Of a stretch of 64,000 nucleotides of DNA, positions 1 to 64,000 are shown piece by piece. Both the position numbers and the translations under genes were made by a program. The notes under the pieces are model-generated. The model ran no database searches. It was not told the DNA's origin and saw only the letters and a list, made by a program, of their open reading frames with translations. The stretch lies in NCBI GenBank assembly GCA_976226885.1, contig OZ320316.1, forward strand, positions 44,144,001 to 44,208,000, written 5' to 3'. The stretch is from Iphione sp. A-MEVVRFRX5. Taxonomy: Eukaryota. The first letter of the stretch is position 1. Every line of letters starts with the position of its first letter.

Positions 1-199
1 TCCACTACACCTCAGCCCATCCTCATTCCTGCAAAAAATCAATCCCAGATAGCCAGTTCCTCTGAGCCAAACGTATATGCTCTAAGGATGAGGACATCTG
101 GAAGCAGGCATTCCTCATGGCTGAGGCTTTATCAATCGGGGGTATCCCAGGGACCTTTTGGTCTCCACCCTCCTAAGGTTCTCTAAATTGAACCATAAG

Positions 200-405
200 A
201 CAGATGAGACAGTAGTCGAAACCGTGTTTAATCAGTGTCTATAATATTGGCCACATAAATAAATATAGTTGTGTTGGTGAGACCTTAAGGTAACATCACC
301 ATAGTAACCACAGAGAACCCTATATAAGCCAACAGAAAAGGGCTGGCCCAGTCACAACTCGGTAGCACACCCTCAAGAACAGAGCATTGCCATGTCAAAT
401 CAATA
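200..405 (+). mobile_element. 206-bp insertion carrying a hammerhead-like core, flanked by a 16-bp target-site duplication, inside the PLE ORF
   Basis: TAAATTGAACCATAAG occurs at 184-199 and 406-421; removing the insert and one copy restores the frame ...KLNHKGLIPP. The insert starts CAGATGA-gac-agta-gtc-GAAA-ccgtgt (201-227) and has AATAAA at 258-263. Confidence 0.8.
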
Positions 406-1514
406 TAAATTGAACCATAAGGGCCTCATTCCTCCTCTACCCAGGCCCCTCCTCTCCTCCACAATCCCAAACACTGGGACTCTACACAAGGACCAATATT
501 TCAATGCTATCACCAACTACACCCCTGGATTCATGGCCTTCAGGGATATAATCACTAGGAACTGGGCCCTTATGGCACAGTCTCTGTCCACGCTGCATAT
601 TTACAACACCCCTCTCAGGTATGGATTCCTCCGCCAAAAAAACCTTAAGGACCTACTGGTCTGGTCCCGATACCCACCCCCCCTCCCCTCCATGCCAACT
701 GGTACTCCACTCCACCCTCCTGCACCTGTCCCACACTCTCCCCTTGCCCCGTCCCTAAATACAGGGGACAAAGGACCACTGAGGCGCTGTCACACGAAAC
801 TGTGCTGCTACTGTCCATGCCTCAATAAGACAGGTAGGATCAGGAGCACAGCAACAGGCCGCTCCTATATTGCTAAATACAACATCACGTGTTAGAACTC
901 CATTGTTATCTACTGCATCACCTGCAAGAGATGCGGGGCCCAATATGTGGGACATACCAGAAACAGATTGAATGCACGACTGAGGTCCCATTTCTACAAA
1001 ATCATTCATCAGGTACGGTAGGCTATGGTTTTGTCCCACTTCATTTCATCTCAGGAAACCATCAAGGGGTATAGGACATCGAGGTGCATATTTTGGACTT
1101 TTTTTCATAGCCATCCCAAGGGTGAGAGGGCTCTACACCTACACCTCTTGATTGAACACCATTGGATACACCGTTTAAGGACCCAAGCACCACTGGGTCT
1201 CAACACTATATCTTTGGAGAGGGACCAACGAGAGAGAACACTCTCCTTCCACAGGTCTCTAGCCTCATAAGAAATTTTTTCTACATTTTCTTTCTGATTT
1301 TGGCCCTTCAGGAAGGGGGGATCCTCAGGCTCTCCAACTGCGGACAATGGGCACCACAGGCCAGTGCCAGCAAACCTCTACGCTACGGACCCCATAAATA
1401 CTATAAGGTCCCCTAGTATACCCACTGCCCATAGGCCCCTTTGGAGGTTCCGTAAGGACTGGGTGGGTACTCTGCAATTTCACACCCTATACTGGCTGGC
1501 TATACCACTCCCAT

Positions 1515-1592
1515 GGTGTCTGATGAGACTATAACAGTTGAAACAATGCATTCCCCTCGAACCTACGATAGCTGACCATTAACTGTCACCTC
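1515..1592 (+). ncRNA. Hammerhead ribozyme-like motif (type I candidate) in the 3' region of the first PLE
   Basis: CTGATGA (1520-1526), stem II gact-ataac-agtt, GAAA (1540-1543). Candidate cleavage triplet GTC at 1585-1587 with imperfect stems I and III. Hammerheads are an established feature of PLE pseudo-LTRs. Confidence 0.6.
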
Positions 1593-2149
1593 CTTTCCTC
1601 CCCTCCCCTACTGCTGCCCCCACATAATTAACCCATCCCACTTTCCACCGGATTACACCAGGGAGCCCCTCCCCTTCCTCCCCTCCCTCCCATGAAGCAT
1701 CATAGGAGCTCCACATCACCCTCCCCGAAGTTTTTTCCAACAAATGTTATCGAGTGGGTTCCTCAACACTGAGGCCCTGTAGTGTAACCAACACCCCCCC
1801 CCCCTAAATTTTTACACAGGTCCAGAGGTTTGCATGCCCTTCTGCATGGTCGCACCGGAGCCCAGAGACTGTGTTAAACCCTTCACCACGTTTTCTCATT
1901 GGATGTGCAAGAGTATGTGCGCGTGTTTACTCCATGCCTCGGATTTTAAATGAGGGTGCTGTGGAGATTTGTTGTGCAGTTGTTGGCTGACTTTCATGGA
2001 ATAACCTTCCTTAAATCTTATCTGGAGTCATGAGTAGCATTTTAACAACAACATACTATAAAACTTGTAAATACCTCATCTTTCCTTCATATTGTTTCTT
2101 TAGGAAAATAACATTTTTTTGTAGACTGTCAACAATCTTTGGTGGGAAT

Positions 2150-2239
2150 CTCGGTCAAAGCCGCCGTCGATGCTGTACTCTCGCGCCGCAGGATAGTCGC
2201 GAGACTGTGCTGGTCACGATTTCTGATTGACGAGTAAGA
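2150..2239 (+). promoter_or_regulatory. DPM3: CpG-rich putative promoter and non-coding first exon of DPM3
   Basis: Local CpG cluster with inverted TCTCGCG...TCGCGAGA (2179-2204) and a donor GA|GTAAGA at 2234. The first coding exon has an acceptor TTGCAG at 5011-5016, so an upstream UTR exon is required. Confidence 0.4.
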
Positions 2240-4009
2240 CAACAAAATGTATACATGTATTTGATACTGTTAAGATAAATGTGCTAATCCACAGCTGTAT
2301 CCACACCTGATTGATAGATACTGCGAAATAGATTAGATTTTTACATGGGCATTATCCTACATAGCGTAGAAAGTTGTTTGTAATGTCACTGTCTGTATTA
2401 TCGCCCTCTTGGTAGGTTGTAGGGCGCAAGTTCACGTCCTGAATTTCTCTTTAATCTGGAACATTTTGCCTAGATGTAACTATGTTAACGTGGTGAAGTC
2501 TGCATATCTTTGATTTCAGAAAGAGGGCCAACTACAGATGGTTTAAATGTGTTCTGTCCTACCTTCCCTTTGGGATGTAGTCTGTGTTCCCAGTGATTGA
2601 AATATGGGGAATTGCATTTAGGGAAATTTTAACAAAATTACCCGTTTGGCGTAGGTGAAGGTGCAGTCAGTGTTTGAAAAACAGGCTCGAGGTTTAAATG
2701 GCTGCCAGCATGCTGAATTTCCTATATGAAACTACGACTTACTGTAACTCTGGAAGTACATGTATTCGGTACCGGATTGTACTTATGGGATGAGCAGTAA
2801 AGATCATAGGATTTAAACCAGCCTTATTTTTATTATCTTACTGCTTTTTATCATTAGGGAATAAAGATTTCATGTTTTTTGTTTAAAACATTTGACCCAT
2901 GAATGTTTGCACTCAAAAGACTAATTGTAGTCAGTAACCAAACTTGAATCTGACCTGTGGCTCCGAGACAATGACAATGACTTTATTCTCGAGATCCCCT
3001 TTTCAGGGTACGAGAGTATACAGTATAGGATGAAGAGCAAACAACAACAAACATCAAACAAAACATTTACAATGTTGGGTAGCACCAGGTGTCTTCACTA
3101 GATTGGTTATCATTTCAGACTGCATGCACCATATTTTGACATATATGAATAAGAGCACCATTTTTATTCATGTTTTCATTTTTGATAAAACCTGTTACCT
3201 TCAATATAAATACTTGTTTAGTAACTCTCTGGAAATTTGGCTGCAATTCCCATCACCCACCATCAATTACACATGAAGTTTTCATGCACCTAAACAGGTT
3301 AAGGACCAGCATAATCCCAAGATAGCATGGAGTGAAGAGGGGGGACTGGTCATATGAGGTTTTTAGATTAAATATACTTTCATATACCGGTACATGTACT
3401 TAAGTAAACTAACCCTAGCCCAAACAATCATACTGTTATGGGGTTTGCTGTACTGTAGCTCTGCCACCGGAGCTATCTACTGCCGGAGCCAGTTGGGTTA
3501 CTGAGCTCACTTGCACAGGAGAAAATTGCTGTATAACAGACTGTACATGGGTGCTCTTTGTCATTTGCATTTTGATCTTCAAGGAATAAACTTCGCAAAA
3601 TCAACCTGACATAGTCATGTCTCTTAGTTTGGGACGTAACAATACCAAAGCAGTGTTCATCCATGTGTGTACAGTCAAATGTCATGTTACAGACAGATTA
3701 TGATGCAGACACGACTAATGAAAGACGGTTTTGTCCAAAATAAATCATTTGCATATTTTTATAGTAAGTTACAACCATAATGCATATGACAGGTGGGCGA
3801 ATACGGAGCAGACCCTTTAAGTATGAACTATAATTGAGACCACAGTGCAGACACATATGGCTTGAAAATTGCTTAATACTATTACACGGGTGTCACATAC
3901 AAAGGTGCTAACTAAGGAGCACTATATGCCACTGATTCTCAGAGGAGAGAAGACTTTGTTCACACCGATAGGGCATTAAGCTGGGAATGTAAAAGTATAC
4001 CTCTCTTAA

Positions 4010-4145
4010 TGGATACGAGTTGACTTGGCTGCACGCCAAGTCGGCTGCTTCATACTCTTAACCAAGGCTAACCCTAACCCTAATCCTACCTCTAGTCTAA
4101 GGCTGCGGCCAAGTTGGTGTGTGGCCGACTCAACCTGCTACCCTC
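4010..4145. mobile_element. 136-bp MITE with imperfect TIRs, TTAA flanks and an internal (TAACCC)n-like tract
   Basis: TTAA at 4006-4009 and 4146-4149. Left GGATACGAGTTGACTTGGCTGCACGCCAAGTCGGCTGC resembles the reverse complement of the right end (GGGTAGCAGGTTGAGTCGGCCACACACCAACTTGGCCGC). ctaaccctaaccctaatcc lies at about 4068-4086. Confidence 0.6.
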
Positions 4146-5038
4146 TTAACTAATTAGCTGTTACAGCAAGTTACTTTGTTCCGAGCAACTGTTACTGTTA
4201 CTAGAGTGGACCAAGTGGGTGTATAGTTTTGAGACCCAAAATACCTATGGAGAGGGTGGGTTTCATTGGCAATGATTGTGATGGAAAGTTTTTTGACCAG
4301 TGAGCTTCCTCTTTTTATATAATTTGGAGGAAAAAGCGCACTTAGTGTGTTTTCATTATTTTCAAGGATCTAAACCTTTTTTTATGTTATTCCTTACAAG
4401 ACCAAAAGTAAACTATGCTATATTCTTGCTCTCAGTTTAAGACCTTGGCCTCAGGCCTATCGGCCCTTGAGGGAGCCAGTAAAACAATGTATATCTTATT
4501 CACAATAAACATTGCAGATTTAGGTTTTGTTTGCAGGGATCGAATGAGTATAAGGATGTGTTGATCATCTATGTCAACTGGATCAGAATAATTCTAACCC
4601 ACCTGATTTTTTGTTTTCCCAGGTTTTTTCCCCAGTATTGTATCTTAATTTGCAACATACACATAGCACTTTACCTCCTAAACTTTATGCAAGTCGTGAC
4701 CAATTATATGCATATTGATATAGAGCGCATAGGTATTTTTTCATTAGGTAAACGCAACTGACTGAAAACTTAAGTCTTGAACAAAAATGTTGGCCGCCTG
4801 GATCATGATTAAGCAAAAAGAAAGTTGACCCATACTTAAAAAAAAGTCCACAGGTCACTGGGAGAGGGTTAAATTCGAACCCGGAGTTCATTATCAGTTT
4901 CACCTCCTTATGGCTTTGAACTGTCCTTACATCGATGACTAAAATATTTAAATGTTTTTAAAACTGAACATTTTAAAAGTTATCTTGATATATTCTTAAA
5001 ATGTTACTATTTGCAGAGATAAACTACTACCAAGCAAG

Positions 5039-8000
5039 ATGACCATGTTCACGAAATTGATGAGAATTATGCTGTTTATCACAGTCTTCATGACGGTTTG
5101 GCTGGCATTTGTCACAGAGAGTGTTCCAATCTATCTTTCACCAGCTGCCAAAGAAGTAGTCCTTGCTGTATGTGTTCTATTTCCTTACAGTCATTCTGAT
5201 TATACAAATACCAGAAGTAAAGAAAGTCATTTTCGTCTAGCTTAATACAAATGCATATACATCTACCCCATTTGTTCAGTGTTAAGCAGTTTACCGAGTA
5301 TTAAGGGAAAACAATTTATTTTAGTTAATGATGACATATTTCACATTTTCAGAGTCCTATTTACGTATTGATAGCATTTGCGGTAAGTGGAAATTTGTTT
5401 CTACCAGCTTGTTCCTTATTTGTTCGTTGGTAACCCAAATGATATTGTCACGGTTACTGTGGTTAACATTTGCTATGGCTTCTGACTTGTGTCATCTCTG
5501 GCAGTGACAAAGAACCACTGGTATGGAACCTCCACATGTTTAACTTCTTTGGAACTGTCATTATATAGGTATTGTCTAATGAGAATTATATACTCTTACC
5601 ATGCAGCAAAACCTTGCAAATCTAAATCGATAATGCCTGACCAATAGATATCAACTCAATTGTTGGGTTGGTGTAGCACTGAACTACTTTAAACAAGATT
5701 GTGAGATTATCATTAGCAGTGTTTAGGCTGGTATGTAGGGCCTATACATGCTTTTCAAGTGAAAACATTTTTTTTATATGAAAAAGACCTTTGTTCATCC
5801 GTTGCAAACGCTGGTCTGACATAATAGCAAAGAGGGGTATATATGCAGATTCCTATGAATTTTTTGTCCCCCACCTCATAGAGAGGGGGGGAGATGACCT
5901 TAGAAATGCTGCTGGCTGACTGTCTGATCTTCTGTCACACTCTTGTGGATCTTATAACTCTCAAACCCTTCACTCAAATGATCTGATTATGATATATGAT
6001 AATAATGTTTTAAAGGTGAAATTATGCTAATTTACTCCTTTGCTAACACACCCACAAACATACATACCTGCTTTAGGGATTCCTAGGTCTGATAATGCAC
6101 AAACACACACAGACATACTCTCCCACGTTGAATGTGTCCTCTCAAGGATTTGGTGGGAACATTGTGGATCAGAAGGCATTCAGTTTTTCCAATAATGAGA
6201 CGTTAACAATTTCTGCATAGTTATTTTAGAACAAAGATACAAATGTGCATGAATTTCTTAAATACTGGGGAATGATTCTTATGTTTTCTTTTGCCTTGCA
6301 GTGTTATTCGCTAGGTGTTGTTGGATATCGTGTGGCAACATTTAATGATTGTGAAGAAGCATCTGAGGAGTTGAAAAAGGTGAACATTTTTACTTGTTCA
6401 TACAATATTTTTGATTGAAACATCTGTATTCTTGGAGTGGGGAATCCGGGCATTTCTGGCGAGCAGGGTGTAAACAAAGAGTTGTCAAACCAAATTTAAC
6501 AAGGATTTCATAGGTATCATAGGACCTCATTTTGATAAATGCATAGGTTTATTATTAATCTAAATGACTTAATCAGTGTATAGATTTAAATCTCTTTTTA
6601 AAAATTGTTATTCAGCAAAAATACTGCAGAGGTGAAGAGTGGGTGATAATCAGGGAATTTCTACATATTCTTATGTGAACTCTAAGGGCTGGTGAAAAGA
6701 AAATAATGATAATTTTAACATATGCATTCAATCTGAAGGTAGTTCTAAATGTATATTCATTATAATGTCAGAACTAGCAATGAAAACAATGTCAAATGAT
6801 CATTATTTGCCTAAACATTATAATAGCTCAAAGAGAGAAACCCACTACCTTTCACCTCCACCCCAGGAACCTGACCCACATATGACTGGAGCTACCAGGC
6901 TTATCGGCCATTGTGACGTCATGCCCACTCCAAGAATACAACCACAATTTACATGTTTGTTGGGCGATGAGACCATGGTGGCACCGGAGTATTCATGACA
7001 GCACTCAGCGCGTTCATGGTGATACCAGTTTGGTCAGGGGAAGAGACCTCAGTAGTCCCATTGTGATCATGATACCACTTGTTTGGTTGTGGCATGAGGC
7101 CACTATGTGTCCCAGTTGTATTCCCAATAACACAGATTGGTTTGAATCACAGTGGTAGTCTTGTTCTCCAGGTGATACTGGTTTGAGGCGGGTGTTAGAT
7201 CCGAATGCACTCCTGCTGCCACTTGTTTTGTCTGGTTAGGCGACTAAAGTGGTCCCAATGCACTCAGCATGACACTGATTTTGTTACGGGATGAGACTAC
7301 AGGGTTCCCAGTGGGAGCCTGGTGATAAGCATGGGGGTCCTTTGAACTCCAAACTGCATACTTCTGCCCAGTATCTTTCCAGTTGCGTACTTCTGACTAG
7401 GGACGTGACTAGAGCTGCCCTAGCACATTCCTGAATGTACAGTTCTCGGTAGGGATGGTTGGAATATGTCGTAATGCACTCGCAGCTGTGCTCTTACAGC
7501 TAGGGACTGCTAGCTGCCATGTCTCCAGGTACTCCTGACTGCACCCTTTTGAGTGGGGACTCTGATCAATTGTGTCCCAACGCAATCCAGTGCACACTTC
7601 CTCGTCTTGGGAATGTCATCAGACTTGGCCCAGTTCGCTTGTAAGTGCAGCCTTTATGCAGGAGAATACAGGCAGACTTGCCTCAGTGCACTCTTAACTT
7701 GTCTTTCTTTGCCTGTCTCTGTGTGTGTGTCCGTATGTGTGTCTCTGTGTGCATGTAACAATTTCAGACCTGCACTTTGCAGCTGACAGCTGCATCTGAG
7801 TAGCTAGTTGGTTGTGGGAATGATGTAAATGGTCTTTACACATTGATGTGGTCCCCTTGGTACAGGCAGAACCATGGACGTAAAATATTAACAGTTGTTG
7901 ACGGCTCAAGAATCAAACAAGTACATGTACACATGTAGAAAACACTTCTTACTGATGAGGCCGTCATGTCTCCTTAGTGTAGTGACAAAGCAGTTGGCAA

Positions 8001-9644
8001 AAGAAATATTTAAATTCAACAAGCTCTACAAAGGGAAAATGACGGTAAATGGAATATAATGATACACCAACTGGCTCCAATGGACTTGATGGTGTCACAT
8101 TATGATCTCCTTTACTCAGTATCTGGCACTAGGAAGAGCACTAACTTACATATATATACTTGAACCTTCTAAAGGTGAGGCTTATCAAATTCATATCCAT
8201 GTACGGGAGACTCTCACCCTGCGACCATGTGGATTAGGCAACCAGTCGCCCAGGGCAACCACTTTTACTAAGAACGGATGGAATTTTATTACATTTTCTA
8301 TGTGAGACACTTGGCCCAGGACGACCACTTGGCTTGGGCGACAAATCACCCATTGAGACCACTATTACAAGTACAAACGATTTCAAGGTGTCTAGGGCAA
8401 CCCCTCGCCTGTTTACTATTGAGTCCCCACTATTAGACCCTTAAATTGGCAGGGAACAGGCCCGTCATCACCTCAGATTGCCTCTGAAAACATAACTTTC
8501 CTTGAGTCCCCCCCATCAGACCCTCAAATTGGCAGAGAACAGGCCCGTTGTCACCCCGGATACCCTCCAAAAACGCTAACTTGCCTTGAGTCCCCGCTGT
8601 CAGACCCTCTAATTGGCGGGAAACAGGCCTGTTGTCACCCTAGATACCCTCAACCAACTGCTTCAGGCGTGCCTCAATGGAAGTTTTCATAGTGTTTCTT
8701 GGGTATGTGGGCCAGCGGTCACCCCGGTTACCATCAAACAACAGCAACAGGTGTGCCTCAAGGGTTGTTTTCATATTCAGTTCATTTAGACTTTTTTCCT
8801 CATGATATTCAGTTCATTTTGACTTTTTTCCCCATAATATTCAGTTCAATTTTACTTTTTGCCCATAATATTCAGTTCATTTTCACTTTTTCCCCAAAAT
8901 ATTCAGTTCATTTAGACTTTTTTACTCATATTCTTTGACCCTCCAACCAAGGCCTTAGGCGACCATTCGCCTTAGTCGACCACTTAGGTCCAGTCCCTTA
9001 GGTGGTCGCTTTATGCAGAGTCTCCTGTACATGTATTAATGATTCTTCCATTTTTTTTCACTGCTTTTCGTCATGCTCATCTCTCAGACACACTGGTCCA
9101 TATATGTGTGCTGTCTTCCTTTCCTTATTCATCAGCTTAGATCTCTGTACATTCAGATTGTAATCCTCTCATGGTATGGCAAAAAAAAATATAGGTGTGT
9201 TTCTGGTAACCCACCCCTACCTAGTAAAACCTCACCCTACCTAAAAATTTTTTGGCCCTAAAGAGTTTCCAAAGCTGAATTTCCTTAGAGATGTGTTTTC
9301 ATGCTGCATAGTTTTGCTAAATTCAGTAGAAAATCCATGGAAATTCAACAAAAACTGTGAAACTCATGCAAATTGGTCACAATTATTCATATTGTCTTTA
9401 TTATCATTGAAAACCAGTAGAAGAAAGTGGGAAAAAAATTGTAAAAAAAAAGAAGAAAAGATACCCCCCCTCCCTACCTAGGTTTTTGGCTGGCCGTTAC
9501 CAGAAACACAACTATTTTTTTTGGCCTATATACTATGCCAAGGAAGTTGTTTTTATTTGAATGTATGCACACCATTTTCTGTTTCAGCAAATGAAAGAAG
9601 CCAAAAGTGACTTAGGACGAAAGGGATTCAAGTTTGCACAATGA
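5039..9644 (+). CDS. DPM3: Dolichol-phosphate mannosyltransferase subunit 3 (97 aa); exons 5039-5167, 5353-5382, 6302-6379, 9588-9644
   Basis: All introns are GT-AG and phase 0. The joined protein [97 protein letters not shown] has two TM helices and the DPM3 signature GYRVATFxDCEEAxxELxxQxxEAxxDLxRKG. Confidence 0.95.
5861..6140 (+). repeat. Dispersed repeat (non-autonomous element fragment); second copy inverted at about 19180-19499
   Basis: Blocks such as CTTCTGTCACACTCTTGTGG, TCTCAAACCCTTCACTCAAA and TTTTAAAGGTGAAATTATGC recur as reverse complements at 19.2-19.5 kb. Confidence 0.75.
8419..8652. repeat. Tandem repeat, about 84-bp unit x about 3
   Basis: TTGAGTCCCC...AGACCC...AATTGGC...ACAGGCC starts at 8419, 8502 and 8586. 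Confidence 0.85.
8773..8932. repeat. Minisatellite, about 32-bp unit x5
   Basis: ATATTCAGTTCATTT...ACTTTTT repeated five times. Confidence 0.85.
9178..9526. mobile_element. MITE with GGC(C)AAAAAAAA...GTGTTTCTGGTAAC terminal inverted repeats
   Basis: Left GGCAAAAAAAAATATAGGTGTGTTTCTGGTAAC; right GTTACCAGAAACACAACTATTTTTTTTGGCC; TAT on both flanks. It lies about 60 bp upstream of the last DPM3 exon. Confidence 0.7.
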
Positions 9645-11417
9645 TCCAAGCATTCCATTTGCATCAGAAATAAGATTATGGACGTATCCACCCCTATATA
9701 AACTGTAACACCAACAGCATATCATTTACATTAGAATCATATGCGATCATTTTTGTATATAATGTTATTCCATTGATCACATCTTGCTTACTAGAAATGG
9801 CCTACCCTAGTTAAGATCTTATTCAGCGGGGATTAGTTGTACTAAGATGACACGCACCTGAGTAATGAGTGCAAAAGCGTTATAAACAAGACAAGTTCGA
9901 AGCAATACGTTCAAGCACTCCCTGCTCTTTTTTCATCAGGTCAGTTTATGTTACAAGATGTTTATTAATACAGATTAACATTCAGTGTGTTTCTTGTCAG
10001 TGGAGCGATGAAATCGTTTAGGGCGAGTTATTTTTTTGTCAGCTTAATGGTCAAGATACAAAATGTTGAAATCGTGGATTTGCAGCTGTAGATTCTTTAG
10101 AGCTAAATATTTATCAATGATGATAATGTAACTTTGTTAAAGAGGTGTTTTGTTGCAGAAGTAATAAACACATCTTGTCTAACAAGTATTATACAAAAGG
10201 AGATCCAAAGACATTGTAATAAACATTGTTACAGATCACTTAGTTCAGCAATAATACAAAGATGAAGCCTTTAAAACTATATTTATTCATGGTGACAAAG
10301 TTGCTTTACAAGGTCAGTTCGATATGGACATTCCGGAGACGATGTACATGTAGTTTTAAGAGTAGCCGGGTCTCAACTGCGACACTGCCTAGCTAAAATC
10401 TTGATGTACATGTGGTTACAACGACGTCCATGTGAGTGATATTCTTATGTAGAAAAGAATTCCCGACAAAAATGTGTTGAAGCTGTGAATACAGTTTGAA
10501 ATGTTGATGTTCTGCCGTGTAGTACTCCTTGGGAATGTGCAAAACTTCACACACCACACATTTTCTTTCTCAATAGATGGATTTCTCAAGATTGTGATAT
10601 TGACCCCCCCCCCCATAGCACCTCCATCGGTTAAAAGCCACGAACGACGAACAGTGCTTGATTTACTCTATGTACCTTTAGTAAATGGTATTAAAATCAA
10701 GAATCAGAAATAATACAACGTTATTGTTGTTAACAAGCTACCCTTAAGTGTAAAAGTTTCGTCCACAGAAAATAATCTAGCAATTTAGACACCTTTAAAG
10801 AGATTAAAATCCTGCAACATGGGGAAGTATTACGTTGCAGGAAGGCCGTTTGATTTGTCCATCTGATGACGGGCCACAGTGTGAAATTTTCGTGGAAATA
10901 TAACTTCATGTACACATACAAAACATCTTCAGTTTTAAAATTTATTCCATGCATGTTACTATATTTATTACATTTACGTTGCTTTGTTGTTTTTTTTTTC
11001 AAAGCAACTGACATCAATTATATCCACATAAAACAACTCGTAGAGTAATCCTGTGGCCTTTCAGATTACATCGCGACTGGTTAAAGGAAGGGTTCGTGTA
11101 CAAAAGAGTGACATTACTGAAAAATAAACCGAAGACATGAATTAACCAGGTTTAAAGGTACAACCACATAAACCTATTACCTACACAAAATATCAATAAA
11201 ACAATCGTATTTATGGTACACATTTTATTTTTCGGAATGTCTGGCCACGGTTTGAAGTGCCATTCCCACTATATCAGTTTTATTTTTTCTCCCCTACAAA
11301 TGTATTAGTTAAAAGACAGTGACCAACTTTTAAATGTAAAATATTACATCAGTCACTCTAAAGTTAAGCAAAGTTTCTTTTCTTGGAAGAGTCGCACATT
11401 GCTTTTACCTTTGACAA

Positions 11418-14400
11418 CTATGGTTTTGGTTTGGGGAACAAATCGGGGAAGTCCTTCCAGATCTCGAAGACAATTAGTCTATCCATCTGGCTATCAATGT
11501 CTTCCTCAGCACCAATCCGATTAAAGCAGGCATGCAGCTCTGCTTTTCGATGCTGATGCTCACCATAGTCCGAATTCTTTATCATCAGCTGTACTAGTGA
11601 CAGGTACTCCGTCCGAACCTTATTGTAAAAGAATTAAACATAACGGAGCTTTTTGTTAAACTTCTTACTTAAAAAAACAACACATGCTATGTTGGATACA
11701 TAGACAATAATAAAGGATCTGACGCTCATCAGATATGTACTGCCCCTGTTCTGATGTCTACAGGTGTAACGACAATTTGCAGTTGAGCCCCGGATTGTAT
11801 GGCTAAGTTAGGATGCCCCGCCTCCACTGAGTGCCCCTGGGAGCAGTGTGTATAAAAACGCCCGAATGACCATCGTCGCAAACATCTTAATTACATTACA
11901 TAATTTTCATCGTAGTAAATTCAAGCTAAAATAGTAATAGAAGTATATGTTATCTCGTTATTGATAAGGCACTGATGCTTCTGTCCAGCAAATTGCAGCA
12001 ATTAAGTACAATGCTCAACGGATTCATCAATGTGAACAAGGCAATGGCGAAACGGCGTTAAACTTTACAAAACATATATGAAACGATCTGGGTTTATCAT
12101 GCTGTGAGCTAGTGAAGTCAGATAACCTAATGCAGCTCCTTGCTCTTACTGCAAACTTTTTTTTTGGAATGAAGTTAAAATCAACAATGAAAATGCAATG
12201 AAAAAGCAGACTAAATTTACCAATAATTCACCAAATCAAATTAAGTGTTCGCAGCACAAGCAAACCCCTTATTTAGTGATGAAGTGGATATATGTGGTCC
12301 TTGTGGTTGTTTGTAGTACAAACCTTATCTCCTGGTGAAAGGTCACTTAGCTGACGCAGCACAATGTCAATAAGGACACGTGCATCATTGGTATAAAGTA
12401 GACCTGAGGTAGTGCGGCTGGAGAAGAGGTCACCAAGGAATTTGAGCACCGAGTCGGGGGGCTGTGGCTCATGCTCAAACATACGAACAGGATCCACTGC
12501 AAGAAAATAGCTATAACGGTTCATTTTGGCCCCCATGAAGTAGTCAACGTTTGTTCAGGCTTCTTAAAGAACCTGGAGCAACTGGGAATTTAAAAAGGTT
12601 CTGGGAAAGTAACGGGACTTTTGAAACACTGGGAATGTCATGGAAATTCTGACCACAGACTGACGGATTATAGACACTTTAGTTTGCGCTACAGTAAAAA
12701 GATCTAAGGAGGAAAAAGATGAGGCGGTATCAATCCCTGTTTAGGGTACCAATATCTTACCTCCTCTGTTGACTAGAAGCATAAGTTTCTCAGTGAACGT
12801 CTTTGCTGTTCCACAGGAGGCCAACACTGTCATAACTAGATTTTCTTCCGGCACCTACCATTAGTATTTGAATGATAAATTCTTTGAGCAAACATTTACG
12901 TTGAAAAGGGAAACAAATACTGAAAAGGAGAGAGAATTTCCAAACCTGCATATATATGGCACATTTAAGGGGCAAATACACCCTCCCAACAAACTTATTC
13001 ACCAGCTAAACGAATAAAAAAAAAATAATATTTTTATTCCAAGTTGTCACCCTGATAGGCGTTTTTCACACCACAGAATTACATTACAGCTCATATATGC
13101 TCTTAGTTTATCGGCTCTTGGATTTAATAAAAAAAAAGAATCGAATAGTATGGTTAATTGGGTTAATCATTAAGGATGATTCCAATAGATTGAATTAAGA
13201 TTTAATACCTGTGATTTTTCAAACAGGAATTTTGCATATCTTTTAAATTCAACCATGAAAATGAAGATATTTTTACTATAACAACGGTTATACAAATCAA
13301 AATACCAAGCTTCATAGTGCAATGGGGTTGATTTGCAATGTGTTCGGATTGTTTGTACATGTATACAGCTAGAATTACACAAATGACGTTCATCAGTAAT
13401 GAAGCAAGCACCTCGAAATGGAGATTGAAGGCAAGAACTAGGTTGACAAAAAGATCAGGCACTTGATCATTTTCATCTGCTTCGGGAGGGTGTTCGATGC
13501 TCTCCAGGAGGAACCGGATGAAGGACTTGCTCAGGTGCGCTAGCCAAAGGACATAAAATACTTCAGGTTTCGTATGCTTTGTAAGTGGATTCAGTCAGTG
13601 GTAATTTCACGTGATTCATCTAACAGAAAATATACTCTACAGCATTGAACTGCCAATGTACATCTTTGAATTCCTGGATTAAAATAAATACCATACGTAC
13701 TAATATATTATGCAAGCGGTTTTTTTTGGTCCGTGTTTACAATGATTGTTTCCACGTTGACCTCATTTGAAATCATTTTTTACTTCTTTATGGAGTTAAA
13801 TTTGCGAAACGTTTTTGCACCAAGTCCAAATTAACTGTGCTTATACTATTAAGGGAGAATACCAACCACTGCTCTGGTCTACCTACCATAGTGTTGGATG
13901 GGGATTGCCTCTGCCCGTGAGAACATCATTGTCAAGACGAGTGCCGAGTAACTCAGTTTTTGTATATCTGGAGGTGAGCAACTACAGTTATTAGAAAATA
14001 ATTATAGTGACTGCCGCCAAACCAAATTGTTAAGCTGGCTATTCTACGGTGACAAGAACATTCATCCCCTTAGAAAATTCATCCTCCCCCCTCTGCCCTA
14101 TAGCCCTTTGAAAGCGCATTGCTCCCATGTAATAAAACTTCATGTGCCTATGACATGCTGTTCCAAATAGGAGTAGCATAAAAATCTAATAAATATACAT
14201 GGACATTATTTGTGCGTAACATGGAATGAGAAAGGAAAGTGTAGAAGTGTTTTACATATTGTTTACATACTGGTTGGGGGGGGGATAATCGCCAAGCTTG
14301 TTGAAATGACACTAAATATGATTTTGAGTTCCAGACAGTCAAAACAAACTTGCAAGGTCTCATTTGGGATGTGCTGATACATGATAAAACATTATGACAA

Positions 14401-17400
14401 ACTACAGGTTCCATAAGATTTTTTGGTCATGTATCTTCAATCGCTTCACTAATCACAAGGTATACTTCCTACGCATAGTAAATGTGATGTTGACCAAGCA
14501 GGACGGTAGGGATATGCCTCTGGTCTTCCAATTAATTACATCAGATTTACCTGTGGCTTAGTAGGGTACATACATAACTTCTACATATTAATATCACTAC
14601 ATGTAATAGCACACCTACGCATACATAAATATGCATTATGTTAGGTCTTTTGATATGATGATGTATAGATCACCTTGTATGTCAGACTGCATATCCCTGG
14701 CAAGCTCGAGGGGAAGCACGGAGTTGAGAAGTTCAGAAATGACACGGGCATCGAGCCCCGACAATGCTCCAAACACCTGTAGCAGCAGAAGCCGGATTGG
14801 CAGGCGTGTCTCCTACCAAAATACAGGGGTGCATTTAGAAACCAGGTGTTGCTTATGGTGGCTGTAAGAGGCTAGACAGCACATCCTGATACATATACAT
14901 TTACATGCGTCATTCAGTGATTCAAGATGGGTACACATAGTGATGGAAAGAGGGAACAGGCCAAAGAAAGAAAATCACTTTTGTTGATTATATTTACGAA
15001 CTGCGTTAAGTATCTTTACAATGGCTTGTTGACATTTGCATCACTGCCCTCATGGAGTACAGGATGTCTTTATTTTTAAAGATGACCGAAACATGGTGCT
15101 ATAGATGTACACATAGTGGTAGTGAGAGGTATCCGAGGAGCAACGTTTCAGCCATCAAGGTTGGTTGATTTATAGAAAAAGTTGATGTACCATTCTCACC
15201 AGTTTGTCCTATAACTGTTCGTTTTTATTAAATGGTGTTGCTACAGTGCTTCATTTCCATTGATGCAGAAGTTTTTTTTCAACGGTCACGCAGATTTTCA
15301 TTTACTCTCTAGGCAAGTGTTGAACACTTGGTACTCAGGATATTAACACAAACTGATGCGTCCTTTGAAATTCATTATCTGTTGCAAATTGATGGACGTA
15401 TAGCAATGTCAGAAGGTGTTTGGCTTCACTATAGCAATGTATCAAAAAAGGAACATTAAGTCATAGATATGCTTACCATCTGGTAGTAGAGAACTAGTGT
15501 ATCCACTGCGTCATACCCATCACGTGCCACAACTTGCTTACAGATCTCGGGATTGGCATTTTCCTGGCAAGTAAACATAGTGGTGGTGGATCTTTGATAT
15601 GAGAAGCATCACATTCTCAAAGTTAAGAAAAAGAATTTCTCTCTCTGATGCAGATATATGTAGATGGCTAATGATCGAATGATATAGTCTCTTCAACATT
15701 TTGACCAGTTCGGATTGATATGGATAAGAGTGGCTCAGGTACTTGCCAGAATGGAAACTAGTTCAGTGAGGTACTCAGTAATGACGCTCTCATCCTCGTG
15801 TAGGGCCCAACTACGCTGCTGAGAGTCATCCTTGCAAGCTGCCATCTCCGAGAAGATTACTTCGAGACGGACAGCATCTTTACTACCTTCAAGATTGCTG
15901 GATTCACGCTAAAACCGAGGGACACAAGAAAGTAGTTCATGCCCACAGACAAAGCCAAACAGAGAAATGCATAAACTGAGTGATGGTCAGCAAAGTCGTA
16001 CATAAGGAAATTATCCGTACACGCGGATATACATGTATTCTAGAGCAAACCCAATTAGATTTTCTTGATACCCTTGCCTGGCATGCAAATTATAATTTCA
16101 CCAAATTTCTCAATATCATCAACGTCTCTTCTTCTAACTCGATGTCTCAGCATATTATAATTTGGTACTGTTTTATGCATCATTCACTAAGAGCTTAAAT
16201 GATCATTACCACGATACATAATGGGGTGGGGGCACTTGTATAACCATGACGGCTGCTTCCACTATACAGATGACAAAGGAAATGTGAACATTTAAGTGTA
16301 TCTCTGTATTGGTGTAACGGAGGATAACTCCGTCCCTTATCAGATTACTTTTTTCTCATGCTACTGAATACCCATATTTTGGTAACAATGTACACTAAAT
16401 TCTACATGCTAACTGTAGTCTATATTACCTCAACACAGACTGGCATATTGTTTACTTAGACACTGAGCAGCATCACTTCCTACCTTGATTTGAATAAGAC
16501 TTTTAAGGATGTCATCCATGACGTGTCCAATGCTTGGGATGGTTTCTCTTAGCTGGCCGAGAACAGTGCCTACAGCAATTCTTGACTTATCATAGCTAAG
16601 GTTGGTGTTTCGTCGTACCAACTCTACCAGGTCGAGAGCCAGCTCCTCCGGCACCCGTACATCAACAATATGGGCTGGACTTCCACCTGATGCAGCTGTA
16701 GATGCCTGCAGCTTCTGTCCACGCTTTGGTGTCGAGTTGGCTGACCGCAGGGGCGACGTACCTTGGTCAACTGTAAGTGACACGCCACCCACATTGGCCT
16801 CCCTGTGCCCATCTGCTTCCGGGGAACTCTTCTGTGGAGAGGAAGGGTTGCTTGTCGATGAAGAGGAGCTCTTTGTGGATGGTGACAGGCGACCTGATGA
16901 CACAACTGATGGTCCACGTGGGGGTGGCGGGGGTGGTGCTCGCCGCGATTTGTTAGAACCTACAATAAATAAAGACCTTACTTCAGTCGAACCAAGTCAC
17001 TATAATACATGAGAAGATCGAGAGGCTAGTCTATAAACTTTAAAAAAAATCTACATCTGTAACTCACAACTGTAGGCTGGCCACGGGCTAGCAATTTGCA
17101 ATTTGATTATTGTATTTTTAATGTCTAGGTGAGTAAAATCAAGAGAACAAATTTAAGTTTTATGACCGACTCCCAAGAAACAACAATACCTATCCTTGTG
17201 ATTTGATTATGATCGATGGCTGAGGATGCCTGTTCCACCTGCGCAGTGGATCTTTGGCGCCTGGTCTCGTCTGGTGGCTTGGGCGACGGCCGATGCATTT
17301 GACTGGGAGAATGCCCAATTGACGCCTCTTTCCGGGATGGTTGTTGTAGTTTTGAGTGCTTCTCAATTGTCTGCCGTCTATGTTGTAGCAGTTTTCTGGT

Positions 17401-18475
17401 AATCGATATGAAAATAATGCTGAGCGAAATTATGCTTAATGTTTTTCCTTTTCCAATTCCTTATGTATACAGCTGAATGTTTGTTTCTCATAGCAGTGGT
17501 ATTTATGAATTCCCCTCCCCCAGAAACAGGTACAAGAGGTATCCAACAAAATCTGGCACCCTCTTATATTTACTAAATTTTGAGTATAATATATGTTGTA
17601 CTAAATTACAACGATAGAGCAAAGCATAATCCATATGTTACATAATGGATACTTGTAGTTCAAACTGGAAACGGAATTAACAAATGTCTCTAGGTTCCCG
17701 CTTCACCACACAGGTTTTGTAATTCTTGTCATTGTACCCCTTCTAGGATATTAGTGGAATTTATCGTCAGAAAACCTACTGAAGATTGCTTCTCTGTTGT
17801 GTGGTGTATATTCCTCCTGCGCAGGTAGCCTGAAAGTGTATTGCCTCAATCGCTCTGTCAATCGACTTCAAAATTTCTGCATCTGCAACCTTTAAATAAC
17901 AAAGACACGTAAAGCAAACTGGGTTTAATACATTTTAGCACGGGCTAATGAAATGTCCTTCCAGATAAGAATTTGCCGGGAATCATAGAGGGAAAATAAG
18001 TTGGAGGAGTAAATAACAAACGTCACATATCGGAATTATGATTCATCGTGAATTAAGAAGCAAAGTCACGTGCTGCACTGACAAAAATAACTGTCCCCAC
18101 CTTCCCATCGCTCCTTCCGTTTGATCATATATTTATATCTCTTAGTTTGACTAAATTGGCACATAATTAACAGTTTACATACGATCGGGGGGCGCCAAAA
18201 GAACCTACCCTTACATGAAAAGTACATATTATGTATATATGTATATATACATATATATGTACAAAGTTGAATTCATTAAGTATGGTCGATGGAAGAATCA
18301 ATACTACCTCGTCTTGCTGTAAGTAGTTAGCAGGAACGTAGCCAACTTGGCCGTAACCATTTTGCACTAACCACCAGTATGGGTCGCCTGTATCCATCAC
18401 AGTGAACTGATCATTGGACTCGAAGGACAGTGCAGTCGCTTCAGATGATTGAAAATCGTATAAAGCACGATACAT
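11418..18475 (-). CDS. NCKIPSD: NCK-interacting protein with SH3 domain (SPIN90/WISH/DIP), 674 aa; exons 18475-18308, 17889-17780, 17395-17190, 16959-16484, 15908-15747, 15563-15477, 14812-14674, 13967-13887, 13539-13412, 12854-12761, 12496-12324, 11618-11418
   Basis: N-terminal SH3 MYRALYDF...WW...GYVPANYL, then [13 protein letters not shown], a proline-rich [10 protein letters not shown], and the armadillo-like C-terminal domain ([74 protein letters not shown]). Exon phases join to 2025 nt with one terminal stop. Eleven introns: ten GT-AG, one GC-AG. Confidence 0.96.
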
Positions 18476-18915
18476 TTTGCCTATTAGAATATTCTGAAAG
18501 AGAACACCGATTTTATCTGTTAAGCTGAGTATATGGAGTCAAATTGTATCTAAATGACAGGCGGCAATTCACAGAATTTCTTTTGGTTTAGCGGTTTTCT
18601 TTACATTCTTCGCTAATTTAATAATTATAGTACAGAAACATTACAGAACTTAACAAGAGTGTGGCCCCTTTTTTTATTTCTCCTGGGGTGAAAGGTACAA
18701 TGTACATAGTGGCCAGGTTTCCTTATCAATTATTCGATGATTATATGAATGGTGATTGTATTTATGAGATGTATATGAAGAGAGTATGATATGCATTTTG
18801 TTACATTCTCAGTTCGAGGCATTATGATCAATATTATTCAGTAGAATTTATGCTGTTGGATACAATATTATAGTATATGTGAGGTCTATTTTCTCCCGCC
18901 ATCAACTGCCCAGGA

Positions 18916-18970
18916 GTGAGAGAGAGAGACAGAGAGAGAGACAGAGATAGACAGAGAAAGAGAAAGACAG
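18916..18970. repeat. (GA)n/(GACA)n microsatellite
   Basis: gagtgagagagagagacagagagagagacagagatagacagagaaag. Confidence 0.9.
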
Positions 18971-19179
18971 TGAGTATGTGTGTGGTGTCTCTCTCTCTTT
19001 ACAATGACCTTGATTGGCACCTTGTTTTGGGATGGTTGGCTGGGCTTGTTTAAGTCCTTCAGGTTTATAACCCTCTGTTCTGCATGACTGAGCAGAGCAA
19101 CCTCAGTTCTACCTCACTGAGCACAGCACCCTCAGTTTTGCCTCACTGAGCACCAGACTGCTATAAGCTGATACTAGTA

Positions 19180-19499
19180 GAGGGGAGATATTGGTGAGTG
19201 TGTATGTGTGCATATGTGTGCATTGTCAGACATAGAAATCTCTAAATGAGGTGTGTATGTTTGTAAGTGTGTTAGCAAAAGAGTAAAATTGGCATAATTT
19301 CACCTTTAAAATACTTAAATTACTACCAAAATTACCCAATGCCATGGGGTCATGTATATAAATATCATATACTAAAATCAGTTCTTTTGAGTGAAGGGTT
19401 TGAGACTTATGAGTCCCACAAGAGTGTGACAGAAGGTCGGGACACCAGCCAGCAGCAGCATTCCTAATGTCCTCCCCTGTATAAGGCAGGGAACAAAAA
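19180..19499 (-). repeat. Second copy of the dispersed repeat at 5861-6140
   Basis: Reverse-complement match to 5861-6140, read by eye. Confidence 0.75.
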
Positions 19500-20360
19500 T
19501 AGATTCTTCTTTGCAATAATCCAAACATTTACCACTTCCAGAGAGGAAATTGTTTCTTCTTTGCTATCACTTTACTCTGTATAGCTCTGCTAATCATGAT
19601 TTATTCTTTTATCATGATTTATTCTTATTAAGGAACGATGTTAGTTCACTCTACCATGACGCTACTTGTCACTGCACAGCCCACTATTTTCTGATATTTA
19701 GAAGTAAGACTCCTCCCATCATGGGCCAGGTATGAGTATTAGTTATGGATCTCAGTGTTCGATGACCAATGAATTATGCCTCATAAATATACACATACTG
19801 TGGTGTGAGAACCTCACGATGTTATGAATAAACGTTGGGTGGTTTATCAGTTGCTTACATCTCTCTAGGCTTCCAAACGCCATCTAACTCACAGCTTGAA
19901 TCCTGATATAGTATCTCTATATCTTCTGTGTGGGTATGAGGTCATTACCAGATACTGCCAGTAGCCAACGGTCATTAGCCTACAATGGGTGTCATGTCAG
20001 CTATCCTTCTTGATTGGCTCGCCTTTCCTGGCAGGTTGGCCCTACTCAGTCATGGTCTTTTGATCGTGCTGGCCACCCTGCTTGCCTTTCCTGTCACATT
20101 TCCTCACATCTGTTCACCAATTTTTCCATTTTTAGTGACATGTTATGTGAGATCTACCATTTTTTGGCCAAGTTTGAAATTTCTCCATTTTGGCAGGGGT
20201 GTGGAGGCCAAGGAGGGACGTATTGAAGGTGATCAAGGTTGGGAATCATATTGGGGCATACATTACGACAAGACACTGAGAAATGGAATAATTTATTATG
20301 AACAGCAAGAACAACATGTAATGATACTTAATCAATATATGTAAGAAAGGTAAACTAATA

Positions 20361-20946
20361 CAGGATAACCCCTGATTACGGACGCCCGGCCACAGCGGAC
20401 TCCTCCTACAATGGACGGTTTGTGGTCAGTCCCAAATGAAATCCCTCTTTATCATGTTTAATATAGCCTGGCCACAGCGGACACTCACCGACAACGGACA
20501 CCTCTCATAAGGACACTCATTTTACAGTCCCAAACAATCATTTTGGAGGGTCTACAGCGGACGCTACCGCCACTGTCCCTCTCACCTCCAGGGCCCTGAC
20601 CGCCACCGCTACCGCCACCGCTACCGCGCCTCTTTGATGGCATCTGATGGTGTCTCACCCCCCAGGCAGGCGCAAACCTCTCCTCCTCGCCTGAAAGGAA
20701 CACTTCTTTGATGGGCGTCACACCACTGGAGAGGCGCGAACTTCTCCTTCTCACCTGGAGGAACATTTCTTTGATGGGCATCACACCACTGGAGAGGCGC
20801 GAACCTCTCCTTCTCAATTGGAGGAACATTTCTTTGATGGGCGTCACACCTCCTGAAGAGGCAACAGCCCGGCGACAGCGGACAACCCCTACAACGGACG
20901 GTTTCAGCTTAGTCCCCTCGATGTCCGCTGTAGAGGGGTTATACTG
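20361..20946. mobile_element. Tc1/mariner-pogo-type MITE (TA flanks) with an internal 63-bp tandem repeat
   Basis: TA|CAGGATAACCCCT at the left, AGGGGTTATACTG|TA at the right. Subterminal ACAGCGGAC/ACAACGGAC motifs. TTTGATGGG recurs at 20707, 20770 and 20833. Confidence 0.75.
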
Positions 20947-21655
20947 TACTGGTAATCATTATGCTCGTGGAATAACAGATGGAGGCATGTGTTCCGTGTA
21001 TATGTTGGGGTGTAATGTAATGTACTGGAATGTGTATGGCCTGTAGTACATAGTTAATTAGATGTAGATGGGTCAGGTGGGTAGAAAAATTCACAGTCCT
21101 CCAAGGCCTTCCTGACAGAGTCGAGGTGTGAACTGGGGACATGTCACACACTGAATGGCATGAAAATTTTTTGTCTAATCACTGTAGCTAAGAAGAGGCA
21201 GTGTCAGCTACTGACAGGCATTCGTGTGGGTAACCAAAGTTCATTTTATGCTCATTGGCACATAATTCCATTAAATGTCGCTATACATCAAACTTTCGGT
21301 CAGTGAGAAAAGTCTGTCATGCGTACCAATAAATGGTGTAACTGATGGCCCCACTGTGAGGGAGTGAATGCTTTGTTAACGAATATAAGAACTTCCTCGG
21401 TTCGGACTGTCCTACGCCGATGATATGATTGGGTAACATTACTTCGAAGCAAGGTGTAGTACTTACACTAACTGACGAAATAAAATTTCCATGCTCGGTC
21501 TTATACCTTTGTCACCACCTGTTAATGAAATAGTGCACGATCTTCCTAGCACCGCAGGACAAAGTGTCCTACTCTACACTACAGTCCCTATACCACACCC
21601 CCGAAAAAAAATATTACGAAGAGCAAAGCTAAGGTTACTTTGATATGAAAACGCA

Positions 21656-21859
21656 ATGACAGAGAAAGAAAACGTGTTAAAATCAGTTTTCGAATTGGCA
21701 AAATTCTGTTCTAGATTTACTAATAAGGTATGTTTTCCAGGGTTGCAGGCTGTGTTAGGTGACCACATAAATCTGAAGATAAGTGTTTCGAGTTTGACAA
21801 GCAATGATATCCCTTTTTATCGCTCAAGAGCTAACCCTTCACTGTTGTTTAACGATCAG
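21656..21859 (+). CDS. Possible first coding exon of an unidentified gene, head-to-head with NCKIPSD
   Basis: ATG-initiated 68-codon open frame (MTEKENVLKSVFELAKFCSRFTNK...NDQ) ending at a strong phase-0 donor CAG|GTGAGT. No recognisable domain and no downstream exon could be joined. Confidence 0.3.
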
Positions 21860-22998
21860 GTGAGTATAATTGTAATATTTACCAAAAGGTCAGGTGTTTC
21901 TTGTGTAAGTAACCAACGATTAACATACAAACCAAATTTGGAATTTTCTTTCTCGTTCCAGCTATGATTCTTTTAATCCTTCTGAGAGTTCCCCCATTCA
22001 GTTCCGTTTATGCCAACAGATGGCAGCGCGGAGAGTGCTCAACGGTGGCGTCACCTAGCGTCAAATCTTTCCGACTTTAGGATCTGAGCAGCTTTAACTT
22101 GACCGTTCCCAAAGAGCGTCGTACTACGCTCTTTGCCGTTCCTCATTAACTTTGGATCAATTGGCCCTCCTACCACACCCTCCGAACCCACAACAACAGC
22201 TCCCTCTTCTCCCCCTCCCCCCACATGGCTGCCACTACCCTCCCCCTCAGAGATTGATATCCAAGACTGGGTTTCCCACATCCCCAGGGACCCTACTTCC
22301 TTCCGCACCACAGTCCATAACCTATCTTCCTAATCATTCCCTCAGACCACTATTGATCTCCTCTCCAGGGGCCTCACTTTTTGCCCCACCCCGGAGAACC
22401 GGACATGTCCCAACTGTGGCGTGACCTGGACCATTTCCACCGCCTACTAGGACTTAGATCTTTCTTCTGGGATGGCGAACAGCCCAACCACCCTATCAAC
22501 CCTCCTGTTAGCTCCCAACCCTCACTTACCGAGCCCCCACCCACCCCCAACCCTCCTACCCAAACCCCCCCTACCCTCACTCTAGGCTCCACTAACGCTG
22601 GACCCATTCCAACTCCCAACCTCCCCCCCAAAGACCCTCACAACTGCGTTGCCACCATTCCAAGCCACCAGATTCCCCCCACTCCCCCTCACACTGGACC
22701 GACCGATTGTTTCCGGCAATGGCTCTCCCACGGAAAGGATTTCCGCTCTTCTTGACTTCATCCTCAAACCCTCAGTCCCCCTCATACCCTCCTATCTCAA
22801 AGACACATCCCACCTACTCCGCCTCATAGAGGACCTCCCACCTCTCCCACCTGGTGCCCTCCTGGTCACGTGTGATGTGGTCGCCCTTTACACTAACATC
22901 CCAAATACGGGTGGCTTGGAGGCTGTCTCCTCCCTCCTCCTCTCCTGGCCCGACCCCCTGCAGGACTCTCACGAGCATCCATTTGGAATCTATTAGAA

Positions 22999-24414
22999 TT
23001 GGTACTCACGAAGAACAACGTCCAGTTTGACAATGTCAACTACCTTCAGGTGAAGGGCACAGCCATGGGTACCAGAGTGGCACCAACCTATGCCAATCTC
23101 TATATGGCTGACTTTGAAAAGACCCATGTCTACACATACAGAAAACAGCCACACCTATGGAAAAGGTTCATAGATGACGTGTTCATGATTTGGACACATG
23201 GAAAACAGGAGCTGACCTTATTCTTACAACATCTTAACAGTGCCACCACTGACCTACGCTTCACCTCAACTTCTTCTGAGTCCCGAGCCAGCTTCCTTGA
23301 CGTGGTCATAATAAAGGATGGTGATGTCCTATATATGGACCTAGGAGTCAAGCCTACAGATACCAGAACATACCTCCACTACACATCAGCCCATCCTTAC
23401 TCCTGTAAGAAGTCAATTCCTTACAGCCAGTTCCACAAAGCCAAACGCATTTACTCTCGGGAAGCAGACTTCTGGCACCAGGCTAAACTAATGACTGGAG
23501 CTTTTATCAACCGGGCCTATCCACAGACCCTATTGTCTTCTAACCTTGCACGAGTCCATAAACTTAACAGGAAGGGCCTCATCCCCCCAGTGTCCCCCCC
23601 AAACCTCATTTCCCCCACACTCACTGCCAAAGCCCTCCAGAAAGACCAGCACCTCAATGCGATAAACACATATAGCCCGGGCTTTACAGCACTCTGGGAC
23701 ATAATCACCAAAAACTGGCCCCTTTTGGCACGCTCCGTCACCACCATGCACCTCTTCAACACACCCATCTTGTATGGTTTTCGACGTCCGAAGAATCTTA
23801 AGGACTTATTGGTCCACTCCCAATTCCCACCCCTCCCTTCCCCCCACACCAAACATCCAACCACTACAACCCCACCCATCTCCCCCTCCCCCCTTGTCCA
23901 AATCCCACATGGGGCAGATAATAAATCCCTACGTAAATGCCGCACCAAATTTTGCCGCTACTGCCCCCGTCTCAACAAAACAGGGAGAATAAAGAGCACC
24001 ACCACTGGTCGCTCCTACATCTCCAAACATAATGTCACCTGTTGGAGCTCGAATATCATATACTGCATTACTTGCAAGAGGTGCAGAGCCAAATATGTGG
24101 GACACACAAAGAATAGACTCAACATGATGCTTCGGGCCCACTTCTACAACATCTCCCGTGGAATGGGTGATGGCTTCGTCCCTAGGCATTTTAACTCTGG
24201 GGAACATCAGGGGATCCAGGACATTGAGGTCCACGTGTTGGATTTTATCCATAGCCATTCTGGCAGTGTCCGGGCTCTTTCCCTACGCCTCCTTATTGAG
24301 CATCGCTGGATCCACCGCCTAAGGACCCAGGCACCCCTGGGCCTCAACACCATATCATCGGAGACTGACCACCCAGAGTATACATTGCCCCTCCCCAGGG
24401 CCCTAGCCTCGTAA
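22999..24414 (+). pseudogene. Open 471-codon C-terminal part of the PLE polyprotein (RT palm/thumb plus GIY-YIG endonuclease)
   Basis: ORF track 22999..24414. It has no start of its own; upstream parts lie in other frames (22133-22755, 22649-22996). Confidence 0.9.
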
Positions 24415-24649
24415 AAATTTTTTTTATGTTCAACCATGGCCCTGGGGAGGTTGCAACCTCTGTGGCCTCCACTACCGGGCTATTGGCACCACAGACTAGT
24501 GCCAGCAAACCTCTCTAGATATAGACCCCCAAAAAACCACAAGGTAACCCAGTATACCCACTGCCCATAGGGGCCTTTGGAGCTTCCGTAAGGAACGGGT
24601 GGGTACTCTGCCTATCACACTCTATATTGGGTGACCATGCCACTCCCAC

Positions 24650-24707
24650 GGTGCCTGACGAGACCATTATGGTTGAAACCATGCCTCCCAGGGGATGTTG
24701 TACTACC
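24650..24707 (+). ncRNA. Hammerhead ribozyme-like motif (type I candidate) in the 3' region of the second PLE
   Basis: CTGACGA (24655-24661), stem II gacc-attat-ggtt, GAAA (24675-24678), bulged stem III and candidate triplet GTA (24700-24702). Stem I is ggtg/tacc with one mismatch next to the core. Confidence 0.62.
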
Positions 24708-26324
24708 ACTCCCCCCCAAACTTCCCGACAAAGTGAAAAATTCCCCACATGAATGAGCTTTTCATCCCATATCTAATGAAAAAACAAAAATAAAAGAAAT
24801 AACTTTTAGGAAAACCTTCCCTTCCCCCATAGTTTCCATCCTCCCTCCCTCCCCCCATTGTTTCCATCCCCCCTTCCCTCCCCCACCTTCCCAAAAGGAA
24901 AAGAAAAAAAATTTTTTTCAGAAAAATTTATTTTAAAGAAAAGCTCACTCTCCAGGCCCCACCCCTCTTCCATTCCCCCTTTCCAATGGGTCGAGAGGTT
25001 TGCACTCCGCTTTTTCACAGGGTGCACTGGCACCCTTGCCCTCTTGCATGGTCGCACCGGAGCCTTCTGACAGATTTTGTATAGCCACGTATCACACATC
25101 AATTTTCATTTTTTTGCATACTTCTCACAACACAAAGCAGGAATTATAATTATTATCACAGGATACACATTATACTAGTTAGCTGATGATGTTTTGAAGG
25201 AGGATTGTGTTTTCGGGCAAAGAGCATCTCAACTCCGAGAGGCCCCTCAGTTCTATTTCATTTAATCATGAACAATTTTTTTTTATGACAATGTATTAAA
25301 TGTTATGCCAGTATAACCTTGTACTGGTTATATCCCACTGAACTAAGTAAACAATCAATAAACAATCAAGTTTATCTTTTATGCTTCATGACTACCTTAC
25401 CCAATATAATACAGAAGTTTGACTTTGGGCCAGTGATTTCAGTGATGGCTCTTACCCCAGTCTTGATTGTAAAGTTTCTTTTTGCTCTAATTCCACGACT
25501 CTTGGTGCAAGATTGTTAACTTACCCGGTACTAATTCTTTGCATTTGGTACATATTTTGAGACAGTCATCTAGTTGTACACCAGTATAGCCTACCTGGTT
25601 TACTTTTGTAATGGTGCTTCCCCTGCTCTGCGTCTCAGCTTGATTATATTTTCATCTCAGTGGCTTTAAATTCCCAAGTTTTGTACCCTGACATCAAACC
25701 TTTCAAACCTTTGTACATCCTGATCATAGTTCAGTATGGTGTACACGTGGTACCGGTATGCAGTTTTCAGACCTACGGGATGGAAAGTCTCTTAGGAAGT
25801 TTAACAACTGACAAATTGCAAAACAGTTAAAAATATATTACGATGCAATGTTTGCAGAGTTTTCCAACTAGAACCGTGTTCCATGAGTGCATGTAAGCAG
25901 GGTGCGTGTGTGGGGAGAAATATCATCATACATGTATAAGAATGAACTAGTTCATTTCTACGAATGCATGTACAAAAAGTGCGATAAGAGTGCCTGCAGG
26001 GGAGATCGTTTAAAATGGGGAATGTCCACAAATTTCATGCACAATGCTGCAGAGAGGTGCATGAAATTAAGTTGCATATATAAGATATGATTTGAAGCAG
26101 GTCAGGACATGTGTGAACATATTTACATAAAGTCAGCTTAATGTGCATATATACAGTAGTGACCCACCAATGCATCCACCGATTGACCAGACGAATTTGC
26201 CCGCAGCTGCGGGTTTATCGCTTTTCTGAATGAAATGGTGGTTGAATATGTATGTATACATGTACAATGTAAGTAAGTAGGAGGTCAAACATCAAAGTGA
26301 AATTCCCCCCCCCCCTCTCTCTCT

Positions 26325-26339
26325 GTCTCTGTCTCTATT

Positions 26340-26395
<56 letters not shown>

Positions 26396-26396
26396 A
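26325..26396. repeat. (CT)n microsatellite
   Basis: Long ctctctct run after a poly-C tract. Confidence 0.95.
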
Positions 26397-27680
26397 CTCT
26401 CTTCCCAGTATATAAGACCAGACATATTTTGTTAAATGATCTGAACATTTATTATCTCAGCAAAGATGCCCGACTTCAATCAGATAGACCCTGAGCGGGT
26501 GTTGGGAGAGGGTTCGCCGATGTCCCCATGCCCACAGGAGGTGCAAACACATCGTATTTCCAGGTTAATTGCTTATTTAATTACATTGGTAGAGGGTTTG
26601 CAGGGTCCACGCCCACAGGAGTTGAGATTATATGAAACAAACCACGACCTGCGTATTGGTAGAAGGTTTTGCCAATGTCCCCACGCCTGCAGGAGGCGCA
26701 AACATACTGTGTTTCTGGGTTAATTGCTTATTTAAGTATGTGGTAACGGGGTGAGTTCCCCCCAGATGCAGGTTAGTCGTATTCTCAGTATGAATGACAT
26801 TAGATTATATAGAAAACACATTTGGGGCTAACGGGAATCACCTGTAGACACGGGTCACCTGCCTGATCTAGTTTCCCACGGGTCACTAATGTAAGTAGCA
26901 TAAAACTAAACACTTTTTCTAGTCAGCCAGTCGTTTCAAGAAATTTATGCAAAAAACCCACACAAGTAAAAAATTCATGCAAGAATCTAAAGAAATGTAC
27001 TGAAAAAGGCACAATTTAAATAGTTCTGGAGCAACTGAAAGGAATTTATGCAAACAAACTGCACAAAAATCTAATACACTCATGGAAATCCATCATCCAG
27101 AAGGCTTTGGAAACACAGCCCAGACAAGACTCATTTCTACATGCACTCCCCATGCACGTACCCAAACTGCATTCATGGAAATATAGCCTGTGTCATATTA
27201 AGTTGTTAAATCACACTCTCCTCTGGTATGCTGAAGCAAAAGAACAGAACCTTAGCTCTCCCTCTATTTGAAACTTTTCGAAATACTCCATAGCCTTTTT
27301 TACCAGGACTTATTCACTAGAAACTGCCCAACAGAACCAATTTTGTTATTATTACACCAGATGATTCGTTACATGGAATTTGTCATATACAAGATGAACT
27401 CGGAGTATTTGATTTAAATAGGGTAAATGGCATTCTGTCCACTCTACTTTTAGATGATTACCTTTTTGAGAATGCCGTCCTAAATTTGTTCTTTTCTAGA
27501 AAAAGAGAATGCTTGCAAACGTACAGTGTGACGTTCCTTCGCGGACACGTCTGGGATGCGGATGCATCCCAATGCAGATGATTTGAAAAAGAACCGATGT
27601 GTTTCCTATAGTTAACCATTATACACAGATGTCTTCAATGTGAACGCAAATTTTACAGAGCGTCCCCTTACGGACAGCTA

Positions 27681-27860
27681 GTGTTGTCGCCTGAATTTGG
27701 GGCTGCAGGGAGGCTCCAGATGTCATTTTCAAAGGTAGTCATGAATATAACCTGTGGATGATGTGTTGTCACATGAATGTGGGGCTGCAGGGAGGCTCCA
27801 GAAGTCACTTTCGTATGTAGACATGAATAAACCTTGTGGAAGAGGTGTTGTCACGCGAAT
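27681..27860. repeat. Tandem repeat, about 82-bp unit x about 2.2
   Basis: GTGTTGTC...TGGGGCTGCAGGGAGGCTCCAGA...CATGAAT repeated. Confidence 0.8.
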
Positions 27861-30053
27861 ACTAACAGATCTATGAACTGGCCATGTTTGAAATGCGGAT
27901 GATTTGACGCAGAATGCAGGGTGTCTGTAATCGGGACGTTTGACTGTACTTTATGTAGCATCAATAATCTCATCTCGATTTGAAGAAAACCTGGTAATGA
28001 GAGTATAACAAGTGAATTTAATCGGAAATTTCTGTACTTAACGAGCCACTGTAAAAAGCTTATTTTTTTGCCTGGCAAAGTGAAGTTCTAACTTCCTGTC
28101 AGCATCAAATCGTAATCATTCTATTCCCAAAATTCAATCAAGATCAACGAAAAATCTATAACTGGAGAAACATTTCCCTACTTAGTTTTGAATACAAGAA
28201 GCATCTATCATATCTCCTGAATTCAAAACAATTTTCTCTGATTACATATTTGCCTTTTATATTAGCATTAGGTCTCCTTGTTCAATACATAAAAGGCTTA
28301 ATTTCCTCAGGTGTATGTTTTAACAGGCATATGTTTTCATGGTTGTGTTGGCATGTTTTCATGGTGGGAGAATATCATTGGCATTGTGTATCAACAAGTG
28401 TAAATAACCAATTCTGCTGAAAAACAGCAAAATTCATGCAAATTTGGCCCCAAAAATGTACAATTCATGTAATTTTCACTGAAAAATAGCAAATTTATAC
28501 AGAGAAATGTGCAAATATGTGGTAACATGTGGAAATATGCTGCTTTGCATGAAACAGCTAACAAGGTTATGTCACTCTCACATTTCACCATGGGGTCACG
28601 GAAATTCGGAACTCTCCCAATCTGTAAACATGGCCCTATGGTCATGGAAACATGGCCATGTTTCCATGGCCCAAGGAAACCCTCATGTAAAGAAGCATAG
28701 TGAAACAAATCACTAAAATGAAGAAAGGAAATTCAGCTGAATTGCAGGGATTGGGGAAAAGGTAGGGAGAGGTGTGGGGACAGTAGTAGAGTGTAGCAGT
28801 GTCAAGAGAGGTGTGGGGATGGCAGTAGAGGATAGGAGCAGCGGGAGAAGTGTACAAATGAGCAAGCACTTCAATCAGAGGCCTTGTCTTTGCACTTAGG
28901 GAGAAGTTAGGAGATGGTAGGAGAGGCATGAAGGTATAAACCCACCGATTTGCAGCATAAACCCTGTAACACAGTGCTTAATTGAGCAAAATAATGTAGT
29001 TAGTAATAATGTTCTTAAAGCACTGTGCAAATGTAAAGTATACAGATAGAAGTACTTAAAGCAAAGCCTTGTACAACATACACAATGGTAACTAAAGATA
29101 CCAATGAAAATTTTCACAAGTACTTGTGTTTCTAGTAAAACAGCTCTACTTGACTTCTGTTATGTCAGATACTGTGTTCTTATCCATGAAGGCTTATTTG
29201 TAGAATGTTCAACAATGTACCTTTATCATCTAAATCTAATGAGGTACATTGGACAGTTGGCACTATGACGTCACCAGATGTAAAACCTAATGATGACTCA
29301 TTGTTCTACCCTTGTAAATTAATGGTTGTTTTTGAGAATGTACAATATTTGTGGGTAGTTTTATTTAAAGATTAGGTATTTAAGACAAGCACTTCGATAT
29401 TCTCATCAGAGCTGCAACATTGATGCTGGAAGTGTTGTATGCTGTTTCAGAATAAAGGCTGGCAAATTGGACTTGCTAGTGTGGTGTTCAATCTGTGTTA
29501 CAACCTGCTGATGCTGGTCATGGTGACACCTCTGGTTGCACCTAGACAATGAATATCCCTGTAACACCTTGAGTTTAGACATCTGAGGGGTCGTGTGACA
29601 GTGCAAGATGTTTGGATTTCAAATATGTGCATTAAGTTAGATGAGTTCGGTTATAGTAGGAAAGGGTTTGTCCCAGTGTAAACTGTTTGCATTTTGGATT
29701 TTTCGGATTTGGAGCGTTCAATTTCGGAGAATCGTCTATATACTGACGATTATCTTACAGTATTTGTTGAAGGCCCAGCAGAGATTGCCTCTCTGGATTC
29801 TTTTGGAACCACAGCTGGCACAGACCAAAAAGCTTCTAAATTTGTAGGGTTGCTTATTGGTAAATTTAATACTGATGGGAATGAGTTTTGCGTATGATAG
29901 GTGAATATATTCCTGGTAAAAGATACAATGAAATGAAATGAAACAACACCGTAGGTTGAGTACGGTACTGCAAAATGAGTTCCTGAGCTTGGACCATCTC
30001 TGCTTGGTTGTATTCTCTTTACTCCACCATTATTTAGGGAAAAATAGAATTAA

Positions 30054-32917
30054 CCCTATAGCGCCGGCTTGTATCCCCAGGGATACACCGTATATGCCGG
30101 CTTGTATCCCTGGGGATACATCCGTGTGGTGCCGGGATGTATCCCTGAGGATACATACATACATTGTTTAGTATGATATAATTATTCTTAAATATACCAA
30201 CAGGTGAAGGGTTTATATTGGGAGATTATTGGAAAATATCATTTTCTATGAATATTTCTTACATTTTCGTAGTAGATAGGTCTTGAGAAGCCTAACCACA
30301 AGAGAATATTTGTAATTATTTGTTTCGTATTGGTTTGCTGGATGACTAGCAGCCGACATTGCGTGTTTTTGTGCCACAGTTCATTGAATAGGGAATCTAT
30401 CATGGAGAATGAGGACGAATTTGACTCTGATGATGGTATTAGGGTTGAAGACATGCCAGATGAATTAAATCGGATTATTGATGGACAGTCCAGCTCTGAG
30501 GATGATTCAGAAGTGACAGATGACAACAACGACAGTGAATATGAAGACGATGATGTGGCATTCACTGAGCTGCTCGCAGTTACCCAAGACCAAATAGATT
30601 ACAGTGGATGGCATACCCTGAAGGCAGGAATAGATGATCCTACACCGAACATTGTATTTGATGAAGCAGAATGTGGTGTGGCCAATGATAGTGGTTTAGA
30701 TGAAACTTCAAGTCCCCTCAGTGTATTTTCACTGTTCCTTACTGTGGATCTCCTGAACATGATTGGAAGAGGAACAAATCAACGTGGCGCTGTTGATGGA
30801 GCTACAAGTCGCACATGAAAAAGTGGGTTGAGATGACAGTAAATGAACTGAAACGTTTTCTTGGACTTGGACTACTGATGGGAATCGACAGGAAACCATC
30901 ACTAAGGAATTATTGGTCTGACTGTGTTTACCTGATGGCACCCATTTTCCCCCATGTAATGACTCGTGATCGGTTCTTGAGTATCCTCAGGTGAGATATA
31001 ATTTTTCAGCATTATATGTGTATGTAGAAATGTGAATTACATGTCACTTTATGCATTTTTTCAACAATAGTCACAAATTTCAGTGAATCTAATGTATTCA
31101 TGTCTTTCTTTTATCACTGTTTACAGACATTTGGCATTATGTGATGCAGAGAGTGTTGCAGACGGTGTACGAGCCCCATTCCACCCGTTATGGAAAATAA
31201 TGAAAATCATCGATGCCTTCAACTCTGCTGCAAAGAAATGGTATAAACCCAAACGAGAGATGTCGGTGGATGAAACTATGGTTTCATTTAAAGGAAAAAT
31301 CTACTGCAAACAGTACATGCCCAATAAGCCCCATAAATGGGGGCTTAAGATGTGGACATTGGCAGAGGCAGCTACTGGTGAGTATGAAGTAATTTATATG
31401 GTCATATTACATATGTATAAATGTGGTGTAAATCAAAAAATTACATTTTGTGTATATTTCTTCAAAATAGCTACATTTATATAAAATACTTAGAGAGATA
31501 TTCTTTTTCTGCAGGTTATGTCTCTCAGTTGTTACCCTACTATGGGAAGGAGCCTCGACATGGTCTACCCCTGGCGGAATTCGTAGTGTCAAAAATTGTT
31601 CACATGGCTGGTGTCACTGGTAAAGGAATAAGACTTTACATGGATAATTTTTTCACAACTGTTCCTCTCTTCAAAAAAATGTATGATTTAGGCATTTACT
31701 GTTGTGGCACTGTACGCAAAAATCGCCGTTTTCTCCCAAGGAATGTCATGAAGAAAAACCCAGTATGTCTTGGCAAAGCTAGGGGATCTATGAAATTTTT
31801 TCTAAGGGTGTTCTCAAACTGTTTGCATGGAGGGATAACAAAGTGGTCCATCTTTTATCTACTTGTCATGGAACTAAAATGGAAGAAACCTCTCGTGCTG
31901 GCAAAGACCCCAAGACAGGAAAGTTTAGCAAAGTAAATATTCAGTGTCCCACTGCAGTGACCCAATACTCAAAATTCATGGGTGGGGTTGACCTATTCGA
32001 CCAATACATTCAATATTATATACATAACAAGAAAACAATTCGCTGGACATTGAAAATTTTCTGGTTTCTTTTGGAATTGATGAAAGTAAATTCTTACATT
32101 ATGTACAAGTCCCTCCACCCTAACAATGCTAAAATGAGCTTTTTGGATTTTTCTTTGAAACTGATTGATGAATTGGTTGGAGGTTTGCCTGTATCGATCA
32201 TTGACAATCCAAGACAACGAGAAAAAAAATCCAGAATAACAAGATTGCATTCACGATGCATGCCAGGAACCCTCCCAAGGAAAGCTCGTTGTAAAGTCTG
32301 TTACATGAGATATTCTGCAGGGCTGGGTGTTAAGCTGGGACAAACTAAATATGGGTGCGAATCTTGTGGAGTACATCTGTGTCTCCCGACCTGTTTCACC
32401 ATATATCACACCCGGCGTGATATAATCGGATTTGACCTAGAGGAATGAGCAGCACTGAAAAAACAATGTCTGACTTGCATGTTCATAAAAAAAGATCAGA
32501 ATAAATGTATTATCAATTACCTTCAATCTCTGTGTCTTTAGTTTGTACCGTAATCCTCATATTGATATTGATCTTGAGCATCATTCGATGACTAGTGTTA
32601 ACACCGTTGGACAAAAATGTAACGTCACCATACTTTTTACGAGTATACATACCACACGTTTCCAGTTTCCTCCTAAGTAATGATTAAAAAGTCTAAAACA
32701 GACAACATAAGGCCAATGATTAATATATATTCTACGTTTCCCAATTCATTTTATTCAGCAAAACCACATATTTTCTCTTAAAATCGATGCAAATTCAGCA
32801 TGACGTGCAGGCGGCCACAAGCATGACCGCAGACTGCCCGGCGCCAACAGTGCGTCACGTCACAATAGGCCCCGGCATTAGTGTCCCGCTCTCTCACCAG
32901 GTGCAGGCGCTGTAGGG
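30054..32917 (+). mobile_element. Full-length piggyBac-like DNA transposon (2864 bp)
   Basis: TTAA at 30050-30053 and 32918-32921. TIRs CCCTATAGCGCCGGC and (reverse complement) CCCTACAGCGCCTGC. Internal transposase. Confidence 0.95.
30342..32448 (+). pseudogene. piggyBac (PGBD4-like) DDD transposase with two spliceosomal introns (30991-31126, 31378-31514) and two frameshifts (about 30810 and 31796-31801)
   Basis: Acidic N-terminus, SPLSVFSLFLT, ELKRFLGL, YWS, MTRDRFLSILR|HL, SVDETMVSFKG, YMPNKPHKWGLK, YMDNFFT, GTVRKNR, WRDNKVVHLLST, YSKFMGGVDLFDQ, and a C-terminal Cys-rich domain RCKVC...YGCESCGVHLC...CFTIYH. Both GT-AG introns keep the frame. Confidence 0.9.
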
Positions 32918-33311
32918 TTAATATGATGAGATTGATAAATGCAGACTTTTTTTAGATGAAAGGTTTGTGCAAATAGCATCACCTGCTCTAAAACCAAATG
33001 TTTATCGCTATGTTTTTTTAGCTTTTGCACGTCCAAAACGATCCACTGAGCATGGACACTCAAATAAAAGTTAATTGACTTCCTGTTTTGAAAATATGAC
33101 TCTCTGCAGTAAAAGCCTTCATTTCAATAGAAATATACGTCAAATGGCTTAAACAGATGTCTAGGAGGGTGTTAAATTTAAGTTATTCTGTTCATAATTT
33201 TGCTGGAAACGGCTTTTTTTAATAGCAATTCTTTATTAAAAAAACAAATTGACAAGCGGCTACCATTTTACATTAGTGAGTATAGAATGAAATCTGACCC
33301 CATGAACTGTG

Positions 33312-33473
33312 CAGGCCCGTAGCCAAGGGGGTATCGGGGGTATCGTCCGATACCCCACAAAAACATTAATGCTAATAAGCTTTTATAAAGGTGAAAAAAA
33401 AGATTGGTTCCACATGTAGGTTATTGGGGGCATCTTCTGATACCCCCCAGAAAATTTCCTGGCTACGGGCCTG
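33312..33473. mobile_element. 162-bp MITE with perfect 14-bp TIRs (hAT-like termini)
   Basis: CAGGCCCGTAGCCA ... TGGCTACGGGCCTG, with CTGTG directly on both flanks. Confidence 0.8.
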
Positions 33474-36400
33474 CTGTGTCGTACACATACAATGTACCAC
33501 CTCACCATTTTGGTACACAATGACAAAAAATCATTTGTGGAGTTGGTGTACAAGGTCACGTGTACCACAGTGGGTTGGAATGAATCAAAGTAGATCTGTC
33601 CCATAGTAATAATATAGATTTCGTTGCAGGAAACAAACTATTATCATACTGAAAACATTTTTTCAACTGTATACAACCAGTGCAGGTGCCAAAGGTGCTT
33701 ATCTTAATCATAGATTCAATGAACCCATCGCCAGACGTCGATATATCCAAGTACAATGCCTTTTTTTGCCTTTTGTGATGTTTTAATAGAGAGGTGTTTG
33801 TAACCGTCCAAGGAAGAGTCAATTTTGCTCCTACTCTGAAACATTATAGACATAACAACAGAACTGTTGGTCACAACGGAAGTTGTCTTTTTATGGGTGA
33901 AGTCACCCTGTCTAGTTCCTTAGTTACTTCTGTTTTGCAGTATCTGTTTCATAAATGCAGAACAACTCCGAAGTAGTCTTACATTTTAATAAAATATTTC
34001 CTTTTATCTGGGGGTAATAATACACTGACGATCACTGTTGCTTATGCATGACTGTATTAGAATTATGACTGTCACATGTCATTATGTGGTTATATAAATG
34101 TATAGACATTAAATCTCTTGAGAACATGGTGAGGCATCTACATGTATATTTATTTTCAAAGTATATGAGAAAGTGCAGTACAATGATACTGTGACTAGAA
34201 ACCTTTTTTTAAAATTTTAAACATTGTATGTTACTGTAGTGAAAGTATGACTGTCACATTGTGATGGGTGGGCATGGCAATTGACAATATAGTAATGAGT
34301 CAATTGTACACTGGTCCTTTGTATATAATGTAGACTTGTGGGTCTGCAAATAAACAAGATCCACAAACAGTCCCAGTTTCAAGTCTGTTTAATGCTGACA
34401 CAGCACTTCAATATATAGAGAATCATGGTAACATGCAGGTATAACCAATCAAAAGTAGGTATAGAATGTCTCCGATACAATGTATCACTCTTAAGTCAGA
34501 TAGAACATTATAAGCCATTCAGGAGAGGCCAGAATGCTACAATGTATCTCCTAAATTAGGTGATTTTTGGTGTTACTGATCTCTTAGAAATCTCCTAATA
34601 AGATGCACTTCCTAATATGGTAATGCAAGTGGCCACCAATGATGGCACAGCAGTTTGCACTCACTGATCCATACTATATAGTATATATGGTAGTGCCACA
34701 GGACTGCACTCACTGACCCCAGCTAGATACACATGCACTCCAGTGCTACTCCCTGCCAGTGATTGGTGTACTCAATGAAGTCAGTCCCTTTGTGTGGTAC
34801 CATGTAAGTGCACTCAGTGACCCTTGCCCTATTTCCTGCCAATAGGCAGTGTACCTAATGAATTCTCTCACGCTGGTTATCATACAGAATAGTAAATGAA
34901 CTATCATTTGCTATAAAATAACTTTCCCCCTCAGATTCTAATATTAATTCGATATGACCAAAGGATCTATGCATAGTATACAAAACATCTTATTATGAAA
35001 TAAAAGTGTTACCATGATGGGTGTTACCATTGAAGATGTGGAAATCAGACTATTTCTCTTAGCCCATTTGTCTTCCTACCATATCACCACAAAATGTGGC
35101 ATGACATGGAAACAGGTTATTGGCTCCTTGTCCACCTATTCTTTCAAATATACACCGGATGTTTGATGCCAGTGACTTCCAGGTATTTAGCGTGACTGAA
35201 AATTTGTTAAGCAGCTTGACCCAAAACCTACAACTTGATGTCACTGACTATTCAACAGGACTAACTGATGGTGTCAACTAGCGCATATAAGAAAGGCGGG
35301 AGAATTTTCAGCTATATGAAATCTAAAATTGCACACAGGGGACTACCACAGCATAATATAAATGGTATTTAAATAGACGATTGCTATGTTCCCTTCTCAT
35401 TGGAAAAAGCCATGGTCTCCAATTAAGATCCATGGTTTGTATAACCATAGCATAGTATAAATGATAGCGATACGAGACGACAATGGATTTTAATAAAATC
35501 AGGCAGGCAGGGGAACATACTATTTGGAATTGATCTCGTTCTCTCGCCCTATATACTTTTCTTTCGCTTTCTATGTACTCTTTCACTCTTTTCGTCAAGT
35601 TCTCTCCTTCTCATGCTCTTCTCTCCATATATCTCCATTTTCCCCTCCCCTCTTCTTTGCCTCAATCTCCCCTATTTCTACCAGAGTCCCTCCTTACTCA
35701 TCTCTCTCCTTTTCTTTCTCCTTGTTTGTCCCATCTCTATTACCTATCAATTATTCTCTTTTCTGCAGTGCGTTGGGACCAACCTGAATTTTCAAATTGC
35801 TCCCAGTCATGAACACTTTATAATTTACCCTTTCATTGGTTCACTGGACCTTTAGAATGTAATGAACTAGAGTGGAAGCACTTACATTAATTGACACTGA
35901 AATTGCTACCTACCGTCAGATTATGGGGCGCAATGATAGAATAGCAACTAGAGATCAAGCCGAACCTTGAACCTTTTCCTAACTCTGTGATAGATAAACA
36001 AAAATATGACTTTTCCCGGCTGAAACTGTATTATTTATGTATTAATCAGACAATAAAACATGCGAGAAGTGGCAATAATCATTGTGTGGAAATTTGCCAA
36101 AACATGTTTACAAATTTTACCCTTACAGCTAAATAGGTGGTATCTAATATTGCAGGAGCCTGACAACTTTTTCACCGATATACATAGCGTCAGCCGTCAT
36201 ATTCCTTCTATAATAGATCAAGAGAGATACGTTTTAAGCAATGTTCAGGTAGACCCTACAAAACGCCCCTCTGTCTAGAGCATGGATAAATATAGAATGA
36301 GCGAACACTTGGCCCGGCTATCTCTCGTACGTACTCTTGGCTGGCGGGGTTTTACCGTAAAGTGGCTGCTTGTGAAGTGGAAGAATAATTCCTGGATGTA

Positions 36401-36699
36401 TCCTATATGCATATACGCCTCAGAAATACAACACACTAAATAGATATCAAGGGAAACGAAAATTCTCCGTTAGAAGTAAATAGGTCCTGTGCCAAAATTT
36501 AGTCCTGTCGTTGAGTGTTTACAGCGCTGCTGGAAGAAACCATGCTCACCCACCATTCCTAGCTGAGAGCTCTCGACTCCGAAACGACTCACCTACACTC
36601 TCTCACACGCGTCTCCTCATGTTTCCTCGACGTTGCTGACGAGTGGAATGAGCATTTCAAAGTTCTGAGCTGTAACGAGATTGGGGTCGCTAGTCAAAA

Positions 36700-39600
36700 A
36701 TGGACGCCAACAGTGCCGAAATCAAAACTATTGCAATAGCGGTGGATCCCACTGAATTCGCCGAATATGCATTTGACTGTGAGTATAGCTTCTACAAATG
36801 TTACTTTCGGTGAACTGTTCGCTCACCTGATTAAACCATCGACAGGCTTGTGTTCAAGGTTAAGGTGTCCTTTCTTTAGAAATATTCAAAATTTTAGACT
36901 GAGATCCATATTAGAAGAAGTGCGGCCTTGTTTTAAGGTCTATGTCAGAAGCCAAAAGATATCTTTGCATTTTATATAATAATTCATCACACCTTCGTGA
37001 AAAATATTCGTAGGATATTCATTATGTGTATATAGCCTTTGATCATATACAATGTACTGCACACATGTATTTCACATTTATTGGTGCTGTTAATCTATAA
37101 CTACGTTTTCTCATTAATTTGGGCGGAAAGGATGTGTATAGAAATATTTCATTATCAGCTTCGTACACGATTCAACCTTCAGACATGCCCCAGATGTCTT
37201 GCGTTTTATGGAGATTTTCAGTGACTTTGTAAACGAATCACCTTAAGCAATACCTCCAAGGGGTCTTATCTTGTTCAGATAATGTGTTGTTTATTTAACC
37301 TACGCAGTCATCACCCCAAAACCCAACACGTCGAGCTTTATCACATTCCGAAGATTAAACAAGCAAAGTCTATGGGGAGGTGCCGCCTCCCTCGCCAGGC
37401 TGCGGAGCTTACCTTTCGTTACACCCCACGTTTGTTGACTGCTCACGAATGCTCTCTTCAGAGATGACCTCCCTTGAGTTGTTTATGCGTCGTATTATGC
37501 GTTGGCAGATCCCATGCAAAGCATTATACAACAGTGGCTCTGGCGTTTAGCGAGGGTGATGTCATCATCACTTTTATGTATTGATAAATATGTATAATTC
37601 AGATCGCGTTGGTAAACATGCATGTATGTAATTGTAAGGACTACATGTATATAACTCCACCTATAAAATGCTCAACATCCAAGAATTACATACACATATA
37701 CAACATAGTTTAACGTTATACCACAGATATCCGTATTAATAAATACTTCTTTTTATACCAATATAGTTTCTGATGAAACCGATATATGCTTTTTCCAAGC
37801 CTTAGTGCTTGTTGAAAGGTGAACGAAATAATGGGAGTAATTAGCTCTACGGATCAAAATTTCAAGAATGGGAAAGAAAACGTCAATGCAAATGGTCTCT
37901 GCATATTGATCTTTCATGCCATTTACTAAATACAACATTTGAAATGCATGTTCCACTTACGTACACGTTTTGGGTTAAGTTTTATCTTTTCGACTAGATT
38001 CGGTTTGCAGGCAGGGGTTCACAAATGATGGCCAGCTGCCGCACCAGAGGGTAGGTGTGAGTCAAATGTGTGCCTCGCCAAAACGGTCTAGGAATCATAG
38101 CTCATTCATTACAGAGTCAGACTGAAAAATCCAAACTAAAGAGGTCAGTTATTCTCGATAGAGGCATTTGTTAGCGGTCTTTGGGCTTCATTTGTCGAAA
38201 GTACTGCATTTTAGGTGTCAAACTACATGTACCCGAACACACATTAGGATTTGAGAAATGAAGGAATATTTTATACTATTTTCTGCAGTTTTCTAAACAT
38301 AAACATTTGCCGACATTTTACCAATTACATCATACTCGTGACAAAGTGAATATTTTGTCTTACTGCAACTTAAGTAGATATGGGAGCAATCGAGGCGTAG
38401 TTGGCTAGAACGCTGTCCATGTTGAAATTATATTCATGTTATCGTCCAGGACTATATTCATCGGAAAAAATCGACTATAGATACAAAAATTGTTAATGTC
38501 TGTCTAGCAATATCTTTTCTAAGCAGTGTTATTTATCTGAGGAATTCATATTAGATGTATGCATATGTAATTAACTCTCGAGTCACAGAGAGACTGAAAC
38601 AAGGTAAGTAGTTTCGTAGTTAACCGCAGTTGGTGACTATACATAGTGCAGCAGGTGTATGACAAAAAGACGAAACGAGGAGACAACCTCCCGAAGGAAC
38701 GCTTTCTAGGTGGCTAAATAAAGTACCGCTGTACAAACCCCGGCCTCCAACTCACGTTTTCATCCGCCCCGAAATCGTTGTCTAATTTCGCGTGTGGAAG
38801 TCTTACTGGATTCTTCTGTCTCTATCGACCTAGTAATTGTTTCTTCTGTATGTTTATACAATTCAGACGTGTCTGTGGACTTCATAGTTATCAACGTCTC
38901 AACTATTTCCTGATATGTACAGTGTCATCTATGCTTTACAAATATCTGTGGTTCTCAGTGGTAAAATGTAAGGATACAAATACTGTATATGGATAGGTCT
39001 ATTCCAAACTACTCCGGTAAGGTAATTTTATTAAAGGTATATCGAGTACACTGTAGGGGCGCTACATGCTCATCTGTTTTATTAAATGAAAGAAATGTCG
39101 ATTCGCTTCTTAAACTGGATGTGTAACCAGATAAACCCGTCGTCAAAGAATGAGCGATATAGGTATTTTATAATTGTTTTAAGTTTGTTTTACTGCTTCG
39201 CAATTCTCATACAAACTTGTGTTTTTTAAGGTTATTGTATATTCAATCTTTTCACCCAAATTATACTTTGTTTTCGTTTTTTGAAGCAGTGTTCTGATAA
39301 TGTTTCGTTAGTTCCAATTTTAATGCAGGAAATATCATGAAAACCCAGTTTACTTGGACACAACCTCTGTCTCACGAGAGGGAAATTAACACCAACGGCA
39401 ATAAACAATTTTTCCATAATTCTGAAAGAATAACGTATCCAAAATGTGCATAAAACTTCACGTAAAACAAAAGACAAATAAATATATGTCATTCAGTTTC
39501 CGATGTTGGAAGAAAATAACAATCTGATATTCTGAACCCCAAGTATGTGATGCTATAGATCCTGTGATGTCACTTGTAGAGATAGTTTCAAGACATCCTT

Positions 39601-42600
39601 TAATCAGAGCTTTGCATCGTTCCAACCACAGAGCCGAATAATTATTCTTTCTGATTTTCGGGTTCATTTTTTTAGTGAGAGTAGGTAGGGATTAATGAAA
39701 TAACTACTCATAAAAAAGACACTGTTCATTTTGTATGACTGACTTGACTGGATGGCTTAGAGCTAATTCGGAAGTTCGCAGTTCGGAAGTATTAAGGTCA
39801 TAAAGTGATAACATATTATTATGGCCCCTCCGAAGAACAGATATGCTTGGATAGTGAGTAGAATGATAGATGTCTAGAATTCCACGAACTCAAGAACAGG
39901 AATCAGAGACCTCGTCGACAGATTGTGGTATTGGGGACCACAGACCTTTGCCGTTGAGGCAAGCCAGGCAGGATCCCTCCCTTGCTGCTCTTATGCATAG
40001 CAGAGGAGGGAGTAGGGCATATTCTGCCCACCAGGGAGGCAGCCTTGCAAACAAGACAGAAGAGGCACCTTGTGTGATTTCTGGAAGAACATGGAGGAGC
40101 AACTCGTCTGTCTCTGCTAACATAGCATGTATCATGACATATGGCCACTGAAATGAACCACCTTGAGCAAGTCCTTTTTTAAAGAATGTTCTTTACTTTT
40201 TATAAAGCTTTGAAGCAGCAACTCAATTCATTCTCGGATTCCCCTAGCTGTGCCCAGACATTAATAGAATATAAGGGTGAAATGGGGAATAAACCCTTCC
40301 CCTTGATAGAAACCGGTATATAAATCAGTTAGAGGGTTTTTTTCGCTTCAAGCGTGTAAACTTGTAGCTGTACAGAACTGTACTGGGAGGCAGGCAGGGA
40401 AGCCCCGGGCTAGGCTTCACCTCGCCTGGTTGGATCTAAATCACGGGTATGTGACTGATATCAGGTGGAACAGTGGAAACAATCGCAAATTATATTGTGT
40501 ATGGTTGAATATGCATGCAATACATGTACTTTGGTGAATAAATTCGTATGATATTACCCTTTGGGCTAGATGGGACTGCGGAAATGTCGAGACCTCAATA
40601 TTGGGATGAAACTGGAATGTCACGTACGTACTTTCCTACACAGTTGACCGTATTGGTCCAGTCACCGCACCCTACACTGACGCTGTCGAACAGAGCAGTA
40701 CGTATGTAGTGTCACATGGGGCCGTAAGGCATCCTTATTTGGTGGGGCGGTTCCTAATACAATTAGCCGTGATATCATACCCTGCCCCTCTTGACATATG
40801 GCACCCTTCATTACAAGACCTTATGAACATGAAACAAAACATATCCGTGTAATGCCATCCCCTCCCCCCCACGTTTCATCATCTCTTATCAGCCAATAAC
40901 ACTTCCAGGTACCTGAAATATTGTGTGTGAGGAGAAAATCGATTGGAGAAGCGTTTGTGACTTCTATCACTTACGAATGACTGCCAAAGTCCATTTTACT
41001 TTGAGAAAACCATGGCAAGTAATCACCATGGGTGGGGAGTTAGCTCAGTGGTAGAGCATTGGTCCACTGATTGAAAGGTTGCAGGTTCAATCCCGGACTT
41101 GGGACTCTTGATCAAAATCAGACAGATTTACTGTAGGCCCTCAACCCAGAGTGGTCCACAACTCGTTTAAAGGCTGTGGGTGTATAGGATTCTGTCCCCT
41201 ATGCATAAAAAGACTCCAGAAACCTATTTGAAGTAAGAGTAGGGTATTCTGGGCTCTCAATTTTCAACAATAGATGGTAGTATGCTACCCCCGGAGGATA
41301 TGGAAGAGCCCTGTCCTGATGATAGGTGAATATATTCCTGGTTAAAGATACAATGAAATGAAATCATATTAGAAACATCTTCTGAGGTAATTGATAGAGA
41401 AGGGAAATGGGACGATTTGTCATTGTCTTGAAAACGGATGTTATTGATGGTGATATCCCTGTCAATTCTCAATAATGAGTTTAATACATTGTACGTAGAA
41501 TTTTAAAATACACACTACTTCAGAACATTTCATGAACGATACTTGCCTCAAAGAGATTGGAACGTCTGAATTCAGGAAAACAAATTGAAAATTGGAGATT
41601 ATTGAATCCAGGTAAAGGAGCACAACAGTTTAAGAGTGAATATAGCTGAAAACGTAGGCAATATGTGTATGTCCAGCTGAAAAAGACGAAATTATTGTAC
41701 TTTCTGCGTGAATCTAGCTGAGATACGTGCACTGACCTTCTTTCCCTGCTGCTCTCCCGTAGCTCATTTGCAGCCCAGCTACAGGGTCATTTGACAAAAA
41801 TTATCATAGCCTCATGATGAATAGATTTCTATGGAACCACGACAAAACAAAAGCTGCTATTGACTGGATCAAATGATACATTTCTCTTCTACAATTTAAA
41901 TTTCACTAAATTCTTTCAAAAATTCTCTTAGAATCTTGCTTTTAGGGGTGGCAGTTATGAATGGAACTATCATAGAACCACAATCAAGGTAGCATCTGCA
42001 GGAAACAGTCATCTACAGCCACGTCTGGACGATTCTCTTAGAATCTAAAATAAAGTGATTCATATAGCAGCTAAAACCTGATTTCACTGTCAGTCTCATT
42101 ACCACGTGTAGGGCGTTCCCTGCCATGCTCAAAGATTGCCTGCCATGCAAATTATTGAGCAAGTATAACCAGTTTGCATACACATTCTCAAGAGAAGAAG
42201 AATTTCTTTTGCAAATGAGTCCATGACGGAAGGGAATGATGACATCAACCAAAGTGTATCAGAAATTAACATTGATGTTAAAGAGTAAAATGCCTTGGTA
42301 TTCTGTAGGATGGAATGACGTAAAGGGCACGCAAAGGAAACTGCCACAGCTATCATGTTAGTAATTAAGTCAATGCTGTACACCGTTTTGTAACATATGG
42401 CAAAGGGTTCCAAACACCTCTTGAAGATGTTTTCTTGTAAGGTTCTTTCGAAAATGTTCCTTCTAGCAATTGTAAACTGATTGCCTGCTATTGTGTATGC
42501 ATATGCTTTCAATTATGATGGCGGGTCAAGAGCCCATATGAGCCTGAAAGTGCGAGTTCGAGGAATCATCCCTTACAAAAGAACAATGACATTCAACCAT

Positions 42601-45600
42601 CTTTTAAAATATCTAATAGCGGAATTCACTAGAAAGCATAATTAATTGATATATGCATCTGCCTACCTACACCACCCTAATGCCGTCTTCTCCCAGTGCC
42701 GTCTGGTCCAAACCTATGAGCAAGCTGTGCAAATTGTGTACACATCTTAGTACATGTATATGCAGAAATAATTTCTAATATGATATTGAAATGACCTATA
42801 TGCATATTGCATGGATTTGTGCTGGTAATAGGCAATTATTAAAGTTAAGTTTGTCACAGAGTTCTTCATGCTGTCTGCCAGTTAAGATATAACAAATGTC
42901 GAAGAAGACACATGTATATCAGGCAGTGCGACACTCGCATGAGTTCCTGGTCATAAAATTCATCAGCAATAGTAATTGTACTTGTAGAAATATTATTTTG
43001 TGAATGGACACAAGGGTCTACCATTTTGTTTGCGATGATTTGGTGAAAATGTTCAGTACACACGACAATATTACACCCCTAGCAGGTCTCAGCTCCTTTG
43101 GTGTGGCACTTATGGGTCTGATGTGTTTGTCTTGCTGCACACTATGTACAGTATTCCCTCCCATCCAGCCTTAGGAATGGTTAATGCATTGGCTTCTGGC
43201 CCAATATAGCACGCACTTACAGTACTTCGTTTACGTAGTAGAGAGCACAGTCCCTCCACAGAATTACAGTTATCACTCTTCCTGCTGTAGGTCAGGTCAT
43301 GTGACTACAAAGTCAATGAGCAATTTCCACGAAAACATGGTCAGGGTTATGTTCTCAGCGACAGCGGTTCAATCAAGCGATAGCGGTGACCAATTGGTAT
43401 TTGTTGCTTTCCTGGAACCATAATGTATAACAAGTGGTTATGTATATCATGGATATTATAGCCTATACATGTAATTTAAATCATGCCAGTGCATATTGCG
43501 TGCCTAAACGTGGTCGAACTCATCATGTCCTTTTGCTTTCCCTTATCTGAGCTGACCTGGCCACGCGATTGCACATCTCATGGTATTTCATCATGGATGC
43601 TAACCTTTCTACCTACCACATTTCTGATCCATGTTCATCCGTTTACCATTGCACAACTCATAATTTTATTCTCTCTTAGTAGTCATAGTTGGCTAGACCC
43701 GCTTGCTTTGTAAAAGTTAAACAGTTAGGTGATTACGCATCCTAAGACTCTTTTCTGCGGTATCTGCATTAAAGAATGTTCTTTAATCAATGTATGTGGA
43801 TAATTTACACCAATCCAGGAAGTTAGAAAATGTACATATATGCATGTCAGTCCCACTTGGAAACATGATGATCGTAAGTCTTGCCCAGGTGCATGCTCAT
43901 GCTAGAATCTGCCGTCGTCCCTATGCGCCACCTTTCTTTTTGCAACTGCGTCATTTAATTTGTGAATGTATCAGATGTATCTACGCTCTTATGAGCAAAG
44001 GCCACTGATCTACTCTCATTGCTATAACGCTTCTTATTATGTTCTTTTGTCGGACTCGTGCAGTCAAGATCAACTTGTGTCAGAATTCTGTCTCCCTTCA
44101 AGTGTACTTTAATGCTGCTCCTCGCATAAATCGTATTTTTACTGTTGATTTTTCTTAGGTTTCGTTCCACGCCCCTGTCGCTCATGTCAGCATTATTAGC
44201 GCAGTTGTTTCATCACCATACATGTATACTCCTACCCGCGGCTTCCATTTCCCACAGCGTAGTTTGGTCGGTCCCTGTTAGCATTGTACTGTTGCCGAGT
44301 TCAGTGTCCCATTTGTTGGGGCACTTCTCGGTAGAGGGTCGTTGGTCAGCCCAGCAGTGATAGCTGCCATTTCAGTAGAGTGGGTGGCCCCGTGTGTGGG
44401 GTTTGTGGGGCCTCTATGGTCCTGTTTTTTTGGTGTAAGAGGCATAGACACACCTTTGTTTCAAGTGGTTGCTTTGCTGTGGGGAACAAAGTCATGTTCC
44501 CTTGCTCCCAGGATGTTGCCGCCTTTCTAGGATTTTACCAAGGGGCATGCTGTGGTCCTACTTAATATTGGGGGGAGAGGAACATCTTGTTCCTGGCCCT
44601 GCTGTCATTGGTTGATTGCTTGGTGAGTGGGGTTGAGGTGGGCCACAGTGGCAAGGCCCCATCTGGCTTACATCGAGATTATTTGATAGGGTGAGGTATG
44701 AGGAGGCATTCATGTGTTCTAGGGAGTTTTATAGGAGCTTGGTTGGTTACAGGAGTATAAGGCGAATGATTATTAAGCATGTGGATGAGAAGAGATGGGA
44801 ATTGCCTGGTTTGGTGATGGTACAGGGGAGATCTTCCCGATCTCTACCCTGGTGGGTTTATTTCTAGGTGCCTCATAGGGTGGGGACGTGTCTGAACATG
44901 GGAACCCCATGTGGTTTACATCAATACTGTGGGGCGGTGTGCAGAGCATATGGCTTCCATGTGTTTTATGTAGTTTTGTTTGGGTGTTTTGTCAGAGAAA
45001 CCTCCTGCATCCATCGAGGCTTCACCTAGCTATGGGGGGCACCTGGGGAGAGCATGACAAGGCTCTCTTCACTGCCATACATGTCAATTGCTGCACGTAT
45101 GAGGTTGGGGCAGTTGGTGATGATGTAGGGCATGAGTAGATGGCACCACGGGTGCACAGTTGGTATTCTGGCAGGCTGATTGTCTGCCTGTACCCTAGTC
45201 GTAGTTGAGTGATGGTAGCCTGGAAGTCTCCAGGGAGATTCACACCTGGTGGCGAGCATGCCTTTATCAGGAGCCTATGCCACCTCCAGCTCCTTGAGGG
45301 GGAGGTATAGTTGGGCTTGTTCCTCCATTCTTCTAGGACCATCCTCTTCATCAGTTTGGTACACTGTTGAAGGGATGGGTCCATGGGCATCAGTACCTTG
45401 TCAACACTTGAGGCGAGCTTGGCTGCCCTGTCAGCAGCTATTTTGCCTGTGATACCCATGTGGGAGGGGATCCAATGGAGTATGGTCCTGGCTCTCTGTG
45501 CCTCCCATGGGAGTATGGTTTTCTGGATGGTGTGTGCAAGGGTGTTTTTACCATCCTTGTCTTGTATGGCCAGAATAGCATCGTAGGGAACTGAATGTAT

Positions 45601-48600
45601 GCAGACTGTTTCCCGGCAGTGAATGCTTAGGGCTATGTGTATAGATGCAGTTCTATGGTTAGGCAGGAGGCCTTGTTACTCACTCTAGTGTATTTTGCTA
45701 TCCAGTGGAGTAAGGCAATGCAGGCTGTGCCAGACCTTCCCATGATTGGATTGGCACTGTCATCTGTGTAGATGTCATGGGCTTCAGGGAAGAGCTCTCG
45801 TAATTCTTCCACCTCCACGAGTGCTGTGGTCTTGAGGATGAGTGGGTTGACCTCAGCTTTCTTCAACTGGGGAAGGTTGGCCATGACCTTGACAGGGATG
45901 TCTGCCCATGGTGGTAGGTTTACTGGCTGTGCCTTGGGTATCAGGCTTCACCCTATGCCTTTGGCTCTCTTCATTGCTGCTTTTGTGATGAGCAAAAGTC
46001 TAAGGGCTCTGGTGCCACTCCCCTTGAGTCGCCTCTGGAGAAGTTGTACAAAGCTTGTGTCCAACTTACATGCCATCCTGACAAGGAAGCATGAGTGATC
46101 AGTTAGGATCCTTTCCTTGATGGGTGGTAGTCCTGTCTCTGATTGGAAGTTGATGATGTGTGCATATCTTGGTGCAGTGAGGATTTTGTGAGGAGCTTCC
46201 TCTAGAGACTCTTGACAATGTGGTCAATGGCCACCCTGAGGGTGCGTTTGTCTAGGACTATCCCTAGCTATTTGCAGTTGTTGACCCACTCTATCCTATC
46301 ACCATCCAGAGTTAGCTCCCGCCCTGGTTTCACCTTAGTGGATCACTTTCATCTTCCACAGGGACACCTTCAGTTCAGGGTTCTGGCATCTGGTGAGCAC
46401 TTCCTTTAGGGCATTCGATGCTGTGCTCCAGGCATCAACTCGGTCTCTGCAGATTATTGCAAAGTCATATGTGTAAGAGAGCATGGTCGAGCCTGGGATG
46501 TCATCTGCAATGAACTGTCTCATTATGCTGTTGAATAAGAGGGTCCTGAGGACTCCTTCCTGTGGTACCCTATTCTGAAGACTGTGAGGGGTGGACATTT
46601 TTCCTTGGAAGGTGATGCCCAAGGTGTTATACCAAGCATCCAGGGTACTTACGTGGGCCACCACATGCATGCACATGACAAGGCATACAGTCTGCCTTAT
46701 GGTGTCAGTAAGGTGCTCTCGCTCTGGCTGTACATCCACAGTACTGGTAGCTGTTACTAGAAGCCACCCAAAAGTTTGCCCGGTCAGCTTTTACATGACC
46801 ATACAATGGGCCCAAAGTCTGAACCCTTTGCCTATGTCTGGGTCTTGCAGAAAGAGCTGCCTGTGCACTGTCTGAGTTGTCCCTGGCTGGGTAGTCGAGC
46901 CTGCATTGCACCCAGGGATCAGGTGTCCTGAGGTCCAGTGGTCAGCTGCCTGGGTCTCTCCAGCCACATCAGTTGACGTGGCCAGAGGGGGATCCAGCAG
47001 ATTCCCCCTCCCCTGGAAGCTGCCTCTGGGGGCTCCTGGGGGGCGGGGGTATCCTGGACACGACAGGCCGAGGACACTGGGGGATACCAACATCCATGGG
47101 CTATGCCTACATGACATGCCAGGGATGCTGGAGGGGGAGGGGTGCCATCATATATATCTTGAGGGGGGACTTCCTTTAAGTGCTGGTTGATTAATGCTCC
47201 TATCCCTGGCCAGCGACTCACTCACAACTCCCGGTGTGCTCTGCAGTCTCCCTATCAAGGCCCTCCTCTGGGTGGCCATGGGCCTTCTTCAAAAGGTCTG
47301 CGTGGACTGTGTGTCACTTCCAGCCTGTTCCAATTCAATATACCACAGCAGATAGCCCTGCCTCCACGGTCCAGGTCCCTTGCCACAAGCATTGCAACTT
47401 GGGGGAATGACCCTTCCTCTTGACAGGCAGAAACTGCCACGCTGGGTCACAGACGTTGATATCCTGTGCATGAACCTTTTGATCATACCAGTCCTTCGGA
47501 CACTCCACAAGTCATCATAACTATCGGCAGACTTTTGACACACTCAAATCTTCATACTTTTAAAGTTGTTACATTCCAGACATTTGGCATTTATCTGATT
47601 CAGTGGCATGTTAGGTATTTTACATGAAGGTAACAACTTAAGCATTAATACCAGTTTATGCTGATATAAACACCAGAACCAACTGTTATCATGCTGCCTG
47701 GTTATCCTGACTATGTCACTGCATAATACTGTAGCGTTTCGGTGTTTGGTATGAACAAAATGCGCATTGAGTGTGTTTCTCCGAAAGGGTTCTCGGAGGA
47801 TAATCCTCCGAAATAGCCACCGGTGGCGTGGGGTGGGAAGAACATTCTGGAAACTCCCCTAGGAGGGAGTACGTGTGTACTGAGCATGGCTCGGAAGGTT
47901 CTGGAAAGGATCTCTCTAGAAGGATCCAAGGTAGTATATGCTATGGAAGGTTCTAGAAGGGAACTCTCCAGAAGGATCCTATAGAGAAAGGTAGTATGTG
48001 CTGTAGAAGGTTCTAGAAGCATCCCTCCAGAAAGATCTCTGGGGGAGGGTGTTACTATTTTTAAGACTGTACCATGGCTAATTTTAGAGCCAGACTCTGT
48101 ATATAAGGGCACTGATTTCTTGAATAAAGACAGTTCTCATCCGAACTTGGAAGTGAGAGCAACAACGCATACTCTGTGTGGAAGTTCTTTATTTCACGAT
48201 AGCCATCTGGCCTGACGACGACCGACACGTTACATTTGGTGGCAGCGGTGGGATTCTCTACTCAACTTGGAAGAAAGAGAATCCCCATGGACACGAACAC
48301 GGCGTCTCCAGAGAAGGATGGCTACAGTTTATCGGAATCCGATCGAGATCACTTGCGGCCTATGCGAGAAGGAGGAAACGGTCTCCAGCGAAGACGGTGC
48401 GGCCCGGTCCGCGATTATTTATCGGCAACTGAGCGACAAGGGTCGGAGTACGAAGATTCCGACATGATGAACATGACAGAAGAAATCGCCGACGGATCCA
48501 CGAAGGATCATGAGGAAGGTAATTTGCCCAGTAGAGGGGAAGCGAGTGTTGCCGGAGGACGTGGTGAGATATCGGTAGTTGTCTGTTCTTGCTCTGAGGG

Positions 48601-51600
48601 AGAGGAACAGGAGAAGGATCAGCCACCAGGAGGAGAATCGGTTCGCGTATTCTCTCGGCAGCGGCGACCCCGAAGACTCCTTGAAATAACCTCAGGTGGT
48701 TGTGAGGAAGATAGGAAACGACCAGGCCTTGGTGAAGATAGTGGATCCAACGACGCGACTTTGCCGACAGAGTCATGCAGTCGGCGACGGTTCGACCAGG
48801 AGGTGGAACGGACAGCGAGTCAGGAGGAACCAACCTCCGAATGGGACGGGTTACTGGAGGAATTTGGCGCATTCCTCCGAAGACAGGAGAAACAGGGAAG
48901 ACGGATACCCGGACCAGGGCAGAAACCATCAATGCCCCAAAAGTATAACGAATTTCCGAAATTATCTCCTCCGACAGAAATGAAATCATCTTCTCGTTTG
49001 AAGTTGGTCAAGCCAGAGCGATATGATGGAACGTACGACTGGGAAGACTGGCATTCTCGATTCGAGGAATGGGCAAAAGTAAGTGCGTGGGATGAAGAAA
49101 CTAAGAAGAACATGTTGGTATTGTCCTTAACGGGGGCTGCACGAATATTTTATAGCAATTTAACCTCTGCAGAGACTTGTACGTATCAGCGGCGTGTTAA
49201 TGCCCTGTTTAATCGATTTGGAGAAGGCAGGGAGAAAATTCAAGCAGTTCAGAAGTTGACTACTCTTCGGAGGACTGGGAACCAAACTCCTAGGCAGCTG
49301 GCGAATGAGGTGTGCCAGCTGATGTATCAAGCGTATCCTGATGTGGACAGGGAAACGCGAGACTCTCTCTCGGTGAATTTCTTCCGGAGGGCTCTTGATG
49401 GTGAGATGAAGTTAAGGTGTGCTTGCGCAAAGATAGAAACTCTGGAGGAAGCGATACAAGTAGTAGAGATGGAGGAACGGTATACCAGTAGAGGAAAGAC
49501 TCCGACATCCTGGACAGAAGGAGGTGATGCAGACCAACTTGAGGCGGTAAGGAGAAAAGACGAGGAGAAACTGGCTTGGAGGGATGCTAGACTCTATTGG
49601 AGGGGAGCACCAGCAAGAGAAAGGGTGTTTCCGAAAAAAGGCAAGAAAGGAAGAAATGAGTCGGGAAAAATCGTGTGCTGGCATTGCGGATCGGAGGATC
49701 ATTTCAAGAGAAATTGCCCACACCTGCAGCCGAATGTCAAGCCAGCTGTAACTTTGGTAGAACTTCCGGGAAACGGGGAAGCGCCACCGGCTCTAGCTGC
49801 CAAGTGGGGACGGTGGCAGGTTCAAGTCTGTGTCTCCCTGTAAAAATTGTTGGTCAGAAGATGGATCACTTGATCGATCCGAGAGCTGAGGCAGCTGTTA
49901 CGAAGGAAGAATTCGCTCCAAGTGATACTAGTCAAACACAGTTTTCTGGTGCCACAGAACAGGTAGCTCCAACTTTGGGTCAAGGAGTCATGACATTCGA
50001 AGCAAATGGGTACAAGTACGAGATACCAATAGTTTTTGCTATCATGTGAAGTAAAAGAAGATCATCGGAAATTGAAAGGAACCACCAGGGAAAATGTCTA
50101 TGTGCAGAAAATATTCCGAAAAACAGTTTTTCCGAGAAACTCAAGAAATGCGGTGAGGAGAAGGTCGACATAGGAAGAATGTCTCATGGGTATGGCTGAC
50201 ATGCTGAAGTTTGAGAAGATTCCTTGAGGAAGAATTCGGAGAGTGGTACAACGCCTGCGCGATGCTGGGCTGAAATCCAAACTGAAGAAATGTGACCTCT
50301 TCCTGAAGCATTTCGATCTCTTAAGGCACGTTGTGACAGAAGAAGACATATGCAGAAACACTGAGAAGATTCAAATTGTTGGACATGTACTCGACTTGGG
50401 GTTATGTGTTTCCTCGAAGGGTGACACTATGGGAGAAGAATCATTGGGATAGCAGAAGACACTTGAAGAAGACGCTGGTATGAGCCTCAGAACGATGTGA
50501 CCTTGGAGGACAAGATGAGAAAAGAATTATTGACGATGCTTCCGGCGGTCGAAGAAATCTGCGACCTGCCGAGTTTTTCCAAAGAAAGAAAACTTTGAGG
50601 GCGGTTACAAGAAGCTTCCACCCGGAGGGGTGATAGAAGGTGGAGAGCACTCTTTGCATGTCGGAGCTGCAGGAGCGAATGCGGATGACAGTAGTAGTCG
50701 TCCGTGAACAGTTCGGAGAATCCGCAAAAAGACAGAGTATGGCCAAAGAGTGCGACATCGGAAAAATCCAGAAAATTGCCCTGATTTGGCTCTACGATCC
50801 CCAGTACCAACGGGTGAAAAAGGGCAAGTTAAGTTTCCTTTGGAAGAAGGTCCTCCGTCTTGTACGAACTTGATCAAAGCGGACGTGTAATGTAACATCA
50901 TGAATCAACCCTGGCGATGAAGTATTCCTTTACCGGAAGGAATAGCTGAAAGGGGGTTTTGTGATTCAGAAGCCAGAGGGACACTACAAGTAATTTGTCA
51001 AGCTGTCTCTGAGGGGAAAAACTTCCGAGAGCAATGACAAAGTGAAGCTATCGGAATAGTTCTTCAGTCATGTGGGTAGCAGAAAGGAACGATTTAATTT
51101 GTCATGGGATTAAACGGTTACCTGAAGATTTGAAGTTTGTAAGTGGGACACTACGTCAAGTCCTGCATGGATTTGGGGAAAGAAATTCTCAGCTACAGGG
51201 AATTTTGTCACATGAAGATTATGTGATCAGCGCTATACGATCAGCGAAACTTTGGAAATAAGCAATTCCGAACAATGGTCTTGTATGACTCTGGCAAACT
51301 GCAAACACCAGCAACTGCAGGAAAGGGAATTGAGCTGTCTACACCTGTAAGAAGTGACATACGAACAAGCACGGGAAAAAGGACGGTAGTGCACAAAAAC
51401 AGAATCCACCCGTACCTCGGTGGGAAATTGCCAAAATGGGTAAGAAAGGCCATGCAGAAACCCAGACAAGTCTGATCAACTTGGGTAGGCCTAGGAATGG
51501 TGAAAACTTACCTTGCGGCAGACTAAGTTATTGGTCGGGTTAGCTATTCCTTCTGGTGAAGGAATACTTTGTCCTCCGACGATAACGGAAATACAACAAG

Positions 51601-54600
51601 GAGACTTCAGAAGGGAGGGGGAGGGGTGGGCAGCATTCCGGTCACCTCTGAGTCGGAAGAGAATCAGAGAGAATGCCCACCTCTTCTCCGAAGCTAGCCA
51701 AGTAGGACCAAGCGGATGTATTGGTCTAGGCCTCCTTGATGTGTCTGTGCTTACACATGCTCAGAGCTGTTAGCAAAGAGCAGAGAAGTTATGTCTTCCT
51801 CTACATGAACTGCATCGCCAAAATCTCCCAGAGCAGCTGCTGGGGAAACCGTATAGGTGAAGATGTCGGAAGTAAAGAAGGAAATACAGGTGATAGAATA
51901 AATTTCCATTGTCAAACGGGAGTTTTGGGACCAGATCATAGGGAGTAGTGAGCAAGCAGGAACCAATGTAGCTGACAATTTATCGGAGAAGAAAGAAACA
52001 TTATGGGGAAAAATGGAATCGGAAATAGGAAAGATAATCAAAATCCATCAGTATGCGACCCTATCCTTGAGGAGGGATGGGGTGAATAGGGAGAAATTAC
52101 AAGAACAGCAAAGTAATCCTCCGAGATGAGAAGGCGGGAAATTTCGAATTGCCCGCCGCTGGATAACGCTATCCCAGAAGTGCGCTGGACCGGAACGTCA
52201 TTCTACACACAGCGTCTTCGGAGGGAAGAAGATGTCGTGGGAATGTAAGCAGTGCGTGATCCCGCCTTTTGTCAATAAGTATAACCTTCAACGACACCAG
52301 CGAGAGAAGCATCAGCAGGCCGGCATGGTGAAAATAAGATGGATGGCCTGTCCCTGGTGTCCCGGGAAGGTTTACGCATGTGATTATACGGGGTGGGAAA
52401 GTCACCTTCATAGCCAACATCGGCGAACCGCGGAACACTTCATTGGGCAGAAAGATTTGTATTACATATTTGCTGTCCGCCCAGCTAATTGGAAAATTCC
52501 AGCCGAGGAGGTCGCATCGGAGGAAGATAGAACACAGGCGCTAGAATTAATGAGATTGTGGCGACAGAGAGAGGGAGAGCCCCGCTCGATAGGCTCTTCA
52601 AGGGCAGCCAGTCGAGTGGATGACGGACAACAGCCAAGTACGTCTGCCGGGGCTACTCCGACAAGAAAGATGCCAAAGCGGGGTGTCAAGAAGACAACAG
52701 AGAAGTCAGGAACAGATAAGAAAATGAGATTGGAAAAGGAGGTGGAGCTGGTGAACCAAGGGAAGAAGGCGAAGAAAGTACAGCAACGGGACTCGGAGGG
52801 AAGATCGGAAGAAGACTTGGAAAATCAATCGGAAGAACTGACGGAGACAGGAAAGAGAGGGGAGGAACCAAAGAAAAGCCAGGAGCAAGGGTGCGAACTC
52901 GAAATAAGCGATATCAGCATGTCTTACGATACCCCATCGGTGGTTCAGGCAGCTGATCGTATTTATGAAGAACAGCATGGACGGGCTTCGCCAGCTGGGG
53001 AAACCGTGATCGGTGATAGAGAAGAGCAGGTTGAAGAAGGCATGACAGAAGAGCAAGTTAAAGAACCAAGGATAGAAAGGCAGAAAACAAGACAGCAGAA
53101 ACCATCCGTGGTAGTTCATACCGATGAAGGTATCGGAGAAGGGAGGGATGGTGAGACAGTTCCGCCTGGAGAACCTTCTCCAGCTGATGGACTTAACATA
53201 CAGGCCTCGTTGAGTGAACCCCCCATTGAAGAATTCCAGGAACCGGCGCTTCCAGGAAAGTCTCTGACAGAGACATCAACCGAAGACGTCTGGGTACCGG
53301 AGAAGTCACCACCACTCCGGAACGAAGGAAGTGCTGACAAGGGCGGGGCGACGCAACATGAGTTAGAAGATACCGCGTCTATTCCGAAGGGACCCCCTCC
53401 AGACAGGCCGGGCGAGGATCCAGTCGAGACACCTGTGAAGACGACCACGCCTCCGAGACCTGGCTCCTCTAAAACAACAGAAGCAGGGGAGGAACCGGTG
53501 TCCCTAGCATTTCGTAAATGGGTGGGAGCTACAGCAGATGGACTTGTGCGGCCCTTCTGTGGCGTCGCCCGGAGGGTGCCCACCCAACCTGTCACGACAG
53601 CGCCCAAGTGTATCTGGCCGCTGGAAGGATGGGAGAAGTTTTCAGCAGAGCAGAAATACGCTGTGTCTCTCTTGATGGCTACTGTGACTGCAATGGGTGA
53701 AGGTCCACTGGCCATCGGAGATCCCATCAAGCCGCTGAGGGATCGCCCTTGGTTATTGCTTCCTGGAGCACGCCGACCAGGGACAACTGATGCGTGGGGT
53801 CTGCCTAATGCGGAACCTAACTATGAGGTGGAACACCACAATGCCACAGTACAACACTTGATTACCTTAACAGACCAGTACGCTGACGACCCGATCACCG
53901 AAACCGAGCTAGACATCCTCCAGATGATGGTTGACGACATTGAATCTAAACAGCAAGGCTCCTTCCAGGCACAGGTCCGGAAGAATACCGATCCTCGGAT
54001 AGAAATGCTAAGCATGGACGATCTCTAAGGACATTAGAATGACTTAATTTGTTCCTTCCCCCCTGCATGATTGACAGACGTTTGAAAATGATGACCCTCC
54101 CTTGTTCTAAGAAAAGGAAAAAAAAAAAAAGGACTTATAATCTCTGTGAGGTTAAACCAAGAAAAAAATAATAAAAAGGAAAAAAATTACAAAAACCCCC
54201 TTTTAACCATGTCTTAGGTATTAAGAATGAAGGTTGAAACGAATTGCTGTCAAAAATTTTCTTGTGAATAGGTATAAGTCCAGAAATTCCGAAAGATTCT
54301 TCGGAAGAAAAGTTGGTAAGTATAGGTGAGTGAAAACCCTGTTTTCCCTCTTAAGGTGGGGGAAGTGTAGCGTTTCGGTGTTTGGTATGAACAAAATGCG
54401 CATTGAGTGTGTTTCTCCGAAAGGGTTCTCGGAGGATAATCCTCCGAAATAGCCACCGGTGGCGTGGGGTGGGAAGAACATTCTGGAAACTCCCCTAGGA
54501 GGGAGTACGTGTGTACTGAGCATGGCTCGGAAGGTTCTGGAAAGGATCTCTCTAGAAGGATCCAAGGTAGTATATGCTATGGAAGGTTCTAGAAGGGAAC

Positions 54601-57600
54601 TCTCCAGAAGGATCCTATAGAGAAAGGTAGTATGTGCTGTAGAAGGTTCTAGAAGCACCCCTCCAGAAAGATCTCTGGGGGAGGGTGTTACTATTTTTAA
54701 GACTGTACCATGGCTAATTTTAGAGCCAGACTCTGTATATAAGGGCACTGATTTCTTGAATAAAGACAGTTCTCATCCGGACTTGGAAGTGAGAGCAACA
54801 ACGCATACTCTGTGTGGAAGTTCTTTATTTCACGATAGCCATCTGGCCTGACGACGACCGACACGTTACAATACTTTGGATTATTCTGTGTATTTTATAT
54901 AAAGACAGTTTTATGCAAGTTGTCACATTTAAGCAGTGTCAGTTTTTTTTTATCTAGCTAACATATGACTGCTGCTCAAGTTAGACATGTCTAGTGACAC
55001 ACTCCTAGTGTATGTATATCTTATGGTGTCCACCACACTGTGTGATACAACTGATATGCAGCATAATTCATTTTATTACTTACTTTATTATATTCTGTTC
55101 ACCACGTTTTTCTGTTCACGTTTCTGTTCATTATCCATGAAAAACATTGTTTGTAACAACAAAGATGGTTATAAACAACCTATAAACTAAACAGACAACC
55201 TGTGTCATCATTGCCTTGGCTGTAGTCTCTGCACCCACCTCTGCCATGGGGTGGGTGCAGGGGTGGGCGCCTGTGTCCACTTGGTAAAATGGTTGGCAAT
55301 CATTATGATGTGCCACTTTCCCCCCTTGATGGCTGGGAATGGTCCACAGACATCAATGGCCACTATCTCCCAGGGGCCTGGTACCACTCCTAGCTGGAGC
55401 GGGGCCTGATATTTCCATCCTGGGTCCTGTTTCCTGCTTCTGGCAAAGGAGGCAAGCACAGTTCCACCCCTCTACATCTCTGCTCAGTCTGGGCCAGAAA
55501 AACTTGAACCAGTCGCCGTCTGGGTCGGTAGAATATTTCCATGTCATAGGTAATGGACCGCCTCCAACCAGTGAGCCAGTTGGCCGTCGGACAGATTGAA
55601 GTTACAAAGCCAGTGGAATGAACTGTGGTCCATTCAGATAACCATTCGCCGCCCTCCCATATACGTCTCGAACTTCTGCCGACCAAACACGATCACAAGC
55701 AACTCTTTCTGGATGACACAGAAGTCCCTCTCAGGTCAGGTCAGATTCCAGCTAGTACAAATTCCTGCTCATTTTGTTCCTGGGACAACACAGCGCCAAC
55801 GGTATCCAGCATCGGCGGTTGCCCGACTTGTGGGTAGGCCAGCATAGGAGCCATTGTCAAATGAGTCTACATCATGAAAAAGGCGGCCTGGCAATCTTCT
55901 TTCCATCAGAATTCTTGCCTCTTCTCCAGGAATTCATGAAGGGGGGCGGGGGCACCTGTGAAAGCTCCGGTAGTACAAGCATAACCCTATGAAACTCCGA
56001 AGTTCTGTGAAGCACCACCAGGCCAGCCACTTCTCCAGATCACCTTGGTCAACACTTGATGTTCCAGAAAGGCCACCTCCTGCCAGAAGAGTTGACATTT
56101 AGCCAGATACATCTTCAGCCCTGCTTGGCGTAACTGCCCAAACACCTCTTGTAGCCGTTTCATCATCTCAGCCACAGTCCATCGAATGACGATGATGTCG
56201 TCCAGGTACACCAAGCAGCTGGTCCCAGTGAACCACAGCCTCCATCAGGCATTAAAAGGTGCAGGGCATGTTGCAGAGCCCAAAGGGCATCACCGTGAAC
56301 TGGCAGAGCTGCCCTGGTCTTCTCCATGTCCTCTGGGTGCACGGCTACCTGCCAATATCCACTGGCTAGGTCCAACACTGAGAAACACCAGGTCCCTTTC
56401 AGCGTGTCCATGGTATCATTGATGTGGGGCAGGGGGTTCACATATTTCTTCGGCACTCGGTTCAGGGACTAGTAATCAATGCAAGAAGCACCAACTGTGG
56501 TACACACCATGACAATGGGAGAAGCTTACAGGCTGATTGAGGGCTCCAGCATCCCTTGGTCCACCATCTTCTGTGCCTCTCACTGTATGGCAGCCCTCTT
56601 CACTGGTAGATGAATCCATCCTTGTACCTGCAGTGGACTCTCATTCACGCAGAGGATCCTACCAGCTGCCGGTTTCAAATCGTGGAGGTGCAGGGCATGT
56701 GCAATGTCCGAGTGCCAACTCTCCCTCTCCAGGGTGAATTTGTCCCCCGTTGATAGTTGCAGTATGCAAAGATGCTTCTTTAGTTACATCTCAGCCATCA
56801 GCTCGACCTTGCTCCCCTCCTCTTTGGCTGTGGTCACCCGCCTACTGCGAGGGGGCAGCCACCACTTTGTTTTCCGAAGCTGCCTCCACTGGCAAAGCTT
56901 GGGGCACTCCGACCTTAAATAACCGGGATCATCATAGTTGAAGCAGTTCTTCCAAATGGTGTATTATCCCTCCTTACCACTGGTTGGTTGTGCAGTGACT
57001 AACTGCAGGGGGAGCTGTTCCATGGTCCCTGTAGCCTTGGGGGCGGGTGCTGCTGGTGATAGCATTGGCTTGTCTGGCATGTTGGCCTCCAACCGGTGTA
57101 TATTCTTCACAGGAGTGCATCCCTGCTTTACCTCCTTAGTGTGACTCAGCCATCTGGGCAGTGAACAATGTCTCAAGGAAAGTGGCCATCCGTGCTTCTT
57201 GGGTGACCCACTTCATGACCTTCTCATTCACAGAGGCCTCCACAAAATATTTGCGGCATATGCAATCCCTCCATTTGCCACTGGCCTCGGGATAAGCCAG
57301 TTGTACCAGGACTTCCACCTCATCAAGCCCCTCCTCCTTGCCTTGCTTTCTTGCCTTGAGCTGCTGCATGTTGCTGTCAGTATGGTGCTTGGATTGGAAA
57401 CGCTCAGTGAAGGCATCCACCAGGTCTTGATATGCTCCCTGTCAGGCCACATCATTGCTAGAACTACATAGCATGCTGTGAGCTGCCTTGTTCTAGGTAA
57501 TGCCTAGTTCCACCGCCTTGTCCTTCTACATCCAGTCATTTGCCATGGTGACAAGCTCGATATGTTGGAGGAAGTTTCTTAAGGGGATACTTCTTTCATA

Positions 57601-60600
57601 GGTGTTAAATCAGGCTTGCATCTTCTGGGGGGTGTCCTTGGGGTGCAGCACCATCCTCAATTCTTGTATGACAACGGGGCCATACCATTTTCCTTTTCCT
57701 GCTCTTCCAGAATGTCATTGCTGACCTCCAGGTCCACTTCTGTGCTATGCTCTTCCTTTTCAACTTCAGCGGCTCTACTGGTCCAGGCCCCTTATCTGAT
57801 CTGCTTAGGGGTGGACTCTTATCTCTGGCTCACTCTGCCAGGACCTGACTGTCCGCTTTGGCGTTTTCTTGTTTCTAAACATCGGATGAGACAGCGGCTT
57901 GGAACATGTAGGATCTGCTCTTGATTTGACATTGTTGACTCACTGAATCTGGGAGGCGGCGTCAGTTAGCCTTAAACTAGCCAGGTGCCCGGCTGCCAAG
58001 TAGAATCCGAGTTCGTTAAAAGAATTGGTGGATTATTGATGAAAAATCAAGCATTGTACAATTCCACCCCTAAATGAAACGCATTATATACAGCTTATAT
58101 TCCATTGATCTCGTCCCCTCTCTCCCTGAAGAATGCTATCCCAGCTCTTTTCACCTCAAGTAGCACGTATGTCGCTTTCTACACTATAGAGATCACATTT
58201 GACAGAAGCACGAGGTCTATCCTATTAGAATGGAATATACTCTTTTTAATTGTGAAAAGCATCGCACTTACGACACTGGACAGAACTAGTTATTTATGTG
58301 GTTACAAACAGGTTTAGAAATAAAGCAATATATTCCATAGATCAATTTTTCACACAGGATTCTGATGCCTTATATATTCTATGAAATTCCTTTGCACATG
58401 CGTTCATGTGGCTCTCACTGGCATTCTCTTTATTGACAACCCTAGGGTATCTGAAATACCTTCATCACCCGGCATATCGAGTGGTGGCTATTCATGTCCC
58501 GGAGGGCTTTAACATGGATAAGGCACGTAAGTAAATATTACTGGACATCAATGCACGCATGTTGTAGATACTGTAGTTGGATGTTCTGAACTGACCAAAT
58601 GTCTTTGTACTTCATAAATGCTATAGTAATTAAACACAAACATCCTATAAGACTAATGTACCATTCACTAAGTTGTCAGACACCCAACTTCAATGCAGTG
58701 TTTGTTTGCCTTTTGTTACATCATAATAGACATTCCACAAATCAGGCCACATCCTTTTTTATCATAGAACAAAATTACAAAATTGTTTTGTAACAGTTTT
58801 CTTTTAACCATTTGGCGATGGGCTACTTGTCTGCTTCACAACGTGTTTCATGTTCCAAAATGCTGCAACCTCCTAAATGGAACTGTTCTACAATGGTTCT
58901 ACATGTGTCTTGCAGAAAAGGAGATCGCCAAAGGAGGTCAGATGAAACAGTCGCTAGAAAGGCAGTACTCGAAGATTACAGAACTAGAAGAACGTTATCA
59001 GCACAAGATGCATGCTGCTGGGGTTAGTGCCTAAAAGGACATTAAAGAATGGCAAATGACAAAATAGCGTATCGACAAAATGGCAATCATATAGCGCAAT
59101 AAATCCCTTTTTACCTGCTATAAATAATATACGTCAGCCTGTTTGGCAAGTCAATGTCTTAGGAAAAAATCCTTTCCCTAGACCTCCTTCTTACTCATGC
59201 ATTTCTACGCATTCTCAACCTGTCTAATTAAAACACAATTCAAGAAGGACTTTGGCTGGCGGTAGTACACTCACCCGGTTCAATTACATGGAATCGTTTC
59301 CAAGGCAAATGTTTTATCAGACGAAGCGGAGCCACTTACAAACATACAAGCAATGAATGAGACCGTATTGGGTGAATGGTACCGGACATTAAAACTGGAC
59401 AAGGTAGACCTATTGAGAAAGTTCCCTGAAATAGCACAGGGTGATTTAAGTCAGTTCAATCGACCTCTTGTTGGGAGGTCGTGATACGTTCAACTTCACT
59501 GGTCTTTGATTGTTGACATCAGTAAGGGAATGCATAACTGTAATGAGTGCATTTGGTTTAGTGGCATCAGCATTCAAAGACACGTAAATGTGGGCAATAT
59601 CCAAGCCTCTAGATAAGTGATAGGTTTAGGTGGCTCCACAGGGAGGTATTCATCACTATTATAAAGAAAGAGACAAAAAGAGGACACAAAAATACATTTT
59701 GCGGGTGTACAGAATTAAAACGAATGTGGAAGAGGCAGAGAGAAAATTAGGGTTAAAAGAGTGAGACGGAACAAGAGGGCAAGAAAGTGTGTGATAGGTA
59801 TATACACATAGAGAGAGAAAATGTAGAAGAGATAATTGGAGAAAAATGAAGAAAAACAGGAGAAAGAGAATGATAGAGACAGACAAGAGAAATAAAGAGA
59901 CGAAAATGTTGTCAGACAGAAAAGGGAAGGAAAAGACAAACAAGGCATGCCTGTGATTAGGAGGAACATAATCAGGGCTTCAATCACAACTTTGAAGGAA
60001 AATTTAACATTGTTCTGAGGGAGAGGTAAGGTTCTGACTGGACGGCGCAGAGCGAGAAACAGGGTGTACATTATCCACAAGATACGACTTAGAATGCTCA
60101 ACATTACTGTGCCGTTTTGTCACCAAATTCTTAGTTACCATCCTGCTCCGGATGTTCTCAATACAGATATTCTCATCAACCAAGCTGATGTTTTAGCCCG
60201 GTTACCAACTGCTTATTATTCTATATAAACAATTGTAGGAACAACAATATAAATTACCCACGTAGTAAATCCCGTCGATTTTGATTGAAATAACAATACT
60301 GTAACAAAGACACTTCCTCTGATATGGTTCAGTCTGAGCTCTGGAGCTTTTTACTTTCGAGGTGGTCTCAACAGCATTTCTGGTAAAAGTGCATAAGTAC
60401 ATTGTAAAGAATAGCACATTAATTATTATATATGTTGAGTAATGTTTCACCGACCCTACATTTTTCCAGCCTGTTACAGGAATCACAGATATTGTTTAGT
60501 ACTTATTTCCTGTCAATCTTAATGGGATACGAGCAGTACACTGAAACCGATAACGGGTATGAATGTTTCATCGAGAATCCCAGCCTACGCTTCCATGTTC

Positions 60601-62142
60601 TGCCAACTGAAATACATAGGATGGGAAAATTATCTTCTCTCTGGAGAAATGCCACCCTTCTCTGAAACGTATATAAGCTTATCCGCAGGACCGATAACAA
60701 ATACTTCCATAAAATATGTCCCGTACAGTTTAGGTTAACAAGTACAAATGATTTTCGATCAGTAGATTTCTTGAAGCAACAGTATATAAAATATCTATTA
60801 GGAACGGTTTTTAGGCCTGTGATCAGCTTGCTATCCTCGACCAGTGACGGGCTGCCGATATCAGCGTTGCATCTGGTGCTCCTATCAGCCCGGCACCGAC
60901 TGCCATTATCCATCGGATATTCGTGTACAGCTGGAATAAAAAAAATGGGCGATATGCTAAATTATGGACCAGATATAAAGGGGCCTGACTGGAACGAGAA
61001 ATGTTATCTCTTTCACAAAATTCTAGATCATGTCCTCCGATGTTGCACCCCTGTTGCACTCATGTTTCTGTAAGGGGAGGAAAGAGAGAACATGACGTGT
61101 TGGCCACAGCATCACGACAAGATATGTGGCTCGCGTCGAAATCCTGAAGTGCAGAAAATGTTCAAAATGGAGGAACGCGATACAATTCCATACAAGAACA
61201 TAACCAGAATAGGGAATGATCATATACGTGGAGCATAGTTTCAGTTTCTTGAATTATATGTGGCCAGCTAGGGAAAAAGATACTTATAGAGTGCACTCCT
61301 CTATAATGTAGACATCCTACATGCTGTGAAATATGTAAATAAATCTTAAATTTTCATTCTTACACAGAAGCGGTTCTAAAAAGATATTTTTGAAAGGGTT
61401 TCAGTACTTCATAGGACATATTTTAACACTTCTGCATTATGTAGGCAGCTAAAACAATCCTTAAAATCTGTCACCATGGTAACCTAATAGCTCTTTTAAT
61501 ATCTGATCACATGACTCAAAATTGCTAAATAAGGAATACAAATTTACCAAACGAATGTTTGCAACAGATTCTACATGAAAAATTAGCAAGTAGTGGTTTT
61601 CACGACTAGATTTCCATTTCCACCATTTTTAGGCCTGTAATATGGTTATTTTACATTTTAACTTTAATGCATTGGATACCCCTTTTTTGATGGTCACATA
61701 TATAGTATTATTTTGAATAATGCCAAATATACCAACTGCCAGTATAGGTCTTTGGATCATCACGGGCATCGCAGGGACGGAGATGGAGGATATTGTCTGA
61801 TAAATAATTTGTCCAGCATTTCATTGGGTACACAAGAGGTCCTCTGTACACTTCAGTAAGGGGTCTTTTTTTAAAGAATGTGTAAGTAGATCTCATCTTA
61901 ATAAATCTGTATATCCTTATTTCCAGGTTAAAGGCACTGTGCTTTCTGTGCCCAGTAAGAATGCGGGGCAGACAATAATCGAGACAGCACACGAGGAAGG
62001 AGCATTCGCCATCGTCATGGGAACGCGAGGCCGCAGTAAGATAAAAAAGGCCATCCTGGGATCCGTTAGTGACTATGTTGTGCAGAACGCAGACACTCCG
62101 ACAATTGTGGTGCGCAAGCGCGAACCAGGTGCAGTGCCGTAA
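36700..62142 (+). CDS. Universal stress protein (USP/UspA family), 160 aa; exons 36700-36778, 58446-58526, 58916-59022, 61927-62142
   Basis: Joined protein MDANSAEIKTIAIAVDPTEFAEYAFD-WYLKYLHHPAYRVVAIHVPEGFNMDKA-QKEIAKGGQMKQSLERQYSKITELEERYQHKMHAAG-VKGTVLSVPSKNAGQTIIETAHEEGAFAIVMGTRGRSKIKKAILGSVSDYVVQNADTPTIVVRK...*. It has the IAVD..AF.W start and an intact G-2x-G-9x-GS motif. Introns are GT-AG with phases 1, 1, 0. Confidence 0.9.
41034..41364 (+). mobile_element. tRNA-derived SINE with a Meta-core-like central block and (TGAAA)n tail
   Basis: A box TAGCTCAGTGG (41041-41051) and B box GGTTCAATCCC (41084-41094), but no complete cloverleaf. AAAGGCTGTGG...TGCATAAAAGA core; ends ATACAATGAAATGAAAT. 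Confidence 0.72.
44950..47540 (-). mobile_element. Decayed non-LTR retrotransposon with RNase H (I/Ingi-like group)
   Basis: RT remnants RVPQEGVLRTLLFNSIM and LSYTYDFAII (46335-46739). RNase H remnants IYTDDS, TIEL and WIPSHMGITGKIAADRAAK (45884-45350). C-terminal Cys/His remnant. Many stops. A further RNase-H-like scrap (STEMAAITAGL) lies near 44360. Confidence 0.85.
47730..48234 (+). repeat. 5' LTR
   Basis: TGTAGCG...CGTTACA; TATATAA at 48100-48106; AATAAA at 48123-48128. Confidence 0.97.
47840..48106 (+). promoter_or_regulatory. Array of four perfect heat-shock elements followed by a TATA box in the LTR U3
   Basis: GAAcaTTCtgGAA 47840-47852, GAAggTTCtgGAA 47894-47906, GAAggTTCtaGAA 47946-47958, GAAggTTCtaGAA 48006-48018. 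The same array lies at 54476-54654 in the 3' LTR. Confidence 0.8.
48237..48256 (+). other. Primer-binding site complementary to the 3' end of tRNA-Leu
   Basis: TGGTGGCAGCGGTGGGATTC, 2 nt after the LTR, is the complement of GAATCCCACCGCTGCCA-CCA, the typical eukaryotic tRNA-Leu 3' end. Confidence 0.88.
48287..49843 (+). CDS. gag: Gypsy Gag (518 aa from the first ATG)
   Basis: Uninterrupted ORF with KPERYDGTYDWEDWHSRFEEWAKVSAW...LSLTGAA, QLMYQAYP, FFRRAL and a zinc knuckle CWHCGSEDHFKRNC. Confidence 0.92.
   Translation: MDTNTASPEKDGYSLSESDRDHLRPMREGGNGLQRRRCGPVRDYLSATERQGSEYEDSDMMNMTEEIADGSTKDHEEGNLPSRGEASVAGGRGEISVVVCSCSEGEEQEKDQPPGGESVRVFSRQRRPRRLLEITSGGCEEDRKRPGLGEDSGSNDATLPTESCSRRRFDQEVERTASQEEPTSEWDGLLEEFGAFLRRQEKQGRRIPGPGQKPSMPQKYNEFPKLSPPTEMKSSSRLKLVKPERYDGTYDWEDWHSRFEEWAKVSAWDEETKKNMLVLSLTGAARIFYSNLTSAETCTYQRRVNALFNRFGEGREKIQAVQKLTTLRRTGNQTPRQLANEVCQLMYQAYPDVDRETRDSLSVNFFRRALDGEMKLRCACAKIETLEEAIQVVEMEERYTSRGKTPTSWTEGGDADQLEAVRRKDEEKLAWRDARLYWRGAPARERVFPKKGKKGRNESGKIVCWHCGSEDHFKRNCPHLQPNVKPAVTLVELPGNGEAPPALAAKWGRWQVQVCVSL
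49768..49817 (+). promoter_or_regulatory. -1 programmed ribosomal frameshift signal
   Basis: In-frame G GGA AAC (49768-49774), an 8-nt spacer and a stem GCCACCG (49783-49789) / CGGTGGC (49811-49817). The protease remnant is in the -1 frame. Confidence 0.7.
49775..51420 (+). pseudogene. pol: Eroded pol: protease with LIDPRA in place of L-D-T-G-A, an RT C-terminal scrap and an integrase C-terminal scrap
   Basis: LPVKIVGQKMDHLIDPRAEAAV; VQRLRDAGLKSKLKKCDLF...HVV (50243-50452); LIWLYDP...KKGKL...W and KRTVVHKNRIHPY. No YxDD, RNase H or integrase core was seen. Confidence 0.8.
52232..54028 (+). CDS. Accessory 598-aa ORF in the env position with two N-terminal C2H2-like zinc fingers, an acidic/Pro-rich linker and a globular-looking C-terminus
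   Basis: CKQC-x13-HQREKH and CPWC-x14-HLHSQH. The ORF is stop-free for 1.8 kb, starts with ATG and follows an acceptor-like TTCTACACACAG (52201-52212). No signal peptide or TM segment is apparent. Confidence 0.85.
   Translation: MSWECKQCVIPPFVNKYNLQRHQREKHQQAGMVKIRWMACPWCPGKVYACDYTGWESHLHSQHRRTAEHFIGQKDLYYIFAVRPANWKIPAEEVASEEDRTQALELMRLWRQREGEPRSIGSSRAASRVDDGQQPSTSAGATPTRKMPKRGVKKTTEKSGTDKKMRLEKEVELVNQGKKAKKVQQRDSEGRSEEDLENQSEELTETGKRGEEPKKSQEQGCELEISDISMSYDTPSVVQAADRIYEEQHGRASPAGETVIGDREEQVEEGMTEEQVKEPRIERQKTRQQKPSVVVHTDEGIGEGRDGETVPPGEPSPADGLNIQASLSEPPIEEFQEPALPGKSLTETSTEDVWVPEKSPPLRNEGSADKGGATQHELEDTASIPKGPPPDRPGEDPVETPVKTTTPPRPGSSKTTEAGEEPVSLAFRKWVGATADGLVRPFCGVARRVPTQPVTTAPKCIWPLEGWEKFSAEQKYAVSLLMATVTAMGEGPLAIGDPIKPLRDRPWLLLPGARRPGTTDAWGLPNAEPNYEVEHHNATVQHLITLTDQYADDPITETELDILQMMVDDIESKQQGSFQAQVRKNTDPRIEMLSMDDL
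54353..54365 (+). other. Polypurine tract
   Basis: AAGGTGGGGGAAG directly before the 3' LTR. Confidence 0.9.
54366..54870 (+). repeat. 3' LTR
   Basis: Identical to the 5' LTR except 48022 T vs 54658 C and 48144 A vs 54780 G. Confidence 0.97.
55200..57960 (-). mobile_element. Old, decayed Gypsy element (gag-pol remnants); no LTR pair recognised
   Basis: Gag QLKARKQG...QLAYP and degenerate knuckle CFNYDDPGYLRSEC; RT PLPHINDTMDTL, FSVLDLASGYWQV, VYLDDIIV, LRQAGLKM..AKC; integrase WPRLSRDV..C..CQ and PWEIVAIDVCGPFP...HFTKW. Multiple frameshifts and deletions. Confidence 0.9.
59660..59945. repeat. Purine-rich (GA/GAA) low-complexity tract
   Basis: Visible GA-rich composition; it explains the Phe/Leu/Ser-rich antisense ORFs. 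A mirror pyrimidine tract lies at about 35530-35760. Confidence 0.8.
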
Positions 62143-64000
62143 CTTGTCTTGAGGACAGATCCCTGCAGACCTCCCGTCGCTGACGTGCTTTCCTGGCCAC
62201 ACTCTTTGACAGCTACGTGTGATTATGCGGCTGGGGTTCATGAGACAGAATCGACATGTTTGCTTCATTGCCTTCAGAAATGGTGTAGAATGTTTCCAGA
62301 CAGCCAGTTTAATTTTGTGACTGGTGGTAGATTGGAATGTTCTGTATGGATATCAGTGACGGGTTCAAGATACCACGCCCTCAACCCCTACAACCCATTC
62401 TACTAACTGAGGGACAGCATGTTGCCTCCCATGGGAGGTGATGGCGAGGCAAGTCCTAGAGAAATGTTCTGAAAGGTTCGTGCTAAATAGTGCATTACAG
62501 CTTGGTATTTTGTAAACTTATTCTGAATGGTTGACGTTTTAACGCTTTGAAACCTTTCTTTAAATCTAAAGCGTAACAATCCTCGGCCGTCCACCCTAGA
62601 CCCGTCACCAGTGTCTCTAAGCGGTAAGAAAATGACATGTTTATCCTCAGTAAGCGTTTGAAACATCAAAAGAAAAGCTGCAACAGCATTGTGTTGACAA
62701 TTGTTTTCCGAAAAACGTTGGTGTGTAGAACACGTATTAGATTTAGTTGGAAGACATTTCCTGATATTGAAGTAGGTATGAGAAGCATGTCTCTATTACT
62801 GTCATTAGAATATAGTTTAACATTTAGGAACTTGAATAATAGCTGAAACATCGAGAGAGGAAACTGTTAAAAGATCTAAGTTTTGTAATACATCATGTTC
62901 ATTTCTATCTTAGCATATCTCTTTTATTTTTCTAAATACCAACAGTTCAAACCATTTGTATCGATAAAATGTTCAAACCCTCTCTGGTGTTCTATCGTCA
63001 TTTCACAAACTATCACTCACGCCACCCAAAAAAAGTGGGCAGGGTACATCTTAGTTCTTCATTTTTACGTACATGTTGTAGTTACTCGCCCATGATACAG
63101 AGTATACATGTCTTAAAATGCGCTTTTTAAGCCACGGGTTGTTCTATTCTTTGTTACAATAAATGATCGTTAAAATATTCATAATCCAAGACGTGTTTAT
63201 GGTGTGCCATGTAATTGATATATAATACCGTTTTGTAAACTAGCATGGTTTGAAACACTGTTCTATAGTGTATATATATGGGCACATATGGGGCGAGATT
63301 TTACTAGATTCTGAATTCAGTTTAAGAATTGGTAACGTCATTTGGTCTGGTCGAATACTGTCTTGCCCCAATACTGGGTTGCCCCATATGTAAGTTGAAT
63401 TTAAACAGAGGGAAATTAGAACCATTCCCTGAGGGTTACCGTTTAAGTCAGCAACTTGCCTGCCCTTCATACTTCTACAGGCACACATAGCTCCAGACAA
63501 CGAATACAATCGAACATGCTTACTGACGGAATACTAAAACATCGATTATGATCGCAGAAAAAACGGTATTCTCAGGAATTGTGAGAAAATGCCTAATATA
63601 AAAGGAAACATGATTGGAAGAACAGCAGCAAGGAGCTCCACTAAAGTTCTTTGTTCATTTTGTTTTGTTTCTATTTTCATCCCTTTTGCGCTCACTGTAT
63701 CTCTGTCTGCCTGTCAAAATCAACAAACAGAAATATAAAGAGAAAAGGATCGCCAAATCCTCAAGTAAGTGGTGGTCCACTATGGCCAATGTAGGAGGAC
63801 TGCATATAGATTGGAAGCAGACTTCAACTATGCTGTCAGACTAGTGATTTTGTAAGAATCATTTTTAAATGCCTAAATAACAATCCATGGTAACCCAGAA
63901 ATTCAACTTGCCTACATCGCTGCTCAAAAGACCTCGACTAATATAATTTCTATAACAGAACCAATTTAATCACTTATGTTTAAAACAGACCAATTATAGT

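Follow-up and report, generated by a model that had tools for sequence, protein, structure and literature searches.

Does the long terminal repeat (LTR) of an animal retrotransposon work as a heat-switched promoter? This question is raised by the element at positions 47730–54870 of the window, i.e., of the whole stretch of 64,000 nucleotides analyzed here, whose LTR contains four exact heat-shock elements (HSEs) upstream of a TATA box. Judged from its sequence, this LTR is a strong candidate for heat-switched jumping. The LTRs of the window copy and the signals in and around them are arranged as follows.

47726–47729, plus strand: target-site duplication, left copy, ATAC (the same four bases at 54871–54874)
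47730–48234, plus strand: 5′ LTR of 505 bp with TG...CA ends (mismatched to 54366–54870 only at 48022 and 48144)
47840–47852, plus strand: HSE1, GAAcaTTCtgGAA, distal (motif search; core intact in 84/91 sampled LTRs)
47892–48060, plus strand: three tandem U3 units of 52, 60, and 57 bp, each opened by an HSE (59–75% pairwise identity)
47894–47906, plus strand: HSE2, GAAggTTCtgGAA (motif search; intact in 36/46 long-class LTRs)
47946–47958, plus strand: HSE3, GAAggTTCtaGAA (motif search; intact in 46/46 long-class LTRs)
48006–48018, plus strand: HSE4, GAAggTTCtaGAA, 82 bp upstream of the TATA box (intact in 91/91 LTRs)
48100–48106, plus strand: TATA box, TATATAA (intact in 90/91 LTRs)
48123–48128, plus strand: AATAAA, putative poly(A) signal (intact in 89/91 LTRs)
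48130–48135, plus strand: initiator-like ACAGTT with a predicted start near 48132 (read from the sequence)
48237–48256, plus strand: primer binding site of 20 nt, complementary to the 3′ end of host tRNA-Leu(AAG/UAG)
54353–54365, plus strand: polypurine tract AAGGTGGGGGAAG, directly adjoining the 3′ LTR
54366–54870, plus strand: 3′ LTR with the same four HSEs (54476, 54530, 54582, 54642)
54871–54874, plus strand: target-site duplication, right copy, ATAC (matching the left copy)

The element exhibits the hallmarks of Ty3/Gypsy LTRs, namely, TG...CA ends, a tRNA primer site, a polypurine tract, and a short duplication, and its two LTRs differ by two mismatches in 505 bp. A preliminary description of this DNA had already called the repeat a retrotransposon LTR, which these features confirm. 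The primer site begins two bases past the end of the 5′ LTR and pairs without mismatch with the 3′ end (last 17 nt plus CCA) of a host tRNA encoded in multiple copies; the anticodon loop of this tRNA reads AAG or UAG, and its long variable arm is that of tRNA-Leu. Transcription is predicted to start near 48132 (LTR position 403), 32 bp after the TATA box. Two further stretches of U3 can be described. In its distal part, at 47794–47810 (LTR positions 65–81), lies a perfect palindrome with 8-bp arms, CGGAGGAT-A-ATCCTCCG, which is not obviously constrained because several of its positions show variants common to multiple copies. In the interval that separates HSE4 from the TATA box, at 48041–48059 (LTR positions 312–330), the stretch GGGGGAGGGTGTTACTATT is as invariant over 91 LTRs as the proximal HSEs and may be an additional promoter element.

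The four exact matches to GAAnnTTCnnGAA were located by motif search at 47840, 47894, 47946, and 48006 in U3, that is, 82–260 bp upstream of TATATAA with start-to-start spacings of 54, 52, and 60 bp; the earlier claim of four perfect HSEs ahead of a TATA box is therefore exact in all its positions. The canonical HSE nGAAnnTTCnnGAAn is found in U3 upstream of the predicted start, an arrangement expected of heat-activated, HSE-bearing LTR retrotransposons such as ONSEN and the M. lignano families. The copies of the four sites in the 3′ LTR sit 6,636 bp downstream of the 5′ set, and outside the two LTRs, the motif search gave no match to GAAnnTTCnnGAA in the 64-kb window. In dinucleotide-preserving shuffles, the mean was 0.83 matches per window, and eight matches were not attained in any of the 100 shuffles.

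Three of the sites had been placed in a tandemly repeated U3 unit, and this holds for the last three: the units at 47892–47943, 47944–48003, and 48004–48060 are 59–75% identical by direct alignment, and the stretch around HSE1 is only 32–40% like them. Tandem Repeats Finder reported no array, the number of units being too small and their divergence too high. Across the three units, all nine core columns are invariant, as opposed to 24 of the 51 other columns (p=0.003). The chance estimate given in the preliminary description, one match per 4^9 positions, overstates the independence of the sites since duplication generated at least three of the four. The invariance of nine core positions amid diverged units is the better argument. 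Of the degenerate extensions that had been pointed out next to the sites (cTCtaGAAggaTC), the presence stands but not the conservation, as their positions vary freely among copies.

The host possesses the machinery that could read such sites. Its genome encodes HSF-type DNA-binding domains, one of them with the recognition-helix motif SFIRQLNLYGFRK. The only intronless HSP70 gene found (L097; G000:C15:73682263-73687077, minus strand) contains GAAtgTTCgcGAAgcTTC, a four-unit perfect HSE, ~110 bp upstream of its TATA box, and several near-HSEs lie 50–120 bp upstream of TATAAA as well; this gene is a useful positive control for heat-shock experiments. Among named sequences, the host HSP70 comes closest (76–78% identical) to inducible HSP70s from molluscs, a nemertean, a brachiopod, and annelids. 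By this resemblance, the host is a lophotrochozoan-type invertebrate, in agreement with the animal host proposed earlier. The wording "HSF1" used in that proposal is a vertebrate name, and only "the host's HSF" is justified here. That the LTR itself is the promoter of a host heat-shock gene is ruled out, as it occurs in thousands of copies and is followed by a primer site and gag.

The internal region of the window copy contains the following features.

48287–49843, plus strand: gag ORF, 518 aa, with a CCHC zinc knuckle (Pfam zf-CCHC)
49844–52129, plus strand: internal stretch devoid of both long ORFs and pol domains (89–90% conserved in other non-autonomous copies)
52232–54028, plus strand: accessory ORF, 598 aa from ATG (frame open from 52130), containing a weak C2H2-like finger

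The window copy has no pol domain, and the 2.3 kb between gag and the accessory ORF are devoid of long ORFs; hence, it is non-autonomous and must borrow pol in trans. Autonomous copies, with LTRs ~97% identical to those of the window copy, code for PR-RT-RNaseH-IN. In one of them (L031; G000:C15:71749200-71758520), the gag, pol, and third-ORF frames are open, and the pol domains follow each other in the order RVP, RVT_1, RT_RNaseH, Integrase_H2C2, and rve. Because copies with such similar LTRs show this order, the family is Ty3/Gypsy (Metaviridae), to which the window copy belongs only as a non-autonomous partner. The Gypsy identity asserted in the preliminary description is thus upheld by way of the autonomous copies, the window copy itself being pol-less. 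Membership in Ty1-Copia is ruled out by the position of the integrase after RNase H.

Compared with an autonomous copy, the window copy is only 49% identical in gag and 36% in the accessory ORF (protein), whereas the LTRs are ~97% identical (DNA). Most likely, the pol-less partner took over the LTR of its helper or still exchanges LTRs with it, and the pair with its near-identical LTR bears on how parasites track the promoter of their helper. The best external relatives of pol are 45–51% identical; for the nearest of them, L147, neither an LTR pair nor an HSE was seen in the 6 kb on either side. An exact-sequence look-up of the window gag gave no match, and the element contains no recognizable envelope gene. 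For the accessory ORF, no family above the cut-off was found in Pfam and none in the protein atlas. This third ORF (52232–54028; L031:6849-8426) spans ~530–630 aa, lies downstream of pol, and is kept in pol-less elements too. It consists of a conserved N-terminal WMACPWCP stretch, an acidic and variable middle part, and a conserved C-terminal region of 190 aa. Elsewhere in the window, remnants of other mobile elements occur: the C terminus of a piggyBac-type transposase (DDE_Tnp_1_7, zf-Tnp_2) is encoded at 31843–32445 (plus strand), and the ORF at 22999–24411 (plus strand) gave a GIY-YIG match below the threshold.

In the genome of 1.18 Gb (89 contigs), 1,018 junctions between LTR and primer site were counted within three mismatches, and a first look gave >3,000 LTR candidates; the family comprises at least 1,000 internal copies. 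Among 12 complete elements sampled, 10 have LTR pairs with 0–2 mismatches and 11 sit at separate insertion sites between perfect 4-bp target duplications, with two of the four-base sequences recurring. The sampled elements, which include both element types, are independent and very recent integrations, and the recent activity surmised earlier is borne out by the same LTR pairs and duplications.

The U3 region is probably, though by no means certainly, an enhancer–promoter in which stress-bound HSF at the HSEs drives genomic RNA from ~48132. Herein, the host HSF would trimerize under heat or proteotoxic stress, the trimer would bind the HSEs of U3 (chiefly the two nearest the TATA box), and the genomic RNA would be transcribed from about 48132 under the control of bound HSF. 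As the AATAAA is located just upstream of the predicted start, only its copy in the 3′ LTR would be read, and the R region would be short. A single LTR would in this way serve two partners, an autonomous Gypsy-type element (gag, PR-RT-RNaseH-IN, and accessory ORF) and a pol-less one. The motifs and their placement suggest HSF binding and heat inducibility of the LTR. That heat raises actual transposition is more speculative, and silencing by the host could block the induction.

A variant of this mechanism accepts the binding of HSF but sees its main benefit in expression in the germline or embryo, with heat having little effect on heritable transposition. HSF roles in gametogenesis that are independent of stress are known from other animals and favor such a use of the sites. 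A retrotransposon spreads via germline insertions only, and this family has reached at least 1,000 copies; moreover, an HSE-bearing LTR of Macrostomum can also be activated in embryogenesis (PMC12801592). Nothing in the sequence separates this variant from simple heat induction. The multiple canonical HSEs near the TATA box, however, represent a stress-inducible design, as in the HSP70 of the host, and we regard the germline or embryo as the main beneficiary as unlikely.

For the preferred reading, i.e., stress-bound HSF acting at the HSEs of U3, the conservation of the sites among LTR copies was analyzed. Ninety-six 5′ LTRs were sampled by an exact match to the junction of LTR end and primer site, which is random with respect to U3, and 91 of them were alignable; tests on shared variants include the 5′ LTR of the window and thus comprise 92 LTRs. 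The LTRs form two classes of approximately equal size, one of 505 bp with four sites and one of 453 bp with three, which lacks one 52-bp unit (LTR positions 176–227, missing in about half of the LTRs). The 453-bp class is more likely a deletion derivative than the ancestor because the two units involved differ by 25%, whereas the pairwise divergence of LTR copies is only ~5%.

At least two canonical sites are kept in all 91 LTRs and at least three in 82 of them. Variants common to at least two copies, which must have passed through replication, affect 2 of 36 core positions compared with 112 of 419 other non-CpG positions (p=0.004; 92 LTRs) and with 6 of 16 positions of the two-base spacers (p=0.007; 92 LTRs). 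With random masks of the same shape, a depletion equal to that of the core was obtained in 0.26% of trials. At the core, private variants show no significant depletion (7/36 versus 118/419; 92 LTRs), which indicates a similar mutation input. An event-based test of singleton versus shared variants in the manner of McDonald and Kreitman was not significant (p=0.1).

The four sites differ in their conservation. The TATA-proximal HSE3 and HSE4 are intact in 46/46 and 91/91 LTRs, respectively, a level of 100% that is attained by just 5 of 493 same-shape masks; in HSE4, not a single variant occurs at any core position in the 91 LTRs. The distal HSE1 and HSE2 are conserved at the average level of the LTR when ranked among same-shape masks. 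HSE2 is changed from GAA to GTA in one sub-lineage, and sub-lineages with one distal HSE lost still multiplied. A diverged LTR copy (L124; 76–80% identical) retains the TATA-proximal HSE only. Free mutation of the GAA/TTC positions among copies, which the preliminary description had named as evidence against its proposal, is thus absent at the two proximal sites, with the distal sites being average. The GAA/TTC triplets of the proximal HSEs look selectively retained. Part of this signal may stem from a generally constrained core promoter since the stretch from HSE4 to the TATA box is strongly conserved too.

These data also bear on the possibility that the motifs are functionless, a chance HSE having been multiplied by tandem duplication and a burst of the family, with the youth of the copies mimicking conservation. 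At least three sites derive from one duplicated unit, the copies are young with a pairwise divergence of ~5%, and the distal sites behave neutrally, all as expected from such a history. On the other hand, the units are 25–41% diverged and yet have kept all nine core positions, shared variants spare the core while occurring in the spacers, and both proximal sites belong to the top 1% of conserved masks, so that an absence of function appears very improbable. Just as improbable is a coincidental match to the HSE in which the GAA/TTC pattern serves another factor, i.e., a reader of the TTCTAGAA palindrome or the accessory zinc-finger protein: the three unit sites do have the palindrome TTCYRGAA in common and the accessory ORF of the elements does contain a weak C2H2-like finger, but three constrained 3-bp blocks at a spacing of 5 bp with free 2-bp spacers (6/16 positions with shared variants) are the pattern of HSF, and STAT-type sites have a spacer of 3 bp, not 2.

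Activation by the host's HSF, if it takes place, would concern a large part of the perfect HSEs of this genome. Genome-wide, perfect GAAnnTTCnnGAA occurs 21,236 times versus 10,384 times for the reversed control, and family-type sites (GAA-S-R-TTC-Y-R-GAA) occur 9,569 times versus 611 for their control. From these counts against the controls, about 40% of the genome's perfect trimeric HSEs belong to this Gypsy family. With the family subtracted, perfect HSEs are still ~1,900 above the reversed-pattern control, and the repeated occurrence of variants such as GAACTTTCTTGAA suggests that further repeat families may carry HSE-like sites. In a broader scenario, the family and its pol-less partner would have seeded ~9,000 perfect HSEs (~40%), heat would lead to bursts of transposition, and the LTRs would reshape the heat-shock response of the host by control of neighboring genes or titration of HSF; on the sequence data, this scenario is rather doubtful. 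If the LTR is heat-inducible, it offers a tractable system for asking whether bursts of transposition in an invertebrate are caused by warming episodes and whether host genes gain heat responsiveness from dispersed LTRs.

The principle of a heat-switched LTR is already published, both for ONSEN and for Ty3/Mdg4 families of the flatworm Macrostomum lignano. ONSEN (ATCOPIA78) is the classic plant case of a heat-activated retrotransposon. In Arabidopsis and other Brassicaceae, it provides the model in which HSEs in the LTR recruit the heat-shock factor of the host. However, ONSEN is a plant Ty1/Copia element, whereas the family described here has the pol order of Gypsy and acquired its HSEs independently. 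With its integrase after RNase H, the family parallels ONSEN without being related to it. Direct repeats in U3 of murine leukaemia virus LTRs are tandem enhancers. They resemble the U3 described here in being a duplicated unit with factor sites, which in this family accounts for LTR classes with four and three sites; the factor sites differ, and the element here is without a recognizable envelope gene.

ONSEN had been invoked as the precedent in the preliminary description; it is a known one but not the sole one, as HSE-dependent activation has been shown in M. lignano (PMC12801592). In this animal, Ty3/Mdg4 families independently gained one to four canonical HSEs, and four strongly induced LTR families, all with canonical HSEs, respond to heat by >250-fold (PMC12801592). 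Mutation of the HSEs abolished the heat response of an LTR reporter (PMC12801592). Two HSE-bearing families with one site each are not heat-induced (PMC12801592), which demonstrates that the motifs alone are no guarantee of a response. Other animal cases include HSE-bearing Helitrons in Caenorhabditis elegans and weak or unvalidated examples in Drosophila and a coral (PMC12801592). Helitron1_CE of C. elegans likewise disperses HSEs across the genome of an animal as it moves, but it is a rolling-circle DNA transposon and not an LTR retrotransposon. Literature searches gave no such report of HSEs in LTRs for molluscs or other lophotrochozoans.

The closest counterparts are the M. lignano families (e.g., Mlig-id115|Mag; PMC12801592), which are likewise animal Ty3/Gypsy elements with one to four nGAAnnTTCnnGAAn in the LTR upstream of a TATA box and start site. 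They belong to another host phylum and are unrelated in sequence, the best external pol matches of the family described here being 45–51%. They occur in 4–20 copies, as opposed to at least 1,000 elements here. In contrast to M. lignano, the sites here are located in a tandem unit, the LTR is common to a pol-less partner, and the heat response is a prediction from the sequence. If heat-inducible, this LTR would extend the animal cases beyond the one flatworm and would be the first of them to exist in thousands of copies. Compared with the published systems, what stands out is the copy number, the share of the genomic HSEs, and an LTR common to an autonomous element and its diverged pol-less partner.

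Follow-up and report, generated by a model that had tools for sequence, protein, structure and literature searches.

An intact double zinc-finger ORF in the env slot of a young, pol-less Gypsy element with heat-shock elements in its LTRs

Element-encoded 3′ regulators of an element's own expression are known from foamy viruses (Tas/Bel1), HTLV (Tax/Rex), HIV (Tat/Rev) and Arabidopsis (VANC). In repeat libraries an unexplained third ORF is a frequent feature of Gypsy families from marine invertebrates, and TR-GAG and zebrafish BHIKHARI keep gag, lack RT and integrase, and replicate via an autonomous partner. Among non-env accessory proteins of animal Gypsy elements, our literature search returned a single one with a worked-out function, CERV of the Caenorhabditis elegans Gypsy/Ty3 element Cer1, a 517-aa protein for which part of the coding sequence is an env-slot ORF other than env (PMC10309623). 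In the accessible text of that paper CERV has an NLS, an NES and a possible zinc finger and is needed for export of the genomic RNA, not for its transcription, and most env-slot ORFs are stated to be without a known function. The additional ORFs of plant Retand/Grande elements give products that are nuclear or DNA-binding, as far as the available portions of PMC11963269 and PMC7264820 go. In the accessible part of PMC9744471, the wheat elements RLG_Sabrina_SA and RLG_WHAM have kept gag, have lost RT and integrase and have an autonomous partner, as would the element described here. Lastly, Macrostomum Gypsy LTRs bearing heat-shock elements (HSEs) show about 250-fold induction by heat, for which the HSEs are required, according to the text available of PMC12801592. 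Accessory ORFs other than env, elements that keep gag without pol, and LTRs with heat-shock elements have thus each been published separately.

Within the window (the whole 64,000-nt stretch of Iphione sp. DNA that was analysed), a Gypsy LTR element present as one copy spans 47730–54870 on the plus strand, with 505-bp LTRs, an ATAC target-site duplication and a tRNA-Leu primer site. The 5′ LTR (47730–48234, TGT...ACA), found by local alignment, is 99.6% identical in blastn to the 3′ LTR (54366–54870), the pair differing by two transitions over 505 bp, and the flanking ATAC copies lie at 47726–47729 and 54871–54874. The primer-binding site (PBS; 48237–48254) is of tRNA-Leu type; its 12-mer is classed as Leu in the accessible supplement rows of PMC13524379 and has 0 matches in the text-searchable supplements of PMC12801592. 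An intact gag of 518 aa (48287–49843) encodes a disordered N-terminus, a Ty3-like capsid and one CCHC knuckle. The knuckle scores over the Pfam cut-off (zf-CCHC, E 7.6e-5), the two capsid-type matches fall under theirs (Ty3_capsid, E 0.0099; Retrotrans_gag, E 0.011), codon periodicity is evident (p 7e-5), and Gag is 27% identical over 102 aa to that of a neighbouring older Gypsy. The Ty3/Gypsy hallmarks are thus seen as TG...CA LTR ends, target-site duplication, PBS, polypurine tract (PPT) and a Gag with a CCHC knuckle and a weak Ty3-type capsid. An initial annotation had reported a stop-free ORF between pol debris and the PPT, and we find it so: ORF3, a 598-aa accessory gene, occupies 52232–54028 on the plus strand (1797 nt, ATG to TAA, without an internal stop), and the PPT (54353–54365) adjoins the 3′ LTR. 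A-rich runs lie 3′ of the ORF3 stop at about 54110–54200.

Each LTR carries the same four perfect HSEs, which in the 5′ LTR (47840–48018) read GAAnnTTCnnGAA at 47840, 47894, 47946 and 48006. All eight matches to GAAnnTTCnnGAA in the window fall in the two LTRs, four in each (0.83 expected), and 0/100 shuffles reached eight, a count whose independent size is smaller since one LTR is a copy of the other and U3 repeats of 52–60 bp take in three of the four HSEs of each. The HSEs sit 80–260 bp upstream of a TATA-like box (48100), which together with an AATAAA (48123) was placed at 48100–48128 by motif scan and is of presumed function. HSEs upstream of the TATA box are common to this element and to the families in the accessible text of PMC12801592, where Macrostomum Mag, CsRN1 and Gmr1 elements and plant ONSEN carry the canonical nGAAnnTTCnnGAAn, one to four per LTR; here there are four. 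In that same text two of six HSE-bearing families were not heat-induced, so HSE motifs alone are no proof of heat induction, which for the present element is a prediction. The word 'ORF' has 0 occurrences in the text available of PMC12801592 and no accessory ORF is mentioned in it, whereas ORF3 is present here. The initial annotation overlooked the intact gag and the HSE array as further parts of the unit to which ORF3 belongs.

Between gag and ORF3 lies the wreckage of pol. A motif scan of the gag–pol overlap finds GGGAAAC (49768–49774), a candidate −1 frameshift site, and the fold 3′ of it is no better than shuffles (z −0.95). What we take, from its motifs, to be a protease remnant follows in the −1 frame (49775–50049), with a non-canonical catalytic motif and no Pfam match. 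The pol debris proper (50050–51700) has 19–26 stops per about 550 codons in every frame, gave no match in Pfam or PDB, and holds neither a recognisable YxDD motif nor an RNase H or integrase-core match. One piece, 50192–50359, corresponds to the C-terminal part of RT: with the RT of an older Gypsy next to the element it aligns at 37.5% across 56 aa (E 8e-5) and scores 78, where the best of 150 shuffles reached 47. Probable integrase GPY/F pieces at about 50770–51450 are, like the protease, presumed from motifs, and neither candidate rises above shuffles (integrase C-terminal candidates scored 41–43, within the shuffle range). Of the pol order PR-RT-RH-IN only an RT piece has statistical support, a candidate protease lying before it and a candidate GPY/F after it, and the view of a pol-dead element with pol debris stands on the RT piece, with Pfam and PDB blank and the flanking domains assigned by motif.

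When pol was lost can be judged from the LTRs. Their divergence of 0.4% (2/505; 95% CI 0.05–1.4%) implies an age that leaves room for about four changes in pol; these are too few for pol to have decayed after insertion, and in-situ decay was ruled out. Pol is shortened, rearranged and randomised, and its decay has gone further than that seen in the surrounding older Gypsy. A younger element with a more ruined pol than its older neighbour points to loss of pol in earlier rounds of replication in trans. A recent insertion with a non-functional pol (2/505 LTR mismatches; 19–26 stops/550 codons) is non-autonomous, and we read this element as a recent copy from a lineage that lacks pol and retains intact gag and ORF3. 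Decay halts at the gene edges: the open gag frame runs on as far as 49843, and that of ORF3 begins at 52130. Selection is supported by the contrast between two intact genes, gag and ORF3, and the effectively randomised stretch that separates them; the same picture could arise from recent recombination with an intact helper. ORF3 stayed open in 841/1000 runs of a neutral simulation at 0.2% per copy, and with 84% neutral survival at the LTR-implied age its openness here proves nothing by itself. In substitution-only simulations, in which indels were not counted, it was open in 19/1000 runs at 5% divergence and in 0/1000 at 10%. The statement that ORF3 stayed open while adjacent pol decayed consequently holds for the lineage and fails for this copy.

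The coding signal of ORF3 is strong. Its stop-to-stop frame opens at 52130, and across the ORF the other two plus frames contain 29 and 34 stops per 598 codons. In order-3 Markov simulations with two trainings, 0/300 sequences each reached 632 codons (maxima 451 and 390), and the codon-position chi-square gives p = 5e-12 for ORF3 versus p = 0.48 for the pol debris. A chance ORF was ruled out by the simulations, the stops in the other plus frames and the periodicity, together with shuffles of the fingers given below. Third-position composition (A.29, C.18, G.33, T.20) matches that of gag (.30,.16,.33 and.22 in the same order), unlike a Penelope-like ORF elsewhere in the window with third-position C of.40, and this match fits a long stay of ORF3 in the element. 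The purine skew is also like that of gag. The RSCU correlation with gag is only 0.30, which is no better than that with a piggyBac-like ORF (0.29).

These data bear on whether ORF3 was only recently copied in, by a template switch from an autonomous relative or as a captured host or transposon gene, and is unselected in this lineage, which we regard as improbable. The copy is indeed too young for openness in situ to show selection, and the A-rich runs after the stop resemble those of a retrocopied mRNA. However, two switches would be required, falling by chance at the end of gag and the start of ORF3; base composition and purine skew are like those of gag; and no host-protein match to ORF3 was found in Pfam, PDB or 1.84 billion representatives. 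Moreover, ORF3 would still be functional in the donor element.

The predicted protein begins with two C2H2-like fingers (aa 5–27 and 40–63; 52244–52420), identified by motif scan and Pfam as C5-x2-C8-x13-H22-x4-H27 and C40-x2-C43-x14-H58-x4-H63, precisely the spacings first reported. Two such motifs arose in 0/20000 shuffles of the whole protein and in 1/20000 shuffles of residues 1–120. Classical C2H2 fingers follow C-x2,4-C...F-x5-L-x2-H-x3,5-H, and tandem ones are usually joined by a short TGEKP-type linker. Finger 1 carries the classical F-x5-L-x2-H core and finger 2 is atypical; no TGEKP-type linker occurs between them, where a 12-residue unrelated linker stands at aa 28–39. Pfam matched zf-C2H2_4 to residues 3–27 (E 0.00019, 22.3 bits, under the curated cut-off of 27) and, as the nearest family for finger 2, Zn_SUZ12 to residues 36–74 (E 0.0063, again under the curated cut-off), and zf-BED was not among the six Pfam families at E <= 10 for aa 1–117. 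The HMM comparison that the initial annotation had proposed as a check thus returned these sub-threshold matches for the two fingers and no family above a curated cut-off. An Atlas search with aa 1–120 gave 30 feature neighbours that include C2H2 families, unnamed proteins being on top at 0.94, where scores of 0.9 are reached by shuffles 4–10 times in 100 and the calibration is not for protein parts.

Beyond the fingers, putative bipartite-NLS-like basic patches (aa 149–182; 52676–52777) were picked up by a regular expression: the KRGVKK..KKMR patch of the initial annotation lies at residues 149–166 and overlaps a second, KKMR..KKAKK, at 163–182. An acidic, Pro-rich and probably disordered linker follows (aa about 201–423; 52832–53500), its described character borne out by a net charge of −25 with 16.5% E and 11.7% P over residues 201–430. 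The hydrophobic C-terminal block was also found as described, within a hydrophobic and helical domain (aa about 424–598; 53501–54025; low-confidence helices) that is closed by an acidic amphipathic segment at aa 541–570 (net −8, 12/30 residues hydrophobic). AlphaFold without an alignment gave a mean pLDDT of 39.9 for full ORF3 and 40.4 for the C-terminal 182 aa; this low-confidence model places helices after the fingers and in aa 423–585, and nothing structured between. A Foldseek search with it returned 0/29 matches at E <= 0.001, which is meaningless at a pLDDT of about 40, so that structure prediction, another of the checks proposed, was uninformative. Motif scans found no PxDLS, LxCxE, LxxLL or SUMO consensus site in ORF3; one loose PxVxL-like match and one SIM-like match were seen.

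Position alone would suggest a divergent Env or fusogen, given the sense-strand slot between pol and PPT, a mildly hydrophobic stretch at 477–495 and two N-x-S/T sequons. That stretch is the best 19-residue Kyte-Doolittle window of ORF3, at 1.43, and the usual TM threshold on this scale is about 1.6. The most hydrophobic N-terminal 9-mer reaches 0.89, there being no hydrophobic N-terminal core of the kind found in signal peptides. Motif scan showed no furin-type RxK/RR site, Pfam gave no Env match, no TM helix is convincing, and 5/8 Cys fall in the finger region. Errantivirus F-type, gB-type and Tor Env were rejected by hydropathy, motif scans and Pfam. We therefore agree with the initial annotation that ORF3 is not Env and consider such an identity extremely unlikely.

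A zinc module, an NLS-like patch, acidic disorder and a terminal acidic helix are the usual layout of a DNA-binding activator. From the sequence, this pol-less element has kept a capsid gene, a heat-shock-type promoter and an ORF3 that probably acts in the nucleus in the making or export of the element's RNA. Our preferred reading, to which we assign a probability of about 0.4, is that ORF3 is a nuclear nucleic-acid-binding regulator that would raise the output of full-length RNA by acting at LTR DNA together with HSF. The semi-autonomous lineage, here as a young insertion, would be transcribed from its heat-shock-factor-responsive LTR; Gag would be self-made, with protease, RT, RNase H and integrase borrowed from an autonomous relative. 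ORF3 would be translated from a spliced or internally started subgenomic RNA and would enter the nucleus through its basic patch, where the paired fingers may bind the element's own nucleic acid, most likely LTR DNA. The acidic linker and the C-terminal acidic-hydrophobic helix may then recruit co-activators or fend off silencing, and the outcome would be more full-length RNA for packaging by Gag.

Several lines argue for this regulator at the DNA: the activator-like layout, the classical finger 1 and the C2H2 families among the Atlas neighbours of residues 1–120. The retention of ORF3 together with gag in a pol-less lineage speaks for a nuclear regulator in general; intact genes around a randomised pol, coding periodicity, fingers and NLS-like patch uphold the original idea of a selected gene with nuclear-protein anatomy, for which the transactivator or anti-silencing role first suggested would be plausible. 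There are also precedents in the accessible texts on plant Retand/Grande (PMC11963269), Gypsy semi-autonomy (PMC9744471) and HSE LTRs (PMC12801592). On the other hand, with one canonical finger only and a non-TGEKP linker, the partner could just as well be RNA or protein; neither Pfam finger match reaches its curated cut-off; and four HSEs already in the LTR lessen the need for a self-encoded activator. The RSCU correlation of 0.30 with gag, the AlphaFold pLDDT of 40 and the lack of an in-phase donor also weigh against it. Moreover, a helper could supply a diffusible activator just as it supplies Pol, and thus retention of ORF3 needs an extra reason (cis preference, a scarce helper or dosage). 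The precedents differ in detail. The additional ORFs of plant Retand, Grande and RIRE2 elements are antisense and plant-specific and encode TRP28 (PF04195), as described in the text available of PMC11963269 and PMC7264820, in the first of which the word 'zinc' has 0 occurrences; membership of ORF3 in that group was rejected on its sense-strand location and the lack of a PF04195 match in Pfam. RLG_Sabrina_SA and RLG_WHAM keep Gag or Gag-protease in the accessible part of PMC9744471, whereas here we see an altered protease motif, long pol debris and an extra zinc-finger ORF.

The expression route brings in a second possibility, which we rate below action at the LTR and hold to be somewhat unlikely, with other roles making up the remainder: a Rev- or CERV-like export factor, whose zinc module would bind unspliced genomic RNA and take it out of the nucleus before Gag synthesis. 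A candidate splice acceptor, rich in pyrimidines, has its end at 52212, and the next ATG 3′ of it is the one at 52232. If the ORF3 RNA were spliced, the unspliced RNA would require an export route, and HSF could drive transcription. Both the NLS-like patch and NES class-3-like patterns at 478–488 and 560–570 suit such a factor, and Cer1 CERV is a direct Gypsy precedent in the accessible text of PMC10309623. However, NES-like patterns are common in amphipathic helices, and finger 1 resembles a DNA-reading C2H2. Motif scan found no strong splice donor in the leader, and none of the five weak donor candidates in gag is in phase with the single nearby acceptor candidate. In Tor elements both splicing and an internal promoter can serve the env slot (PMC4402516, from the text available). 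CERV, as described in the accessible text of PMC10309623, has N-terminal exons in common with gag, a C4-type loop, a leucine zipper and a GTPase-mimic domain, whereas ORF3 starts at an ATG of its own, carries two C2H2-like fingers, lies in a pol-less element and has no detected sequence or fold similarity to it. The C4 loop, leucine zipper, M ring and G-like domain of CERV were not seen in ORF3, which gave no Pfam, PDB or fold match to CERV, and ORF3 as a CERV member was rejected for want of an in-phase gag donor among the five candidates and of a C4 cluster outside the fingers.

Homology searches were blank for ORF3, as were those run with gag as a control. A word-indexed search over proteins of 328–1047 aa gave 0/7998 candidates at E <= 0.001 for full-length ORF3 and 0/348 at E <= 10 for residues 420–598; phmmer against 1.84 billion representatives gave 0 matches at E <= 0.001; exact look-up contained neither ORF3 nor gag; and an Atlas search with the C-terminal domain had no usable match. 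PDB held nothing for full-length ORF3, its single sequence match for aa 1–117, EGFR, being rejected as spurious. PHROGs returned two weak matches only, both N-terminal (E 0.18 and 0.38), and of 71 pattern stretches in bacterial and archaeal genome contigs 0 were confirmed. Separately, Rfam gave two matches, both far under the gathering score. With gag, the word-indexed search gave 0/824 candidates among proteins of 908–2590 aa and the bacterial and archaeal contigs 40 unconfirmed stretches. As the gag control was also blank, the empty ORF3 searches count for little as a sign of novelty; the databases searched seem to have poor coverage of eukaryotic transposon proteins. ORF3 relatives may well be found in the repeat libraries of marine-invertebrate Gypsy families. 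The full-text literature searched, which leaves subscription journals and Repbase reports outside its scope, yielded no account of a Gypsy element whose accessory ORF encodes paired C2H2 fingers. Nothing relevant occurs in the accessible text of PMC8220671, PMC13524379, PMC2774666, PMC11117352, PMC8556966 or PMC5408684, whose supplements may hold related element sequences.

A pol-less lineage is a natural deletion experiment on the genes that an element must carry for itself, and the answer here is gag and ORF3. A bolder version, which we think unlikely, is that ORF3 founds an undescribed animal Gypsy accessory family, a zinc-finger protein whose transactivation or anti-silencing would make a burst set off by heat shock self-sustaining, by positive feedback of the Tas or VANC kind. 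HSF would start transcription at the four HSEs and ORF3 would then sustain or shield it, a function valuable enough for a pol-less lineage to keep and possibly to trade to its helper for Pol. Tas/Bel1, Tax/Rex, Tat/Rev and VANC belong to unrelated elements and folds, and their likeness to ORF3 is one of analogy only. Should ORF3 turn out to activate or to counter silencing in a sequence-specific way, it would be the equivalent, in an animal retrotransposon, of VANC or Tas, with implications for transposition under stress among invertebrates. The putative heat-shock switch and the 505-bp LTR make a simple reporter assay able to separate activation from RNA export.

Lastly, the element has inserted into an AT-rich patch that separates two pieces of the older Gypsy, collinear with each other and both on the minus strand. 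In this older Gypsy Pfam still recognises gag, RT, RNase H and integrase-zinc regions, and its left-hand piece we assign, presumptively, by motif. This site bears on a further reading, which we judge quite improbable, that ORF3 assembles together with Gag and accompanies the cDNA, providing nuclear import and chromatin tethering, or antagonism of a host restriction factor, for a borrowed integrase. Such an escort would explain why gag and ORF3 are kept jointly in cis while the enzymes are borrowed, and it could make use of the strong basic NLS-like patch and the zinc module. However, it would have no need of the long acidic linker or the activator-like C-terminal helix, binding to Gag is hypothetical, and the AT-rich site, a single example, shows no obvious targeting signal. 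The host is probably an invertebrate, judging by repeat content and composition, and it is marked as an animal by minus-strand exons elsewhere in the window (about 12354–18475) that encode SH3 and SPIN90_LRD domains.

The LTRs of the young Gypsy element each carry four perfect heat-shock elements, at 47840-48018 and 54476-54654, and a scan of the 64-kb window returned no other matches. Downstream of the candidate slippery site at the gag-pol overlap, the -1 frame is open for approximately 90 codons on the forward strand (49775-50049), spanning the protease-like region. The catalytic motif of this region is altered despite the open frame. Within the pol debris of the same element lies an inverted repeat whose 28-nt arms (50920-50947 and 51542-51569) match at 93% and are individually near-palindromic; it may be the scar of a rearrangement or an RNA signal that has been kept.

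Upstream of ORF3, the two-zinc-finger accessory gene, a forward-strand stretch of approximately 90 codons (51857-52129) shares the ORF3 frame, with one stop within it and another at its end. The start context GAAGATGTCG is common to this stretch and ORF3, and the stretch is perhaps a decayed small ORF, but there is no codon periodicity over 51700-52231 (p 0.40). On the other side of ORF3, the 3′ untranslated stretch from its stop to the PPT contains A-rich runs at 54110-54200.

The insertion is flanked by an older, decayed minus-strand Gypsy (55200-57900 and about 47200-47550), in which gag, RT, RNase H and integrase zinc domains were identified by Pfam; its integrase core seems mostly missing. 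An AT-rich patch splits this older element, and the young element sits inside the patch.

Other candidate mobile elements lie elsewhere in the window. A forward-strand open frame of 505 codons (22897-24414), with a related copy near 1-1475, matches no Pfam family at E <= 0.01; by its motifs it resembles a Penelope-like RT plus GIY-YIG. Judged likewise by motifs, 30276-32448 (forward strand) is presumably a piggyBac-like transposase, broken into several open pieces. Inverted arms of 30 nt, spaced by 104 nt, delimit a unit at 33311-33474 that is possibly a small MITE. A decayed non-LTR-like RT on the minus strand (45022-46790; RVT_1, E 0.0007) is followed by an RNase H-like stretch. Lastly, minus-strand host exons at about 12354-18475 have domain matches to SH3 and SPIN90_LRD and probably belong to an NCKIPSD/SPIN90 orthologue.
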